The position numbers were made by a program, and so were the translations under genes. A stretch of 64,000 nucleotides of DNA. It comes from Spirochaetaceae bacterium (GTDB taxonomy: Bacteria; Spirochaetota; Spirochaetia; DSM-2461). Each line of letters starts with the position of its first letter. The first letter of the stretch is position 1. The DNA is taken from assembly GCA_965224705.1 (NCBI GenBank), contig OZ245056.1, positions 288,001 to 352,000 of the forward strand. Direction: 5' to 3'. Shown here piece after piece: positions 1 through 64,000 of the stretch. The notes beneath the pieces are model-generated. The model saw only the letters and a program-made list of their open reading frames with translations, was not told the DNA's origin and did not search any database.

Positions 1-381
1 TCCGTTATGGCCTAATGGGTTATGACTGGCTGAAATATAGGCAAATCCATCGATATCTTTGTCTCTGGCAGATCGAGCCATTATCTCAGGGGCCGGTGCG
101 ATACCGGCATACCGTATCTGACATCCAAGGCTTTCCAAACCATTCATTATAATCTCAGCCAGTATCGGGCCTGTGGGCCGGGTGTCGGTGGCAACCAGAA
201 CGGCAGGTGTTTCATTGCAATGATCAATGAGCCACTGACCCCATACGATTCCCATGCCCATGGCAATTATTCTGTTCTCGGGGAGGGGGTGAGTTCCAGC
301 ACCATGTTCGCCATCCGGGGCAAAGATTTTTCGCCAGCCGGATGCTGAGAGGATTAAGTTATCGAGAACATTGTTGAGCAT
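1..381 (-). CDS. Phosphohexomutase (phosphoglucomutase/phosphomannomutase family), N-terminal part, runs off the window edge
   Basis: Manual translation from ATG 381: MLNNVLDNLILSASGWRKIF...VATDTRPTG...YISASHNPLGHNG; SASHNP is the catalytic phosphoserine motif. Confidence 0.85.
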   Translation of the reverse strand, partial: MLNNVLDNLILSASGWRKIFAPDGEHGAGTHPLPENRIIAMGMGIVWGQWLIDHCNETPAVLVATDTRPTGPILAEIIMNGLESLGCQIRYAGIAPAPEIMARSARDKDIDGFAYISASHNPLGHNG

Positions 382-414
382 GGGGGGTATATTATCGAGT
401 GAAACGAAAAAGAT

Positions 415-1644
415 TCAATCCGAAACCTCCTCCTTCGGTAAAGTACAGGCAAAAAGAGAATTACCGACCGCCATTAAAGCAGCCAGCGAGAAAAGAAGTT
501 CAACTCCAATCTTCTCCCAGATGAAGCCGCCAGCTAGAGCGATCAATACACTCATGAGATGATTCACCGACAATCCGGTGGAAAGAGTTGAGGTTATCTC
601 CTCCCTGTCATGGCTGAGACGCCCGGCATATACACTGGAAGCAATACAGGCATTTGAAATTATTCGATCCAGCACGAATATCGCACTGGTAACAATGAAT
701 GCTGTCTGCTGGTTGAACAGGTGATGGGAGAATCCATAGGCGACACAGACGAAGAAGAGGATGGCAGTATCACCAATCATCACTCTTCGATAACCGAGAT
801 GATCAATGAAGTAGCCGATAATGGGAGTCGATACAATGTTGAGCAGAGCACAAACTCCCAACAGACCTGCGATATACTCGGTACCGGCACCATATTTCAG
901 GATGAGAAGGTAGGGCGCAAAAGTCAGAAAAACCTGCTTTCTTGCACCATAAAACAATTCCAGGGCATAATACTTGTTAAACTTCCGGTGAAAGTAGACT
1001 CTTCTCCGTTCCAGAGTTCCAGTAGATCGGGGCATCTTCAACGCAGCGGAGGCGGCCAGTCCCATCAATACGATGACTGAAATAAACACCACCACATATC
1101 CAGCCCGTCCACCGGTATCTCTATCCATCTGAATTCCCGGCTGAAGAAACAGCAGGGAAACCAGAATCATACCGACAGTGTAACCAATGCTTTTCAGTGC
1201 ACGGATAAAACCCAGAGCCCGACCTTCCCGGCCCGATTCAGCCGCATGTATCGCATATGATTGCCGCACTGGCATGATAAGATGATCGCCAATATTGAAT
1301 ACCATCAGGAAACCAATGACTTTGAAGACACTGGTGAAGGCGAGGAGTATACCCACTATCCCAACAATACAGATTATCATGGAAAGCCAGATGATATTTC
1401 TCTCATTCACCCGATGCAAAAGGGACAGGATAAAAACCAGGCATAATCCGGGGATTTCTCGAAAAAACTCCACAATACCCCTGCCGCTCTTTCCAATACC
1501 CAGCCAGGCCAGGTAATTATCCTGAACTCCAAGAAACAGACCCTCTGCGAGACTGAAAAGTATCATGGCCAGAAGAAACAGGGCATAATGCTCCACCCTT
1601 GAGGATGTGAAGTAATCTCGAATTTCAGCCCGGTAATCTGTCAA
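415..1644 (-). CDS. MFS transporter
   Basis: 409 aa with about 12 hydrophobic segments and an MFS-like loop motif GYFIDHLGYRR. Confidence 0.85.
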   Translation of the reverse strand: MTDYRAEIRDYFTSSRVEHYALFLLAMILFSLAEGLFLGVQDNYLAWLGIGKSGRGIVEFFREIPGLCLVFILSLLHRVNERNIIWLSMIICIVGIVGILLAFTSVFKVIGFLMVFNIGDHLIMPVRQSYAIHAAESGREGRALGFIRALKSIGYTVGMILVSLLFLQPGIQMDRDTGGRAGYVVVFISVIVLMGLAASAALKMPRSTGTLERRRVYFHRKFNKYYALELFYGARKQVFLTFAPYLLILKYGAGTEYIAGLLGVCALLNIVSTPIIGYFIDHLGYRRVMIGDTAILFFVCVAYGFSHHLFNQQTAFIVTSAIFVLDRIISNACIASSVYAGRLSHDREEITSTLSTGLSVNHLMSVLIALAGGFIWEKIGVELLFSLAALMAVGNSLFACTLPKEEVSD

Positions 1645-1856
1645 ACTGCTGTCATCCGAAGGATCGGAGTGAGGACAACTGCATCGTCCCTGCCCGATGC
1701 CCGCATATCAGTCCGTCTTTCTGGCTTACAGGGATTCCCATTCAAATCGTTGTTACGATTGTGCTCGCCGATAATCATGCCCTCGTACACAGGAGCACCG
1801 GGAACAGCAGAAAGTGGACCTTCCTGATGCCTTAAAATCTTCGCCGTAACCACACC
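1641..1856 (-). pseudogene. typA: Degenerate C-terminal fragment of GTPase TypA/BipA
   Basis: PGAPVYEGMIIGEHNRNNDLNGNPCK...TDMRASGRDDAVVLTP resembles the conserved TypA C-terminal motif; no GTPase domain upstream. Confidence 0.75.
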
Positions 1857-2066
1857 GACATTGTGCAGCTTTTCATTGACGGCATTTGCGTTATTATTGT
1901 TTTTCATTGTTTCCTGATAACTATACACCATGGGAACAGGACTGGAACAGGGGATGAATTACGAATAAATCCGTATTCTCCACTGCTGTGGTACCGTAAA
2001 ATACAGGAAATGACTCAACAGGATTATTGTGTTTACAAAATTGGAAATAAATACTATCTTTATAGC

Positions 2067-2603
2067 ATGAAGACAATCTCAATAAAAAAATATATTGTAT
2101 CAGTAGTACTGGCTCTCTTTTCTACAGTGACTGTATTTGCTGAATATCCGCCTGAGGGCTGGACAGACAGCTTTACCGAAGGTATTGAACAGGCCCGGCG
2201 AGAAAACAAGATGCTTCTCCTCAATTTCACAGGATCGGATTGGTGTACCTGGTGTATAAAACTGGAATCCACCATCTTTTCTACCTCTGAGTTTAAAGAT
2301 TGGTCTGAGAAGAATATGGTGAAGGTTTTCCTTGACTTTCCTTCCAGGATCAATCTCTCCGAAGAAACAATGAATCAAAATCAGCAGTTGCAGCGTTTTT
2401 TTGGTGTACGAGGTTATCCAACCCTGATGCTTCTGGATTCCAATCTTATTCCCCTGCTGAAGACAGGATATCAGAATATGAACACCGCTGAATTCATTGA
2501 GCACCTACAGAATGATAGGAATATTGATCTCAGGGCCCCCGATGAGTACCTTATTGCAATAAAGAAGTTGATTGAAGAGAGTATTTCTCCAACCAGACTC
2601 TGA
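2067..2603 (+). CDS. Exported thioredoxin-family protein
   Basis: Signal peptide, then FTGSDWCTWC (CxxC) and cis-Pro loop GYPT; start moved to ATG 2067. Confidence 0.85.
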   Translation: MKTISIKKYIVSVVLALFSTVTVFAEYPPEGWTDSFTEGIEQARRENKMLLLNFTGSDWCTWCIKLESTIFSTSEFKDWSEKNMVKVFLDFPSRINLSEETMNQNQQLQRFFGVRGYPTLMLLDSNLIPLLKTGYQNMNTAEFIEHLQNDRNIDLRAPDEYLIAIKKLIEESISPTRL

Positions 2604-2615
2604 ATCCGGGCAGAA

Positions 2616-4121
2616 TTAGAAAAAGCGAATCATGCTGAAATAGAAGCCTGGTATGCCGTGCTCATTAAAAGGCATATCAAGAAGGATGGTCAATTTACTG
2701 CCGACTGGGGGGAATGATATTCGCAAACCAGGACCGACACGCAATTGAGGCATGGCATGAAAACTTTCTGTAAAGCTTCCATGCCATGAAACATCACAAA
2801 AGGCCGCCACTTCCAGAAACATCCATTTTTGACGGATTGGTACGATACCGAATTCCAGGTTGACACCAAACACCAGAGGAGAAAAATACTCATGGCTGTC
2901 GCCTCCACGGAGGTAATACTTCTGGTCAATCTGATACATTGGATAAATAGATGAGGAATACTCCAGTTTTATCCTTGCGGACAGGGTCAGCCAATCTTTG
3001 GCAAAGACTTGATGGTATTGGGCCTGGGTAAGGAATTCCCAGTAAATTTGATCCTGAAATGGTGTCCACATGGTGAGGGATGCCGTTCCCTTGTAGCCTT
3101 GCCGGTGCTGATCCTTACTGTTTATTCTATCCAGGGTCACTTCCATACCAAAACCTGGATGATTCTCAGTCATTTGATAACCATTGAATCCCAGACTGTC
3201 AATTTCATCCCTGGAGAATACATCATGGTGGTATTTCAGCAGCAGGGATGCTTCCAGTTTATTATCCCACTCATATGTTAATTTGGTATCTATAGAAGCT
3301 CCACTTCGATGAAAAGCATCAGTGCGAACACCCCTGTGCGTGATGTAGGAAAGTTCATTGTGTGTTCCAGCTATGATTCCAAGGCGCAGGGGAATTTTTC
3401 CCATGAGCCGATGTATATAGATGACATTGAAATTGAATCTGGGTGGTTCATCTTTCACAAAGGTTCCTAAAACGTTAGTCATGAGAAATGATCCCTGTCC
3501 CAGGAAATTGCTGTCCAGAGCACCAAACATTGTATTCATCCGACCGCTGAGACTGTCTCCTTCAAAAAATACTATTGGAAGAAATGTCCATTTCTCCCGA
3601 ATTCGTATTTCAATTACAGTGTCATCATCTTCATCATAAAGACCCCAGTCGATCTCGAAAAAAAGATTCCGATTGAGCACTCGCTGGATAGATTCTTCAA
3701 TTGTTTCTGTATCAACCCGTTGTCCCTCATCAAAGAGTAATTCACGGAGAATAACTTTTCGATGGGTTTTCCAGTTCCCGTTTACTATGATTCGGTCAAT
3801 GGTTACAAACTCTCCCGGTTCAGGGCGATATCCAGGATTGACAGTCAAATTCAGATTCAGAATCTTCCTGCCCCTTACTCCTGGTATCAATTGATAGTTC
3901 AGAGATGAGTATCGACCGGCACTCTTGAGGTTGTTCAATGCCTTTTCTAATTCCAGCATTGAAATCTCCATGCCTTTTTTCAGTCCAAGTTTTTTCTTCA
4001 CCCATTCAGGAGATGATACTCCATCAGATTCAATCTGAATTCTGTCAAGGACGAAGGGAAGAGTATTTGCCTGAAGTGCAGCGGTTGTTAGAAACAGAAG
4101 CAAAGCAGTACGTTTACGCAT
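2616..4121 (-). CDS. POTRA-domain outer membrane beta-barrel protein (Omp85/BamA/TamA superfamily)
   Basis: Signal peptide MRKRTALLLF, two POTRA-like segments (IIVNGNWKTHRKVILRELLF), NFLGQG barrel start, LRGG motif, C-terminal Phe. Confidence 0.75.
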   Translation of the reverse strand: MRKRTALLLFLTTAALQANTLPFVLDRIQIESDGVSSPEWVKKKLGLKKGMEISMLELEKALNNLKSAGRYSSLNYQLIPGVRGRKILNLNLTVNPGYRPEPGEFVTIDRIIVNGNWKTHRKVILRELLFDEGQRVDTETIEESIQRVLNRNLFFEIDWGLYDEDDDTVIEIRIREKWTFLPIVFFEGDSLSGRMNTMFGALDSNFLGQGSFLMTNVLGTFVKDEPPRFNFNVIYIHRLMGKIPLRLGIIAGTHNELSYITHRGVRTDAFHRSGASIDTKLTYEWDNKLEASLLLKYHHDVFSRDEIDSLGFNGYQMTENHPGFGMEVTLDRINSKDQHRQGYKGTASLTMWTPFQDQIYWEFLTQAQYHQVFAKDWLTLSARIKLEYSSSIYPMYQIDQKYYLRGGDSHEYFSPLVFGVNLEFGIVPIRQKWMFLEVAAFCDVSWHGSFTESFHAMPQLRVGPGLRISFPPVGSKLTILLDMPFNEHGIPGFYFSMIRFF

Positions 4122-4187
4122 ATCGGGAACACACATTCTAACTATAAGCATCATGCAGGACAAGGCATGTTATTGTGCCAGTGCGGA

Positions 4188-4949
4188 TTACAGAATTCCC
4201 GGGATTATCGCCTTGCGGTTTGTTGGATAATCAGCAAATTTTTTCTTATACCATTGATGACCCGCAATGCCGCGTGGGAAAACATTGGCAAAAGTAAAAA
4301 CTGCGAAGGCAAGACCAGCCAGTGACCATGTCATGATGGCCCATCCAGCCCATTGAATAATCTCTCCAAGGTAGTTGGGACAGGAAACCAGGCGGAAAAA
4401 GCCGCCCTGAGGAATTATGTACTTATTCGACCCTGGATTCTGGGATAGAATCCGTCTGTCAGAGTCAAAATGGATTAAGAATCCTGTGAAGAATAATATG
4501 GTTCCCATAACGAATTGGGGCTTAGAAAACCAGGAAGTATCGATAGGCCGAATGGCAAACAGGTGGATACCATTGATGAAACCATTGTTGAAGTTGAATA
4601 TCGCAGCCATTGCAGCCATGGAAATCGGGAAATTGGAACTCCTGTGTTTCATGCCTATTGGGAAGATAAAAGTGCGATATATGTAATGAAATTCCCAGAT
4701 CACAAGAAAAATCCATGACCAGCCCATGCCCGCCCGATAAAACCAGGCTAAAATGGCAATTGTGAAAACAGCAGGAATCTCCATAAGCATCCAGGCCGAT
4801 TGTGATCGTATATTTGGTCCCCACCTGGTACTGGAGAACTTTCCATAAGGAGCGTTTATGAAGTTGAGGCAGATGAAGGTTATCCCTGCGGCGATGAACT
4901 GAGTTGTAAGAGCAATTTGGTAAAAATTATGCAGAATAATTCCTATCAA
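4188..4949 (-). CDS. Steroid 5-alpha-reductase family membrane protein (SRD5A/DET2-like)
   Basis: APYGK, WMLMEIP, HYIYR, YIIPQGGFFRLVSCPNYLGEIIQWAGWA and C-terminal HQWY...YP..RKAIIP motifs. Confidence 0.9.
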   Translation of the reverse strand: MIGIILHNFYQIALTTQFIAAGITFICLNFINAPYGKFSSTRWGPNIRSQSAWMLMEIPAVFTIAILAWFYRAGMGWSWIFLVIWEFHYIYRTFIFPIGMKHRSSNFPISMAAMAAIFNFNNGFINGIHLFAIRPIDTSWFSKPQFVMGTILFFTGFLIHFDSDRRILSQNPGSNKYIIPQGGFFRLVSCPNYLGEIIQWAGWAIMTWSLAGLAFAVFTFANVFPRGIAGHQWYKKKFADYPTNRKAIIPGIL

Positions 4950-5632
4950 TTAGTTTTTTTCTTTGAGGACGGCATCTCTTCTTCCGGGGCTGGGTGTGTT
5001 CGAAAAACATGATCCCACAGAGTGTTGGATACCCCGAACCGTTTGTGAGGAAACCTGTGATGACGCATATGGTTTTTTCGGAGGTTACGGTACCATTTCC
5101 AGTCGGTATCAAAAAAATGAACACACCAGTGCAGTGTATCGTATATCAGGTATCCAGAAGTAATTCCTGCATAATAGGCAAAACCAGCCCATCCTGCATC
5201 AGCGATAAGTCCAAAAACTATCCAGATGGGCAATATCAATATCAGTCCAATACTGAGGCTTGCAATGACAGGAACCACCAGGCGGGTATTGAGCATTGCC
5301 TGAGCATGATGGATTCCATGGGAATACCATGCAATTTTATGCCGCAGATCACTTTCTCCCTCATAGTGAAATATAAATCGATGAAGAAAATACTCAATCA
5401 AAGTCCAGCTGAAGATACCGGACAGATACCACAGGGGGGCAAACAGCAGCAATTTCAAAATTGGAATACCAGCCTTTCCTCCCTGATAGAAACAGGCAAA
5501 AGTGGTTATAACCGTAATCGGCCCCCATACCGCCCATACATGCCATAGTTTGATATGAGTAAATCGCTCAAGGAAATCCGATTGAAAATAACGAAGTGGT
5601 TTGGGTTGTTTTATGTTTAATCGACGTATCAT
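4946..5632 (-). CDS. Fatty acid hydroxylase / sterol desaturase family diiron membrane enzyme (FA2H/Scs7-like)
   Basis: His boxes EYFLHRFIFH, HGIHH, YDTLHWCVH, HMRHH and FGVS; AGGAGA RBS before ATG 5632. Confidence 0.85.
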   Translation of the reverse strand: MIRRLNIKQPKPLRYFQSDFLERFTHIKLWHVWAVWGPITVITTFACFYQGGKAGIPILKLLLFAPLWYLSGIFSWTLIEYFLHRFIFHYEGESDLRHKIAWYSHGIHHAQAMLNTRLVVPVIASLSIGLILILPIWIVFGLIADAGWAGFAYYAGITSGYLIYDTLHWCVHFFDTDWKWYRNLRKNHMRHHRFPHKRFGVSNTLWDHVFRTHPAPEEEMPSSKKKTN

Positions 5633-5724
5633 AGTATCTCCTGATCTCAAGTCTTCTATCAGTGAACTGAAAATGACTCATTGTGTAAAGAATCAAACGG
5701 ATAAAAAATAGAATTCTTGATGAT

Positions 5725-5751
5725 TAAGTCTATGGATCCTTCTGTCGATAA
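5725..5751 (+). promoter_or_regulatory. Sigma28 (FliA)-type promoter
   Basis: TAAG-N15-GTCGATAA versus consensus TAAA-N15-GCCGATAA, with exact 15-nt spacing. Confidence 0.6.
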
Positions 5752-5757
5752 GATGAA

Positions 5758-5819
5758 CAACTGACATTTGTCGTTACAGCCCATGGGGATCCGACGTCCA
5801 GACCCATGGGCTTTTTTTT
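5758..5819 (+). ncRNA. Candidate small RNA of about 60 nt
   Basis: Lies between the sigma28-like promoter and an intrinsic terminator, on the strand opposite all flanking genes; no ORF. Confidence 0.45.
5778..5819 (+). terminator. Rho-independent terminator
   Basis: AGCCCATGGG...CCCATGGGCT stem ending in a T8 run. Confidence 0.8.
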
Positions 5820-5890
5820 GCGCAGAATCCCGGCTGCCCCCCTGCCTGATCAAATCAATGTCTGGTGGGACAATCAATTCCAATATTGGG

Positions 5891-6523
5891 TTAAATGAGA
5901 CCGGGTTCCTGCTGGCTTTCTGACACTGCACCTTTAATAAACAGGCATGGCACCATTCCCTTCCGTGAAGTATCATTCGTGAGATCCGCAAGTGAGTGGT
6001 GACTCAAATATGATATTTTCCTCTTACTCGCTAATGCCATGGCCAGGGCGGCACTTCTTCTGGCCAGTTCATGCGCATCCCGTTCTTCATCCAGGCTGTC
6101 TGACATGCCATTTTCAAACACACCATCATCAAAGGCTGAATAGGCCGCAAGATTGGATGATGCTATGAAACTGCTGTAGGCAATGACTGAAACATGGGCA
6201 GAAACGGTGTCGACTGCTTCCGCCACTGTATCGGCATCCCGGGTAATGACAAAAAGCACTGTGACGCCCTGTCTGGCGATGTTTTCGATCTGACTTCTCT
6301 GCAGTTCGGGATTCCTGTTGGCGGTCTGTGTTACAATCTGGACTTTTTCATATTGATCCAATGCAGAAAGAAGTGCGTTCTCACTGGGGCTGCGCTGATC
6401 CGCAGAGTTGAAGAAAGAAATGCCCAGCATGACAGACTCCTTGTTCTTTTCCGATCCGCCCTTCGCAAAAATGAGCATTCCGGGGAGGGAAAGAAGGATA
6501 ATCAATAGCAGTATACGTTTCAT
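5891..6523 (-). CDS. Short periplasmic sugar-binding-protein homologue (XylF/RbsB-like, apparently one lobe only)
   Basis: Signal peptide (IFAKGG); QRSQIENIARQGVTVL...VIAY resembles a type I SBP N-lobe; only 210 aa. Confidence 0.6.
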   Translation of the reverse strand: MKRILLLIILLSLPGMLIFAKGGSEKNKESVMLGISFFNSADQRSPSENALLSALDQYEKVQIVTQTANRNPELQRSQIENIARQGVTVLFVITRDADTVAEAVDTVSAHVSVIAYSSFIASSNLAAYSAFDDGVFENGMSDSLDEERDAHELARRSAALAMALASKRKISYLSHHSLADLTNDTSRKGMVPCLFIKGAVSESQQEPGLI

Positions 6524-6535
6524 AATGCCTCCAAT

Positions 6536-7795
6536 TCAGGATTTATCAGTCTCCCTGCCCAGAGCTTCCAGCCGTTCAGCAGGAGCTGGATGAGAATAGT
6601 GCCAGAAACTATAGGCTGGGTGAGGGGTTAGATTACTGAGATTTCCCCTTCCTAACTCCAGAAGAGCCCGTCTCATAGGATCAGTTCCTGTCTGTTTTAC
6701 AGCAAACCGATCGGCCTGATACTCATGTTTTCGAGACAGATTGTTTACCAATGGGGAGATAAATGATGTGACGGGTCCGGTAAAAAACGCTGCAAGAAAA
6801 ATGATTCCATGAAGCGATGGATTATTGAATCCAAATGTCTGGAACAATGGAATCCATTCCACAGCCCATCCTGCGATGGCAAAGAAAGCAAAATTAACCA
6901 GAACTCCAAGGAGCAGGCGCTGACGAATGTGTCCGTGTTTCCAGTGCCCGATTTCATGGGCCAGAATAGCTTCCAGTTCATCTGTCTTCAAAGATTCAAT
7001 CAGTGTGTCAAAGATAACAATCCTCCGGGTACGGCCAATCCCGGTGAAATATGCGTTGGAATGTCGACTCCTGCGGCTTCCATCCATTACAAAAATACCC
7101 CGTACCTTGAAGTTACATCGTTCTGCCAGTGCATTGAGTCGTTCTCCAAGCTCTCCCTCTGGAAGCGCACTGAATTTGTTGAAGAGGGGTGCGATGATCA
7201 GGGGGTAAAGAATCGTGAGTATGAACTGAAATGCGGTAACAAAACCCCACGCCGCCAGCCACCAGTACTGGCCGATAAGCAACCTTGCCGCATAGAGTCC
7301 TGCCAGGAGAGCCATGAGCAGCAGAACACTGACAATCAACCCCTTCAGCACATCTCCGAAAAAGGCTGTAATACTTGATGTGTTGAAACCAAATTCCTCC
7401 TCAATGATGAATTTGGAATAGAGGGAAGCCGGCAGCCCCACAAGGCCTGATATCAGATATGCTGCGGCAAGGAAGATCAACCCATGCCAGTACACGGGCA
7501 GAGTCCAGCGTGCAATAAGACTGTCAAGACTCCCCGCTGCGTGGAATGCAAGAACCAGAATCATGATAATTCGGCCCTGTATTGAAGTAAAAAGCCCAAA
7601 ATATGCCCGCCGCAGAGAATAGGATACACAGCGGTTATAGGTGTCTTCCTCGATAACTCCGCTGAATGCCGATGGTACAGTTTGCCTGTTCTTGATAATC
7701 GTATTGATGTTGAGGACATCAAGCAGCCAGTCAATTAGAAAGTCCAGAATGAAGAATCCCGTCCAACAGATCAATATGATGCCTGAGATGTTCAC
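6536..7795 (-). CDS. M48 family zinc metalloprotease (Ste24-like)
   Basis: DGSRRSRHSNAYFTG, HEIGH, EYQAD and YSHP motifs with multiple TM helices. Confidence 0.92.
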   Translation of the reverse strand: MNISGIILICWTGFFILDFLIDWLLDVLNINTIIKNRQTVPSAFSGVIEEDTYNRCVSYSLRRAYFGLFTSIQGRIIMILVLAFHAAGSLDSLIARWTLPVYWHGLIFLAAAYLISGLVGLPASLYSKFIIEEEFGFNTSSITAFFGDVLKGLIVSVLLLMALLAGLYAARLLIGQYWWLAAWGFVTAFQFILTILYPLIIAPLFNKFSALPEGELGERLNALAERCNFKVRGIFVMDGSRRSRHSNAYFTGIGRTRRIVIFDTLIESLKTDELEAILAHEIGHWKHGHIRQRLLLGVLVNFAFFAIAGWAVEWIPLFQTFGFNNPSLHGIIFLAAFFTGPVTSFISPLVNNLSRKHEYQADRFAVKQTGTDPMRRALLELGRGNLSNLTPHPAYSFWHYSHPAPAERLEALGRETDKS

Positions 7796-7810
7796 AGGTA
7801 CTTGACTCCT

Positions 7811-8521
7811 TCAAAGGTACTGTTTTATCGCTACAGCTGGTTCTGGTCTGTTGCTGATAAGCTCTTCGGCATAAGGTGCGGATATCTTCACCCAGCGGGA
7901 ATATATTTCCCGGGCATCAGCATCATCCAGCTTCCATGGAAGGTTCTCATGATGGAGACGATGAGTGAGAATATAGAACACGATAGCCGCTGAAGCAGAA
8001 ATATTAAAGCTTTCAACAAATCCAACCATGGGGATGCGGAGATAGGTATCCGTCATAGCCCGAACATCATCGGAAATGCCATTTTTCTCAGATCCGAATA
8101 CCAGTGCCACCGGTCCATCGGTGAGATTGAGTGATTCCGGGCTTTCAGCATTTTCATCATATAAACTGGTTGATACTATACGGTAGTTTCGAGATTTCAA
8201 TGTTCTGAGTACTTCTTTCGTACAGGAGTGTTTTTGAGAATCCTCTTCCTTTTGATTATAGATTTTTACATCAAGCCATTGTGCCGTTCCCATATCGACT
8301 TGCTGTTCCGTTCTGAACTTGTTCCTGCCTCCTATGGCATGGACTTCCTGTATCCCCAGGGCATCACAATGCCGTATAACCGCACTCCCATTCCTGGGAT
8401 CATACAAATCTTCCAATACACATGCAATATAACGGGTTCGCTGTTCCAGTACTTTTTTCATCCTTGCAATTCGGCGAGGCGTAATAAATCCTTCCAGATA
8501 GTTCAACAGTTCCTTATCCAT
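7811..8521 (-). CDS. trmH: SPOUT tRNA/rRNA methyltransferase, TrmH family
   Basis: VLEDLYDPRNGSAVIR, ALVFGSEKNGIS, IPMVGFVESFNISASA; start moved to ATG 8521. Confidence 0.8.
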   Translation of the reverse strand: MDKELLNYLEGFITPRRIARMKKVLEQRTRYIACVLEDLYDPRNGSAVIRHCDALGIQEVHAIGGRNKFRTEQQVDMGTAQWLDVKIYNQKEEDSQKHSCTKEVLRTLKSRNYRIVSTSLYDENAESPESLNLTDGPVALVFGSEKNGISDDVRAMTDTYLRIPMVGFVESFNISASAAIVFYILTHRLHHENLPWKLDDADAREIYSRWVKISAPYAEELISNRPEPAVAIKQYL

Positions 8522-8599
8522 TATCAGAATTGTAAGAATAAACTTTGCCCTGCTTTCTGTCCAGGTATTATCTTCTCTACTGGAGACAACCGATAATAT

Positions 8600-10363
8600 A
8601 TGGTGACCACCCGCCATTCAATTCTGTGTATTTCAGTTATCTCAGCCATGTCAGGTATATTTTCAAGCTGTAGTACTGTACCTGATCTGGTTTTGAATGA
8701 TCCTGCTAGTTTTGAGAGAATGATCAATGGGGCATTGGAAGGTGAAATATTCATTATCACAAAAAAGGATTACCCGGAAATTAAGAAACTCCTGGCGGAG
8801 AGCAATTCAGAACTCCATAGGGCCGGTATTATCCTTGCTGGACAAACCGGGGATGCTGTTTTCTTTCCAGATATTTTTTCATCGTCCATGAGTGAGGATG
8901 AAGAGGTGGCTGAAACTGCAGCAGGGATCATTATCGATAATTCCCAGATGTTTCGTGCGTCTCTCCTGCAAATGCTGGATCATCCGAATTCCTCTCACAG
9001 AGAAAATGCAATTTCCATCCTTGCTCAGACTGGTGGTGAAGACATTGTTCCCCTGCTTGTTCGCTTTTTCGGCGACCCGGATGAAAACATTCGTAATCAG
9101 GCATCCCTGGCTGTCTGGAAAATTGCGGACAGAACAAATCCATTCCTTCAAGAAGCGTTGAACAACCCCGACGCCCTTGCTGCATCCATCGCTTACCGAA
9201 CACTGGGACGGTATACCGATCCTGATGATGCCTTTTTTTTCATAGAAGCCTTTATGGCAGCAGATTCAAGGATCCGAAAAGAGGCTCAATTAGCCGTTCT
9301 GAGACTTGGTGAGGCAGGTCTTCCATATTTACATGCCGAGGTCAACGGCAAAAATAATCCGTTGAACTCTCGTTTGACCGCACTCAACGTTCTACAGGGA
9401 CTGCGATTACCCGAGAGTTTATTGGTCCTGTTCGGACTTCTCTCGGATGAGAATGAAGGAATACGGACGAAGGTTGCCAGTCTTCTGGGAACTTATGGAG
9501 ATGATGCCGTCCCCACATTGATTGAGATCTATGAAACGGCCGAAATTCTCCAGCGTATACAGGCAATCACCCAGATGGGTATCATAGGTGCATCATCCGC
9601 TCTGCCAACTCTCATCGATGCATTGGGCAGCAGTATTCCTGGAATAGGGCTGGCGGCTCACGAAGCAATAGAATTCTTTGGGACAGAAGCATGGCCGCGG
9701 TTGCGGGAAGTCATTGAATCAGATGAATCAATCTCCAAAATTTCAGCAATGCAGATCCTGCGATCTGGAGGAGATTTCTGGCTGGTGCGCAATGAATCTG
9801 GAGAAATCAACAATGCCGGACTGTTTTTACTGATAACCCTGTCAGTTCAGAGCGAGATTGATGACTATCTGAATGCTGTAGAGATCAGTCATGTCCTTGG
9901 AGACAGTATTCTTTCCCTCAAAAATGCCTGGAACCTTGCCGTGGAGTTTGTTGAAATCGAAACAGGAATCACTCAGGGAAACGAACCATATCTATACCTC
10001 TGGCGGCAGCGATTAAAGTATGCAGCCGAAGCAAGGAAAACTCTCCGCCAATCTTTTGCGGTACTCCACGAATACTTCGATACCCCGGATCCCAATATCC
10101 TGAATGAATCAAAATCTGCTCGGAAAAAAAGCCGTCAGCTTAAATCCAGGGTGGAAGCCCTGACAGAACGCATTGACAGGCTTCCGCAATCAACGAAAAT
10201 CTCCGGGGAAAACCAGTTAGCTGAATATAAGGATATTCGGAATGAACTGGTCCAGATCTGGAAGTACTGCCCAGGGGAGATGAAGGAGGTTGCATTGTCT
10301 ATCTATGCTGACCGTGGATTGAATCCGATTATTCTTTCTCAGGAGGCGGCAATTCTTGATTGA
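8600..10363 (+). CDS. HEAT-repeat protein, probable lipoprotein
   Basis: Lipobox-like IFSSC; repeated L.D....IR..A...L HEAT/PBS-lyase units. Confidence 0.7.
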   Translation: MVTTRHSILCISVISAMSGIFSSCSTVPDLVLNDPASFERMINGALEGEIFIITKKDYPEIKKLLAESNSELHRAGIILAGQTGDAVFFPDIFSSSMSEDEEVAETAAGIIIDNSQMFRASLLQMLDHPNSSHRENAISILAQTGGEDIVPLLVRFFGDPDENIRNQASLAVWKIADRTNPFLQEALNNPDALAASIAYRTLGRYTDPDDAFFFIEAFMAADSRIRKEAQLAVLRLGEAGLPYLHAEVNGKNNPLNSRLTALNVLQGLRLPESLLVLFGLLSDENEGIRTKVASLLGTYGDDAVPTLIEIYETAEILQRIQAITQMGIIGASSALPTLIDALGSSIPGIGLAAHEAIEFFGTEAWPRLREVIESDESISKISAMQILRSGGDFWLVRNESGEINNAGLFLLITLSVQSEIDDYLNAVEISHVLGDSILSLKNAWNLAVEFVEIETGITQGNEPYLYLWRQRLKYAAEARKTLRQSFAVLHEYFDTPDPNILNESKSARKKSRQLKSRVEALTERIDRLPQSTKISGENQLAEYKDIRNELVQIWKYCPGEMKEVALSIYADRGLNPIILSQEAAILD

Positions 10364-10392
10364 GTCAGGAATAGTCCAATTCTGATTCCTGG

Positions 10393-10436
10393 GAGTCTGT
10401 GGATTTTAAGCCGTGAGACGTAAATCCGACAGGCTC
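10393..10436. mobile_element. Internally deleted 44-bp MITE copy with 4-bp target duplication CTGG
   Basis: Ends GAGTCTGT-GGA and TCCGACAGGCTC match both ends of the 22328-22488 element; CTGG at 10389-10392 and 10437-10440. Confidence 0.75.
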
Positions 10437-10445
10437 CTGGCTTTT

Positions 10446-10519
10446 CGGAAGTGACGGGGATCGAACCCGCGATCTCCGGCTTGACAGGCCGGCGCGATAA
10501 CCTTCTTCGCTACACCTCC
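10446..10519 (-). tRNA. tRNA-Asp (GTC)
   Basis: Acceptor stem GGAGGTG/CACTTCC, anticodon arm CCGGC-CTGTCAA-GCCGG, T arm GGTTCGATCCC; CCA not encoded. Confidence 0.96.
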
Positions 10520-10539
10520 AGATTGTAATTGAAAGTATA

Positions 10540-11667
10540 ATGGATCAGCAGGAGTTGGTCAAGTTCTCAGCGGCTGTTATTATGGAAGTTATGCCTGCAG
10601 CTGTTGAATCAATAAAAGAATTCTACAGTTCTGAGTCTCTTGCCGAACCAGCATTGATGAAATGGCCATTAAACAGTTCAGATCGAATGACACAGTCCGG
10701 ACTGGAGAATGAATTTAAGTCAAGACTGGGAGATGGTCTTCCAGATGGGCTCTTATGGATGGAAGGTCATGCTGACCTGAAATACCGGCCGGAGCGCATC
10801 CTGCCTGGCTGCCGGTCCGTGCTTGTCAGCTATCTGAATTACTACCGGAAGAATGAAATCGATCGGAATGATTCACATCTCAATCAAGGAAGAGTCGCTC
10901 GTTATGCCAGAGGCCGGGATTACCATAAGGAACTTGGATTCCGTTTAAAACGAATCACGAAGCAGTTTCGGCAAGTCTTCCCGGGAGAGCAGTTCAGGTA
11001 CTTTACCGACACGGGACCTGTGGATGAAGTATGGCTTGCATCAGCGTCTGGAACTGGATTCAGGGGGCGGCATGGGCTGACGATCATACCGGGTATTGGA
11101 AGCTGGATTGTTCTTGGTCATATATTGACCACTGTTGAATTTGATGCTCCATCTGCCAGGCCGCTGCCGTCAGGCTGTCCGGCAAATTGCAGGCGATGCA
11201 TTGATGCCTGTCCGGGAACGGCACTGGAAATGCCTGGTCGGATCAATCCTGTCCGATGTATCGCATACCAGAGCATTGAACACAGGGGGGCCGTTGACAG
11301 GGAGTACCGCCGAAAAGCAGGAAACTGGATTTTCGGATGTGATGTATGCCAGGAAGTTTGCCCATTTAACTCACAGGCGGAAGAAACGACGGTGGAAGGA
11401 TTTCTTCGTGATTATGCTGGAGCGGCATTAAATCTGGTGGAAATCCTTACATTGAGGAACAGGACGGATGTTTTGAAGAGGTTTTCCGGATCGCCCTTAA
11501 TGCGGGCGGGCCGTGCAGGTCTTGTCCGCAATGCCTGTACCGTCGCTGGCAACATCGGAGGACTGGAACTTGTGCCTGTCCTGGAGAAACTGATCAATGA
11601 TGAGAATTCTGGTATTGGTGAGCATGCTGTTTGGGCTCTGGAAAAAATACGTCGGCGATTCAGTTGA
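10540..11667 (+). CDS. queG: Epoxyqueuosine reductase
   Basis: VARYARGRDYH, FTDTGP, CxxCxxCxxxCP and FGCDVCQEVCP Fe-S motifs, C-terminal HEAT-like helices. Confidence 0.92.
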   Translation: MDQQELVKFSAAVIMEVMPAAVESIKEFYSSESLAEPALMKWPLNSSDRMTQSGLENEFKSRLGDGLPDGLLWMEGHADLKYRPERILPGCRSVLVSYLNYYRKNEIDRNDSHLNQGRVARYARGRDYHKELGFRLKRITKQFRQVFPGEQFRYFTDTGPVDEVWLASASGTGFRGRHGLTIIPGIGSWIVLGHILTTVEFDAPSARPLPSGCPANCRRCIDACPGTALEMPGRINPVRCIAYQSIEHRGAVDREYRRKAGNWIFGCDVCQEVCPFNSQAEETTVEGFLRDYAGAALNLVEILTLRNRTDVLKRFSGSPLMRAGRAGLVRNACTVAGNIGGLELVPVLEKLINDENSGIGEHAVWALEKIRRRFS

Positions 11668-11897
11668 TGTTTCAGCTCATGCAGGTTCGCCCCGTACAGC
11701 ATGCTGCATCTGAATTGAATTTCAGCCATATTCGCAATCTTGTCTGTTTTCCAATTGTCCTGTACAATCCTACATCCGGAGTGGGAGGATCCGTATCCGG
11801 AAAACTGTTGGGTCAGTTTACATGATGTCTGGAGTCAGATGGACTGTTAACAGCTCAAAGTTGAGTAATCTCTCCCTGCCATCAGGAGTTATAGAAT

Positions 11898-12512
11898 ATG
11901 ACTGAAAGAACCGATAATGGAATTGTGAAAAAACTGGCTGCATTTTCAGGTATAACCATTGTGATCGCAATCACTGTTTTTGCGCTGACTTTCTGCGGTA
12001 TGGATCAGGAGGGAGAACCTGAAGCATTTGTAGATCCACAGCTGCTGGATGAAAATGAAGCTGATATGGTGGTTGAAAACGAAGTGACAGACGAAGTAAT
12101 CAACCGATATATTGTTGGCCGTCACAATGTTGTCGAAGGTGAATCAATCTCCCTTATCGCCGGCAGGCATTGGGATGATATTTATCTCTGGCCCGATTTA
12201 TACCTTCTGAATAAACTTGAATCTGGTGACCCGGATCTCATTTATCCCGATGAAATTATAGACATATACAACCGTCTTGGCCGGGGTAATGAGTTCCATG
12301 AAAACGAAAAAGAGCTGATACTCAATGCATATATTGAAGTGTATGACATCTTTAAGGCATTGGGACCACGTAAAAACAGTTCGGCATGGACATTGCTGTG
12401 GTGTGGAACCCGGTATGACAATAATTTCCTCGACCTCTTTGCCCATCGCATTGCCCCGGATGATATGGCCGTGGCAAGAAAGTACGTTGCAGAAGAAGGA
12501 TTTCTGGATTAA
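11898..12512 (+). CDS. Membrane-anchored LysM-domain protein
   Basis: N-terminal TM/lipobox; HNVVEGESISLIAGRHW...WPDLYLLN...PDLIYP LysM pattern. Confidence 0.7.
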   Translation: MTERTDNGIVKKLAAFSGITIVIAITVFALTFCGMDQEGEPEAFVDPQLLDENEADMVVENEVTDEVINRYIVGRHNVVEGESISLIAGRHWDDIYLWPDLYLLNKLESGDPDLIYPDEIIDIYNRLGRGNEFHENEKELILNAYIEVYDIFKALGPRKNSSAWTLLWCGTRYDNNFLDLFAHRIAPDDMAVARKYVAEEGFLD

Positions 12513-12538
12513 CATTGGGTTTCCAGTGACTGGATCCC

Positions 12539-13189
12539 ATGAAATCGTCCGCTAAGATTTTTACAGTATTATTTCTAGTCTCAGGCATTGTATCCATTGG
12601 GGCCAGGCCAAATCATGCCCGGATTCGATTGCTCATTGCGATGGATCCTATAAGTCAGTTTAATGGTGAGGGATTGGGCAGCTCAAATGGCAATTTCGCT
12701 GCCAGCAGCAGCTATGGCATAGCTCCTGGTATTGAGGCAGTATGGCTTTTTGGTACTATTGTTGAAGCTGGCATCGGGTTTCAATGGCAGATCTCCCGGT
12801 CTTTGTATCACAGCGGCGGCAGGACAGGTGCTGTTTATAATTTCATACCTCTTTATGCCATCGCACGCATCAACGTGACCACATTGAAGTCATTCAAAGC
12901 ATTTCTTGGAGCCAGAATCGGCTACGCATTTTTTAATGACAGCGATGGTTTCCGCAGTCTGCTTCCTGAGGATTCCGGGGGGACTTTGATCTCTTCAAGT
13001 GGGGGATTGTTTGCTGCCGGAAGCCTGGGCGTAGTCTACACACTTCAAAATAGACAGAACTGGGGACTGGATTTATCTGCAAGTGTTGGCTATGGTTTTT
13101 TCGGAGCGGAGACCCGTTCTTTAGAAAGGAGCTATTCCATCAATCTACAATCAATGACTGTTGATTTTGGCATTGAACTGCGGCTCTAG
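12539..13189 (+). CDS. Outer membrane beta-barrel protein (small, OmpA/OmpW-like)
   Basis: Signal peptide, alternating amphipathic strands, C-terminal FGIELRL. Confidence 0.6.
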   Translation: MKSSAKIFTVLFLVSGIVSIGARPNHARIRLLIAMDPISQFNGEGLGSSNGNFAASSSYGIAPGIEAVWLFGTIVEAGIGFQWQISRSLYHSGGRTGAVYNFIPLYAIARINVTTLKSFKAFLGARIGYAFFNDSDGFRSLLPEDSGGTLISSSGGLFAAGSLGVVYTLQNRQNWGLDLSASVGYGFFGAETRSLERSYSINLQSMTVDFGIELRL

Positions 13190-13253
13190 AAGTCTGTCGG
13201 ACTCTAAGATTTCAAGGCGATTTTGATGATTTTTTCCTGATTACGGCAACAAA
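13190..13253. mobile_element. Partial MITE copy (one end)
   Basis: AAGTCTGTCGGACTCTAAGATTTCAAGGCGATTTTGATGATTTTTTCCTGAT matches the reverse complement of the 22488 end; follows CTAG (stop codon of the upstream gene). Confidence 0.75.
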
Positions 13254-13269
13254 TTTTTCAGTTTCCCTA

Positions 13270-13298
13270 TTGATAGGCTTATCTGATACCACTATCAT
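13270..13298 (+). promoter_or_regulatory. Sigma70-type promoter for oadGAB
   Basis: TTGATA-N17-TATCAT. Confidence 0.5.
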
Positions 13299-13361
13299 GA
13301 TACTGCATCAGTGAAAGAAATCCAGGATGAGTCTTATTCGTCTAAATTCAGGAGTAAACAA

Positions 13362-13562
13362 GTGAATGACGGCATTTTAATTATGACGGTTGGTATGATG
13401 GTGGTTTTTGCTTTTCTAATAATCATGGTCTTTTCAATGAAATTCATGTCAGGTTACATCCTGAAAGCTTTCCCTGAAAAGGAACAGTCTGTTCCTCAGA
13501 TGCCGGGTCAGAATGACCTGGAAGTTGCTGTGGCTGTCGCAGCAGCATATATTCATAGATAA
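13362..13562 (+). CDS. oadG: Oxaloacetate decarboxylase gamma subunit
   Basis: GTG start after AGGAG; GMMVVFAFL TM helix and EVAVAVAAA tail; precedes oadA and oadB. Confidence 0.85.
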   Translation: MNDGILIMTVGMMVVFAFLIIMVFSMKFMSGYILKAFPEKEQSVPQMPGQNDLEVAVAVAAAYIHR

Positions 13563-13575
13563 AGAGAAGGCCATT

Positions 13576-15369
13576 ATGACGAAAAAGAAAGTTAATTTCA
13601 TGATTACAGCTTTCCGGGATGGATTTCAATCTGTTTTCGGGGCAAGGGTTTTTACAAAAGACTTCATTCCGGCTGTAGAAGCAGCCGCCAGGGCGGGAAT
13701 TCAGCACTTTGAGGCTGGCGGAGGGGCACGCTTTCAGTCACTTTATTTCTACAGCAATGAAGATGCCTTCCATATGATGGATCAATTTCGTGCCGCAGCA
13801 GGTCCTGACGCCGACCTTCAAACGCTGTCCAGGGGAATCAATGTCGTAGGATTGAGTTCCCAGCCACGGGATATTATCAAGCTTCACGCAAAGCTCTTCA
13901 AGAAACACGGAATTACAACAATCCGCAATTTCGATGCCTTAAATGATGTCAATAATCTTATTGATTCTGGTAAGGCCATTGTCAATGCCGGGGCAAATCA
14001 TGAAGTTTGTGTCACTTTGATGGCCCTCCCCGAAGGAATTACTGGTGCCCATGATCCGGACTATTATGAAAAAACTCTCAAGGACATACTTGGTGCGGAC
14101 ATACCGTATAGTTCGGTATGCTTCAAAGATGCTTCGGGTACCACGACCCCGTCAGTTGTATATGAATCCATCAAACGGGCACGGAAACTGCTGGGTAAGG
14201 ATGTAAAACTGGTGTTTCATTCCCATGACACGGCCGGTGTCTGTATCATGCAGTATAAGGCGGCATTGGATGCGGGTGCCAACCAGGTGGATTTATCCAT
14301 GGCTCCTGTCTCAGGTGGAACCTGCCAGCCTGATGTAATGACCATGTACCATGCCTTGCGCGGTACAGAATATGATATGGGTATTGATCCTGCAAAAGTC
14401 TATGAGGCCGAGGAGATTTTCAAAGAATGCATGAAGGATTATTTCATGCCTCCAGAAGCCAAGAAAGTGGAACCCCTCATTCCCCAGTCACCCATGCCCG
14501 GCGGAGCACTGACAGCCAATACTCAGATGCTTCGGGATAACGAGTTAATGGATCGCTATGAGGAAATAATCAAAAACATGAGAGAAGTGGTTATCAAGGG
14601 TGGATTTGGTACTTCTGTAACACCTGTTTCCCAGTTTTATTTTCAGCAGGCATTCAATAACACAGTATTTGGACCCTGGAAGAAAATAGCAGACGGTTAC
14701 GGTAAAATGGTCCTTGGCTATTTTGGAAAAACACCCGTACCGCCGGAAGATGAAATCGTCAAGATTACCTCCGAACTGATGGAACTTGAGCCGACTACCC
14801 GTCTGCCGGTCGATATCAATGATGAAAATCCCAAACTGGGCACTGAAGCCGCCAGGAAACTGCTCACCGACAATGGGATTACAGATCACTCAGATGAAAA
14901 CATCTTTATTGCCGCCACCTGCCTTGAAAAGGGTATTCAGTTTCTCAAGGGAGAAGCCAGGCCCAATGTTCGAAAGAACGTTCCTGAAACACAATCCAGC
15001 CTGTCGGCCAGCGAAGGAGTTACTGTAACTATCAACGGCTGTGACTACGGTGTGAAGATTGATGGGAGCAAAGCCACTGTCAATGACACAACCTATGACA
15101 TTGATGTCAGGGCCGGGATTGACTCGGGCAGTACGGCACCGGCGGCAGCCATTACAACAGCGACAGTCAATGCTCCCATGCCCGGCCTGGTTCTTCGCAT
15201 CCCTGTTGCGATTGGAGATACAGTTGCCGAGGGGGATGAGATTATAGTCCTTGAAGCCATGAAAATGGAAACACCCGTATCGGCGCCCACGGATGGAACC
15301 ATAAAATCCATCTCAGTTTCCCAGGGCGATCAGGTTAAATCAGGTGACGTTCTGGTTGAGATTGGTTAG
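13576..15369 (+). CDS. oadA: Oxaloacetate decarboxylase alpha subunit (carboxyltransferase plus biotin domain)
   Basis: TAFRDGFQS, GGGARF, HSHDT, PGG, VTPVSQ and EAMKM biotinylation motif. Confidence 0.92.
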   Translation: MTKKKVNFMITAFRDGFQSVFGARVFTKDFIPAVEAAARAGIQHFEAGGGARFQSLYFYSNEDAFHMMDQFRAAAGPDADLQTLSRGINVVGLSSQPRDIIKLHAKLFKKHGITTIRNFDALNDVNNLIDSGKAIVNAGANHEVCVTLMALPEGITGAHDPDYYEKTLKDILGADIPYSSVCFKDASGTTTPSVVYESIKRARKLLGKDVKLVFHSHDTAGVCIMQYKAALDAGANQVDLSMAPVSGGTCQPDVMTMYHALRGTEYDMGIDPAKVYEAEEIFKECMKDYFMPPEAKKVEPLIPQSPMPGGALTANTQMLRDNELMDRYEEIIKNMREVVIKGGFGTSVTPVSQFYFQQAFNNTVFGPWKKIADGYGKMVLGYFGKTPVPPEDEIVKITSELMELEPTTRLPVDINDENPKLGTEAARKLLTDNGITDHSDENIFIAATCLEKGIQFLKGEARPNVRKNVPETQSSLSASEGVTVTINGCDYGVKIDGSKATVNDTTYDIDVRAGIDSGSTAPAAAITTATVNAPMPGLVLRIPVAIGDTVAEGDEIIVLEAMKMETPVSAPTDGTIKSISVSQGDQVKSGDVLVEIG

Positions 15370-15379
15370 GGAGGCATAG

Positions 15380-16630
15380 ATGGATTTTGCTTATTCCCTG
15401 CACGAGCTTTGGAAAACAACCGGACTGTTCGGTTTCCTCCAGACCGGAGGCTGGCAGAGTGTTTTAATGATTGGTATTGGTCTTCTATTGATCTGGCTGG
15501 CCATTGCCAGAGGATTTGAACCTCTTTTGCTTGTTCCTATCGGGACAGGTTCGATACTTTCAAATATCCCGTTCGCTGAGATTGCCGCCCATACAGTTCA
15601 ATCTGTCGGTGCAGACGGCCATGTTTACGTTGATGTTTACGGTGGATTCATCGGTCAGTTTTATGAGATGGGGATTGCATCGGGATTGTTCCCCCTGCTC
15701 ATCTTTCTGGGAGTCGGTGCCATGACGGACTTTGGTCCTCTTATCGCCAATCCCAGGACACTTCTTTTGGGGGCTGCTGCTCAGTTCGGTATATTTTTCG
15801 CCCTTTTTGGCACAATCCTTCTTGAGATGATTCCCGGGTTTTCCTTCCTTGGAAATGCCGAAGGATCCACACTGGCCGAATCCATCCTCCACGTAGCCGG
15901 TTCCATTGGCATCATTGGCGGAGCCGATGGTCCAACGGCCATATTTACAACGGCCAGACTGGCTCCAAACTATCTGGGTCCCATCGCTGTCGCAGCCTAT
16001 TCATACATGGCCCTGGTCCCCATTATACAGCCGCCCATCATGAAGGCCCTCACCACCAGAGAAGAGCGTCAGATTAAAATGGAACAGCTCCGACATGTTA
16101 CAAAGCTTGAAAAAATAATCTTCCCCATCATTGTTCTCATCATCTGCATACTTCTCCTTCCCAGTGCCACACACCTGATTGGAATGCTGATGTTCGGTAA
16201 CCTGCTCAAAGAATGTATGGTGACAGACAGGCTGTCCAATACGGCTCAGAACGCCTTGATGAATACCGTAACCATCATGTTGGGACTATCGGTTGGATCT
16301 AAAATGTCCGCCGATGTTTTCTTGAATCTTACCACACTCGGCATCCTTGCTCTGGGATTGATTGCATTTATGATCGGCACAAGTACAGGTATTCTTCTGG
16401 CCAAACTCATGAACAGATTCTCGAAGAAACATCCAATCAATCCACTCATTGGTGCTGCTGGAGTTTCTGCTGTTCCAATGGCGGCCCGTGTCGCCAATAA
16501 AGTGGGACTTGAAGAGAACCCCAACAACTACCTGCTGATGCATGCCATGGGGCCCAATGTTGCCGGAGTCATCGGTTCCGCAGTCGCTGCCGGGGTTTTA
16601 CTGGTGCTGGTTCCAATTCTTGGAGGCTGA
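15380..16630 (+). CDS. oadB: Na+-translocating decarboxylase beta subunit
   Basis: [38 protein letters not shown] and HAMGPNVAG motifs. Confidence 0.95.
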
Positions 16631-16697
16631 CCCCGGGAATCTGCCTGTATTCAATACAAGTATACTTGAAAAAGCCCGGCAGCTGCTTGCGGGGAAA

Positions 16698-19600
16698 ATG
16701 CTCTGGAAATTTGCCGATCACCGGAGTATGACTACTCCAGCACTGGTTCCAGACGGATTTGCTGGAGCCCTGGTATTGGACAATGCTCCAGAGCCATATC
16801 GTGTTATCTGGAATAAGGAAGATTGGGACTGTGACTGCTCGGATGGAGCCATGCGGAAGCCCTGTGTCCATCTTGCTGCACTGCTGATCAAAATGAATCT
16901 ACTGATGGCGGACTCCGGGGAGATGACCGATACTCCACCAGTGAAGTTTGATTACCTGGATCCAGAACAGCATCTTCTTTTTTTCAGCTTACCCGAAGAC
17001 CTGAAAACAGTACCAGCGATTATACTGGGAAAATCGGATAGGGTTGAAAGAGTTTTCAGTCAGTCAGCATTTCCGGTTCAACCATCTGGAATCGTTTTTA
17101 AGGATCTGGAAAAGAATGATTGGAGAATCACTGCAGGGAAAATCCCTGTACGGGAGGATGGGTCTTATGGCAAGCCCTGCCTGTCAAAGTCTTCGGTGCA
17201 CCCCTCAATAGAATCCATCCCCGGTGATGAAACTATTACGCTTTCCCAACTGGAGGCATCCGATATTATTCTGGATCTTCTTGATTCTCCTGTCCATGTT
17301 GTGAACATTCATGGAGATCAATGGACTCTGATTGAAGGAGGCAAAGTTCATATCTGTTTTGATCCCCTGCTGACTGCTGCCGGGCAGGAATTCCTGTTCA
17401 AACCCCGAATCTACATCCAAACAGAAACGGGATGCGGGGATGTCAGAAAATATTCAGGTAGTCCTGCTGCAGCCGCCAACGGCCTCCTTGTCTTCGATGA
17501 AAGCAATCAGGCTGTGGTGCAGTGTAAGGGGATTGGATCGGCCAGATGGTTTATCCGGCTCATCCTTTCCCGGAAAACTCTCTCCGGCACAGATATCCAG
17601 GCACGGCTTTCCAGAGATCGTCATTCGGTGGCTGGTATTGAAATCGATGCGCCAGACCTGCCGGACCACCTGCCAACTCTCACCCCCTCACTGATCCTGG
17701 ACATTGTGAACCGGGGAAACTGGATAAATTTGCGATCTCGATTCCGATATGAATCTGCTTTGCTGACCCCGGAAGAAACCGGTGATATTGTTTCCATAAA
17801 AGGCAGGGGCCTGGAGGAACAGCCAATCGGCCTTCGCAGCCATTCTGATGAGAATGAATTGATCAGAAGAGCAGAATCCATATTGACAGGAGCCCTCTGC
17901 TGGAGAAGGGGGCATTACTCTGGATTAACAAAGAACCAGGATGTGCCTTTTCGAATTGAACTCCCTCTCAGTGATTTTCTCATTGCCTATGGCAAACAAT
18001 TACTGGATGCAGACATTGAAATCCGTCTTGAAAACCGGCCCATCCGTATTGGGGGAAGGATTCAAATCAAAATCAATGAAGATGGGATGCAGCTGAATAT
18101 GAATACTCATATCGAAAGTGAGGATGGCCGTCTTTCAGTTCTTGATCTGGATCCCTGGCTGACAGAGGGAGTGGTGAGAGCCGGAGAAGACTATTTCATA
18201 TTGGGCAAAAAGGCCCTGGAACAACTCAATTTTCTCAGGCAGAATGGAATGAACGATAGTGGTTTTCTATCCACGAGTCCGGAAAATCTGAGCCTCATTG
18301 ATGCCGTATATGCACAGATTCATATTGATGAGAACTCGGCTATGGATTTGGAAGAAAAGCGATCTCTTTACCATAGTCTGGTCAATTTCACACCGGAAAA
18401 TCCCCTGTCTCCTCCTGATCCCTTCCGTGGTGAATTGCGGCCGTATCAATTATACGGCTATGCATGGCTGATTTACATGAGGGAACACGGATTGGGAGCC
18501 TGCCTGGCCGATGATATGGGGCTTGGTAAAACAGTGCAGACCCTTGCCTATCTCAGCCATCTGAATCAAAGCGGTCGTCCTGGTCCCACCCTTCTGGTGG
18601 GCCCTGTTGTAACCCTGTCGAACTGGGCCGCTGAGATATCCCGCTTCACCCCTGAACTGAGATTTCACCTCTATTCAGGGCCTCCTGAAAAACGATCTCT
18701 TCCAGAACCGGATTCAGGCATTCATATAGTGATCGTCAGCTACCAGACACTTCGGATCGATGCGGAGAAGTTTTTTTCTGTGAAATGGGACACTGTTATT
18801 CTTGATGAAGCTCATTATGTGAAAAACGCCTCCTCCCAAACCTTTAAAACGGTGCGTTCCCTCAGGGCTGCAAACCGTTTATCCCTGACGGGGACACCTC
18901 TGGAAAACCATCTGGGAGAACTCTGGTCGCAAATGACATTCCTCAATCCCGGACTTCTTGGCCGACACCATGAATTCTTACGGCGTTTCGGCGAAACACA
19001 TCAGGTGGAACAGCTGAAAAGAATTGTCTCACCTTTCATTTTGAGACGTCACAAGGAGGACGTTCTTGACGAACTTCCCGCTAAAGATGAGATAGTAATG
19101 CGTTGTGAAATGACAGCGGAACAAACCGAAGTCTATCAGGCTATGAGTCGATTGTATTACCAGCAGGCAACCGGTCTTCTCTCCAGGGAGGGCTTGAGCG
19201 GTGGACGGATTCAAATTCTTTCATTGTTGACCAGACTCCGTCTACTGGCGATTCATCCCCCGATGGCTGGAGAACAGTTCAATGGCATTTCCTCAGGAAA
19301 AATGCAGTTTCTCGATTCATTTTTAACCGAAGTTCTGGAAGAAAACCACAAAGTTCTTGTTTTCAGTCAGTTTCTTGGAGTTCTGGATCAGGCCGAGCGA
19401 ACATGTCTCCGATACAATTGGGATTTCCGACGGCTGACAGGATCCACGAGAAACAGGGAAACACCCATAGCAGAATTCATGGATGATCCCGGAGTCAGGA
19501 TTTTTCTGCTCAGCCTGAGAGCCGGTTCCGTAGGAATAAACCTGACGGCAGCAGATTATGTCATCCTTCTTGATCCCTGGTGGAATCCAGCCGTTGAGGG

Positions 19601-19793
19601 CCAGGCTGTCGATCGAGCTCATCGCATGGGGCAGCAGCGTCCGGTAACGGCCTATAAATTTATTGCGTCAGGAACTATAGAGGAAAAAGTTCTGGATTTG
19701 CAGGAGAGAAAAAAAGATCTTGTTTCCGGTATTCTTGACAATGAGGGCATGCCTCAATTGACAGAAGATGATATTCTTAATCTGTTCTTGTAG
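16698..19793 (+). CDS. SWIM zinc-finger SNF2 family helicase (start uncertain)
   Basis: CDC...CVH SWIM finger; LADDMGLGKT, DEAH, LTGTPLEN and DRAHRMGQ helicase motifs. Confidence 0.9.
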   Translation: MLWKFADHRSMTTPALVPDGFAGALVLDNAPEPYRVIWNKEDWDCDCSDGAMRKPCVHLAALLIKMNLLMADSGEMTDTPPVKFDYLDPEQHLLFFSLPEDLKTVPAIILGKSDRVERVFSQSAFPVQPSGIVFKDLEKNDWRITAGKIPVREDGSYGKPCLSKSSVHPSIESIPGDETITLSQLEASDIILDLLDSPVHVVNIHGDQWTLIEGGKVHICFDPLLTAAGQEFLFKPRIYIQTETGCGDVRKYSGSPAAAANGLLVFDESNQAVVQCKGIGSARWFIRLILSRKTLSGTDIQARLSRDRHSVAGIEIDAPDLPDHLPTLTPSLILDIVNRGNWINLRSRFRYESALLTPEETGDIVSIKGRGLEEQPIGLRSHSDENELIRRAESILTGALCWRRGHYSGLTKNQDVPFRIELPLSDFLIAYGKQLLDADIEIRLENRPIRIGGRIQIKINEDGMQLNMNTHIESEDGRLSVLDLDPWLTEGVVRAGEDYFILGKKALEQLNFLRQNGMNDSGFLSTSPENLSLIDAVYAQIHIDENSAMDLEEKRSLYHSLVNFTPENPLSPPDPFRGELRPYQLYGYAWLIYMREHGLGACLADDMGLGKTVQTLAYLSHLNQSGRPGPTLLVGPVVTLSNWAAEISRFTPELRFHLYSGPPEKRSLPEPDSGIHIVIVSYQTLRIDAEKFFSVKWDTVILDEAHYVKNASSQTFKTVRSLRAANRLSLTGTPLENHLGELWSQMTFLNPGLLGRHHEFLRRFGETHQVEQLKRIVSPFILRRHKEDVLDELPAKDEIVMRCEMTAEQTEVYQAMSRLYYQQATGLLSREGLSGGRIQILSLLTRLRLLAIHPPMAGEQFNGISSGKMQFLDSFLTEVLEENHKVLVFSQFLGVLDQAERTCLRYNWDFRRLTGSTRNRETPIAEFMDDPGVRIFLLSLRAGSVGINLTAADYVILLDPWWNPAVEGQAVDRAHRMGQQRPVTAYKFIASGTIEEKVLDLQERKKDLVSGILDNEGMPQLTEDDILNLFL

Positions 19794-19919
19794 TGGGTGT
19801 CTGGTGTAAGAAGCACTGAGAACGTGAATTCTTTAAAATATCGGCTCATTGCATTACAGCACTCTTGACGATAATTCCAGGATCTGTGAGTATAGACCGC
19901 TCACGAAGAGGTTTTTGCC

Positions 19920-20357
19920 ATGAGAACAATTTATGTAAAACCAGAAAATGCCGACCGTCAGTGGTATGTCATTGATGCGGCTGGAAAACCGTTGGGACGA
20001 GTCGCCGTGAAAGCCGCGTCAGTTGCCCGGGGTAAGAACAAGCCCTGTTATGTTCCATTCCATGAGGTGGGCGATTATGTGATAATCGTCAATGCTGACA
20101 AGGCTCATTTAACAGGTAAGAAAAAACAGGATAAACTGTATTATAGACATTCCGGCTATATTGGCGGATTGAAGGTGGAGAATTATAATAAGCTTGTCAC
20201 TCGTAAACCCACCGCCCCCATGGAAAAAGCTGTTCGGGGCATGCTGCCCCGGGGACCATTGGGGAATAAGCTCTACCGGAATATAAAGATCTATGCTGGG
20301 AAATCCCATCCCCATAGTGCGCAGCAACCCGAAGTACTGGAACTACAGGAGAAGTAA
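19920..20357 (+). CDS. rplM: 50S ribosomal protein L13
   Basis: WYVIDAAGKPLGR, GDYVIIVNA, AVRGMLP, HPHSAQQP. Confidence 0.98.
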   Translation: MRTIYVKPENADRQWYVIDAAGKPLGRVAVKAASVARGKNKPCYVPFHEVGDYVIIVNADKAHLTGKKKQDKLYYRHSGYIGGLKVENYNKLVTRKPTAPMEKAVRGMLPRGPLGNKLYRNIKIYAGKSHPHSAQQPEVLELQEK

Positions 20358-20750
20358 GTGGTTAAGATTTTGTCGCGTGGAACGGGTCGGAGAAAAACTT
20401 CCATCGCCCGTGTTTATATCCGGGAAGGTGCACCGGGGATCGTGGTTAACGGACGCACCCTGGAGGATTATTTCAACATTGCATCCATCCGGGATACTGT
20501 AAAGCAGCCACTGGCAGTCACTGCAAATGATGGGAAACTAAACATTCTGGTCAACGTTGGGGGCGGTGGTATTAATGGACAGGCTGGAGCAATCCGGCAT
20601 GGCCTTGCCCGTGCGTTGATTGAGCTTGATGAAAAGAATCGCCCTTCCCTGAAGGCCAATGGCTACCTTACCCGGGATCCCCGTATGGTTGAACGGAAAA
20701 AATATGGACGACCGGGAGCAAGGAAGAAATTCCAATTCTCGAAGCGCTAA
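20358..20750 (+). CDS. rpsI: 30S ribosomal protein S9
   Basis: GTGRRKTSIARV, GGGINGQAGAIRHG, RDPRMVERKK...QFSKR. Confidence 0.98.
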   Translation: MVKILSRGTGRRKTSIARVYIREGAPGIVVNGRTLEDYFNIASIRDTVKQPLAVTANDGKLNILVNVGGGGINGQAGAIRHGLARALIELDEKNRPSLKANGYLTRDPRMVERKKYGRPGARKKFQFSKR

Positions 20751-20801
20751 CAGTCCATGGATTTTAAGGATTCAAGGCGATTTTGATGATTTTTTCCTGA
20801 T
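20751..20801. mobile_element. Degenerate partial MITE copy
   Basis: TTCAAGGCGATTTTGATGATTTTTTCCTGAT core identical to the 13190 copy; begins right after CTAA (rpsI stop). Confidence 0.65.
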
Positions 20802-20831
20802 AAACCCTGGAAGGTAACACTCCAATAGAAT

Positions 20832-22043
20832 ATGCTTAAATTCCGTTCCATAATTCATGCAATCATCATTGTCCTGATGAATGTGATTGCAAAACTGCCA
20901 TTGGCATTTATAATGCTTGTTTTTCTCAACGTGCGGTATAAGAATCTTCGTGAGTTGTTCTCTACGCGGGGTCCCTTTCTTGTTTTACCCAATCATACAA
21001 ACCAATGGGATCCTTTCATCCTTTCATTCATTGTACCCAAACCCATCCACTGGGTGGCTTCCGATGGTGCATTTCGGGATACTATATTGAAACCCTTCAT
21101 GCTTCTTGGCGGTGCCATCCCCAAGATCAAGGAGCAGTCTGATCTGGCAACACTCCATGGGGTTAAAAAAGCCACTGCCATGAAGCATACCACCGGCATC
21201 TTCCCTGAAGGTGAGCAGACCTGGGATGGACGATCCATACAATTGATACCGGCAACGGCCAAACTAATACGGCATCTCAAATTACCAGTTCTTGTTCCTC
21301 TTATAAAAGGGGGGTATCTTACCAAACCGCGCTGGGCATGGGGAATTCGGCGATGCCGGATTGAAGTCCATTTCAAACGTCTCATCAATTCCGATGAAAT
21401 CAAAACGATGAAGCTGTCTGAGATCAAACAACGGCTGGATGATGCACTTTTTCAGGATGATTACGAATGGCAGAAGAAAACATTAGCCCCAATTAAAGGG
21501 AATCGACGAGCTGAACACCTGGAACTGGCATTGTACACCTGCCCTGGATGTGAAAGAATTGGAACTCTTACTTCAAAAAATAATGATTTAAAATGTCAGT
21601 GCGGCTATGAAGTTCATATTGACAGCTATGGTTTTTTCAATTTTCCCGCCGAAGGACCGACATTCAATGCTCCCAATGATTGGATGAAATGGCAGAATAA
21701 GCTGCTGATTTCCAGGATCCAGAGAACTATAGAGTCAGCAAATAATGACTCCGATCCTGTTCTTATGAGGGATTCAAGTATTTCTCTGATGAAATCCAGG
21801 CGGGCCATGCCCATGCAGTCCATTCATCACGGAGAAGCTCGATTATATGAAAATCGTATAGAAGTTGGTGAAATTGGAAGCCGGATCGAAACCTTTCCCC
21901 TGAAGGAAATCTCCGCAGTAACCACATTCAAGCAGCAGAAATTTGAGTTCCGATTCAAACAGAACCAGTATCGATTTGCCATGCCGACCCGGAATATATC
22001 GGGGTATAAGTGGGAGATCGCCGTGAAGGGGCTGTGTCAGTAA
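20832..22043 (+). CDS. Lysophospholipid / 1-acylglycerol-3-phosphate acyltransferase with C-terminal Zn-ribbon extension
   Basis: NHTNQWD (HX4D) and FPEG motifs; CPGC...CQCG. Confidence 0.85.
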   Translation: MLKFRSIIHAIIIVLMNVIAKLPLAFIMLVFLNVRYKNLRELFSTRGPFLVLPNHTNQWDPFILSFIVPKPIHWVASDGAFRDTILKPFMLLGGAIPKIKEQSDLATLHGVKKATAMKHTTGIFPEGEQTWDGRSIQLIPATAKLIRHLKLPVLVPLIKGGYLTKPRWAWGIRRCRIEVHFKRLINSDEIKTMKLSEIKQRLDDALFQDDYEWQKKTLAPIKGNRRAEHLELALYTCPGCERIGTLTSKNNDLKCQCGYEVHIDSYGFFNFPAEGPTFNAPNDWMKWQNKLLISRIQRTIESANNDSDPVLMRDSSISLMKSRRAMPMQSIHHGEARLYENRIEVGEIGSRIETFPLKEISAVTTFKQQKFEFRFKQNQYRFAMPTRNISGYKWEIAVKGLCQ

Positions 22044-22147
22044 GAACTCTGCTCAAGGATGGTTATTTCTTACCGAGTGTCCGGAAGCAAGTTAAAACTG
22101 AGGTATCTCGTTACGGTGTGGGATTACTGCACAATCATTTTACCTGG

Positions 22148-22165
22148 GAGTCTGTCGGACTTAAG
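22148..22165. repeat. Isolated MITE terminal inverted repeat
   Basis: GAGTCTGTCGGACTTAAG preceded by CTGG. Confidence 0.6.
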
Positions 22166-22307
22166 TGGAATGAGACCTCTACAAGCTTTCTGACACTCTG
22201 TATTTCCTACAGTTTGCGATTGAAATCCAATGAATACAAATCCGAAATGAGGAAAAACGTATTGAGAAATGTTCTGTAAGCACTTATTGTGGTTAATGGA
22301 GGAACAA

Positions 22308-23072
22308 ATGACTGAATCAAACACTCGGAGCCTGTCGGACTTACGCCTCACGGCTCGATTTTTGCCCTTTTTCCCTGCTACTGCGTTGCCAAAATACTCA
22401 CGCAGCCCAGCTGCGCTCCGTTTTTGTCGCCTGGCATCAGGAAAAAATCATCAAAAATCGCCTCGAAGTCTTAAAGTCCGACAGACTCTTCGGATGCTGA
22501 GTCTCATCACGAGTATTCTAATTTCCCCCGTCCTGTTTTCCAGTTGTGGATACAATCGTATGGTAACCCTGGAAGAAGGGGTGAACTCTGCCTGGGCACA
22601 GGTGGAAAATGTTTATCAAAGACGGATGGATCTTATACCCAATCTGGTGGCAACCGTGAAGGGTTATGCCGCTCATGAAGAGGACACACTCACCGCACTC
22701 ACAGAGGCCCGCAGCCGGGCTGGAGGAGTGATGAACATCGATGAAAACCTCCTCAACAACCCTGAAGCCTTCGCTCGTTTCCAACAGGCACAGAGTGGTC
22801 TGGGAGCCGCCCTTCAACGCTTACTCATGGTTACTGAAAATTACCCCGACCTCAAAGCAAATCAAAACTTTCTGGCCTTGCAGAATCAACTGGAGGGGAC
22901 GGAAAATCGTATTACAGTCGAGCGCAGACGCTTCAACGATGCAGTTCGCAGCTATAACACTGTTATTCGCCGATTCCCCCAGATGCTGATGGCTCGTTTA
23001 GCTGGTTTTGAAGCTAAGCCTTATTACGAATCAACAGAAGGAGCCGAAACGGTTCCTGTGGTGGAGTTCTAA
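22308..23072 (+). CDS. lemA: LemA family protein carrying an in-frame MITE insertion near its N-terminus
   Basis: GGAGGA RBS before ATG 22308; SCGYN, QRRMDLIPNLV, ENYPDLKAN, LEGTENRI and YN motifs. Confidence 0.9.
   Translation: MTESNTRSLSDLRLTARFLPFFPATALPKYSRSPAALRFCRLASGKNHQKSPRSLKVRQTLRMLSLITSILISPVLFSSCGYNRMVTLEEGVNSAWAQVENVYQRRMDLIPNLVATVKGYAAHEEDTLTALTEARSRAGGVMNIDENLLNNPEAFARFQQAQSGLGAALQRLLMVTENYPDLKANQNFLALQNQLEGTENRITVERRRFNDAVRSYNTVIRRFPQMLMARLAGFEAKPYYESTEGAETVPVVEF
22328..22488. mobile_element. Full-length 161-bp MITE with GAGYCTGTCGGACTT terminal inverted repeats
   Basis: Ends GAGCCTGTCGGACTT and AAGTCCGACAGACTC; flanks CTCG/TTCG; related copies at 10393, 13190, 20751 and 22148. 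Confidence 0.85.
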
Positions 23073-23073
23073 T

Positions 23074-23748
23074 ATGGCTCTGCTGACCCCTGAGGGAAAA
23101 AATCGTATCAGTAAGGCCATTGCAGAAGCGGAGAAAAACACTGGCGGGGAAATTGTTGTGGCCATTATTCCTGAAAGCGATAACTATATGGCACGGGAGT
23201 TAACCTTTGGAATTGCCTGTGGACTCATTACCAACATTCTGTTGATTGTGAATCTGGAGCGATTTGCCCAACTTGCTGAAGGTTTTTTCTGGATAGATTT
23301 CCCGGCGTTTGTTCCTCTATCGATGATGGCCCTGATCCTGTTTGCTGGAGCTCTCGCCTATGCATTGGCCCAGGTTCCCGCTGTAGACAGGATACTGGTT
23401 GGTAAACGCGCTATGGCCGAAGCGGTTCGCCACCGGGCCATGAGGCATTTTGTTGAAAGTGCTGTTTATGATACAGTTGACAGAACAGGTGTTCTTCTTT
23501 TCATCTCAGTTCTGGAACGTCGAGTCGAACTTATTGCCGACAAAGGCATCAATGCGAAGGTTGAATCGACAGCATGGGAGGGTATTGTTTCCTTGCTGGT
23601 GAGAGGCATCAGGAATAACAACACTTCTGCCTCCATTGAGGCGGCTGTCAGAAGCATTGGAGAGATTCTCGCCGAACACGTCCCTCCCAGGCCTGAGGAT
23701 ATCAACGAGATTTCCGATTCCCCAACAGAACTTGGGAAAGGATCATGA
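23074..23748 (+). CDS. TPM-domain membrane protein
   Basis: AIAEAEKNTGGEIV, TVDRTGVLLFIS..ERRVELIADKGI, NEISD; typical lemA-operon partner. Confidence 0.85.
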   Translation: MALLTPEGKNRISKAIAEAEKNTGGEIVVAIIPESDNYMARELTFGIACGLITNILLIVNLERFAQLAEGFFWIDFPAFVPLSMMALILFAGALAYALAQVPAVDRILVGKRAMAEAVRHRAMRHFVESAVYDTVDRTGVLLFISVLERRVELIADKGINAKVESTAWEGIVSLLVRGIRNNNTSASIEAAVRSIGEILAEHVPPRPEDINEISDSPTELGKGS

Positions 23749-24542
23749 GAATGCGGACTATACAAGGAACCATTTCTCGATTTTCTTTGATTTTTGGATT
23801 GATTTCAATCATATCAGGATACACCGCAGCTTTGGAGGTGCCCCCTCTCACCGGACGTGTTAATGATGAAGCAAAACTTCTCTCATCGGCGACTGTAACC
23901 CGGATGGAATCATATTTATCCGCTGTGGAACAAACCGGCAATGCTCAGATTGCTTTGCTCACCATCTCTTCTCTGGAAGGAGACTCACTGGAAGCGTATT
24001 CCATCAGAGTTGTGGAGAAATGGAGGCTGGGACAGTCTGGTAAGGATAATGGCGTGCTGTTTCTGGTGGCTGTGGCGGAGAAAAAAATTCGCATTGAGGT
24101 GGGTTATGGTCTGGAAGGAGTACTCACCGATGCTGTAAGCGGCTACATCATCCGCACGGTCATTGTCCCTGAGTTCCAGAAGGGTCAGTTTGATGCTGGA
24201 ATCATCAAGGGCATACAGGCTGTCGGCGGCGTTGTTACCGGGGAAACACCGATTTCTCAGAATCAAATCAGGAAATCCGGTTCAGGGAAGAACAGTGGTT
24301 CTTCCTCATTGTTTTTCCTCATCTTTCTAATCATTTTCCTGCTTACAAGAATGGGCGGCTACAGACACCATCGCCAACGGGGGATGTCTCATGGCACGGC
24401 ATTCATGATGGGACTGTTTTCCGGCAGCTTGATGCGTCACCGGGGGAGCGGTTTCTCCGGAGACAGCGGAGGTTTCGGCGGCGGGGGTTTTTCCGGAGGA
24501 GGCGGCGGTTTCGGCGGCGGCGGTGCCAGCGGAGGCTGGTAG
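23745..24542 (+). CDS. TPM-domain protein (YgcG-like) with Gly-rich tail
   Basis: VNDEAKLL, DNGVLFLVA..EKKIRIEVGYGLEGVLTD, GGGGFGGGGASGGW. Confidence 0.9.
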   Translation: MRMRTIQGTISRFSLIFGLISIISGYTAALEVPPLTGRVNDEAKLLSSATVTRMESYLSAVEQTGNAQIALLTISSLEGDSLEAYSIRVVEKWRLGQSGKDNGVLFLVAVAEKKIRIEVGYGLEGVLTDAVSGYIIRTVIVPEFQKGQFDAGIIKGIQAVGGVVTGETPISQNQIRKSGSGKNSGSSSLFFLIFLIIFLLTRMGGYRHHRQRGMSHGTAFMMGLFSGSLMRHRGSGFSGDSGGFGGGGFSGGGGGFGGGGASGGW

Positions 24543-24583
24543 CTGGAGGACTGGCAGGATGAATTCATGAGGAAAAAGGTCAA

Positions 24584-25288
24584 TTGAGTCTTATTGTATT
24601 TTCTGGAGCTGGTTTATCCGCTGAAAGCGGCATAAAGACTTTTCGTGATGCCGATGGTCTCTGGGAGAATTACCGCATAGAAGATGTTGCAACACCCGAA
24701 GGATTCAAACGAAACCCTGAGGCTGTTCACTCGTTCTACAACCTGCGGCGAAGGGAGCTGAAAAATGTCAGGCCCGACCAGGCCCATGAAGCCATTGCCA
24801 GACTGCAGCAGGATTACAGGGGTAAGGTTGTTATTATAACACAGAACATTGATAACCTGCTTGAACGTGCAGGCTGTACGGAAGTTCTTCATATGCATGG
24901 TGAATTGAACAGATGCCGCTGTATTTATTGTGGTGAGGAGATGGAATGGCTGGAGGATACCAGTACTTCACTGGATTGTCCAATCTGTGGTCAAAATGGC
25001 CAATGGGGATCACTTCGTCCTGCTGTGGTGTGGTTCAATGAATTACCCCTCCATCAACTCCGTATCGAGGAAGAATTACCAGGAGCGGATATTTTTCTTT
25101 CCATTGGTACATCGGGCACAGTCTATCCTGCGGCCGGTTTATCTGGAATTGCCAGATCGTATGGGGCAGACACTATTTGTTTCAACCTGGAGAAACCTGA
25201 GAATTTCTTCGATTTCGATCAATTCATTCTGGGGCCGGCCGGGGAAACTCTTCCCTCCTGGGTGGATCAATTCTTAATGAAGCAATAA
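24584..25288 (+). CDS. cobB: NAD-dependent protein deacylase (sirtuin)
   Basis: GAGLSAESGIKTFR, TQNID, HG, two CxxC pairs, GTSG. Confidence 0.93.
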   Translation: MSLIVFSGAGLSAESGIKTFRDADGLWENYRIEDVATPEGFKRNPEAVHSFYNLRRRELKNVRPDQAHEAIARLQQDYRGKVVIITQNIDNLLERAGCTEVLHMHGELNRCRCIYCGEEMEWLEDTSTSLDCPICGQNGQWGSLRPAVVWFNELPLHQLRIEEELPGADIFLSIGTSGTVYPAAGLSGIARSYGADTICFNLEKPENFFDFDQFILGPAGETLPSWVDQFLMKQ

Positions 25289-25364
25289 CCGGAGGACCTC
25301 GAAACACCCAATTCGGTTTTGATTTAATTTCTTCCGCAAGCTGTTATTCAAGAGACTACACTCC

Positions 25365-25399
25365 TCAGACCCCGCCTCAAGAATTGACGCGGGATCTGA
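25365..25399. terminator. Stem-loop between convergent cobB and rpsD
   Basis: TCAGACCCCGC-c-TCAA-gaa-TTGA-c-GCGGGATCTGA imperfect hairpin; no clear U tract. Confidence 0.5.
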
Positions 25400-25431
25400 A
25401 CTGGCAGTGGAAATCTGTCAGAGAAGCTGCT

Positions 25432-26049
25432 CTACTTTGAGTAAAACTCTACCACCATTTGTTCATTAACGGCTGTGGGGATATCCGTTCTGTATGGAAG
25501 CCGTTCTACTTTACCTTTCAGGGAGTCCCCATCCAGGGACAGCCAGACAGGTGTTACCTGATTCGAGTGGGCAAGGCATTCCCTGATCAGTTTTTTATTG
25601 CTTTCATTATCCCGAATTTCAATAGAATCGCCTTCACGGACCTGTATGGAAGGGATATTGGATCGCTTCCCATTCAGCCTGATATGACCATGACTGACGA
25701 ACTGACGGGCTTGAGCCCGAGTTGCAGCCATGCCAAGCCGGTATACGACATTGTCCAACCGCCGCTCGAGAAGAATCATCATGTTATCACCGGTGAGACC
25801 GCTTAACTTCTTCGCCTTGACAAAGGTATTGAAGAACTGTTTCTCACTCAACCCGTACGAGAATCGAAGCTTCTGCTTCTCCAGAAGTTGGCGCCCATAG
25901 TCACTTATCTTGCTGCGACTGCGTACACCCCTTTCCTGACCCGGTTTCTGAGGTTTCTTCTTAAGCAATCTATCATATTTACTGTTACCGTAAATATTGA
26001 CACCGAGACGGCGGACGATTTTCCCACGTGATTTTGTGTTTTTCGCCAT
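25432..26049 (-). CDS. rpsD: 30S ribosomal protein S4
   Basis: SDYGRQLLEKQKLR, LERRLDNVVYRLG, RQFVSHGHI, VVEFYSK. Confidence 0.98.
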   Translation of the reverse strand: MAKNTKSRGKIVRRLGVNIYGNSKYDRLLKKKPQKPGQERGVRSRSKISDYGRQLLEKQKLRFSYGLSEKQFFNTFVKAKKLSGLTGDNMMILLERRLDNVVYRLGMAATRAQARQFVSHGHIRLNGKRSNIPSIQVREGDSIEIRDNESNKKLIRECLAHSNQVTPVWLSLDGDSLKGKVERLPYRTDIPTAVNEQMVVEFYSK

Positions 26050-26228
26050 TGCTTTCTCCTAAAATTTTGTTGTAATGCATCGGTCAATGAATTCAACCGC
26101 AGGCAGAGGAGTTCTTGAAGAGCAGAACTGCCGTCAGCATTTCAGATTTCCAGCTGTACAGATTCGGTTGAAATCAATAATGATACAGGTACTTTCCAGA
26201 ATATATGCTAAGAAAAGAACTTGGTCAA
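26050..26228 (-). promoter_or_regulatory. rpsD sigma70 promoter and structured 5' leader
   Basis: TTGACC-N17-TATATT on the minus strand (26228-26200); leader closed by a TTCAACCG/CGGTTGAA helix with two inner stems. Confidence 0.55.
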
Positions 26229-26275
26229 CAGGTATGAATATCTTATCATATCATAAGATGATATAGAGATTCTAT

Positions 26276-26541
26276 ATGGTGCTGCATACAGCAGTATTGC
26301 GTCTCAAAAACATGGACGATCTGGCTATTGCAAAAAACAGTTGGAAAGTTTGAGGGGAAAAGTGCCGAATATACTGAGTATAGATGTGGATGTCTATGAC
26401 AATGACTTCTGTCTGTTCACCAGGCATGCAGATACCGATGCCTTTGAGACCTGCCAGAATGACGCCTGTCACATCAGGGTCAAAGAGGTCCCTGGCCAAT
26501 TGGAATGTGAACGCAAAGGTGTTGATTTTCAGTCTGTTTAA
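26276..26541 (+). pseudogene. Dabb (stress-responsive A/B barrel) family gene split by a one-base frameshift
   Basis: MVLHTAVLRLKN...AIAK, then in the -1 frame QLESLRGKVPNILSIDV...FCLFT...H..VKE...GVDF; break at the A6 run 26332-26337. Confidence 0.65.
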
Positions 26542-26595
26542 AGAGATGCTGAAGAAAGAAATGGTTATGCTCACAAGAAGAAACTGAGAAGTTCT

Positions 26596-27828
26596 ATGAA
26601 AAAACAGGATCGTTTAAATCGAATACTTCACATTGACAGCGAATTGGATCAGGTAAAGGATCTTGACCTGCTCCTTGAGCGTTTATTGTTTCTTGCCAGG
26701 AGAGAAGCTCGGGCAGATGCAGGGACTGTATATATCAATGTCAATGGAAAACTGGCCTTTTCCCACACTCAAAATGATACTTTACAGAAAAAACTCAAAC
26801 CCAATGAAAAGCTTCCCTATAACTATTATGTTATCCCAATAAACGACGAATCCATTGCGGGTTTTGTTGCCAATAATGAAGTTTGTCTCAATATTCCTGA
26901 TATGTACTGCATCAGCAAATCGAAACCGTACCATTTCAATCCATCCTTTGATGAGAAGACAGGATATAGAACTGTTTCCAGTTTAACATTCCCCCTTCTT
27001 TCCAGCGATGATGAGTTGCTGGGCGTTATGCAGCTGATAAATGCACGATCGGCCAATGGTAAATCCGTCTCATTCAAGAATAAAGATATTCCCTTCTTTG
27101 AGGTATTTGCCCGATTTGGTGCAAAATCTATTCAGCGGGCAAAGATGACTCGAGCTCTTCTGGAAACAATATCCAGGTTTGCAGGTTTGCGGGATCCCGT
27201 AGAAACGAATACACATGTGCATAGAGTGGGAATGTATTCCATGGAATTATATGAAGCCTGGGCCTTCAAGAATAATATTGATCCAGTTGAAAGGGAAAAG
27301 AACAGGGATATGCTGCGTATGGTCGCCATGCTTCATGATGTGGGCAAGGTGGGAATCAGTGATATCATCCTTAAGAAGCCCGGTTCATTGGACGATCGTG
27401 AATACCGGATCATGCAGTCCCACACATGGATAGGTGCCCGACAGTTTTTAGAAGACTCAGATTTGAACATCCATGCACGGGATGTTGTCCTGCACCATCA
27501 TGAGAACTGGGACGGTTCTGGTTATCCTGGTAGAATTGAAGATCTGGATGAGGCGGATAAATACATTGTGGAAGGTCTTCCTCAGGGACTCAGGGGACGT
27601 GAAATCCCCCTGTTCGCTCGAATTGTTGCCATATCAGATGTCTTTGATGCTTTGAGTTCTAAACGGGTTTACAAGGACGCATGGAGTGAGGATGATATAA
27701 TACTGGAGCTGAAAAAAGAATCAAATCGTAAGTTTGATCCTGAACTTGTCGAACTGTTTCTTTCCATCTTCTCAACGATCAAAAACATCAGAAATCGTTA
27801 TTCAACACAGATGAATCCCCATCTGTAG
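26596..27828 (+). CDS. GAF plus HD-GYP domain cyclic dinucleotide phosphodiesterase
   Basis: GAF features (SIAGFVA, NIPD.Y, GYRT.S.L, GVMQLIN); HDVGK and HHENWDGSGYP. Confidence 0.9.
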   Translation: MKKQDRLNRILHIDSELDQVKDLDLLLERLLFLARREARADAGTVYINVNGKLAFSHTQNDTLQKKLKPNEKLPYNYYVIPINDESIAGFVANNEVCLNIPDMYCISKSKPYHFNPSFDEKTGYRTVSSLTFPLLSSDDELLGVMQLINARSANGKSVSFKNKDIPFFEVFARFGAKSIQRAKMTRALLETISRFAGLRDPVETNTHVHRVGMYSMELYEAWAFKNNIDPVEREKNRDMLRMVAMLHDVGKVGISDIILKKPGSLDDREYRIMQSHTWIGARQFLEDSDLNIHARDVVLHHHENWDGSGYPGRIEDLDEADKYIVEGLPQGLRGREIPLFARIVAISDVFDALSSKRVYKDAWSEDDIILELKKESNRKFDPELVELFLSIFSTIKNIRNRYSTQMNPHL

Positions 27829-28217
27829 AGTAAGGTGTTGTTGAATTTCCTCTGACACCACCTGTGATATACAGTTCATTGTTCCGTGCTGTTCCTGTCA
27901 ATTCCATCCTGCACGAGTCTCATGGTTTCCTCAAATGACGGCGATATTACTTTGTACTGGACATTCTTGTAAAAATGGATTGAATTCTCTCTTGTACATT
28001 TTGTTCAGATTAATTATGATGGAATAGTTATTAATACCTTCAGTGCGTATCAATGTCTCAGGAAATGAGAATCATGATAGTACAATATCTACAGGAAATA
28101 ATTTTCGATATTCGGAGTTGAGTCCTTCCAGATTTATGGTATTATACAAATACGGTAAACTGTTTGAGAAAAACAACAGGACTTGAACAGTGCCATAAAA
28201 AAAATACGGAGGAACGT

Positions 28218-29204
28218 ATGAAAAAAGTTTTATCAGTACTCATTGTACTCAGCCTTGCGGCAAGTTTTGGTTTCGCTGGTGGCGGCGAAGATAAGGGAGG
28301 AGAATTACAGCATGTAACCATCGGAACAGGGGGTGTTACCGGGGTTTACTACCCCACGGGCAATGCCATCGCCAAGATGCTCAATAAGAAAAGCGATGAG
28401 TATGGTTTGAGAGTAACAGCCGAATCCACAGGCGGTTCGGTGTACAATGTCAACGCTATTATGTCCGGCGATCTTGAATTTGGTATTGTTCAATCAGACA
28501 GACAATATCAGGCCTACAACGGAACAGCGGACTGGGATGGAACGCCGCAGAAGAAGCTTCGGGCGATCTTTTCAATTCACCCTGAATCCATATCCCTTCT
28601 GGCGACTGATGAATCAGGCATCTACAGCCTGAATGATCTAAGAGGCAAGGCCGTTAATATCGGCAATCCCGGCTCCGGTCAGAGAGGTAACGCCACTGAT
28701 ATTTTAGAGGCTGCCGGTATAAATCCAGACACCGATATGCAGGCTGAAGGGGCCAAGGCTGCTGAAGCTGCCGGAATGCTCCAGGATGGACGCATTGATG
28801 CTTACTTCTATACCGTGGGTCATCCCAGCGGTTCCTTCAAGGAAGCAACAGCCGGTGCCAAAAAAGTACACTTTGTTCCCATCGATGGTGCTCCGGTTGA
28901 TCAGTTGGTGAGTCAGTACTCCTACTATGCCAAATCCATCATTCCTGTTATGGACAACTATCCCAATGCGACCAATGATGGTGATGTACCGACTTTTGGC
29001 GTAAAAGCAACATTCTGTACTTCTTCTGATATCAGCGAAGATGTGGTTTATGCTATTGTCAAAGAGGTTTTCGACAATCTTGACGAATTCAAAACACTCC
29101 ATCCAGCCTATGCCATTATTACCGCTGAGGATATGCTGCAGGGTTTGTCTGCCCCATTGCATCCTGGTGCTGAAAAGTATTTCAAGGAAGCTGGTCTACT
29201 TTAA
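28218..29204 (+). CDS. TAXI-family TRAP transporter solute receptor
   Basis: IGTGGVTGVYYPTG, STGGSVYN, GNPGSGQR, PLHPGAEKY; GGAGG RBS before ATG 28218. Confidence 0.93.
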   Translation: MKKVLSVLIVLSLAASFGFAGGGEDKGGELQHVTIGTGGVTGVYYPTGNAIAKMLNKKSDEYGLRVTAESTGGSVYNVNAIMSGDLEFGIVQSDRQYQAYNGTADWDGTPQKKLRAIFSIHPESISLLATDESGIYSLNDLRGKAVNIGNPGSGQRGNATDILEAAGINPDTDMQAEGAKAAEAAGMLQDGRIDAYFYTVGHPSGSFKEATAGAKKVHFVPIDGAPVDQLVSQYSYYAKSIIPVMDNYPNATNDGDVPTFGVKATFCTSSDISEDVVYAIVKEVFDNLDEFKTLHPAYAIITAEDMLQGLSAPLHPGAEKYFKEAGLL

Positions 29205-29223
29205 AACGGAATTCTTTTTGTAC

Positions 29224-29260
29224 TGCTGACTTCAAAGATTACATCTTTGAAGCAGCAGCA
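29224..29260 (+). terminator. Stem-loop after the TRAP receptor gene (terminator or mRNA stabiliser)
   Basis: CTTCAAAGAT-tac-ATCTTTGAAG core with TGCTG/CAGCA extension. Confidence 0.55.
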
Positions 29261-29387
29261 TAACTATCACTTCGAAGTGTCCGGGGTTTGTCCAGGGATG
29301 GAGTCAGCAGAGTTCATCGTTCTCTGATGTACATGGCAGAAATCTTTCCAGACATAGCCCCGGCTTAACCCATGTTGAGAAAGACTT

Positions 29388-31553
29388 ATGAATGATTTAC
29401 AACTGGATCCCCCCGATATTGACTCCGCCGATCTGGCCAAGGCACAGCGTATTGCTGATGAAGCAGAAGGAGGTGCACGGCACCTTAATCAAGGGGCAGG
29501 GAAATGGATTGTTCCTGCAATTGCCGGGTTATGGTCTGTTTTTCAACTCCTATTGCCCAGTGTCCTGATCATAGAAAGTACGATTGTACGGTCCATCCAT
29601 CTGACATTTGCCATTATCCTGGTTTTCCTTTCCAACCCCATGTTGAAGAAGTCCCGCAAAGGCAAACTGGCCGCATATTTGGGAGCAAAAGACCGAATAA
29701 CAATCATTGATTATACAACTGCTTTGATTGCCGGTGCGGCCGCCTTCTACCTGGCCTTTGAATTGATTATGCACCAGGTCAATCCAGCCTATGAGGGGAT
29801 TACAACCCGTCAGGGAAGACCAATCCTCCGGGATGTTGTGTTTGGTATTATACTCACCGTTCTGCTCCTTGAGGCAGCCCGGCGCTCTCTTGGACCCGCA
29901 TTGGCTGTCGTTGCATCATTGTTCATTGTCTACAGTTTTTTTGCCGCCAACATGCCTGTGGCGTTTAGTTTCAAAAGTGTTTCTCTCACAAAATTCATCA
30001 GCAAAATGACCATGTCCACGGAAGGAATTTACGGTGTACCTCTCTATGTTTCGGCCAATATTGTCTTCCTTTTCGTGCTGTTTGGTGCTTTGCTTGACAA
30101 AGCAGGTGCTGGACGTTACTTTGTTGACCTTGCTTTCAGCTTGATGGGACGATTCAAGGGTGGTCCTGCTAAAGCTGCCGTATTGGCAAGCGGTCTTACA
30201 GGAATGGTGTCCGGATCCAGCATAGCCAACACGGTTACAACGGGAACATTTACCATCCCTCTGATGAAGAAAGTCGGGTATCCTGCCTACAAATCCGGGG
30301 CTATTGAGGTGGCCGTCTCAACGAATGGCCAGCTTATGCCGCCCATCATGGGAGCCGCCGCCTTTATCATTGCGGAAACGGTTAATATACCCTATGTGGA
30401 AGTTATCAGAGCTGCTTTCATCCCTGCTATAATCAGTTACATTGCATTGTTGTACATTGTTCATCTGGAGGCATCCAAACTTGGAATTCATGGTCTAACC
30501 AAAGATGAATTGCCGTCTTTCTTTGGAACTCTGATTCGAGGTCTTCACTTTCTCATACCGCTGTTTTTCCTCATTATCGAACTTGTTGTTCTCCGGCATT
30601 CTCCTAATCTTGCTGCTTTTCGGGCAATAATAGCCCTTATGGTCATAATTCCATTGGAAAACCTGTGGAGAGCATACAGGAGTGAGGAAGGCTTGAAAGC
30701 CAGTTGGAAACAGGCAATACACAAAGGACTGAGGCAGATATGGGAGGCATTAGTAGCCGGCGGCAAAAACATGATGGGAATTGGTGTTGCCGTGGCGGCT
30801 GCAGGTATCATTGTTGGTGTTGTCACCTTTGGATTGGGCGGCATTATAACCGAAGCCATTGAGATTCTGGCAGGAGGCCGATTCTTCCTCATCCTTGTTA
30901 TTACGGCTCTGGCTTCCCTGCTGCTGGGGATGGGCCTACCCACGACAGCGACCTACATTGTTATGGCCGCTCTGACGGCACCGGTTATCGTTGAACTTGG
31001 TGCAAAAAGCGGGGTGGTATTCCCCCTCATTGCAGCCCATCTTTTTGTCTTTTTCTTTGGGATACTGGCTGATGATACACCGCCTGTAGGACTGGCCGCC
31101 TTTGCTGCTTCAGCCATTGCCAGATCCAATCCCATAAAAACCGGAGTACAGGGTTTTGGATATGACATTAGAACGGCCATATTGCCATTCATTTTCGTGT
31201 TTAATCCCGATCTGCTCCTCCATGAAGTAACAAGTCCTGTTTATGCTGTATGGGTGTTTTTGACGGCCATGCTGGCCATGTTTGCCTTTGCAGCCTTAAC
31301 TCAGGGTTATATGAGGATGCCCATAAAATGGTGGGAATATGGAGTACTGGCCGTTGTCAGTTTCGGCCTGCTTATGCCGCGATTTCTGGCAGAGAAAGTA
31401 CTCAATCCACTTCTGGCGGCCAATCACCCCCTGACTGAGGGGTACGGCAGTACTGTGCTTGTTGGAATTGTAATATTGCTGATTTACGGATTACTCTACG
31501 GACGACAGGTGTGGAGAGAGAAGAAACGGACAGAAGCGGCTGCAGCAGTCTGA
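29388..31553 (+). CDS. TRAP transporter fused 4TM/12TM permease
   Basis: GGPAKAAV, SGSSIAN..TTGTFTIPLMK, PPIMGAAAF, GMGLPT, DDTPPV. Confidence 0.95.
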   Translation: MNDLQLDPPDIDSADLAKAQRIADEAEGGARHLNQGAGKWIVPAIAGLWSVFQLLLPSVLIIESTIVRSIHLTFAIILVFLSNPMLKKSRKGKLAAYLGAKDRITIIDYTTALIAGAAAFYLAFELIMHQVNPAYEGITTRQGRPILRDVVFGIILTVLLLEAARRSLGPALAVVASLFIVYSFFAANMPVAFSFKSVSLTKFISKMTMSTEGIYGVPLYVSANIVFLFVLFGALLDKAGAGRYFVDLAFSLMGRFKGGPAKAAVLASGLTGMVSGSSIANTVTTGTFTIPLMKKVGYPAYKSGAIEVAVSTNGQLMPPIMGAAAFIIAETVNIPYVEVIRAAFIPAIISYIALLYIVHLEASKLGIHGLTKDELPSFFGTLIRGLHFLIPLFFLIIELVVLRHSPNLAAFRAIIALMVIIPLENLWRAYRSEEGLKASWKQAIHKGLRQIWEALVAGGKNMMGIGVAVAAAGIIVGVVTFGLGGIITEAIEILAGGRFFLILVITALASLLLGMGLPTTATYIVMAALTAPVIVELGAKSGVVFPLIAAHLFVFFFGILADDTPPVGLAAFAASAIARSNPIKTGVQGFGYDIRTAILPFIFVFNPDLLLHEVTSPVYAVWVFLTAMLAMFAFAALTQGYMRMPIKWWEYGVLAVVSFGLLMPRFLAEKVLNPLLAANHPLTEGYGSTVLVGIVILLIYGLLYGRQVWREKKRTEAAAAV

Positions 31554-31554
31554 A

Positions 31555-32382
31555 TTGAAAATGCTTGAACCTGAAGCACTCTTCCTGGACGTCGATGGAA
31601 CCATACTGAAGTCGGACCATAGTTTGTCAGAAAGGATAGTCCATGCAATTAAAAGACTGTCCCGGAAGAAAGTTGCTGTAATCCTGGCAACGGGGCGCAG
31701 TTGGGAGGCTCTCAAGCCCATACATGATACTTTAGCACTAACAGGTTGGGCCATCTGCTATAACGGAGCCAATATTGTTGACAGTTCAAGTGGTCAATGT
31801 GTTTTCAAAAGAATAATGGCTGAAGATGTGAGTCGGCATGTCATAGAGACTGCCAATAGCCAGGGGATGGAAATACTGGCCTACCGACATGGTCAGCTTC
31901 TCTATGAGAAAATGGACAGAGGACTTGTTGATTATCATAAAAGGATTAATCTACAGGGAGAAGCTGTCAGTTTTTCTGATTACAAGGATTTATCCCTGAC
32001 CAAGTGTATTATTATCTCTTCACCTGAAAAACTGGTACGAACTAAGAGAACACTGGAAGAGCGGTTTTCATCGGACTGCCTGTATGCGACATTTTCAGAT
32101 CCCTCCTATCTTGAAATTCTCCCCGGTGGTGTGAATAAGGGCCTTGCATTGCGAAAGGTATGCCGCTACCTTGGAATCTCATCCATGGAAACCATGGCCA
32201 TTGGGGATGCCTGGAATGATTTTCCCCTCCTTGAGGCGGCTGGATATTCATGGCTTATGGGTGGCGCAACGCCTGATCTTAAGAAGAAATTCCCCCGGAA
32301 CCGCATTCTTCCAACGTCGGATGACGATGGAGCTGCATTGGTTCTGGAAGCTGTGCTGGGAGACAGGGAATACCCGAATTGA
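31555..32382 (+). CDS. Cof-type HAD-IIB hydrolase
   Basis: DVDGT, ATGR, NGA, NKG and GDAWND motifs. Confidence 0.9.
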   Translation: MKMLEPEALFLDVDGTILKSDHSLSERIVHAIKRLSRKKVAVILATGRSWEALKPIHDTLALTGWAICYNGANIVDSSSGQCVFKRIMAEDVSRHVIETANSQGMEILAYRHGQLLYEKMDRGLVDYHKRINLQGEAVSFSDYKDLSLTKCIIISSPEKLVRTKRTLEERFSSDCLYATFSDPSYLEILPGGVNKGLALRKVCRYLGISSMETMAIGDAWNDFPLLEAAGYSWLMGGATPDLKKKFPRNRILPTSDDDGAALVLEAVLGDREYPN

Positions 32383-33113
32383 ATACCTGGCTGGACAGGG
32401 TTGATGTGATTCTCTGTCGGCCGGAAGGGGCACTCAATGTGGGAGCCTGCTGCCGGTCTCTTAAAACCATGGGACTGAACAGCCTTGTTCTGATATCCGC
32501 ACCAGTATTTGATGTCAGCGAAGTCAGAAAAATGTCACTGCATGCCTGGGATGTTTACCAAAAAGCCCGAAGATTTGAAGCATTGGAAGATGCACTGGCT
32601 GATACGGTATTGTCCGCAGGTATCACCAGACGCCGGGGTGTTCGGCGAAAATGGTTCAGTTTGCTTCCGGAGGAACTTGCTTTGCGTGCTTCTTCACTGA
32701 AAACGGGAAGAATTGCCCTGGTATTTGGAAACGAAAAAGATGGCTTAAGTGATGAGGAACTGCGTCACTGTAATGTCGCCTGTCATATTCCCGCTTCACC
32801 AGACTTTCCCTCTCTTAACCTGTCCCATGCTGTACAGTTAATTTCATCGGCCCTATGGCGTGCGGCCAGCAAAGAAAGAATTGCCCGCTACGAACCCATT
32901 TCCCGGACCGAAATAGATGAACTGGTTCAAGTAATCCATGATGCCCTGGAAGGAACGAATTATTTCAAAACCGCAGACAGATTGGATACAGACCGTTATT
33001 TTCGGGATATTCTTACACGGGCAGCCCTGAGTGTACGGGAAGCCAGGCATATGGAAAAAATCTACCGGAAACTTCAGTATCTGATAAAACCATCAAATGA
33101 GGATGAATGCTGA
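32379..33113 (+). CDS. TrmJ/LasT family RNA methyltransferase
   Basis: NVGACCR, ALVFGNEKDGLS, IPASPDFPSLNLSHAV. Confidence 0.85.
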   Translation: MNTWLDRVDVILCRPEGALNVGACCRSLKTMGLNSLVLISAPVFDVSEVRKMSLHAWDVYQKARRFEALEDALADTVLSAGITRRRGVRRKWFSLLPEELALRASSLKTGRIALVFGNEKDGLSDEELRHCNVACHIPASPDFPSLNLSHAVQLISSALWRAASKERIARYEPISRTEIDELVQVIHDALEGTNYFKTADRLDTDRYFRDILTRAALSVREARHMEKIYRKLQYLIKPSNEDEC

Positions 33114-33341
33114 CTCAATAAAAGACACCTTTCAGACATGTCACTGTGTCGCCCAGAACGGTTGCATGATTACTTGAATACCCGTCGGGTTAAATAGGGG
33201 AAGAGAGGAATCCGGGAATGAAGCCTGGCCGTTGCATTCCATCCTATATCAGTGTGTAGAAAGCCGCATTCTTCTTTCCAGTACTTGCAACTCTTGCCAT
33301 CACTCCCCTGAAAATAGTAAAAACTCCTATTGGTGGTTTGA

Positions 33342-34529
33342 GTGAGCCTGCAGAATAATAAGTTTTCTTTCAATGTTATGGACAGTATTCACAGGGTCGA
33401 TGCCAGTCAATGGAATCTCTTTGCACAGCGGGAGGAGTATTCTCCCTTTCTTGAGTATGAGTTCCTTGCAGCATTGGAGTCTGCTGGATGTGCATCCCCG
33501 ACAACGGGATGGTATCCCGCTCATTTCATATTGAATGCAGGAGAACGCATCATCGGCATTGCCCCTGCCTACATTAAAACGCACAGCATGGGTGAATTCA
33601 TATTCGACCAGGGACTGGCTCATGCTTTGATGAACATGGGGAAGAAATATTACCCGAAGCTTGTGGGCACATTGCCCTTCACTCCTTCTCCAGGATATAG
33701 ATTTCTCGTTGATCCCGACCATGATGAAACCGTTGTGACTCAAGCCCTTCTGGAAGGTATGTCTGCGTATTGCGACCGAATGGAACTGGCCTCTCACTCC
33801 CTCCTGTTTCTTGACCCGGACTGGAAAGCTTTCAACTCCAGCCCGTCGAAAAACAGCTTCTCGTCATGGGAGCATCAGTATTATTTGTGGGAAAACAGGT
33901 CCTATACAGCTTTTTATGATTATCTTGACAGGTTTAATAAGAATCAGCGGCGAAACATCAGAAGGGAACGTGATTCCGTTAAATCTCAGGGAATTGAAGT
34001 CAAATGTTTCTCAGGAAAGGATGTAACGGAATCGATTATGGATAAAATGTTTGATTTCTACCAGGCAACTAACGAAAAATTTGGTATGTGGGCCGCTTTT
34101 TTTCTGAACCGTCAGTGCTTTCACGATCTGGGACGAAACTGGGGACATCGACTCATTATTTTTGCAGCCTTTCACGCCCGGTCAGACGAACCTGTTGCCA
34201 TGAGCTTGCTGGTCAACAAAGATAAACATCTTATTGGTCGATACTGGGGGGCATCGGAATTTATCCAGAATCTCCATTTTGAGTTGTGCTACTATTCCCC
34301 CCTGGAATACGCAATCCAGAATGATATCAAGTTTTTCGACCCAGGAATGGGGTCAACACACAAAACCCGGCGAGGATTTGGCAGCCGGCATTTTCTAAGC
34401 TGTCACTTATTCTCAGACATGGAAATCAATCAGCTATTTAAAATTCTGCTTCATGAAGCAAATCGCTGTGAGCACGAGAACATTGAAAAACTCAATGAAT
34501 CAGTTCCATGGAGTAAAAGCCAGAAATGA
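33342..34529 (+). CDS. FemAB-like GNAT family protein (DUF482-type)
   Basis: PFLEYEFLAALE, HSMGEFIFD, YYPKL, GRYWG, LHFELCYY. Confidence 0.85.
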   Translation: MSLQNNKFSFNVMDSIHRVDASQWNLFAQREEYSPFLEYEFLAALESAGCASPTTGWYPAHFILNAGERIIGIAPAYIKTHSMGEFIFDQGLAHALMNMGKKYYPKLVGTLPFTPSPGYRFLVDPDHDETVVTQALLEGMSAYCDRMELASHSLLFLDPDWKAFNSSPSKNSFSSWEHQYYLWENRSYTAFYDYLDRFNKNQRRNIRRERDSVKSQGIEVKCFSGKDVTESIMDKMFDFYQATNEKFGMWAAFFLNRQCFHDLGRNWGHRLIIFAAFHARSDEPVAMSLLVNKDKHLIGRYWGASEFIQNLHFELCYYSPLEYAIQNDIKFFDPGMGSTHKTRRGFGSRHFLSCHLFSDMEINQLFKILLHEANRCEHENIEKLNESVPWSKSQK

Positions 34530-35329
34530 AAGACTATTATGCCATCCTTAAACTCCAGCCTGACTGCACAAAAGCCGATATCCGCCGTGCATACAGAGTC
34601 CAGGCTAAGGCACTCCATCCGGATTTTGCTGGAGAAAAAGGAACGGCCCGGTTTCTGACACTCAAGGAAGCCTATGAGGTTTTGATATCATCAGCAACAC
34701 GGAATCACTATGATGCGACTCGCAGAACCCGGGCCCGCACTCGAACATCCGCCAATTGGAATTATCGTGACTTTCTCAAGCAGGATATGGACGATCCAGA
34801 CAACATTGCCAGGCTTATTTGTTTCGACCTTCTCCATGACGAAGATGATGAAGCTGTAGAACTCTATGAAAATGCTCATTACGGGGGAATTTTTTCGCTG
34901 AGAGATCATACTGACAGAGAAGATTTCATGGACTTCGGTTTCCTGCTGGCCGAAGCTTATCTGAAGCGGGAGGCTGTTGTTAAAGCATTCAGACTGCTTC
35001 GGGGCCTTGCTGCGCTGGAGGAGGAAGATCCATATTTCAAACATTTTTACGTAGAAGTCCTCAACAGGCTATCCTCCATTGTCAGACATTCAATACCGGA
35101 GGATACGGACAACAGATTAAGGATTGAATTCCTGAAAGAAATTGTTCAACTCTCTTACCCAAAAAAAGAAGAAGCGCAGCTCAGGAAACTCCTCTCAGAA
35201 ATTCTCAGTGCTTCGGGACAATATGAACTGGCAGCCAAAGAAATTCTGCATGCCTGTGAATTGGACCCAAAACTACCAGGCCTCAGGGAAACTGTGGAAG
35301 TTCTGAAGAGTATTGGATTTCCTACATGA
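34526..35329 (+). CDS. J-domain (DnaJ-like) protein
   Basis: DYYAIL...AYR...LHPD...EAYEVL J domain with HPD motif; helical C-terminus. Confidence 0.85.
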   Translation: MKDYYAILKLQPDCTKADIRRAYRVQAKALHPDFAGEKGTARFLTLKEAYEVLISSATRNHYDATRRTRARTRTSANWNYRDFLKQDMDDPDNIARLICFDLLHDEDDEAVELYENAHYGGIFSLRDHTDREDFMDFGFLLAEAYLKREAVVKAFRLLRGLAALEEEDPYFKHFYVEVLNRLSSIVRHSIPEDTDNRLRIEFLKEIVQLSYPKKEEAQLRKLLSEILSASGQYELAAKEILHACELDPKLPGLRETVEVLKSIGFPT

Positions 35330-35816
35330 ATCTGGAGTCAGTTCTTTCCCAGCCATGTGCGAAGTCATCCCTGGAGAACCAGATATCCAGTTCCTTCTCT
35401 GCACTCTCCAGTGAATCTGAGGCGTGGATAAGATTTGGGATTACTCCAAGCCGTTCCTTACTCCGATCATATCCCATGTGGCAGTAATCACCGCGTATGC
35501 TTCCTGGAGCCGCCTCTCTTGGTTCCGTCGATCCGACAGCTTTGCGAACAACTTCTATGGAATGAGCTCCTTCCACCGCCATCAGAACTATTGGTCCTGA
35601 AGTGAGTAAGGACAGCAGTGGTTCATAGTACGGTTTTCCTTGATGGCTTTCATAATGCCTTTCCGCATCTTCACGAGTTGCATTCCGCATCTTCAGAGCA
35701 GTAATGGTTAATCCAATTTTTTCAAAACGAGCAATTATTGTACCGGTGAGAGCTCTTTGTACAGCATCAGGTTTGAGTAGAATGAGTGTTCTTTCCCATG
35801 TATTATTTGTTTTCAT
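35322..35816 (-). CDS. ndk: Nucleoside diphosphate kinase
   Basis: ERTLILLKPDAV, PGSIRGD, NLIHASDS. Confidence 0.95.
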   Translation of the reverse strand: MKTNNTWERTLILLKPDAVQRALTGTIIARFEKIGLTITALKMRNATREDAERHYESHQGKPYYEPLLSLLTSGPIVLMAVEGAHSIEVVRKAVGSTEPREAAPGSIRGDYCHMGYDRSKERLGVIPNLIHASDSLESAEKELDIWFSRDDFAHGWERTDSRFM

Positions 35817-35985
35817 ATCTCAAGTCTATCATCTTACTGTGAATGATTCATCAACATAATCAGATTTTAGATGCCAAATCACCTCCCCTCATCAACTGCC
35901 ATAATCGAACTTCTTTTTCTTGACCCAATCATGCCTCTGGATTCAGAATGACTTCAAATAATATTAATAGAAAAGGAGTATTTTA

Positions 35986-37359
35986 ATGGAAAGTACGGCG
36001 TTGGGCTTTAGAGCCCGAGTACAGCGCTTCGGTCGTTTTCTAAGCGGAATGGTAATGCCCAACATAGGCGCATTCTTAGCATGGGGACTCATTACTGCCC
36101 TGTTCATCCCGACTGGATGGATTCCCAGTGAAAGATTCGCAGCTCTTGTAGGACCCATGATTGTTAATCTGCTTCCCCTGCTGATTGCTTTTACAGGCGG
36201 TCGCATGGTGTGGGGAATCAGAGGTGGTGTTGTTGGTGCAATTGCGGCTATGGGTGTGATTGTCGGTGCCGAAATACCCATGTTCCTGGGTGCCATGCTG
36301 ATGGGCCCCATTGGCGGCTGGGTTATTAAGAAGTTTGATCAATTCGTAGAACCACACACTCCTGTTGGGTTTGAAATGCTTATAAACAACTTTTCTGCTG
36401 GTATTTTAGGGGGTGTTTTAGCTGTTGTGGCCCTTGTAACCATTAATCCTCTGGTTACTGCTGTTACAGGAGTTTTGCAGGCCGGAGTTGGCTTCTTTGT
36501 CAACAAAGGCTTGCTCCCCCTTACTTCCATATTTATAGAGCCTGGAAAAATTCTCTTTCTTAACAATGCTATCAACCATGGAATTCTGGGGCCGCTTGGT
36601 ATTGCTCAAGTGCAGGAGGCCGGTAAATCCATACTCTTCCTGCTTGAAACCAATCCCGGCCCTGGTCTGGGGATCCTTCTTGCATACTTCTTTGCTGGGA
36701 AAGGAACTGTGAAAGATTCAACTCCTGGTTCCATTATAATCCATTTCTTTGGCGGTATCCACGAGATTTACTTCCCCTATGTTCTTATGAATCCTGCACT
36801 TGTTCTTGCAGTCATTGCCGGTGGTGCATCCGGTGTTCTTACCTTTGGCATCTTCAAGGCTGCAGCAGTAGCCACTCCTTCTCCCGGAAGTATACTTGCC
36901 CTGATGGCCGTTGCTCCCAAGGGGGGGCATATTGGTATTCTGCTTGGCATCGCTGTTGCGACCGCTGTTAGTTTCATTGTTGCCGTGCCTCTGGTCCGCC
37001 GATTCAATAAACGAAGCCTTGAAGGTGATGATCAGCTTGAAACGGCAAAGAAGCAGATGCAGGACATGAAAAACCTGGGTAAAGTAACCAAAATTATCTT
37101 TGCCTGCGATGCCGGCATGGGTTCCAGTGCCATGGGTGCCAACAGATTGAAGAAAAAACTCAAGGCAGCCGGTGCGGATGTTATCGTGGAACATGCTCCT
37201 GTCGACGATATCCCCTCAGATGCACAATTGGTTATTTCTCATGTTAATCTGACAGAACGGGCTAAAGCTGTTGCTCCGAATGCCCGGCATTTCAGTATTA
37301 CCAATTTTGTCAATGCTCCTGAGTATGATATCATTGTCAAGGAATTGACAGGAAAGTAG
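35986..37359 (+). CDS. mtlA: PTS mannitol transporter EIICB
   Basis: FLSGMVMPNIGAF, FLNNAINHG, NPGPG, GGIHEIYFPY, ACDAGMGSSAMG. Confidence 0.95.
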   Translation: MESTALGFRARVQRFGRFLSGMVMPNIGAFLAWGLITALFIPTGWIPSERFAALVGPMIVNLLPLLIAFTGGRMVWGIRGGVVGAIAAMGVIVGAEIPMFLGAMLMGPIGGWVIKKFDQFVEPHTPVGFEMLINNFSAGILGGVLAVVALVTINPLVTAVTGVLQAGVGFFVNKGLLPLTSIFIEPGKILFLNNAINHGILGPLGIAQVQEAGKSILFLLETNPGPGLGILLAYFFAGKGTVKDSTPGSIIIHFFGGIHEIYFPYVLMNPALVLAVIAGGASGVLTFGIFKAAAVATPSPGSILALMAVAPKGGHIGILLGIAVATAVSFIVAVPLVRRFNKRSLEGDDQLETAKKQMQDMKNLGKVTKIIFACDAGMGSSAMGANRLKKKLKAAGADVIVEHAPVDDIPSDAQLVISHVNLTERAKAVAPNARHFSITNFVNAPEYDIIVKELTGK

Positions 37360-37511
37360 AGAATAAGGGTGTAAGATTTTTCTGTACTTCTTCATCCAGA
37401 ATCCCTTACACCCTGAGCTTGACCGCCCTCGGTACGGTACCGAGGGCAAAACCTGACAGCACCGGTGTCAGTAGTGGAATTCGATTAAATAGAAAGCAAG
37501 GAGAGTGATCT

Positions 37512-37997
37512 ATGGCAAATTTCGTGGACAGATTGATTACAAGCGGTACAATCGCAGTGGGTAAAGAAGTCCGGGACTGGGAAGATGCGGTTCGAACAGG
37601 TGGGCTGATGATGGTCAACGCAGGCATGGTTAACAACAACTATGTCGAGGCAATAATCGCGAACCACAAAGAGATTGGCCCGTATTTTGTCATTGCACCG
37701 GGCATAGCCATGCCGCATGCCAAACCTGAAAACGGAGTTTTAAAGACAGGCTATGCGTTGATTACACTTAAAAAACCTGTTTTGTTCGGTGATAAGGAAA
37801 ATGATCCTGTTGACATTCTTATTTTTGCCGGAGCCATCAACAGGGAAGAGCACAATCAGGAAGTCATCCCTCAGGTTGCCGAACTCTGTGACAGTGAGAA
37901 ATACATTGATGCCCTGAGGAAAGCTGACAGTAAATCAGGTGTCGAGAAAGTTTTAAAGGAATTTGCCGCAGAGTTGGAATCTGGAGAACTGGATTAG
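37512..37997 (+). CDS. PTS EIIA component (CmtB/UlaC-like)
   Basis: GPYFVIAPGIAMPHAKPE phospho-His motif. Confidence 0.88.
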   Translation: MANFVDRLITSGTIAVGKEVRDWEDAVRTGGLMMVNAGMVNNNYVEAIIANHKEIGPYFVIAPGIAMPHAKPENGVLKTGYALITLKKPVLFGDKENDPVDILIFAGAINREEHNQEVIPQVAELCDSEKYIDALRKADSKSGVEKVLKEFAAELESGELD

Positions 37998-38047
37998 ATG
38001 CCATCCGTTGGGAAAAACTTGGAAAGCCGCTGGTAAGGAGGTAATGA

Positions 38048-38305
38048 ATGATAGGAAAAGCTGTGGAAGTAACAAATGAGGAAGGTTTGCATATCAGACC
38101 TGCCAACAGTTTTGTAAAGATGGTTCGGGAGTTTGAATCAGATGTGAAGATTAGAAAAAATGATGCGGAAGTATCAGGAAGCAGTCTTCTGAAAATCATG
38201 AAACTGGGCATTGTCAAAGGTGATACTGTTACGCTTATCTGCGATGGTCCGGATGAAGAAAAAGCTTTTGAAGCTCTTTCGGCATTGATTCGGCCAGAGG
38301 TATAA
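38048..38305 (+). CDS. ptsH: Phosphocarrier protein HPr
   Basis: GLHIRPA His15 motif, 85 aa. Confidence 0.9.
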   Translation: MIGKAVEVTNEEGLHIRPANSFVKMVREFESDVKIRKNDAEVSGSSLLKIMKLGIVKGDTVTLICDGPDEEKAFEALSALIRPEV

Positions 38306-38310
38306 TTCTC

Positions 38311-40062
38311 ATGTTCAAGGGTGTACCATCATCACCGGGAATCGGTATTGGAACGGTATTTGTTCCTCATGAGAATAAAATTCCTCTGGATTTTCCTGGA
38401 ACTGATTGGAGCAGTGAAAAAGATGGAGAAAAGGTCGATAAAAGCAAGGTTGTGGAAGCTGAAATGCAGCGCTTCAGTCGCGGCCAAAAAGTTGCAATCA
38501 CTCATTACGAATCTCTGATTGAACGAGTCCGCAAAAATATCGGAGAAGATGAGGCCGAAATTTTCGAGGGACATCTGGAAATTCTTCAAGGTGAAGATAT
38601 TTCAGAGTACGTTGAAGAGACTATCTCCAATTCTGGAGCAAGTGCCGAACAGGCTGCAATAGATTTTACGGAAGCAACGGCCAGGGATCTGGAGGAAATG
38701 GAATCTTCATACTTTCAGCAGAGAGCTGGTGATATCAGAGATATAGGACGCCAGCTCGTTGAAGCAATTTACTATGGGTCCATAACAATTCCCGGGGAAC
38801 TGCCTGATGAAAGTGTCGTGGTTGCTGAGGAACTCACACCGTCAGCGACTGCCCGATTGAATGTTGACAAAGTTGTTGGGATTGCAACCGAAAAGGGGGG
38901 GAGAACTTCCCATGCGGCAATTCTGGCCCGTTCCCTCTCCATCCCCTGTGTTACAGGAGTTAAAGGTCTTCTGGACGCTGTTCACAGCGGGATGCCCATC
39001 ATTGTCAATGGTGATGAAGGGACGGTTGATATTGATTTAACACAGGAGAAGCTTGATGCAACAGCAAAGCGTATTGATGCTGTCCATGAGCAGGCTGATC
39101 GCCGGCGGTCCTGGTCTCTGAAGAAGGTTTCGGAATGGGCCGATGGCCGAAAATACAATCTCTTTGCCAATATCAGCGGTGCGGCCGAGGCCGTGAATGC
39201 CCGGGCTATCGGGGCGGAAGGAGTAGGCCTCTTCCGGACAGAGTTCTTATTCATGCGGTTTCCTGACTTCCCTTCTGTAGATTTGCAGGCCGAAGAATAC
39301 CGTGCGGTATGCAGAGCCATGGCACCATCACCTGTTATCGTTCGCCTCCTTGATTGCGGAGCGGATAAACCGCTTCCCTATGCCTGGCATCAGGAAGAGG
39401 ATAATCCCTTTCTTGGCGAAAGAGGAATTCGCTTCCTCATGAACCGGGAAAAAAGACTCAAGGCACAAATTGAAGCCATTGCTAGAGTTTATTCTGAGGG
39501 TTGTGCCATCAAGATTATGATTCCCATGGTCATTTCCGCCAGTGAGATAGAAGCTGTTCGCAGCTTTGTACCCCGGGATGCTTCCGATCTTCCGGTAGGG
39601 ATAATGGTAGAAACACCAGCGGCTGTATTGACAATTGACAGTCTGGCCCGGATCTCCGACTTCATCAGTGTCGGTACAAATGATCTTGTACAGTACCTTC
39701 TGACAGTGGACAGGGGCAATCCTGGTGTCGCTTCCTACTATCAGGAGTTTCACCCGGCAGTGATCACGGCCCTGGATCGTATCGTTTCAGGAGCTCATTC
39801 GGCGGGAATCCATGTTGGAGTGTGCGGCGATACGGCCAGCTATCCAGATACAGCTCTCGCATTGATGGCTCTTGGAGTGGATGAAATAAGTGCCAGTGTC
39901 AATGCCATACCGGAACTCAAAGCGTGTTTTTCATGTTTTACCCGTGAGGATCTGTATGCACTTGGAGAAAAACTCAGAGGATCTCCCAATGCTGAAAGTG
40001 CTCGATCAGAAGTGCAGGATCTTATCAAGGACATTCCCCAGGCACCCTGGGACAGCCCTTAA
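38311..40062 (+). CDS. ptsI: PEP-protein phosphotransferase (enzyme I)
   Basis: GGRTSHAAILARSL, GVGLFRTEFLF, NPFLGERGIR, MVETP, SVGTNDL, VCG. Confidence 0.93.
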   Translation: MFKGVPSSPGIGIGTVFVPHENKIPLDFPGTDWSSEKDGEKVDKSKVVEAEMQRFSRGQKVAITHYESLIERVRKNIGEDEAEIFEGHLEILQGEDISEYVEETISNSGASAEQAAIDFTEATARDLEEMESSYFQQRAGDIRDIGRQLVEAIYYGSITIPGELPDESVVVAEELTPSATARLNVDKVVGIATEKGGRTSHAAILARSLSIPCVTGVKGLLDAVHSGMPIIVNGDEGTVDIDLTQEKLDATAKRIDAVHEQADRRRSWSLKKVSEWADGRKYNLFANISGAAEAVNARAIGAEGVGLFRTEFLFMRFPDFPSVDLQAEEYRAVCRAMAPSPVIVRLLDCGADKPLPYAWHQEEDNPFLGERGIRFLMNREKRLKAQIEAIARVYSEGCAIKIMIPMVISASEIEAVRSFVPRDASDLPVGIMVETPAAVLTIDSLARISDFISVGTNDLVQYLLTVDRGNPGVASYYQEFHPAVITALDRIVSGAHSAGIHVGVCGDTASYPDTALALMALGVDEISASVNAIPELKACFSCFTREDLYALGEKLRGSPNAESARSEVQDLIKDIPQAPWDSP

Positions 40063-40067
40063 GGATA

Positions 40068-42119
40068 ATGAACACCCGCAATAAGACCATCCTTCATCTG
40101 CTGTCTGAGAATCAATCTCAGTACACAACGATTGATCAGATTGCGGAGGTAACCGGTGTGGGAACCAGAACAATACACAGGGATTTGACAGGTCTGGAAA
40201 GAAGTCTTGGGTTCAGGGGATTAAGACTTGAGCGGCGCCGGGGCTATGGAATTCGTCTCATTGATCCCCTTCCGGACAACCTTGCAGAAGACTTGATCCC
40301 GGCAGGAACATCATCTTACCTTAAGAATGATCAGCGTCCAATGCTGATACTTCTCTATTTGATCGTTTCAGGAGACTGGATAAAGCTTTCCGAACTTGCC
40401 CATGTGCTTTTTGTCAGTGACTCTACAATCAGTTCCGATGTCAATTCCCTGGAATCCCTGCTGCCTGATGGATTTGTGATAAACAGGCAAAAAGGAATCG
40501 GTATCCGTCTGATTGCCCGGGAAGATATCACCCGACTCCTCTTTTTATCCGCATTCCCTGTGGTGTTCCCCCATCATGTTATTTTTGGAGAGTCCGACAG
40601 TTCCATGGGTGAGGGACGATTGATCACAGCTTTCAAAGTTCGACATGGAAAAGAACGAATCAGGGACAGAATCAAGAGAACGGAATCCATTCTGGGTTAT
40701 CAATTCTCTCCATCGTATCAATGTCTGCTGTACAGCTATCTCTATCTGCTTTCAAGACGCCTGCCATTCGGTTGTTTTATCAAGGACAGAGTGAAATCCA
40801 ATCTTGATATTCCAGACCCCTTCAGAAAGGCTGCGAAGGCAATGATGGAAACAGACCTGACAGAGTACAGTCACTCTCCAGCAGTGGTATCCGCAGAACT
40901 CGAAGTGCTCGCCCGAATTATTGCATCGTGTGAAACATCCATTCCTCCAACCTCTTCCGTCGATGAATTCATGGGAAACCTGAAAACATCTATTGAAACG
41001 ATGCTTGAGAAATCTTTAAACAGACTGGAAGAGAAGGAAAAAATCTGGCTCCATGATGACAGGATCCTTCTTAATTATCTGCGAATGACCATTACTGCAG
41101 CCGCCTGCCGGATAGATCTTGGATTGTCATTCTGGAAAAAATCAGGGCTTGTCACTTATCCCCGTATTGTAGACTTACCGGAAGCCGATGTACTGACAGA
41201 CCAGTTTCTGACCGAGTTCGGCCGAATTCTTAATGAACCCGAACCAGAAATAGTCCGGCGGGAACTTCAAGAGGCATCTCTGGCTCTAGCAGCTCGCCTG
41301 GAAACCATCCGATCCCGGAGTTCCGGAGAACTCAGAGTTGGAATTTTTTGTTATGAGGGACTTGGCATGTCCAGCTACATACTTTCAATTGCCAGAGATG
41401 TTTTTCCTGCTGGAACCGTGTTCAAGACCATGTGGGAGCCTGATCTGGATGATAATCTGAAATCTGATGGATATCATCTTGTGATTTCCACCCATCCCCT
41501 CCATTCCTGGAAAACCCGGCAACTGATACTGAACGGAGATAACTCTCCAGAGGAAATCCGGCGGCAGCTCAAAGAATTTGTCCGGGAAATGGATTTTCAA
41601 CCGGCTGTTTTAAACAGAGATCGCAAAAAAACGGAGCTGTCTGGAAACATCCGCTCCCTATCGTCTGGTGATGAGAAATACTCGCTGAAGGATGTGATCT
41701 CTGTTATCAGCGGATTTTTTGTTGAGCTGGAGGTTCCGGGAGGAAATCTTATTTCCCAGGCCGCCTCAGCTCTGGACAATGGTGACTGTGATATCGAAAC
41801 ACTGATTCATGATTTTGATCGCCGGGAATCATTCGGGAGTCTGAAGTTTGAAGAGTTGAACATACGAATTCTTCACTGCCGGTCCAGAGGAATCCCGGAG
41901 CCCAGGGCTGGAGTGATTCAAACAGAGGGAAACGATAGTACAGTTCTTGTTATCGCAGCACCTCTTACCGCTGAACAGGCCCAGACTCATGCACTTTCTG
42001 AAATAGTTATCGCATTGACAGATAGTCCCGATTTCGCGGAGATCCTGGCAGGAGGGAGTAAATCGGATATTCAATCTCATCTGCTTACAATCTTTGGCCG
42101 GAAGAATAAGGAGGTTTAA
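40068..42119 (+). CDS. MtlR/BglG-like multi-domain transcriptional regulator (HTH, PRD-like, EIIB- and EIIA-like)
   Basis: Two N-terminal HTH units (VGTRTIHRDL, VSDSTISSD), EIIB-like CYEGLGMS, EIIA-like RE...LH; inside the mannitol operon. Confidence 0.75.
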   Translation: MNTRNKTILHLLSENQSQYTTIDQIAEVTGVGTRTIHRDLTGLERSLGFRGLRLERRRGYGIRLIDPLPDNLAEDLIPAGTSSYLKNDQRPMLILLYLIVSGDWIKLSELAHVLFVSDSTISSDVNSLESLLPDGFVINRQKGIGIRLIAREDITRLLFLSAFPVVFPHHVIFGESDSSMGEGRLITAFKVRHGKERIRDRIKRTESILGYQFSPSYQCLLYSYLYLLSRRLPFGCFIKDRVKSNLDIPDPFRKAAKAMMETDLTEYSHSPAVVSAELEVLARIIASCETSIPPTSSVDEFMGNLKTSIETMLEKSLNRLEEKEKIWLHDDRILLNYLRMTITAAACRIDLGLSFWKKSGLVTYPRIVDLPEADVLTDQFLTEFGRILNEPEPEIVRRELQEASLALAARLETIRSRSSGELRVGIFCYEGLGMSSYILSIARDVFPAGTVFKTMWEPDLDDNLKSDGYHLVISTHPLHSWKTRQLILNGDNSPEEIRRQLKEFVREMDFQPAVLNRDRKKTELSGNIRSLSSGDEKYSLKDVISVISGFFVELEVPGGNLISQAASALDNGDCDIETLIHDFDRRESFGSLKFEELNIRILHCRSRGIPEPRAGVIQTEGNDSTVLVIAAPLTAEQAQTHALSEIVIALTDSPDFAEILAGGSKSDIQSHLLTIFGRKNKEV

Positions 42120-43289
42120 ATGAAGACAGCAGTACAGTTTGGTGCCGGAAATATCGGCAGGGGATTTATTGGAAAACTACTTTCCAACTCAGGGTATTCC
42201 GTTATTTTTGCCGATATCAGCAAAACGTTGATACCTGAACTGAAAATAAGGGAAGAGTATGTTGTGGAAATTGTCGGCGAGGAACAGAGGGAAGAAAGAA
42301 TCTCTCCGGTAACGGGAATGTATTCCGACGATCCAGAACTGCTTGAAGCCATTGCCCATGCGGAAATAATTACAACGGCAGTCGGCCCCAATATCCTTGG
42401 GAATATCGCCCCTGTTATCGCGAAAGGTATTGAGGTACGGAAAAAAAATGGTAACAACTCATCTTTGAACATCATTGCCTGTGAAAACATGATCGGTGGG
42501 TCAACCATGCTGAAAAGAGAAGTGATTCAATACCTGTCTGAGGACACACAGAAATGGATGACTGACTGCACAGGATTCCCCGACTCAGCAGTCGACCGCA
42601 TCGTCCCACCGATGGATGAAACAAAGGACATTCTCAGAGTACGGGTTGAGGAGTTCTGCGAATGGATTGTAGACGAATCAGGTTTCATCGGCACAGTTTC
42701 TGAGATTGAGGGGATGCAGTTAAGCGACAATCTGGGTTCCTTTATCGAAAGAAAACTATTTACACTGAATACCGGTCATGCGATAACAGCATATCTTGGG
42801 GCTTTCAAAGGATATAAAACTATAGCAGAGAGTATTGCTGATCCACAAATACTCCCGGTGGTACACGGTGCCATGGTTGAAAGTGGTGAAGTACTGATTC
42901 GGCGATACAATTTTGAACGCTCCGCTCACATGGCCTACATTGACAAAATACTGGCACGTTTCCGCAATCCCTGGCTGAATGATAGAGTTGATCGTGTGGG
43001 GCGCCAACCCATACGGAAACTTGGTGCCAATGAACGATTTATCAAACCTTTGCGAGGTACCATTGAATATGGAACTTCCAGCAGGAATCTGATTACCGGT
43101 ACCGCTGCGGCCCTGCATTTCCAGAATGATGATGACGATGAAGCGGTGAGGCTCATGACAATGCTGAATTCAATGGACTTGAAACAGGCCCTGAAGGAAA
43201 TAACCTCTCTGGATTCGGAAAGCATTATTACAGCCATTGCATCAGCTTATAAGAGTTTGACTGATTCTGGAATTCCCCGGATCGTTTAA
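42120..43289 (+). CDS. mtlD: Mannitol-1-phosphate 5-dehydrogenase
   Basis: FGAGNIGRGFIG, IIACEN, AVDRIVP, ERKLFTLNTGHA, RVGRQPIRKL. Confidence 0.96.
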   Translation: MKTAVQFGAGNIGRGFIGKLLSNSGYSVIFADISKTLIPELKIREEYVVEIVGEEQREERISPVTGMYSDDPELLEAIAHAEIITTAVGPNILGNIAPVIAKGIEVRKKNGNNSSLNIIACENMIGGSTMLKREVIQYLSEDTQKWMTDCTGFPDSAVDRIVPPMDETKDILRVRVEEFCEWIVDESGFIGTVSEIEGMQLSDNLGSFIERKLFTLNTGHAITAYLGAFKGYKTIAESIADPQILPVVHGAMVESGEVLIRRYNFERSAHMAYIDKILARFRNPWLNDRVDRVGRQPIRKLGANERFIKPLRGTIEYGTSSRNLITGTAAALHFQNDDDDEAVRLMTMLNSMDLKQALKEITSLDSESIITAIASAYKSLTDSGIPRIV

Positions 43290-43291
43290 CA

Positions 43292-43366
43292 GGATGAAAA
43301 GACTGGATGCCAGTGTTTTCTTCCAGATGATACAAAACTCCCTGAATTCTGGTTGTACAATGGATA
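43292..43366 (+). repeat. 75-bp direct repeat, left boundary of the accessory island
   Basis: 72/75 identical to 53886-53960; contains hairpin GAAAAGACTGG-atg-CCAGTGTTTTC. Confidence 0.9.
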
Positions 43367-43774
43367 GCTAATTCAAAAACTCTCTATAAGATATCAGTTA
43401 GAGAAGGAAGGTTGCTGCCTGATGCGGCCTCAGCCAGATTCTCATTGAAAATGAAGCTTTTGCCAGACCTTTTACATGAAAAAACGCCTTCTCATGACCT
43501 CTGATGTAAAGCCGCCTTGGAAAACGAATCCTTAGAGATGGGAGTTGACCCGCTTCACGCTCCTTAAAAGCTGGAAGACAGTTCCTTGAATCGTAAGTAA
43601 TTAACACCGATACTCCAGAACCTCGGCGAAGAAATCCATGTACTCTCCTCTCTCCCCTGCACTACCGAAAAACAGTGATGGACCACCTCGTGCGTACTGC
43701 GGCGATTCTCCCTCCCCTGCACTGCGTGCTGCCAAAAAACAGGTTCTGCCTTCGTCTGCCGCGAAGCATGCAGC

Positions 43775-45809
43775 ATCGAGTAGGAGGCACCCTGCGAAAG
43801 CAGGGATGCCGTCCTCTCACAGAACCGTGCGTACGGGTCCGTACACGGCTCCTCATGCATGTGTTCATATTTCTTTCAGTCTCAGGCTGAATAAATAAAC
43901 TGCCCGAGTTCTTCAATGAAATAGCGATTGGGAAAAGCTCTATGCATAGCCGGACTCCTTGAAGTCGCCCAGATACCCTTATTGTTGATAATTCGATTGG
44001 CCGCATACTCTGATACTCCCCTTTTTAACAGGGTGCGTTTCAGATTTCGGGGCCTCTTGTGCTCATACACTATTCGGGATCTCAATCGCCTTCTGGCATG
44101 GGCTTCCACCCTTTGAAGCTGGCGCTTATCTTCGGTTATACCGTAATATCCACTCCAGCCCCGGTACCAGATATTCAGCTTTTCCACTGTAGCTTCAATA
44201 GACTGATTCGTTCGTCTGGGTATCAATTCACAAAGCCTATCATTGGCTCTGCTCATTGACATCGACGAAATCGTAATCATTCCGGCCACAATGGTCATAC
44301 CCAAAAACTTGATAACTTCGGCCTTTCCTGTTTTGCTCTTCTCCTCGTTGACAACGAGTTTCAGTTTCTTTTCAATGAAGTTTGAAATACTTCCCATCAC
44401 TCTATCCGCCGCCTTTTGGGACTTAACGAATATGTTGCAGTCATCAGCAAATCGACAAAACTCCAGTCCTCGTTTTTCCAGTTCCCTGTCTAACTCGTCC
44501 AGAATCACATTGCTGAGCAATGGACTTAATGGACTACCCTGTGTCGTTCCTACAAAGGTATTTTCTTTCTGTCCATTCACCATCACCCCGCTCCGCAGAG
44601 TCAGGCCGGTCAAGCGCAGAATCCGGTTGTCGATTTTATGGACCGTTCTCAGCTGTCTGATGATTCTGTCGTGGCTGACCCTATCAAAGAACTTCGAGAG
44701 GTCGATATCCACCACAATATCCTTGCCGCTGCTGACTATCGACTTAGCCTTTTCAATAGCCTGTTTCTGACTTCGTCCAGGACGAAAGCCAAAACTGCTG
44801 TCTGAGAAGGTGGGGTCGATAATGGGTTCGAGCAGAAATTTGATGGATGCCTGGACCACTCTGTCACGCACACACGGCACGCCCAGAAGTCTCACTCCTC
44901 CTCCCGGTTTCGGGATCTCCACTCGTCTGACCGGTTGAGGTTTGTAGCTCCAGTCTTTCAGCTCCGCTGAGAGTTCCCGGATTTCCTGCTCAAGATTGGC
45001 TTTGTAATCCTCTACAGTGATCTCGTCGATGCCTGATGACCCCCTGTTCTTACTCACCTCTCTAAAGCCTCGCCTCAATACCGGTGGACTGCATAATTCC
45101 TCAAAAAGTCTCATGCGGTCCACTTTGAACAGTTCTCCTTGTTCCAATTTTCTCTCCTTCGGTCACAGACGAGTATTTCTGCGTGTTCCACATCTCTTTT
45201 CCTTGTTTACGTCAGGAATGGGTGGAACACTCCCTAATGGCTGGTTTCGTCTGATCTGATACTCATCGTTCCAACAGAACGTTTGCATGTTCCCCCCTTC
45301 ACCTTTAGCATCCTTGTCCCTTGGTTCCTGTTTTATCCTCACATATGTTGCCATATCGTCACAGGCAGAAATCTTTACGGCTACTATGGGTTCTTCTGAC
45401 TGCCGGTGGAAGATAACCCTGCATCCCTGCACGGCTTAGGAAATCTTATGGCGCTGTTCCACAGTTTCCATTCCACAGGCCCTCCCCGGGTAAGACCAAT
45501 CTCCATTTCATATCCGCCTGCCTTCTGCACAATTATGGGTTTACGTAAAGGATATGGGACTTCGATAGCCGAAGGTATCTCATCCCCCATAACTGCCTTT
45601 CAAAGGTTCACATTCGTTCAAGCGAATATTTTGACTTAGACTTCCTTCAGATTCCTCATTGGGAAATACAATCTCCATCTGGTGAGCAGGCATACTCTCA
45701 ATGCGTTGTCTATCTTTCTTCGGACACCCTTGTCTTTGTCTACAAATTCCCTCCTTTCAGGGCTTTGTCGGGATTTTCACCCGCTGGATATTGGTCATGC
45801 CGGGCACAC
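43775..45809 (-). mobile_element. Group II intron, IIC-like, apparently full length (2035 nt)
   Basis: 5' end GTGTGCCCGGCATG at 45809; domain V GAGCCGTGTACGGACCCGTACGCACGGTTC; domain VI ending CTACTCGAT at 43775; intact IEP. Confidence 0.92.
43882..45147 (-). CDS. ltrA: Group II intron reverse transcriptase/maturase (no endonuclease domain)
   Basis: RRVEIPKPGGGVRLLGVP..RDR, DLSKFFD, GTTQGSPLSPLLSN, FCRFADDCNIF, FLG, maturase GWSGYY. Confidence 0.95.
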   Translation of the reverse strand: MEQGELFKVDRMRLFEELCSPPVLRRGFREVSKNRGSSGIDEITVEDYKANLEQEIRELSAELKDWSYKPQPVRRVEIPKPGGGVRLLGVPCVRDRVVQASIKFLLEPIIDPTFSDSSFGFRPGRSQKQAIEKAKSIVSSGKDIVVDIDLSKFFDRVSHDRIIRQLRTVHKIDNRILRLTGLTLRSGVMVNGQKENTFVGTTQGSPLSPLLSNVILDELDRELEKRGLEFCRFADDCNIFVKSQKAADRVMGSISNFIEKKLKLVVNEEKSKTGKAEVIKFLGMTIVAGMITISSMSMSRANDRLCELIPRRTNQSIEATVEKLNIWYRGWSGYYGITEDKRQLQRVEAHARRRLRSRIVYEHKRPRNLKRTLLKRGVSEYAANRIINNKGIWATSRSPAMHRAFPNRYFIEELGQFIYSA

Positions 45810-45898
45810 TTCGCGACGTCGATTGCTCGAACGGCCGTCAGCCTCAGAGCGGGTAAGGTCAAATCCCACGTATTGACAAGTTTCGCCGCTTAAACTTA

Positions 45899-45927
45899 TT
45901 GACAGAACCTCCTTCCCTGGTTATGAT
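45899..45927 (+). promoter_or_regulatory. Sigma70 promoter of the ABC importer operon
   Basis: TTGACA-N17-TATGAT about 40 nt upstream of GGAGG RBS and ATG 45966. Confidence 0.65.
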
Positions 45928-45965
45928 TCCAGACTATATTAATTTGGTACACGTGGAGGTGTATT

Positions 45966-47312
45966 ATGAAAAAAAAGTCCCTTTTTCTTTTTGTTCTGAG
46001 TATTCTCGCGGTATCCCTGGCGTTCGGCGGCGGCGGCCAGGACGAGTCGGAAGCATCGGCCCCGGCACCAACCAGCTTTGATTGGATGAACTATGAAGGT
46101 TCCAGCATCACATTCATGGTTCCCGAGCATCCAATCACCAACGGTGTACGGGAAATTCTGGCGGAGTTTGAGTCCCAGACCGGCATTGAGGTGGCCATCA
46201 ATGCGATGGCTGAAGACCTGTACTTCGATAGAATGAACGTTGCGCTTCGCACCGAAGGCAATGTGGATGTCTACCTGGTGCCCATGGATGGAGACTCCTA
46301 CATTCAAAAAAACACCGGACTTGTCCGGTCACTTTCGCCCTACCTCGACGACCCGATAATGACGGCGTCGGACTACGATTTCCCTGATTTTCCATCAACC
46401 ATCATGGATTTGGTACACTACAGCGAGGGCTACTTTGCTATTCCCGCCTCACTCGAAACGTATATTCTTATGTATAATAAAGAAATAATCGAAAAGTACC
46501 TTGACGGCAAGGTTCCCGCCACCATGGATGAACTCATCAATGCGGCCAATACCATACAGAGCCAGGCAGATGGGGAAGTTTCCGGTGCTGTAATGAGGGG
46601 AATCCGTTCCGACACCCTTAAAGACACCATAACAGGCATCGTTTACAATGCAGTGGGTGACGGGGGATACAATAATGCAGCCGAAATGTACATGAGCTCT
46701 CCCGGCAACTTTTCAACGGTAAGGCTGACGGATCCCGGAATTATCCGCGGCATCAATCGATACGCTCAGCTTATGAAGGCTGGACCTTCGAATATCCAAT
46801 CCATGGATTGGCCTGACGCCGCAAGAGCGTTTGAACTGGGAAAGGCTGGATTCTTTGTCGATGCCAACCTATTTGCGCCTGGATTTGAACAGGGGGCAAT
46901 GGCTGGTAAGGTAGGCTATTCCATACTTCCCATCGACAACTCCGAGGGAAAATCCTACTCCGGTTTTTGGGGCTGGGGCTATGGCATAGCCGAAAACTCC
47001 AAGAATCCAGAGGCCTCCTGGCTGTTTATCCAATGGCTTTCCAACAAAACCAATGATGTGAAAATTGCGAAGTTCCATGGAAGTCCGGCAAGAAATTCAA
47101 CCTGGACCAGGACCGAATTCACTCAAACCATGCCGGTTGACTACATTGAAGCATCAAAGGAGCAGATGGCTTCATCCAGGAGTTCTGTTATCAAGAACGA
47201 AAAGGAAAAAGAGTTCTATCTGATTATAGTTGATGCCATACAGGAGATTTACGGGGGAAAATCCCCGGAACAGGCGGTTCGCGAGGCTCAGGAAAAAGCC
47301 AGGAATTTATAG
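45966..47312 (+). CDS. Sugar ABC transporter substrate-binding protein (CUT1 family)
   Basis: Signal peptide ending FGGGGQ; EFESQTGIEV, LMYNKE, PATMDEL, WGYGI..NSKNPEASW.FIQW. Confidence 0.9.
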   Translation: MKKKSLFLFVLSILAVSLAFGGGGQDESEASAPAPTSFDWMNYEGSSITFMVPEHPITNGVREILAEFESQTGIEVAINAMAEDLYFDRMNVALRTEGNVDVYLVPMDGDSYIQKNTGLVRSLSPYLDDPIMTASDYDFPDFPSTIMDLVHYSEGYFAIPASLETYILMYNKEIIEKYLDGKVPATMDELINAANTIQSQADGEVSGAVMRGIRSDTLKDTITGIVYNAVGDGGYNNAAEMYMSSPGNFSTVRLTDPGIIRGINRYAQLMKAGPSNIQSMDWPDAARAFELGKAGFFVDANLFAPGFEQGAMAGKVGYSILPIDNSEGKSYSGFWGWGYGIAENSKNPEASWLFIQWLSNKTNDVKIAKFHGSPARNSTWTRTEFTQTMPVDYIEASKEQMASSRSSVIKNEKEKEFYLIIVDAIQEIYGGKSPEQAVREAQEKARNL

Positions 47313-47342
47313 CTTTCGGATGAAATAGGGGGGATAAAGCCA

Positions 47343-48212
47343 ATGCGGACTGGAAGAATAGATTTTATCTCAAAAGGCTTTATTCTTCCCGCTATTTCAG
47401 TTTTAGTGATTGTTTCTCTGTACCCGGCAGTATTCGGCGTTGTAACCTCCCTTTTCGACTGGCATTGGGGGGATCAGGCTGTTTTTGTCGGATTCAAAAA
47501 CTACTTTTCCCTGTTTACCAGCAAAGATTTCTACACCGTCCTCTATAACACAGGCCGCTTTGCCGCCGCCGCCGCCCTTATCGAAATATCGCTTGGTTAT
47601 TATCTGGCGGTACAGGTGGACAAACTGAAAATAAACACAGGGCTCATCAAGGGCTTACTTATGATGCCTCTGATGATATCGGGAATTATCACGGCCCTGA
47701 TGTCCAAGGTCATCCTTGATCCGTACATCGGTGTCATACCCCAATTATTCTCCGGTCTTGGAATCAATGACTTCCCCTTTTTCGGCAGTCCCAAAACGGC
47801 GATGCCCACCATCATTGCGGTGGATACATGGTGGCAAACAGCCTTTATCTTCATCATCATTCTGGCGGGACTTCAGGGCATACCGATTTCAACAATCGAG
47901 GCATCGCAGATTGAAGGGGCCAGCGATTTTCAGGTTTTCTGGAGAATCAAATTCCCCATACTGAAGAACCTGTTGATAACAGTGATCATTTTCAGGCTCA
48001 TCGACATATTAAAAATTTTCGACCTCGTCTTCGGTACGACCGGGGGGGGGCCCAATCTGAGTACAGAGGTTTTTCAGACATTTGCCTATAGAACGGCCTA
48101 CAAATTTCGCGACATAGGCATGTCCATGACCATTATTGTGGTCTTTTCATGCATCATGCTGATTCTATGCATTCTATTCCACAAGCTCAGGGATCAGGAC
48201 GACATTCAGTGA
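47343..48212 (+). CDS. Sugar ABC transporter permease
   Basis: FVGFKNY, EAA loop EASQIEGAS, TGGGP. Confidence 0.92.
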   Translation: MRTGRIDFISKGFILPAISVLVIVSLYPAVFGVVTSLFDWHWGDQAVFVGFKNYFSLFTSKDFYTVLYNTGRFAAAAALIEISLGYYLAVQVDKLKINTGLIKGLLMMPLMISGIITALMSKVILDPYIGVIPQLFSGLGINDFPFFGSPKTAMPTIIAVDTWWQTAFIFIIILAGLQGIPISTIEASQIEGASDFQVFWRIKFPILKNLLITVIIFRLIDILKIFDLVFGTTGGGPNLSTEVFQTFAYRTAYKFRDIGMSMTIIVVFSCIMLILCILFHKLRDQDDIQ

Positions 48213-49048
48213 AGAGAAATTTCCTTTCTAGAAGCTGGCCCGTTGTGTTCGTCGGCATTGTACTGATACTGACAATATTTCCCATACTATGGGTTTTTCT
48301 GCTTTCGCTGACCGAAAACGCGCTCGACGTCCTGGCAGGTGAAAAAGTTAAAGCCATTATTACATTCAAGAATTACAGGGATCTCTGGCAGAATTCCCTG
48401 TTCCGGTCATCGTTTATCAACTCAATTTTTGTCACACTCATTGCGACGGTGCTATCCCTCGGCATAGCCCTGCCCTGCGCCTACTATCTGACGATTCAAC
48501 GGCGCAGGAAAAAGCAGTCCAGGGGAATACTGCTGTTCAATCTCTGGCTTCTTCTAACCTACATGCTTCCTGAATTCTTGTTTATTATACCAATGTACAT
48601 TGTCTACCAGAAAGTTGGTCTGTACGATACCTACTTTGGGCTGGCACTGCTCTACCAGATACATGTACTGCCGTTTTCAATCTGGATGTTAAGCAATTTT
48701 TTTCAGAGTGACATACCAGTAAGCATTGCGGAGGCGGCCAGCATTGACGGTGCCAGACACCGCACAATCCTTTTCTCCATCTACACACCGCTGGCCAGAT
48801 CCGGTATTGCAGCGTTGAGCATCCTGAGTGCGATTTGGATCTGGAATGAGCTGGCGATTGCCATCGGACTCACCTTTGCGAATGCGCAGACCATCACGGT
48901 GGGCGTGGCGTCATTTAGAGGCTATGCCTCCGTGAACTATGGGGCGATGACGGCCGCATCCATTGTGTCCATCGTTCCTATGCTGATAGGCGCCGTTTTC
49001 GTGCAAAAACACATACTTCGGGGCCTGTCGGCCGGTGCGATTAAATAA
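48209..49048 (+). CDS. Sugar ABC transporter permease
   Basis: GTG start overlapping the previous stop; EAASIDGA, WNE, GLSAGAIK. Confidence 0.92.
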   Translation: MKRNFLSRSWPVVFVGIVLILTIFPILWVFLLSLTENALDVLAGEKVKAIITFKNYRDLWQNSLFRSSFINSIFVTLIATVLSLGIALPCAYYLTIQRRRKKQSRGILLFNLWLLLTYMLPEFLFIIPMYIVYQKVGLYDTYFGLALLYQIHVLPFSIWMLSNFFQSDIPVSIAEAASIDGARHRTILFSIYTPLARSGIAALSILSAIWIWNELAIAIGLTFANAQTITVGVASFRGYASVNYGAMTAASIVSIVPMLIGAVFVQKHILRGLSAGAIK

Positions 49049-49061
49049 GTAAGGAGAACTT

Positions 49062-50372
49062 ATGTTTGAGAACATGTCAATGAAGGAACTGCAGACATTT
49101 GCCTCGCAGTTTTTGACCGGGGGCGTCTCGTCGAATGCGAGAATTAATCCCTACACCGGAATTCCCATGTACCTGTCCAGGGCTGAGGGCGCATATATAT
49201 GGGATCACAGCGGCAAAAAATACATCGACTATTTTATGGGTCACGGAGCATGTCTGCTGGGACATGGCCGACCGGAAATCAGCCGGGCCGTCACTGAAGC
49301 CATGCACAGGGGCTGGACGGCCGAGTTTGATTCCCAGGCCAATGTGGACCTGGCCGAACGACTTTGCCGGATTATTCCGTCGGCGGAACAGATACGTTTT
49401 ACCTCGTCAGGATCGGAATCCACGGCCCTCTGCATGCGCATCGCCCGTGCCTTCACAGGAAAAGACAAGATTATTCGCATTGACGGGCATTTTCACGGAA
49501 CCAACGACTATGTTCTAACCAACTGGCTGGCCGGTGATACGGATCGGAATAACGACGGCACGCAGAGGTCGGAATTTGTCTATTCATCCAGGGGAATACC
49601 CCGGGCGATCGAAGACACAATGATTGTCATTCCCTGGCATAACGTCGATGTTCTGGAGAGAGTTATTTCCGAGGAAAAGGATGATATCGCGGCGATAATT
49701 ATGGTTCCTATTGACTACAACAACGGCTGCCTTGTCCCCGCTAAGGAATACCTGCATAAGGTTAACGACATCGCACACCGAAGCGGTCTGCTGGTCATAT
49801 ACGATGAGATTCTTTCCTGCTTCCGCACCGGCCTGTCCTGCGCACAGGGCTATTTCGATGTGACACCGGATCTATGTGCAATAGGGAAGGTTCTCTCCAA
49901 CGGTGTACCCCTCAGTGTCGTCGCCGGGAAGAAGGAGGTCATGTCCTGCATCCTCGACAATCCTCCAGTGGCATCCGGCGGGACCTACTCGGGAAATGCT
50001 CTGGGAATCGCGGCCGCGCTGGCGACTCTCGAGATCCTCTCCCAACCCGATTTTTATCCCTCGCTCAGTTCCCTCACTCAATACTTCTGCGAGGGCATGA
50101 AGGAACTCTTTGCCAAATACGGAATTCAAGTGCAGATTCCCTATCTCGGCAGCAATTTCTTTATCTATTTCGGACCTGATAAGGAAGTCCGGAGCTACAG
50201 CGATTTTGCCCTTATTGATACATCATATGCCAGAAAGTTTTTTAGATCCTGCATCGATCGCGGGATTTATTTTCACACGGATCTTACTGTCTCAGCGGCC
50301 CATACGAGGGACGATATAGACCACACCCTGGAGGTATTTGAAGAAATCGTTCAGGACATCGGCACTCCCTGA
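49062..50372 (+). CDS. Class III PLP aminotransferase (glutamate-1-semialdehyde aminomutase-like, probably not HemL)
   Basis: GGVSSNAR, GKKYIDY, SGSE, GHFHG, DEILSCFR, IGKVLSNG, GGTYSGN; co-transcribed with a sugar importer. Confidence 0.85.
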   Translation: MFENMSMKELQTFASQFLTGGVSSNARINPYTGIPMYLSRAEGAYIWDHSGKKYIDYFMGHGACLLGHGRPEISRAVTEAMHRGWTAEFDSQANVDLAERLCRIIPSAEQIRFTSSGSESTALCMRIARAFTGKDKIIRIDGHFHGTNDYVLTNWLAGDTDRNNDGTQRSEFVYSSRGIPRAIEDTMIVIPWHNVDVLERVISEEKDDIAAIIMVPIDYNNGCLVPAKEYLHKVNDIAHRSGLLVIYDEILSCFRTGLSCAQGYFDVTPDLCAIGKVLSNGVPLSVVAGKKEVMSCILDNPPVASGGTYSGNALGIAAALATLEILSQPDFYPSLSSLTQYFCEGMKELFAKYGIQVQIPYLGSNFFIYFGPDKEVRSYSDFALIDTSYARKFFRSCIDRGIYFHTDLTVSAAHTRDDIDHTLEVFEEIVQDIGTP

Positions 50373-50401
50373 ATTCGGGTGAACAACCCGATGGAAGGAC
50401 T

Positions 50402-51424
50402 TCAGGCGTCAATCGCCATCGGCCTGCCGGTATCCGAGGATCTATAGGCGGCCTCAATGATTTTCATATTGACCAGCCCCTCAAGGCCCCCGGGCAAGGG
50501 CCTGCGGCCGTTTTCGATCGCATTGATAAATTCCCGCATCTGGGCACTGTACATCTCCTGACCGCAGTGTTCGTTTCGTTCAGGAAAACTCCCTTCGGTT
50601 CGCAGGGCCGTCTCCGGGCCCGATCCCTCCGGTCCGCTGACGCTTACAAAGGTGGGATAAAGGCTGGCATATCCGGTTGTTCCATAGATCCTCGCAGCCG
50701 CTTCCGGTCCCTGCATATATGGATGCCACCAGCCGCTTTCGACTATGGAGCAGACACCGTTATCCCATTCAATGAGGAGCAGGGCACTGTCTTCTACTTC
50801 CATCTGCTTGACGGCATTCCTAACTTTGGCAAAAACCTGGACCGGTGCGGGATCACCCATCAGGTATCTTAGGGTATCGACGGCATGTATACCCATGTCA
50901 GCCAGAGCCCCCCCCCAGGCAAGCTTCTTTCTGGTAAACCAGCCTCCAGGCCCCCAATTGACATGAATGCCGTATCCGGAGGCCTTAAAAACATCTCCGA
51001 TTTTCCCGGATCTGATTTCGTCTGCCAGGAAGTTTGCCTCACCATCGAATCTCCAGACATGACCTGTCATCAGAGCCAGATTCTTTTTTTCCGCCAGATT
51101 CAGCATCTCTTCGGCCTGAGCCGCCGAGCAGGCCATGGGTTTTTCGACAAAAACATGCCGACCAGTTTCTAATGCTTCCAATGTCTGCGGATGGTGATGG
51201 ACGTTGGGTGTGGAAAGAACAACGAAATCGACATCAGAATCCCTGAGCATCTGCGAGAAATCTGTATAGGCCTTCCCGGAAACCCTGTGTTTCACTGCGA
51301 AGGATTCAGCGTTGGCCAGCGTGGGGCTGGCCACGGAGCGGAGTTCCACGCTGCGGCAGGACTTCAGCCCCTCCGCATGATAGTGGGAGATAAAGCCTGA
51401 ACCTGAAAACCCTGCCTTTAGCAT
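50402..51424 (-). CDS. Gfo/Idh/MocA family oxidoreductase
   Basis: GSGFIS, TPNVHH, VFVEKP, GGALADMGIH. Confidence 0.92.
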   Translation of the reverse strand: MLKAGFSGSGFISHYHAEGLKSCRSVELRSVASPTLANAESFAVKHRVSGKAYTDFSQMLRDSDVDFVVLSTPNVHHHPQTLEALETGRHVFVEKPMACSAAQAEEMLNLAEKKNLALMTGHVWRFDGEANFLADEIRSGKIGDVFKASGYGIHVNWGPGGWFTRKKLAWGGALADMGIHAVDTLRYLMGDPAPVQVFAKVRNAVKQMEVEDSALLLIEWDNGVCSIVESGWWHPYMQGPEAAARIYGTTGYASLYPTFVSVSGPEGSGPETALRTEGSFPERNEHCGQEMYSAQMREFINAIENGRRPLPGGLEGLVNMKIIEAAYRSSDTGRPMAIDA

Positions 51425-51425
51425 T

Positions 51426-52691
51426 TCAATCTTTCCCGAGGCTATTCTTATTCGCCATAACCTTCTTCACCGCCTCATAAATCTGTTCAATGTCGCCCGA
51501 TGTTCCCAGGAGGACGCGGTGGGGCAGGGTTACAGACCGATTTCTGTAGGAATCTTCAGCCACGGGAAGTTTAAATCTACCGGGATTCAGTGCGTCCATG
51601 TGAGCCTTATTCAAATGATGCCGTTTTTTTGTAAGCGGACGGTAAAGGGTGCAATCGTTTAGGGGCTGATAGCAGGGGGCTGCACCAATGCCCAGTTCAG
51701 CGCTCAGGGCGGATCGGAACTGGGCCGCGGGTAATCCGGTTTCCTCCGGACTTATTCTAAAGGCATAGTTGAAGTAGGCCTTTTTCGTTTCTCTGGAATC
51801 CTCCCGCATGATGTGAATTCCCGGCAGCTCCTTCAGCATGGAGTCCAAGAGATGCGCGTTTTTCTCCCGAGTTTTATTCTGCTCGCCCAGTCTGCCCAGC
51901 TGCGCAAGCAGAACCGATGCCTGAAACTCCGTGATGCGATAGTTGCCGCTCTGAATGAAATCCCCTTCCAGTCCGTAGTCACCGGAACTCTTGTCGACCG
52001 CCATGTTGGTCGGTCTCCTTCCGCAGTTTCTCAGCGCGTCAAGTTTGAACCAGAGATCCTGATCCGCAGTGGTGAGGATACCTCCCTCGCCGGCGGTAAG
52101 AACCTTTGAAAGCTGCAGGCTGAAGCTGCCTATGTCTCCGAGACTACCCACCGACCGGTTGCGCCATTCCGCACCGTGCTGGTGAGCCGCATCCTCAATC
52201 ACATAGAGGCCATGCTTTTTGGCGATGCTTCCAATCGCATCCATATCGGCGATGCTCCCATACAGGTGCACTGGAATAATCGCCCTGGTCCGTTCGGTCA
52301 GATTCGCTTCAACGGCCCGGGGATCAACACACCAGGTATCGTCCTCAACATCCGTCAGTATGGGAACGGCATTAACGTCGACAACGGCGGCCGCGGTCGC
52401 CTGCCATGTGATTCCCGGTACAATAACCTCGTCTCCCACGCCGATATTCAGGGCTTCCAGAGCAAGCTGCAGGGAGACAGTGCCGTTGGAGGTCAGCAGG
52501 GAATACTTGCTCCCAATGACCTGGTTCCAGGCATTGATGAAGGCCCTTTCGCGAGGACCGTTGTAAGACCAGATACCGCTTTCCAGGACTTCAATAAGGC
52601 CGCGTTTTTCCTCCTCCCCCCATACCGGCCAGCCTGGCCATGGATTTTTTTCTGTGTTTCGAATCGAATTACCACCGTTTATTGCCAGCAT
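51426..52691 (-). CDS. DegT/DnrJ/EryC1/StrS aminotransferase, BtrR/StsC (inosose aminotransferase)-like
   Basis: LAINGG, GDEVIVPGITWQATA, PVHLYG, EDAAH, SFSLQLSKVLTAGEGG, NYRITEFQA. Confidence 0.88.
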   Translation of the reverse strand: MLAINGGNSIRNTEKNPWPGWPVWGEEEKRGLIEVLESGIWSYNGPRERAFINAWNQVIGSKYSLLTSNGTVSLQLALEALNIGVGDEVIVPGITWQATAAAVVDVNAVPILTDVEDDTWCVDPRAVEANLTERTRAIIPVHLYGSIADMDAIGSIAKKHGLYVIEDAAHQHGAEWRNRSVGSLGDIGSFSLQLSKVLTAGEGGILTTADQDLWFKLDALRNCGRRPTNMAVDKSSGDYGLEGDFIQSGNYRITEFQASVLLAQLGRLGEQNKTREKNAHLLDSMLKELPGIHIMREDSRETKKAYFNYAFRISPEETGLPAAQFRSALSAELGIGAAPCYQPLNDCTLYRPLTKKRHHLNKAHMDALNPGRFKLPVAEDSYRNRSVTLPHRVLLGTSGDIEQIYEAVKKVMANKNSLGKD

Positions 52692-52727
52692 CAGGTTACT
52701 CCTTTTTAGCTTCCGTCGAAGATTTAT

Positions 52728-53741
52728 TCAGCCGTCGTTTCCAATCAGTCTGCGGAATTTTTTAATGAGATTCGCAGGCTCAATAACGGCCTCGTCTATA
52801 ATCGAATACCAGAGGCGGCTGTCGCGTACGAAGTCTGGCAGCGTCGCAAGACAGGCGCTGATTTCGTCATAATCCGTCCCGATTTTTTCGGGCCGATACT
52901 CCACCCCGGCGTCATTCAAAACGTCAAGAATTTTTTCGGGCTGATTATCCTGAAGTATGGCCATGAGCAGTATACCCAGCGCGACGAGTTCCCCGTGAAC
53001 AAAATGCCTTTTGGTTAAGTACTCCATGTTGTACGCAAAAAAATGCTCCGATCCTTCTTCCATCCGAGCATTGCCCCAGTCCGCGCACAGGTCGTTAATC
53101 GTGCTGAATGCCTCAATCAGGGCGGTAATTCCTTCCTCACTCACCGACCGAATTTCCCGACTCAATGAAACTATTTTCGTGAACACTTCCCATGCCGATT
53201 CTGCGATTCGGCTGTCGTGAACATCTTTTTCTCTGTCGGCCGCCAGTCTCCAGTCAAACTGGGCTATTTGGCAGGAGAGAATGTCGCTTATCCCGGCTCT
53301 GTTCAGTCTCGCAGGAGCACTCTGAATAATGGGACAGCAGACGATTACCTGCCCCGGCGCACAGCTGCCGATGTATCGGACGATGCTGCCTGTACGGACT
53401 GCGATTGCGGGAGTCACCATTGCATCTGCCGAAGCGATAGTCGGTATTGCGATGACCGGAAGTTTGTGAATCCATCCCATGTATTTGGCACAGTCCAGCG
53501 AGGCACCTCCGCCGATTCCGACCACTGCGTCAACATTTTCCAGAGGCTGAAGAGACCGCAGATATTGAATTCCTGTTTCTTTGACATAGCTGAGTTGGGC
53601 CGGATGTATTCGAGCATGCTCGTTCACCACCTTCCAGGGAATTTCCTGCGTGAAAACGACCGTCCGGTCCCAGTTGATATGAGATATCTGCGCACCTAAG
53701 TCATGGCCGATAGCCACCCTGGCAAAAGTACTTTCCATCAT
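52728..53741 (-). CDS. Glycerol-1-phosphate dehydrogenase-like / DHQS-Fe-ADH superfamily enzyme
   Basis: GIGGGASLDCAK, PTIASAD, EGSEHFF, HGELV metal-ligand motifs. Confidence 0.8.
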   Translation of the reverse strand: MMESTFARVAIGHDLGAQISHINWDRTVVFTQEIPWKVVNEHARIHPAQLSYVKETGIQYLRSLQPLENVDAVVGIGGGASLDCAKYMGWIHKLPVIAIPTIASADAMVTPAIAVRTGSIVRYIGSCAPGQVIVCCPIIQSAPARLNRAGISDILSCQIAQFDWRLAADREKDVHDSRIAESAWEVFTKIVSLSREIRSVSEEGITALIEAFSTINDLCADWGNARMEEGSEHFFAYNMEYLTKRHFVHGELVALGILLMAILQDNQPEKILDVLNDAGVEYRPEKIGTDYDEISACLATLPDFVRDSRLWYSIIDEAVIEPANLIKKFRRLIGNDG

Positions 53742-53885
53742 GCGCTTCCTTTCCTACAGGATTCTAGACAACCTGACCAGATATATCAATACTTATTTTG
53801 ATTAAGGTTATGATTATCGCGATAAATACCAGCACTCACCGGTCATCCCGGCATTTCCAGCATCGATATTGTGATACGCTGTCCT

Positions 53886-53960
53886 GGATGAAAAGACTGG
53901 ATGCCAGTGTTTTCTTCCGAATGATACAAAACTTCCTGAATTCTGGTTGTACAATGGATA
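53886..53960 (+). repeat. 75-bp direct repeat, right boundary of the accessory island
   Basis: 72/75 identical to 43292-43366. Confidence 0.9.
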
Positions 53961-54161
53961 TCAGAATCTATTAAATCTGAATGTTTGCAAGTATTAAGTT
54001 GATTCCTTGTGGATTATTGATTAAAGTATAACTATGAAGGCAGGACAGAAAGCAGCATATTCCCTGATGAAGATTTCATTCCAGATGCTGTTCTGATTCC
54101 AAACCTGTGATATAGTCTTGATTATGATCTATCAGAAACTATACAAAAAGGAAGTGTTTTC

Positions 54162-54671
54162 ATGAGAATTGTTGCTGTGAATTTCATCTTTGTATTTGTT
54201 GCTTTTGGTGTTTCGGGGCAATCGAATGATTTATTGGACAATTTCCTGGATGCGGAAAAAGCTGATATTGGAACCTCCATGCTGATAATTGCTCAGGCCG
54301 CTGGTGAGTTAGAGCCAACTGCAACACCTTTTGATGGATATCAATGGGCAGCCAGACAGGGTTTTGGCCGATTTATGAAGAGTAGGAACTCCAGCGATCC
54401 TATTACACTTGGTGTGTTCTACCTGGCATTATTTCATTCTTTGAAAGTAAAGACTGGAACCATGTTCGGTCTCTACAGAATACCGCGTTATGCGGTGATG
54501 GGAGCAAAGTATCTTGGTTATGTTGATCCTTCAAGAGCATATTACACACGTCAAATGCTGCCCTACGAAGTTCTGACAGGTATCACATATGTTCAGGACG
54601 ATATTGCCTTAAGAAGAATTAAAACGAAACAGATTAAAGCTGTCTCAGGTAATAAAAAAGATGAAATTTAG
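54162..54671 (+). CDS. Exported hypothetical protein, possibly SLH-like
   Basis: Signal peptide; SSDPITLGVFYLAL loosely resembles an S-layer-homology motif. Confidence 0.55.
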   Translation: MRIVAVNFIFVFVAFGVSGQSNDLLDNFLDAEKADIGTSMLIIAQAAGELEPTATPFDGYQWAARQGFGRFMKSRNSSDPITLGVFYLALFHSLKVKTGTMFGLYRIPRYAVMGAKYLGYVDPSRAYYTRQMLPYEVLTGITYVQDDIALRRIKTKQIKAVSGNKKDEI

Positions 54672-54683
54672 AGATATACCTGC

Positions 54684-55997
54684 ATGAAAACAATCAAACT
54701 CATATCAATTATTATTGTTTTAACAATCCCTGTCGGATCCATTGCTGCCAGCCATATGTGGGGAGTGGATGTCAACTTGCTCAGCTTGAAATTCCCCTCA
54801 TTTTCTTCCTTAACGACGACCATGGACCAGTCCAGTAAAGTAACCTTCTGGTTCAATGGAATGCTGAGTGATACACTGAAATTCGAAATAGATGGGGGGG
54901 GCGGTTTTGATTTAGGGTGGAATTTCACATTTGATGGAGATGGCCGATACAGTTCTGCAACTCAAGATTTTAGTGTTTATCCAATTTTGAACAAGGCATA
55001 TATTCATAGAAAAGGCACACTTCTTGAATATGAAATTGGAAGATACATGGTGAGTGATCCAGGCAATCTGATTCTGAATACTCCCCTTGATGGTATTGAA
55101 TTCACAATTAAGCCAGGTTCGCAGGCATTCAAAGCAGGTGTTGGATATACTGGATTCCTGTTCAACCATTCTACTTCTATTTCCATGACTGCAAATGACT
55201 TGAAGCGGTTAGAGGATAAAAAGGCATTGGCTGCACAGCGGTTCATTGAGTATCTTTCCTGGACCATGCCATCGACTCTCTGGCTGCAGCCTGAACTCTT
55301 CTTTCTTGCCATGCAGGATGTTGCAGCCGATGATGATCTTTCAAGGAGTGAATCAGAAAGATACCATTCCATGTATCTTGAATTCAGATCACGTGGATTC
55401 CTCGGCCAGTATTTTATATATGAATTGGCTTTAGCAGGTCAATTAGGATTTTACGGGCCTGCAACCACGGTTCTGGCCGGTTCAGGTAAGGCAAAGGTTT
55501 CATGGCTGCCGAATCCGAAGATTCAGGTTGGCATAGAGGCAATATTATCCACCGGTGATGATTCAGGGAGGAAGAGTTATGAGTTTGCAGGTGTCAATGA
55601 AGATACTGGAACCATGCTGTATCAGTATCTACCTGTGTCATCTGTCTCATCGCGTGGTTATGTCCTCGATTTTGGATTGGGAAATGTCATTTCAGCAGCG
55701 GCGTATTTCAAACACAGTCTTTCGAAGGGCTTCAACTGGGAATTGCGTACAACAACTTTTCTACGGCCTGTAGAAGGGGGTGTTGTATCAACAGCCATGG
55801 TGAATCGTGATGCTGAAGGGAGCTTTATTGCACAGGAGGCCTTGATTGGATTATCAGGAAATCCCAATGCGAATTTCAGATGGAGTGTCAAAGTCGGCGC
55901 ATTGTTTTATGGTGACCTGATTGACCTGCATAGTGTGTTTAAACAGGTTTTACCAGTAATCCCGCGTGTCGGCTTTGATCTTAATTTCAGTTTGTGA
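54684..55997 (+). CDS. Outer membrane beta-barrel protein
   Basis: Signal peptide, many amphipathic strands, EIGRY...LDGIEF porin-like segment, C-terminal FDLNFSL. Confidence 0.65.
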   Translation: MKTIKLISIIIVLTIPVGSIAASHMWGVDVNLLSLKFPSFSSLTTTMDQSSKVTFWFNGMLSDTLKFEIDGGGGFDLGWNFTFDGDGRYSSATQDFSVYPILNKAYIHRKGTLLEYEIGRYMVSDPGNLILNTPLDGIEFTIKPGSQAFKAGVGYTGFLFNHSTSISMTANDLKRLEDKKALAAQRFIEYLSWTMPSTLWLQPELFFLAMQDVAADDDLSRSESERYHSMYLEFRSRGFLGQYFIYELALAGQLGFYGPATTVLAGSGKAKVSWLPNPKIQVGIEAILSTGDDSGRKSYEFAGVNEDTGTMLYQYLPVSSVSSRGYVLDFGLGNVISAAAYFKHSLSKGFNWELRTTTFLRPVEGGVVSTAMVNRDAEGSFIAQEALIGLSGNPNANFRWSVKVGALFYGDLIDLHSVFKQVLPVIPRVGFDLNFSL

Positions 55998-56013
55998 TTT
56001 TTAGGAGAGCATT

Positions 56014-56658
56014 ATGAAAAAGCTAATGAGTTTGATCTTATTGGGAAGTCTTTCGGTTGGGCTCTGGGCTGTGGATGCAACAATCCTTAGCCTTTCTGGA
56101 CCATCCGTAGAGATCAAAGAACCTGGCGGAACCTGGCAGCCTGCCAGTCAGGGCCAGGTTGTTTCATCAGCATCAATGATCGCTACAGGCTTCAATTCCA
56201 AAGTTAGTATATCGGTTGGCGGGATGGATTTAAGTTTGTCGTCTCTGACTCGTGTGAGTATTGATGCTCTCATGGAGGATAATGATGTTATAACCACATC
56301 TTTGTCTCTAAGTACTGGCAGATTGAGAGCCAGCTCTCAACCTGTGGAACGCAAAACCCGCCGAAAAATCGACTTCAAGGTGAATACGCCAGTTGCAACG
56401 GCGGCGGTGCGTGGAACAGAGTTCTTGTTGAGTACCAATAAATTGGAAACAATTGAAGGCATGGTTGAACTGCGGCAGGGCAGCCGTGTTGTTCAGGCCC
56501 CTGCAGGTTCAAAATCCTGGGTAGCACCTGATGCTCCACCAACTGCACCCATTGAGAATATTGGTGAATTGATTTCTCCTGAGATAACGGCTGCAGAAGA
56601 AGTTGAGGAAATTGAAACAATTGTTACAACCGGCGATGTTCGAATCATTTTGGAGTAG
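56014..56658 (+). CDS. Exported FecR-domain protein
   Basis: Signal peptide; IATGFNS and FKVNTPVATAAVRGTEF FecR motifs. Confidence 0.8.
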   Translation: MKKLMSLILLGSLSVGLWAVDATILSLSGPSVEIKEPGGTWQPASQGQVVSSASMIATGFNSKVSISVGGMDLSLSSLTRVSIDALMEDNDVITTSLSLSTGRLRASSQPVERKTRRKIDFKVNTPVATAAVRGTEFLLSTNKLETIEGMVELRQGSRVVQAPAGSKSWVAPDAPPTAPIENIGELISPEITAAEEVEEIETIVTTGDVRIILE

Positions 56659-56671
56659 TGAGGTGGTAAAG

Positions 56672-57487
56672 ATGAAACCAAAAAAAGAAACGGTAATGAT
56701 AATAACTTTTTCGATCTTGACAGGTGTTATGGCTCTATCCTGCTTCGGGGCGTTCGGTACCCACGGACAAATCGAAATAGTCATCCCGAATGCAGATGCT
56801 GCACGATCTCTTGAAGGTTATGACGGTACAGGAGAAGTTTCCATTAAGGGAACGGTCGTATACGGTAATGCCGGACAGGGCTATACAGCCAGAGAGTTTT
56901 ACAGTGGATCGACTCTGACTGAATCAAATAACTCATTTGTACTCACCAATATTCCTACAGGCACGTATATTTTTGGAATCCTGATACAGGATAGTAATGA
57001 TATTGTTATAGGATTAGCTATAAAACAAGTTGTCATTTCTGCCGGCATCAATAATGTCCCAATCAGAGTAGGCCCTGGCATTGAATCTGCCCGAATTGGT
57101 TCCATTGACTTTGGGACAGATCCAATCCAGTTTATGGAGAATAATAAAGATAAATACTCGGTAACTTTTGGTGAAGATAGGATATCCTTTATTGATAAAA
57201 CAGCCAATAGTACCAACCATCCCGATAACAGTGATGTGGAAGTGTCTTTTATTCCCATATTCTCGAAAAACAATACTCATGAAATCGTGTCAGCAAAGGC
57301 ATTTCTGATTGATGAGTCTGGAAACGTGAGTGAAGTTGATTCAGCAGAATATAGTAGCGATGGAAAAGTCACAGCTACTGTAACAAAGGGTAAAGCCGGA
57401 GTGCGATTTAAGCTTTACGATTCTCTGGATTCAACTGCTATACCCTATGTCTACGATGTGTATTTGAAAGATATAGGTTCAAATTAG
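56672..57487 (+). CDS. Hypothetical lipoprotein, beta-rich
   Basis: GAGGTG RBS, lipobox-like ALSC, Ig-like TNIPTGTY segment. Confidence 0.6.
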   Translation: MKPKKETVMIITFSILTGVMALSCFGAFGTHGQIEIVIPNADAARSLEGYDGTGEVSIKGTVVYGNAGQGYTAREFYSGSTLTESNNSFVLTNIPTGTYIFGILIQDSNDIVIGLAIKQVVISAGINNVPIRVGPGIESARIGSIDFGTDPIQFMENNKDKYSVTFGEDRISFIDKTANSTNHPDNSDVEVSFIPIFSKNNTHEIVSAKAFLIDESGNVSEVDSAEYSSDGKVTATVTKGKAGVRFKLYDSLDSTAIPYVYDVYLKDIGSN

Positions 57488-57506
57488 ACGGAATTTTTAC
57501 AACAGT

Positions 57507-58202
57507 TCATTCCTGATGTGCTGCTGGTACCATTGCTCCTTTTTCAAGGAAACTATAGTAATCGCTGTTACTGAATATTATATGGTCGAGCAAAGGAATC
57601 CCAAGAATATCTCCAGCAGTTTGTAATCGTCTGGTGAGTATTTGATCTTCACTGCTTGGGTCTACACTTCCGGAAGGGTGATTATGGGCACAGATTACAG
57701 CGGCTGCTCTATCCGCAAGAGGATTGACAAAAACTTCCCTTGGATGGACTATTGTGCGGTTCAGTATCCCCTGAGTAACCACCCTGAGCCGCAGCACCTC
57801 ATGGGCTCCATTCAAGCTGATTACAAGAAAGTGCTCCTGAGGCCTGTCAGCCCAATGGGTAAGCAGGGGATAGACATCTGCTGGTTGACTGATCCTCTTT
57901 GCAGCAGGACGCAGACGTCTTCTTGCAAACTCAAGGGAACCTGCAATCAGACCCATTCGTGCCAGGCCAATCCCGGGGATATTCTGAAGCTGCAGGATAT
58001 CGGGGTTATTGTTTTCCTTATCCAGGACACTCAGAACTTCCATGGCCAATCCGCTGACACTTCTTCCTTTTCCACCACTGCCAAGCATGAGCGAGAGAAG
58101 TTCTATATCAGAGAGAGAACTCACTCCTAACTTTCGGAATCTTTCTCGTGGCCTTTCCTCTACCGGTATCTCCAGGATGTTTTTGCAGGTGTATGATGTC
58201 AT
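57507..58202 (-). CDS. radC: RadC/JAB domain protein
   Basis: ERPRE, LSDIELL, VHPREVF, AHNHPSG..PS.ED, LLDHII. Confidence 0.93.
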   Translation of the reverse strand: MTSYTCKNILEIPVEERPRERFRKLGVSSLSDIELLSLMLGSGGKGRSVSGLAMEVLSVLDKENNNPDILQLQNIPGIGLARMGLIAGSLEFARRRLRPAAKRISQPADVYPLLTHWADRPQEHFLVISLNGAHEVLRLRVVTQGILNRTIVHPREVFVNPLADRAAAVICAHNHPSGSVDPSSEDQILTRRLQTAGDILGIPLLDHIIFSNSDYYSFLEKGAMVPAAHQE

Positions 58203-58323
58203 ATCTCATTATAACGATGTTAAACGGGCTAAATGATTACTCAATGGACTATATTCTCTCAAAAAAATGATTTTGCAGGATTACATCTGCTGAGAGTACC
58301 TCATTTCCTCAACTGACAACAGT

Positions 58324-60786
58324 TCATGTCCCGTCAGTCATATTCATCTTTCTTGCTAATTTCGGCAAAGCAAGAGTAATAACATCCTCCACCTTCTTCA
58401 CAGGGAGGAATACTATTCCTTTTTTTACATGCTCTGGAATTTCTTCGAGATCTTCAAGATTTGATTCCGGGATGATGACCTGTTTGATTCCATGCCGCTG
58501 AGCTGCGATTGTCTTTTCCTTCAGTCCGCCAATCCCCATTACGAATCCAGTGAGACTTAATTCACCGGTCATTGCCAGGGAAGATTTGGGTTTAGTGCCT
58601 GTAACAAGGGATAAAAGAGCTGTTGTCATGGTAATACCGGCAGATGGGCCATCTTTGGGTGTTGCACCAGCGGGGATATGGAGATGAAGCATGTGTGATT
58701 CAAAAAAATCCTTTGATTCACTGAAATATGTTTCTACAAGTTTTCTTACTTTTGTATAAGCTATGGAGGCGGATTCTTTCATAACATCGCCCATTTGCCC
58801 TGTCAGCTTATATCCACTTTTTGATTCTACGGCATCGGACTCTATAACCAGGACATCACCACCCATACTGGTCCAGGCTAACCCGAGCGCCATACCAGGC
58901 ATAACAGCTTTTTTTACCCCATCCTCCCTGAAAATTGGTCTTTCCAGGTATTCTTTCAGAGAGCCAGTCGTGATGGGGATGGGCAGTTGAGATTTTTTTT
59001 CAACTACTTTCCTTGTAACCTTTCGATTGATCTTATCGACTGCTTTTTCATAGGTTCTCATCCCGGCATCACGGGCATAACCTTCCGCAATGGCTTTGAG
59101 AGACGATTTATTATATCGAATCTGCCCCTTCTTCAAACCATGTTTTTTGAGACTCTTTGGAATTATGTAGCGTCTGGCAATTTCAATTTTTTCTTCCACC
59201 ACATAGCCCGAAAGGCGAATCATCTCCATTCTATCCAAAAGGGGGCGGGGAATGGTGTCCAGAGTATTGGCTGTTGCAACAAATACGACATGAGAAAGAT
59301 CAAAAGGAAGATCAAGGTAATGATCTCGGAAATTATTGTTCTGCTCCGGATCCAATACTTCCAACAAAGCTGATGAGGGGTCTCCCTGAAGACTTATACC
59401 TAATTTGTCAATCTCATCAATCATGAATACGGGAGCTCGTGATTTAATAATTTTCATACCCTGAATAACCTTGCCGGGCATGGCACCGACATAGGTGCGG
59501 CGGTGTCCCTTGATTTCAGCCTCGTCACGCATACCGCCAACAGAGAAACGGAAAAAGGGTCTGTTCATAGATCGTGCGATGGATTTCCCTATGGAAGTTT
59601 TACCTACTCCTGGAGGGCCGACAAGAAGTATTATGGAACCTTTGGAGTCTTTTTTAAGTTTACGGACCGCTAAATACTCAAGAATTCTCTCCTTCACATC
59701 TTCCAGACCGTAATGATCTTCCTCCAGAATTCTGGCTGCTGATTCCATATCGATGATGTCGGCAGGAGGTTCGGTCCACGGAAGAGATACTATCCAGTCG
59801 AGGTAATTGCGGGTCACCGTGTATTCACTGGATGCCTGCTCCATGATTCCGAATTTATCCAGCTCTCGTTTAACCTGCTCGGCGATTTCTCCGGTGAAGT
59901 TGAATGATTCAATAGCTTCTTTTAATCTCATGAATTCACTGGATCTGGCATCTGCAGGTTCACCAAGTTCTTTCTTAATCGCTTTGAGTTCTTCTTTCAG
60001 AAAATACTCCCGCTGGCTTTTTTCTATTTTCTCATTTATTTCCCCGGCTATGCGTTTTTGGAGTTTGGACAGCTCATATTCCATTTTGACATGGACAAGT
60101 ACCAACTCCATGCGTTTTTTGACATTGATAGTTTCCAATACTTCCTGCTGTTTGTCCCTGTCTATATTGAGTATGCTGGTTATGAAATCAGCAATCTTAC
60201 CTGGAATATCAATGTTGAGTATATTCTGCCGCATTTCATCCGAGAACATGGGGTTGTCATCAGCAATCTGTTTCATTACAGAAAGGAGAGACCTGGTATA
60301 GACCTTAAGCTCCTTGTCGTTATTCTCAAATTCGTCATCAAGATATTCAACGGCTGCAAGATAGGGGCTTGTATCGGTGAGATATTTCTTAATACGAAAC
60401 CTTAAGTGAGTGCTGATGAAAATATTGATTCCGCCGTCTGGAAGTTTGATTCTTTTTGCTATTTTTGCAACTGTACCAACCTTATGCAGCTCAGAGGGCT
60501 TTGGAGAATCGATTCTGGTGTTGGTGGTGAGTACCAACCCTATGATGCTGTCTTTTTTAATAGCTTTTTCGACGATCTCCATATCCTCAGTCCCGGTGAT
60601 CATAATTGGAGTCACTATACCAGGGAATATTGGTTTGCCCTGAAGAGGAACAATGTAGATATGATTGGGTAACGCCTCTGCTATAGAGACAACCTGATTG
60701 TTGTCTTGATGATTGTTATCCTGGGAATTGTTATCCTGGGAATTGTTATCCTGGGAATTGTTGTCCTGGGAATTGTTGTCCTGCAT
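58324..60786 (-). CDS. lon: ATP-dependent protease La
   Basis: DHYGLEDVKERILE, GPPGVGKTS, DEIDK, PKDGPSAG, GGLKEK. Confidence 0.97.
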   Translation of the reverse strand: MQDNNSQDNNSQDNNSQDNNSQDNNHQDNNQVVSIAEALPNHIYIVPLQGKPIFPGIVTPIMITGTEDMEIVEKAIKKDSIIGLVLTTNTRIDSPKPSELHKVGTVAKIAKRIKLPDGGINIFISTHLRFRIKKYLTDTSPYLAAVEYLDDEFENNDKELKVYTRSLLSVMKQIADDNPMFSDEMRQNILNIDIPGKIADFITSILNIDRDKQQEVLETINVKKRMELVLVHVKMEYELSKLQKRIAGEINEKIEKSQREYFLKEELKAIKKELGEPADARSSEFMRLKEAIESFNFTGEIAEQVKRELDKFGIMEQASSEYTVTRNYLDWIVSLPWTEPPADIIDMESAARILEEDHYGLEDVKERILEYLAVRKLKKDSKGSIILLVGPPGVGKTSIGKSIARSMNRPFFRFSVGGMRDEAEIKGHRRTYVGAMPGKVIQGMKIIKSRAPVFMIDEIDKLGISLQGDPSSALLEVLDPEQNNNFRDHYLDLPFDLSHVVFVATANTLDTIPRPLLDRMEMIRLSGYVVEEKIEIARRYIIPKSLKKHGLKKGQIRYNKSSLKAIAEGYARDAGMRTYEKAVDKINRKVTRKVVEKKSQLPIPITTGSLKEYLERPIFREDGVKKAVMPGMALGLAWTSMGGDVLVIESDAVESKSGYKLTGQMGDVMKESASIAYTKVRKLVETYFSESKDFFESHMLHLHIPAGATPKDGPSAGITMTTALLSLVTGTKPKSSLAMTGELSLTGFVMGIGGLKEKTIAAQRHGIKQVIIPESNLEDLEEIPEHVKKGIVFLPVKKVEDVITLALPKLARKMNMTDGT
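60694..60783 (-). repeat. Coding minisatellite, 6 x 15 bp encoding QDNN(S/H/Q), at the Lon N-terminus
   Basis: Unit CAGGAYAACAATTCC repeated, last two units degenerate. Confidence 0.95.
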
Positions 60787-60930
60787 AGTTCTTAAAGAAT
60801 AACTTGGTAGATTGAAATCGACAAGTTAATTCTACTCCTTTTGAAAAACCCATTGTCAATTAGAACTCACATCGCTATGAATTCTCTGTTCTGTCAGATT
60901 CTTCAAAAGGAGGTAATGTAGAATTGTTTT

Positions 60931-62169
60931 TTATTTGACCTTTGATGCTACGGCATCCCTGACTTTTCCAGCCAACTGTGAGCATCGTGATCGTATCTTT
61001 GAAATGTCATCATTCGTTGGTTTTCCAAGGAATTCAAGCGGTTCCACACAATCCCAATTGACTTTGTATCTGGTCATCAACTCCTCAAATTCATTTTGAG
61101 CACCCCCGGACCAGCCGTAGGATCCCATTCGGAAGACCTTGCGATTAAGGAACTTCTTCTTGCATAATTCATCTATGACCGCAAACATGGGGGGGAATAT
61201 CTTGTATTCGTAGGTCGGCATGGCAAAAACTAAACCTGTTGAAGGCCATGCGGAAGTCAGAATATCACCCAGATTATCTTCGGGAACCCGATGTACGTTC
61301 ACTTTCAGACCTTCGGTTTTCAGTGTGTCAATGGCAGGCTGTATCGCTAATTCCGTATTGCCATACATGGAACTCCAGATGACTGTTACTTCATTCTCGC
61401 ATGGTCCTTTTTGATAGGAAGCGTAGCGCACAAAATCGTTGACGATTTTCATCGGATCTTTGCGCCAGACTATTCCATGACCGGGAGCAATAATTTTTAT
61501 TGGTAATGGTGAAGCTTTTTTAATGGCCTTGAGTACGGGCTGAGAAAATGCCGAAACGATATTGGAATAGTACCGAACAGCTTCCTGTTCAAAGAAATCA
61601 ATCTGTTCCTGGGAGAGTTGATCATCGTACGGGGATTCGTCAATTGCACCAAAGGATCCAAAGGCATCGCAGGGCATCAAAGTGCCGGATTTTGTATCAA
61701 AAGTAGCAATCGTCTCCGGCCAGTGGACATTGGGTATTTCGGCAAATGCAAGAACTCGTCCATCTCCAAGATCCAGAGTACTGCCATCACCAACAGCCAT
61801 GATTTTGTCTTCAGGAAAATCAAAGAATCCCTTCATCAGCGGAACAGCTTTCTTGCTGGTTACAACGGTGAAGTTGGGCCTGATTTTGCGGAAGTTTTCA
61901 ATCCATCCCGAGTGATCGGGTTCCATATGATTAACAATGACATAATCAATGGAATCAGGGTTCACATCGATCTCTTCAAACTGTTTGAACAGGGTTTCGG
62001 GCACTCCGTCCCAACCGCAAACTCCATCGACTATGGCTGTTTTCTCGCCTTTAACGATGTAGGAGTTCATGGCGACACCGTTTGGTATGGGCCAGAGTCC
62101 TTCAAACAGAATGTCTTTCATGTTGGCTGACAGCCGATAAATTCCTTCAGTAACTATTGTTGCATTCAT
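60931..62169 (-). CDS. fprA: Flavodiiron protein (A-type flavoprotein)
   Basis: NSYIV, NHMEPDHSG, HWPE, DAFG, PGHG and flavodoxin SMYGNT; GGAGG RBS before ATG 62169. Confidence 0.92.
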   Translation of the reverse strand: MNATIVTEGIYRLSANMKDILFEGLWPIPNGVAMNSYIVKGEKTAIVDGVCGWDGVPETLFKQFEEIDVNPDSIDYVIVNHMEPDHSGWIENFRKIRPNFTVVTSKKAVPLMKGFFDFPEDKIMAVGDGSTLDLGDGRVLAFAEIPNVHWPETIATFDTKSGTLMPCDAFGSFGAIDESPYDDQLSQEQIDFFEQEAVRYYSNIVSAFSQPVLKAIKKASPLPIKIIAPGHGIVWRKDPMKIVNDFVRYASYQKGPCENEVTVIWSSMYGNTELAIQPAIDTLKTEGLKVNVHRVPEDNLGDILTSAWPSTGLVFAMPTYEYKIFPPMFAVIDELCKKKFLNRKVFRMGSYGWSGGAQNEFEELMTRYKVNWDCVEPLEFLGKPTNDDISKIRSRCSQLAGKVRDAVASKVK

Positions 62170-62243
62170 TATGCTACCTCCATTCAATTTTTGATACTAG
62201 CTTGCATGCAGACATTGATCAAGTGCAAATGTATAATGGTACT

Positions 62244-62639
62244 ATGATTGATACGGTTGAACGACACAGAAATGAGTCACGTGAAGAGCTTCTACAGGAA
62301 ATAGAAGAATTTGAGCGAGAGCGCGAACAGCTTAAACAGGTTCTAGGGCAGATAGGTGGTCAGAAATCTTCAAAAATTGATTTCTGGATTAATATTACTT
62401 TTCTGGTTGTGGTTTTATTCCTTTTTGTTCTGGAAATTACTACAGAGATTCTGCCTGGTTCTTTCTCGTTGGAAATTGGCTTGCTGCTTGTTTCTATAAA
62501 GATTGTATTTATGATGCATACGCAGCAAAAGGTTAATCATTTTCAATTCTGGATATTGAATTCCATTGAATTCCGGATGAATGACATGGTGAAGAAGATT
62601 CGTCGAATGGAACGTACAGGTAATCCGGAGGAGGATTAA
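62244..62639 (+). CDS. Hypothetical two-TM membrane protein with coiled-coil N-terminus
   Basis: Acidic coiled coil, two TM helices, NHFQFWILNSIEFR tail. Confidence 0.7.
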   Translation: MIDTVERHRNESREELLQEIEEFEREREQLKQVLGQIGGQKSSKIDFWINITFLVVVLFLFVLEITTEILPGSFSLEIGLLLVSIKIVFMMHTQQKVNHFQFWILNSIEFRMNDMVKKIRRMERTGNPEED

Positions 62640-62662
62640 TCTATTCATACAAAGGAAATATC

Positions 62663-63610
62663 ATGACATACAAACAACTTGCAGGCATGAGTGCACTTCT
62701 TCTTTTCGTTGTTGTTAACCCTGTCCTTTTTGCAAGCGAGGGAACAGTCAATGATGCGGGATTCGCTTTTCCCTGGTGGGGGTGGGCATTTTTACTTCTT
62801 GCCGTCAGTTTCCTGCTTGGCATTCTGGCTGTTCTTGCTGGAGTTGGAGGTGGTATTCTTTACATCCCCATTGTCAGCATACTCTTTCCATTTCACATTG
62901 ATTTTGTACGAGGTGCTGCATTCATTGTTGTCCTGGCTGGAGCTCTGTCTGCTGCTCCTGGATTGCTCAGACGAGGTTTGGCCTCTCTTCGTCTGGCTTT
63001 GCCTATGGCTATGGCGAGTTCCATCGGCACATTTATTGGTTCCCATATGGGTTTAATTCTGCCGCGTCATTTAATTGAGATGGGTCTGGGGGGTGTTATC
63101 CTTGGGGTCATTTGCTTCATGGTTTTTGTTAAACGATCTGATCATCCAGAAACCGTAATTGTCAATAAGTTTGATTTACGTTTAGGAGTCAGTGATGAAT
63201 TCATTGATCAGACCACCGGTACTGTGATTCAATGGCAGGTCCATCGTTTGAAATCAGGTTTCCTTGTTTTTTTTATCATTGGTATTATGGCAGGCATGTT
63301 TGGTTTAGGAGCAGGATGGGCCAATGTTCCGGCACTTAATCTGCTGCTTGGGGCCCCATTAAAAGTTGCAGCGGCTACCAGTATGATTATCATTGCAATC
63401 AATGAATCAGTAGCATCCTGGGTGTACCTGAATAATGGGGCAGTTTTACCTGCTATTGTTGTGCCATCTCTGGCAGGAATGATGATGGGGACGCGGTTGG
63501 GAGTGAAGTTATTAGGTAGCACAAATCCAAAAGTAGTTCGCCGTATTGTGATCGTTGTTCTTGTTCTGGCCAGTATGAGGTCATTTTTATCAGGAGTTGA
63601 GGTGTTATAG
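62663..63610 (+). CDS. Sulfite exporter TauE/SafE (TSUP) family permease
   Basis: Duplicated GVGGG and GLGAGWANVP motifs, about 8-9 TM helices. Confidence 0.88.
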   Translation: MTYKQLAGMSALLLFVVVNPVLFASEGTVNDAGFAFPWWGWAFLLLAVSFLLGILAVLAGVGGGILYIPIVSILFPFHIDFVRGAAFIVVLAGALSAAPGLLRRGLASLRLALPMAMASSIGTFIGSHMGLILPRHLIEMGLGGVILGVICFMVFVKRSDHPETVIVNKFDLRLGVSDEFIDQTTGTVIQWQVHRLKSGFLVFFIIGIMAGMFGLGAGWANVPALNLLLGAPLKVAAATSMIIIAINESVASWVYLNNGAVLPAIVVPSLAGMMMGTRLGVKLLGSTNPKVVRRIVIVVLVLASMRSFLSGVEVL

Positions 63611-63994
63611 ATGAATCGAATAGATACCCAGACTGCAAACTGGTTTCACTGGATGGGATTGGCTGGACTATTCTCCGCAGTTGTATTTTTTTTACTCTAT
63701 GGGTTTGGTTTTCCAGAAACTGATATGCCCATAGATGAATCAATGAAATACTGGGATAAATCAGTCGAGGAATACCACCAGATCGCAGGTTCAACCAGAC
63801 TGACGAACCTGTTCCAAGATCTTCCAGACAGCAATACTCTGTCCATTCTTTCCCTGGTTCTTCTTCTCAGTGCTACACCCCTGACTCTGCTGGGACTCAT
63901 AGTCAATTTTTTTTACAGGAAAGAAATTATTCAATCCTTGTTTGCTCTGGGCATCATTGCTGTTTTAACAGGGGCGGTTCTGGGGTTCCCATGA
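63611..63994 (+). CDS. Small membrane protein, DUF1634-like partner of TSUP permeases
   Basis: Three TM segments immediately downstream of the TauE/SafE gene. Confidence 0.55.
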   Translation: MNRIDTQTANWFHWMGLAGLFSAVVFFLLYGFGFPETDMPIDESMKYWDKSVEEYHQIAGSTRLTNLFQDLPDSNTLSILSLVLLLSATPLTLLGLIVNFFYRKEIIQSLFALGIIAVLTGAVLGFP

Positions 63995-64000
63995 GGAGAA

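Follow-up and report, generated by a model that had tools for sequence, protein, structure and literature searches.

Glucosamine and related amino sugars make up a large marine pool of organic nitrogen, and the textbook route for glucosamine is phosphorylation followed by NagB. Other amino sugars include kanosamine-type sugars and diaminoglucose, which forms the backbone in some kinds of lipid A. Described systems for chitosan-derived glucosamine include the exo-beta-glucosaminidase CsxA (GH2_16) of Amycolatopsis orientalis and the chitosan-oligomer operon csnREFGHK of Streptomyces, whose description, as excerpted, names no aminotransferase (PMC6097792). Excerpts on aminoglycoside enzymes describe how ring amines and hydroxyls are exchanged by way of a ketone: GenD2 and GenS2 act at C-3'' (PMC4340712), and KanJ and KanK give a precedent for C2-amine to ketone to hydroxyl (PMC6838515). 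These enzymes act on assembled antibiotics, and KanJ belongs to the dioxygenases rather than the transaminases. Two further points of comparison are the L-glutamine:2-deoxy-scyllo-inosose aminotransferases BtrR and RbmB and the rhizopine mos/moc system of Sinorhizobium meliloti, in which MosB is biosynthetic.

The locus described here lies in a window of 64,000 nucleotides from a host-associated spirochaete found in mollusc samples, whose genome is a single contig, 95% complete. An ORF check left all coordinates unchanged and, with a profile search in which all seven families exceeded their Pfam cut-offs, bore out the seven genes and convergent operon pair of the original prediction (Table 1). 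The block holds an importer and lacks a glycosyltransferase, nucleotidyltransferase, exporter or resistance gene, also as predicted; nor does it contain a DOI synthase or other biosynthetic gene, a regulator, an ABC ATPase, or a glycosidase, kinase, ROK regulator or HAD gene. Likened by family alone, it shares transporter, MocA and DegT families with mos/moc but lacks an IolE-type dehydratase and a regulator. The likeness to GenD2/GenS2 and KanJ/KanK, by description, is the interchange of ring amine and hydroxyl via a ketone.

Table 1. Features of the island and its surroundings (window positions)
Feature	Position	Strand	Basis
Direct repeat, left copy, 75 bp	43292..43366	.	starts directly past the mtlD stop
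Group II intron with RT/maturase (43882-45147)	43773..45813	-	TIGR04416 355 bits; Rfam RF00029, RF02001
Sigma-70-like promoter, transporter operon (predicted)	45899..45927	+	11/12 consensus matches
Carbohydrate-type ABC SBP, 448 aa	45966..47312	+	PF01547
ABC permease 1, MalF/UgpA type	47343..48212	+	PF00528; UgpA model 81 bits, under cut-off
ABC permease 2, MalG/UgpE type	48149..49048	+	PF00528
HemL-like class III aminotransferase, uncharacterised subfamily	49062..50372	+	TIGR00713 340 bits, cut-off 527
Gfo/Idh/MocA oxidoreductase, conserved DegT partner	50402..51424	-	orthologue in 56/63 loci
DegT-family PLP aminotransferase, probable sister lineage to BtrR/RbmB/StsC type	51426..52691	-	bits, fold, trees
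G1PDH-like metal-dependent polyol dehydrogenase	52728..53741	-	PF13685
Sigma-70-like promoter, enzyme operon (predicted)	53761..53789	-	10/12 consensus matches
Direct repeat, right copy, 75 bp	53886..53960	.	96% identical to left copy

The block is one island, inserted as a single piece. The two repeat copies are 96% identical, with 33 bp exact, and are the only copies genome-wide; the closest congener, G009, has an empty site in which the flanking genes lie ~300 bp apart with a single repeat copy. Because of this bracketing repeat and empty site, the grouping of the genes is not attributed to chance. In an independent DNA run, one 6477-bp contig spans both operons. The group II intron is a later passenger outside the pathway, with additional copies elsewhere in the genome and an allele without it in DNA run X3 (joint 43773-45809). 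A promoter scan gave 9 sites versus 13 in shuffles, so the case for the two promoters named in Table 1 comes from position and match quality alone. RNA-library contigs that start at 45958-45959 in two runs of one study are a weak hint of the transporter promoter. Contigs of run X5 cover parts of all seven genes, though transcription cannot be read from contigs of this kind. All three RNA runs come from that single study, and no weight was given to the flanking genes being uncovered in X5.

The DegT protein has the family fold with the PLP lysine present, and its best sequence and fold match is BtrR/RbmB, with no nucleotide-sugar context. In a reference set it scored 317 bits to RbmB and 302 to BtrR, with the next best at 186; against PDB 2c7t, 5w71 and 5w70 identity was 39-42% and TM 0.88-0.93 (RbmB, 0.93). 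Models of NDP-sugar type (ArnB, PseC, WbpE, perosamine synthase) reached at best 191 bits against a cut-off of 423 and lay far off in the tree. The original prediction, whose DegT motifs are indeed present in the protein, thus held in placing it far nearer the inosose aminotransferases than the NDP-sugar ones by bits, fold and tree. It did not hold for membership of that clade: a quick IQ-TREE analysis of 49 rows, with BtrR, RbmB and StsC represented by proxies, places the protein beside, and apparently outside, the biosynthetic inosose-aminotransferase clade (support 98), with 93-94 for the clade of the window protein and 96 for the enclosing group; FastTree was concordant. This arrangement suggests that most of the relatives around the antibiotic enzymes are catabolic. 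The block also differs from the BtrR/RbmB setting in its catabolic neighbours and its lack of a cyclase or glycosyltransferase. Among the genomes sampled, a close DegT turned up in none of the 60 other relatives, in none of 400 from across the phylum, and in none of 300 others from the phylum of G747. The top-scoring representative (P0367, 866 aa), considered as a DegT-class III fusion, is a tandem DegT fusion, and a Rhizobium match lies outside any mos locus.

The gene neighbourhoods of DegT orthologues bear on the substrate. Six peptide patterns retrieved 63 related loci, which are not independent because most come from related marine Flavobacteriaceae. Their DegT proteins are 54-63% identical to that of the window and are placed in uptake clusters with GH2 (57 loci), the MocA orthologue (56), a sodium:solute symporter (52), SusC (45), phosphatases or phosphodiesterases (41) and BNR-repeat proteins (20). 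The GH2 is of exo-beta-glucosaminidase type (CsxA 486 bits versus mannosidases 106), and amine-binding Glu394, the Ser-Asp motif and Glu541, whose roles are given in excerpted reports (PMC6566704, PMC12243196), are kept in 56, 56 and 57 of 57 over the rows covering each. In spirochaete loci, N-deacetylases are added, as are hydrolases of GH4 or GH84. Contexts with other transporters agree: a ROK regulator, PIG-L deacetylase, ABC system, BadF kinase and GH4 are found in L001, and a GH84 N-acetylglucosaminidase, PIG-L and ABC system in L079. Both resemble csnREFGHK as excerpted (PMC6097792). At 33 conserved or pocket positions of our choosing, the window DegT is identical to the CsxA-linked proteins of L003, L060 and L103. 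Loci of DegT orthologues and more distant kin carry either the CsxA-type GH2 or the ROK, ABC, GH4 and kinase set, whereas glycosidases, kinases and ROK regulators are all missing from the window block. Judged by this company, the DegT orthologues appear to be catabolic. The predicted conserved co-occurrence stood for DegT with MocA (56/63 loci) and fell for the whole seven-gene set, which was not found together elsewhere; plasmid searches returned a close orthologue for none of the four enzymes.

The best explanation, which we hold tentatively, is that the island takes up an amino sugar in free form (glucosamine, most probably), deaminates it by transamination and then reduces the product. The ABC system would import the monomer with an ATPase encoded elsewhere. 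The DegT enzyme would run opposite to BtrR, passing a ring amino group to a 2-oxo acid and leaving a keto sugar (glucosamine to glucosone), so that nitrogen would be captured as an amino acid. The MocA enzyme would reduce the ketone to glucose or mannose, and the G1PDH-like enzyme would serve as a second or alternative reductase. The HemL-like enzyme may take a second amine or an open-chain 2-amino-aldehyde, the least certain step; such an aldehyde is the motif on which HemL itself acts. The reverse direction of DegT, anticipated in the original prediction as biosynthesis-like chemistry run backwards, is likely because the orthologous loci are uptake-and-breakdown clusters. As to substrate, 'amino sugar' was one option of that prediction, and the neighbours of the orthologues point to the glucosamine type more than to aminoglycoside fragments. 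The block itself has no glucosaminidase, and the identity of glucosamine is therefore borrowed from those orthologues. Weak MocA relatives, the absence of the SBP from the loci and the class III enzyme without DegT elsewhere were counted against glucosamine. The island would confer amino-sugar use on a genome in which NagB had no match and NagA none over cut-off; CsxA, PIG-L and BadF orthologues were likewise not found by tblastn, nor was GH18.

In the other carriers the position differs, as NagB exceeded its cut-off in five of five tested and a second route for plain glucosamine would therefore be redundant. A modified substrate fits the phosphatases of 41/63 loci and the lack of chitinase or endo-chitosanase families among annotated neighbours (one representative per cluster). 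The substrate could be a 3-amino or 2,3-diamino hexose, of the kanosamine or lipid A diaminoglucose kind, with C3 chemistry like that of GenS2/GenD2 reversed to give glucose or glucosamine. This would explain the pair in NagB-positive carriers, the phosphatases and the BNR-repeat proteins of 20/63 loci. In its favour, too, the window, L002 and L079 each have two aminotransferases together. It is nevertheless quite unlikely: DegT scores only 92 bits to NtdA and 130 to WbpE, the lipid A link draws on general chemistry and on neighbours differing from one locus to the next, and the window genome has no detected NagB to complete the route. No kanosamine pathway signature was found in the block, given the NtdA score and the lack of a HAD gene.

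In the scheme above, both dehydrogenases would act as reductases. Among the best matches, MocA orthologues are 45-50% identical to the window enzyme; its best PDB relative, DgpA, is weak (110 bits), and its PDB relatives include what we take to be C3-acting enzymes. The G1PDH-like protein, likely a second reductase, scored 133 bits to the EgsA model (cut-off 413). Aligned to 5fb3, its D153, H233 and H249 are invariant in 36 homologues, and the Asp/His/His site and a GGG loop are present, presumably as metal site and cofactor loop, respectively. Its gene adjoins DegT in L073 and L080. It is not a sugar-phosphate cyclase, scoring 30 bits to AroB and 29 to a cyclase-like protein of L219; the genome has one DHQ-synthase-family gene, elsewhere. 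An 'iron-containing dehydrogenase' in L219, an StsC-like locus, is unrelated.

The same enzymes could be read as acting on cyclitols. What the block imports and deaminates may be a fragment of an aminoglycoside or an aminocyclitol such as scyllo-inosamine, streptamine or 2-deoxystreptamine. Its pair of aminotransferases and pair of dehydrogenases would then strip two amines, a count that suits a diamine. The DegT score to BtrR (302 bits) is close to that of a DOI-synthase-linked RbmB orthologue (305), and BtrR residues W92, D163, S187, Q189, K192, E198 and R221 are kept along with the PLP residues; a sorbitol-annotated binder occurs among the weak PDB relatives of the SBP (<=59 bits), and in one carrier, G513, part of an IolE-like protein is matched at 260 bits. 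We consider an aminocyclitol unlikely, however. DegT lies outside the 98-supported biosynthetic clade, and BtrR S34, Q166, D219 and Y304 are replaced, the Asp being retained even in the StsC-like enzyme. DegT orthologues accompany glucosaminidases, and the class III enzyme is far from the C-6' aminotransferases. The signature of inositol or rhizopine catabolism is likewise missing: the MocA enzyme scored 144 bits to the IolG model (cut-off 355), the best IolD match in the genome 228 (cut-off 715), and IolE, the would-be consumer of an inosose, had no match in the genome and exceeded its cut-off in none of five other carriers. That the genome yielded no IolE, NagA or NagB weakens the inosamine reading.

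A biosynthetic block, importing an inositol to build a compound for signalling or defence that is an inosamine or resembles streptamine, is highly improbable. An excerpted report has inositol dehydrogenase and MosB sufficing for scyllo-inosamine (PMC6668481), and two dehydrogenases with two aminotransferases would be the count for a diaminocyclitol. The block has no exporter, cyclase or tailoring gene, though, and the orthologues stand in SusC/SusD-type uptake loci, with the IolG model far under cut-off.

The class III enzyme is nearest GSAM/HemL in fold and family (~250 bits to HemL), and its catalytic Lys276 is invariant in 50 homologues. It is distinct from the HemL of the cell, as predicted: it falls under every HemL cut-off (340 versus 527) and shares 29% identity with the true HemL, which scores 539 bits and is encoded beside hemB. 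The proposed kinship to GenB-type C-6' aminotransferases proved remote in a comparison with 7lld and 7lm0 (106 and 99 bits, versus 251 to HemL); C-6' enzymes were absent from its profile matches at E<=1e-40. A metagenome scan with the protein found no relative, and a class III gene next to DegT on a haloarchaeal plasmid, at 29% identity, is no orthologue. The best SBP relatives in 371 genomes of the class are 31-33% identical. Their neighbours (genes with no connection, two-component systems, or an MttB-family protein) give no ligand clue, and an Atlas search returned generic SBP clusters.

The island could combine two unrelated modules, the ABC system and class III enzyme handling one amine, and DegT with the reductases handling an amino sugar brought in by another carrier. 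In two of two other genomes (89% and 92% complete) the class III enzyme is present with no close DegT; in G479, whose genome has no close DegT, its orthologue comes directly after an ABC system; none of the 63 loci contains the SBP, the class III enzyme or the G1PDH-like protein at E<=1e-20; and the two promoters share only short AT-rich matches, none a convincing operator, in a scan run without a control. Such a division is distinctly improbable, given that both operons lie within one repeat pair with raised GC3 in common, that no transporter is encoded within the enzyme operon, and that two database contigs (9974 and 11521 bp) seem to hold both aminotransferases, judged indirectly from matching lengths, with 0.2 expected.

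A transaminase-plus-reductase route for amino sugars was not found in the literature searched. The novel elements are an island free of glycosidases and two enzymes additional to the aminotransferase-reductase pair. More broadly, the pair could be a route to amino-sugar nitrogen that spreads horizontally, needs neither a kinase nor NagB, and is run by a catabolic sister family of the aminoglycoside aminotransferases; in this spirochaete its HemL-like and G1PDH-like extension would dismantle a diamino sugar or diaminocyclitol. This proposal is fairly unlikely as it stands. If deamination by transaminase and reductase is correct, nitrogen would be handed directly to an amino acid with no ATP spent, and the database annotation of these DegT proteins, 2-deoxy-scyllo-inosose aminotransferase, a frequent label that invites false aminoglycoside cluster calls, would be corrected. 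If diamino compounds are dismantled, the island would represent a natural degradation route for aminoglycoside building blocks. With an importer and four enzymes it is a stripped-down case, so a single SBP ligand screen could name the substrate.

Pfam confirms the family of each of the seven ORFs (an SBP, two permeases, a class III aminotransferase, a Gfo/Idh/MocA oxidoreductase, a DegT aminotransferase and a G1PDH-like protein), and their coordinates match the two convergent operons originally described, with 29 bp between the facing stop codons. The host genome is a single contig of 3.0 Mb (95% complete), and the same stretch is present in public runs, among them runs labelled mollusc metagenome. 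The block is an island enclosed by a 75-bp direct repeat, whose two copies are 96% identical and have no further copy in the rest of the genome. In the closest congener, G009, with flanking proteins at 88-90% identity, mtlD and a 169-aa gene lie ~300 bp apart with a single repeat copy, and queries with the DegT, class III, G1PDH-like and SBP proteins gave no match at the thresholds used. Because a close DegT is found in none of 13 congeners, gain is likelier than loss. GC3 is 0.56-0.61 in all seven genes versus 0.35-0.53 in the window's remaining 27 long ORFs (intron ORF excluded), which on the genome-wide scale is only the 82nd-90th percentile. No integrase or transposase lies inside the island; a ~120-bp element, of which the genome holds over 15 diverged copies, may have helped its insertion. 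The group II intron within the island, which has two more near-full genomic copies (97-98% identical) plus fragments, is a later passenger, since the public DNA run X3, and with it a related strain, has the intron-free allele; one contig of that run joins both operons. Four conserved genes lie beyond the right repeat, and 12 of the 14 genus members examined carry the first of them.

Features in the window and at loci (L) of other genomes
Feature	Position	Strand	Remark
Native locus receiving the island	38311-43289		PTS enzyme I, large HTH regulator, mannitol dehydrogenase-family gene
Direct repeat, left copy	43292-43366
~120-bp element	43366-43484		Starts exactly at left repeat's end
Group II intron	43773-45813
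Seven-gene block	45966-53741
Class III aminotransferase	49062-50372	+
Gfo/Idh/MocA oxidoreductase	50402-51424	-
DegT aminotransferase	51426-52691	-
G1PDH-like protein	52728-53741	-
Direct repeat, right copy	53886-53960
Four conserved genes	54162-57487		Three without any Pfam match, one FecR-domain protein
Lon-like protease ORF, opening	60700-60786	-	Five-residue unit, ~6 repeats
IolE over cut-off in G009	G009:C1:2087485-2088360
Amidohydro_2 gene pairs	L165:3130-4781; L167:2363-3929
SIS-domain and PfkB-HAD genes	L060:5557-7113; L103:4834-7309; L022:13650-15554		Heptose-enzyme-like
Sodalis praecaptivus plasmid	L181:7989-17254		DOI synthase, RbmB-type aminotransferase
Mycobacterium plasmid	L219:4915-11443		Streptidine-like set with scyllo-inosamine-4-phosphate amidinotransferase

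The prediction that the DegT enzyme is nearer to inosose than to nucleotide-sugar aminotransferases held: RbmB (317 bits) and BtrR (302) led the PDB search, far ahead of AHBA synthase (186) and nucleotide-sugar enzymes, and an AlphaFold model (pLDDT 92.5) gave the same structural ranking. The Sodalis plasmid enzyme, with DOI synthase adjacent, scores 487 bits to RbmB and 305 to BtrR; the window DegT therefore forms a third branch. A quick IQ-TREE built on 49 selected rows puts stand-ins for BtrR, RbmB and StsC picked by motif or neighbourhood (P0390, P0408, L181, L184, L219) in a clade with support of 98 and sets the window clade apart (93-94), both within a group at 96; a FastTree of 155 rows agrees with this placement. 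Two BtrR-like relatives are natural fusions: P0367 joins two DegT units in tandem, and P0390 joins PIG-L to DegT. Mapped through the PDB-search alignment onto residues described in PMC6429434 (Tyr324 excluded, as it mismatches the PDB sequence at that number), the window DegT retains BtrR W92, D163, S187, Q189, K192, E198 and R221 and differs at S34, Q166 and Y304. The D219 position is Asp or Asn in nearly all biosynthetic-clade rows and Cys in the window DegT.

Scanning one genome per species yielded 63 loci with DegT at 54-63% identity (by record title 60 Bacteroidota, one Melioribacteraceae, two spirochaetes), a set of mostly related loci biased by the six peptide patterns used. Counting loci of which several end at contig edges, GH2 occurs in 57, a MocA orthologue in 56, a sodium:solute symporter in 52, SusC in 45, SusD in 40, and a phosphatase or phosphodiesterase in 41. 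The GH2 is CsxA-type (486 bits versus 106 for mannosidases) and retains Glu394, Ser-Asp and Glu541 in every covering row, residues whose roles are taken from portions of PMC6566704 and PMC12243196. The window DegT equals three CsxA-linked orthologues at 33 author-chosen positions and is 59% identical to that of L005, so these enzymes likely share a substrate class. Spirochaete locus L001 carries ROK, PIG-L deacetylase, ABC, BadF kinase and GH4 genes; L079 carries GH84, PIG-L, ABC and a second DegT; more distant DegT kin (37-38%) also occur with GH4 and BadF. ROK/ABC/BadF/GH4-type loci mirror the chitosan-oligomer operon csnREFGHK, as far as described in excerpts of PMC6097792. Heptose-type genes adjoin some GH2-DegT-MocA cassettes, and these, with BNR proteins and phosphatases by the cassette, hint at breakdown of lipopolysaccharide core or lipid A backbone. 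Among annotated neighbours (one representative per cluster, a subset of ORFs), there was no cyclase, IolE, chitinase or endo-chitosanase family; L045 has one GT4, on the opposite strand.

Support for a catabolic direction is much stronger than for any single substrate, and a biosynthetic block is very improbable. Our leading reading, quite possible if tentative, is import of free glucosamine, which would be transaminated to a 2-keto sugar that would then be reduced. Precedents for amine-ketone-hydroxyl interconversion appear in reports on GenD2/GenS2 (PMC4340712), KanJ/KanK (PMC6838515) and IolG with MosB (PMC6668481). Searches of the host genome gave no match for IolE, NagB or GH18 and none over cut-off for IolD or NagA; the SIS-domain search hit a two-domain protein of 617 aa and, weakly, three others. 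For an inosose product there would be no known exit, unlike for glucose or mannose. The originally proposed aminocyclitols are an unlikely substrate. IolE exceeds the cut-off in none of five other carriers. G513 has a partial IolE-like match and G742 has matches below cut-off; an IolE over cut-off is present in the island-free G009. NagB is present in all five other carriers tested, which counts most strongly against plain glucosamine and in favour of an amino sugar that is modified; 3-amino or diamino hexoses are a rather doubtful substrate.

The class III protein falls below all HemL cut-offs, and the true HemL of the genome adjoins hemB, as anticipated; the proposed kinship with C-6' aminotransferases failed (~100 bits). 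Its relatives make up a conserved, uncharacterised subfamily, for which GSAM remains the closest fold. The protein was found in three of 401 class genomes, again downstream of an ABC system in G479 and upstream of an FGGY kinase in G695, neither genome having a close DegT. In separate genomes of the spirochaete class, a pair of small Amidohydro_2 genes sits with a class III orthologue in one case and with a 46% DegT relative in the other. The G1PDH-like protein is found in two of 401 class genomes, the other (G513) having a close DegT on a separate contig; at L073 and L080 the gene lies immediately upstream of a DegT. Conserved co-occurrence of the whole block was not borne out, as the complete seven-gene set turned up in no organism but this one and strains nearly identical to it. 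Matching equal sizes of contigs of at least 5 kb across match lists, a pairing inferred from size and not from contig sequence, gave three more DegT-G1PDH pairs versus 0.19 expected (0/200 offsets reach three), two DegT-class III pairs versus 0.2 (1/200 offsets) and no class III-G1PDH pair, which suggests additional DegT-G1PDH and DegT-class III pairs on other contigs. That the island holds two separate modules is improbable.

A full-text literature search, covering titles and abstract starts and with most subscription papers outside it, found no such catabolic aminotransferase route for amino sugars or aminocyclitols. The present analysis contributes the island evidence, a layout that lacks glycosidases, the missing genes of the Nag and Iol routes, and two extra enzyme subfamilies, class III and G1PDH-like.
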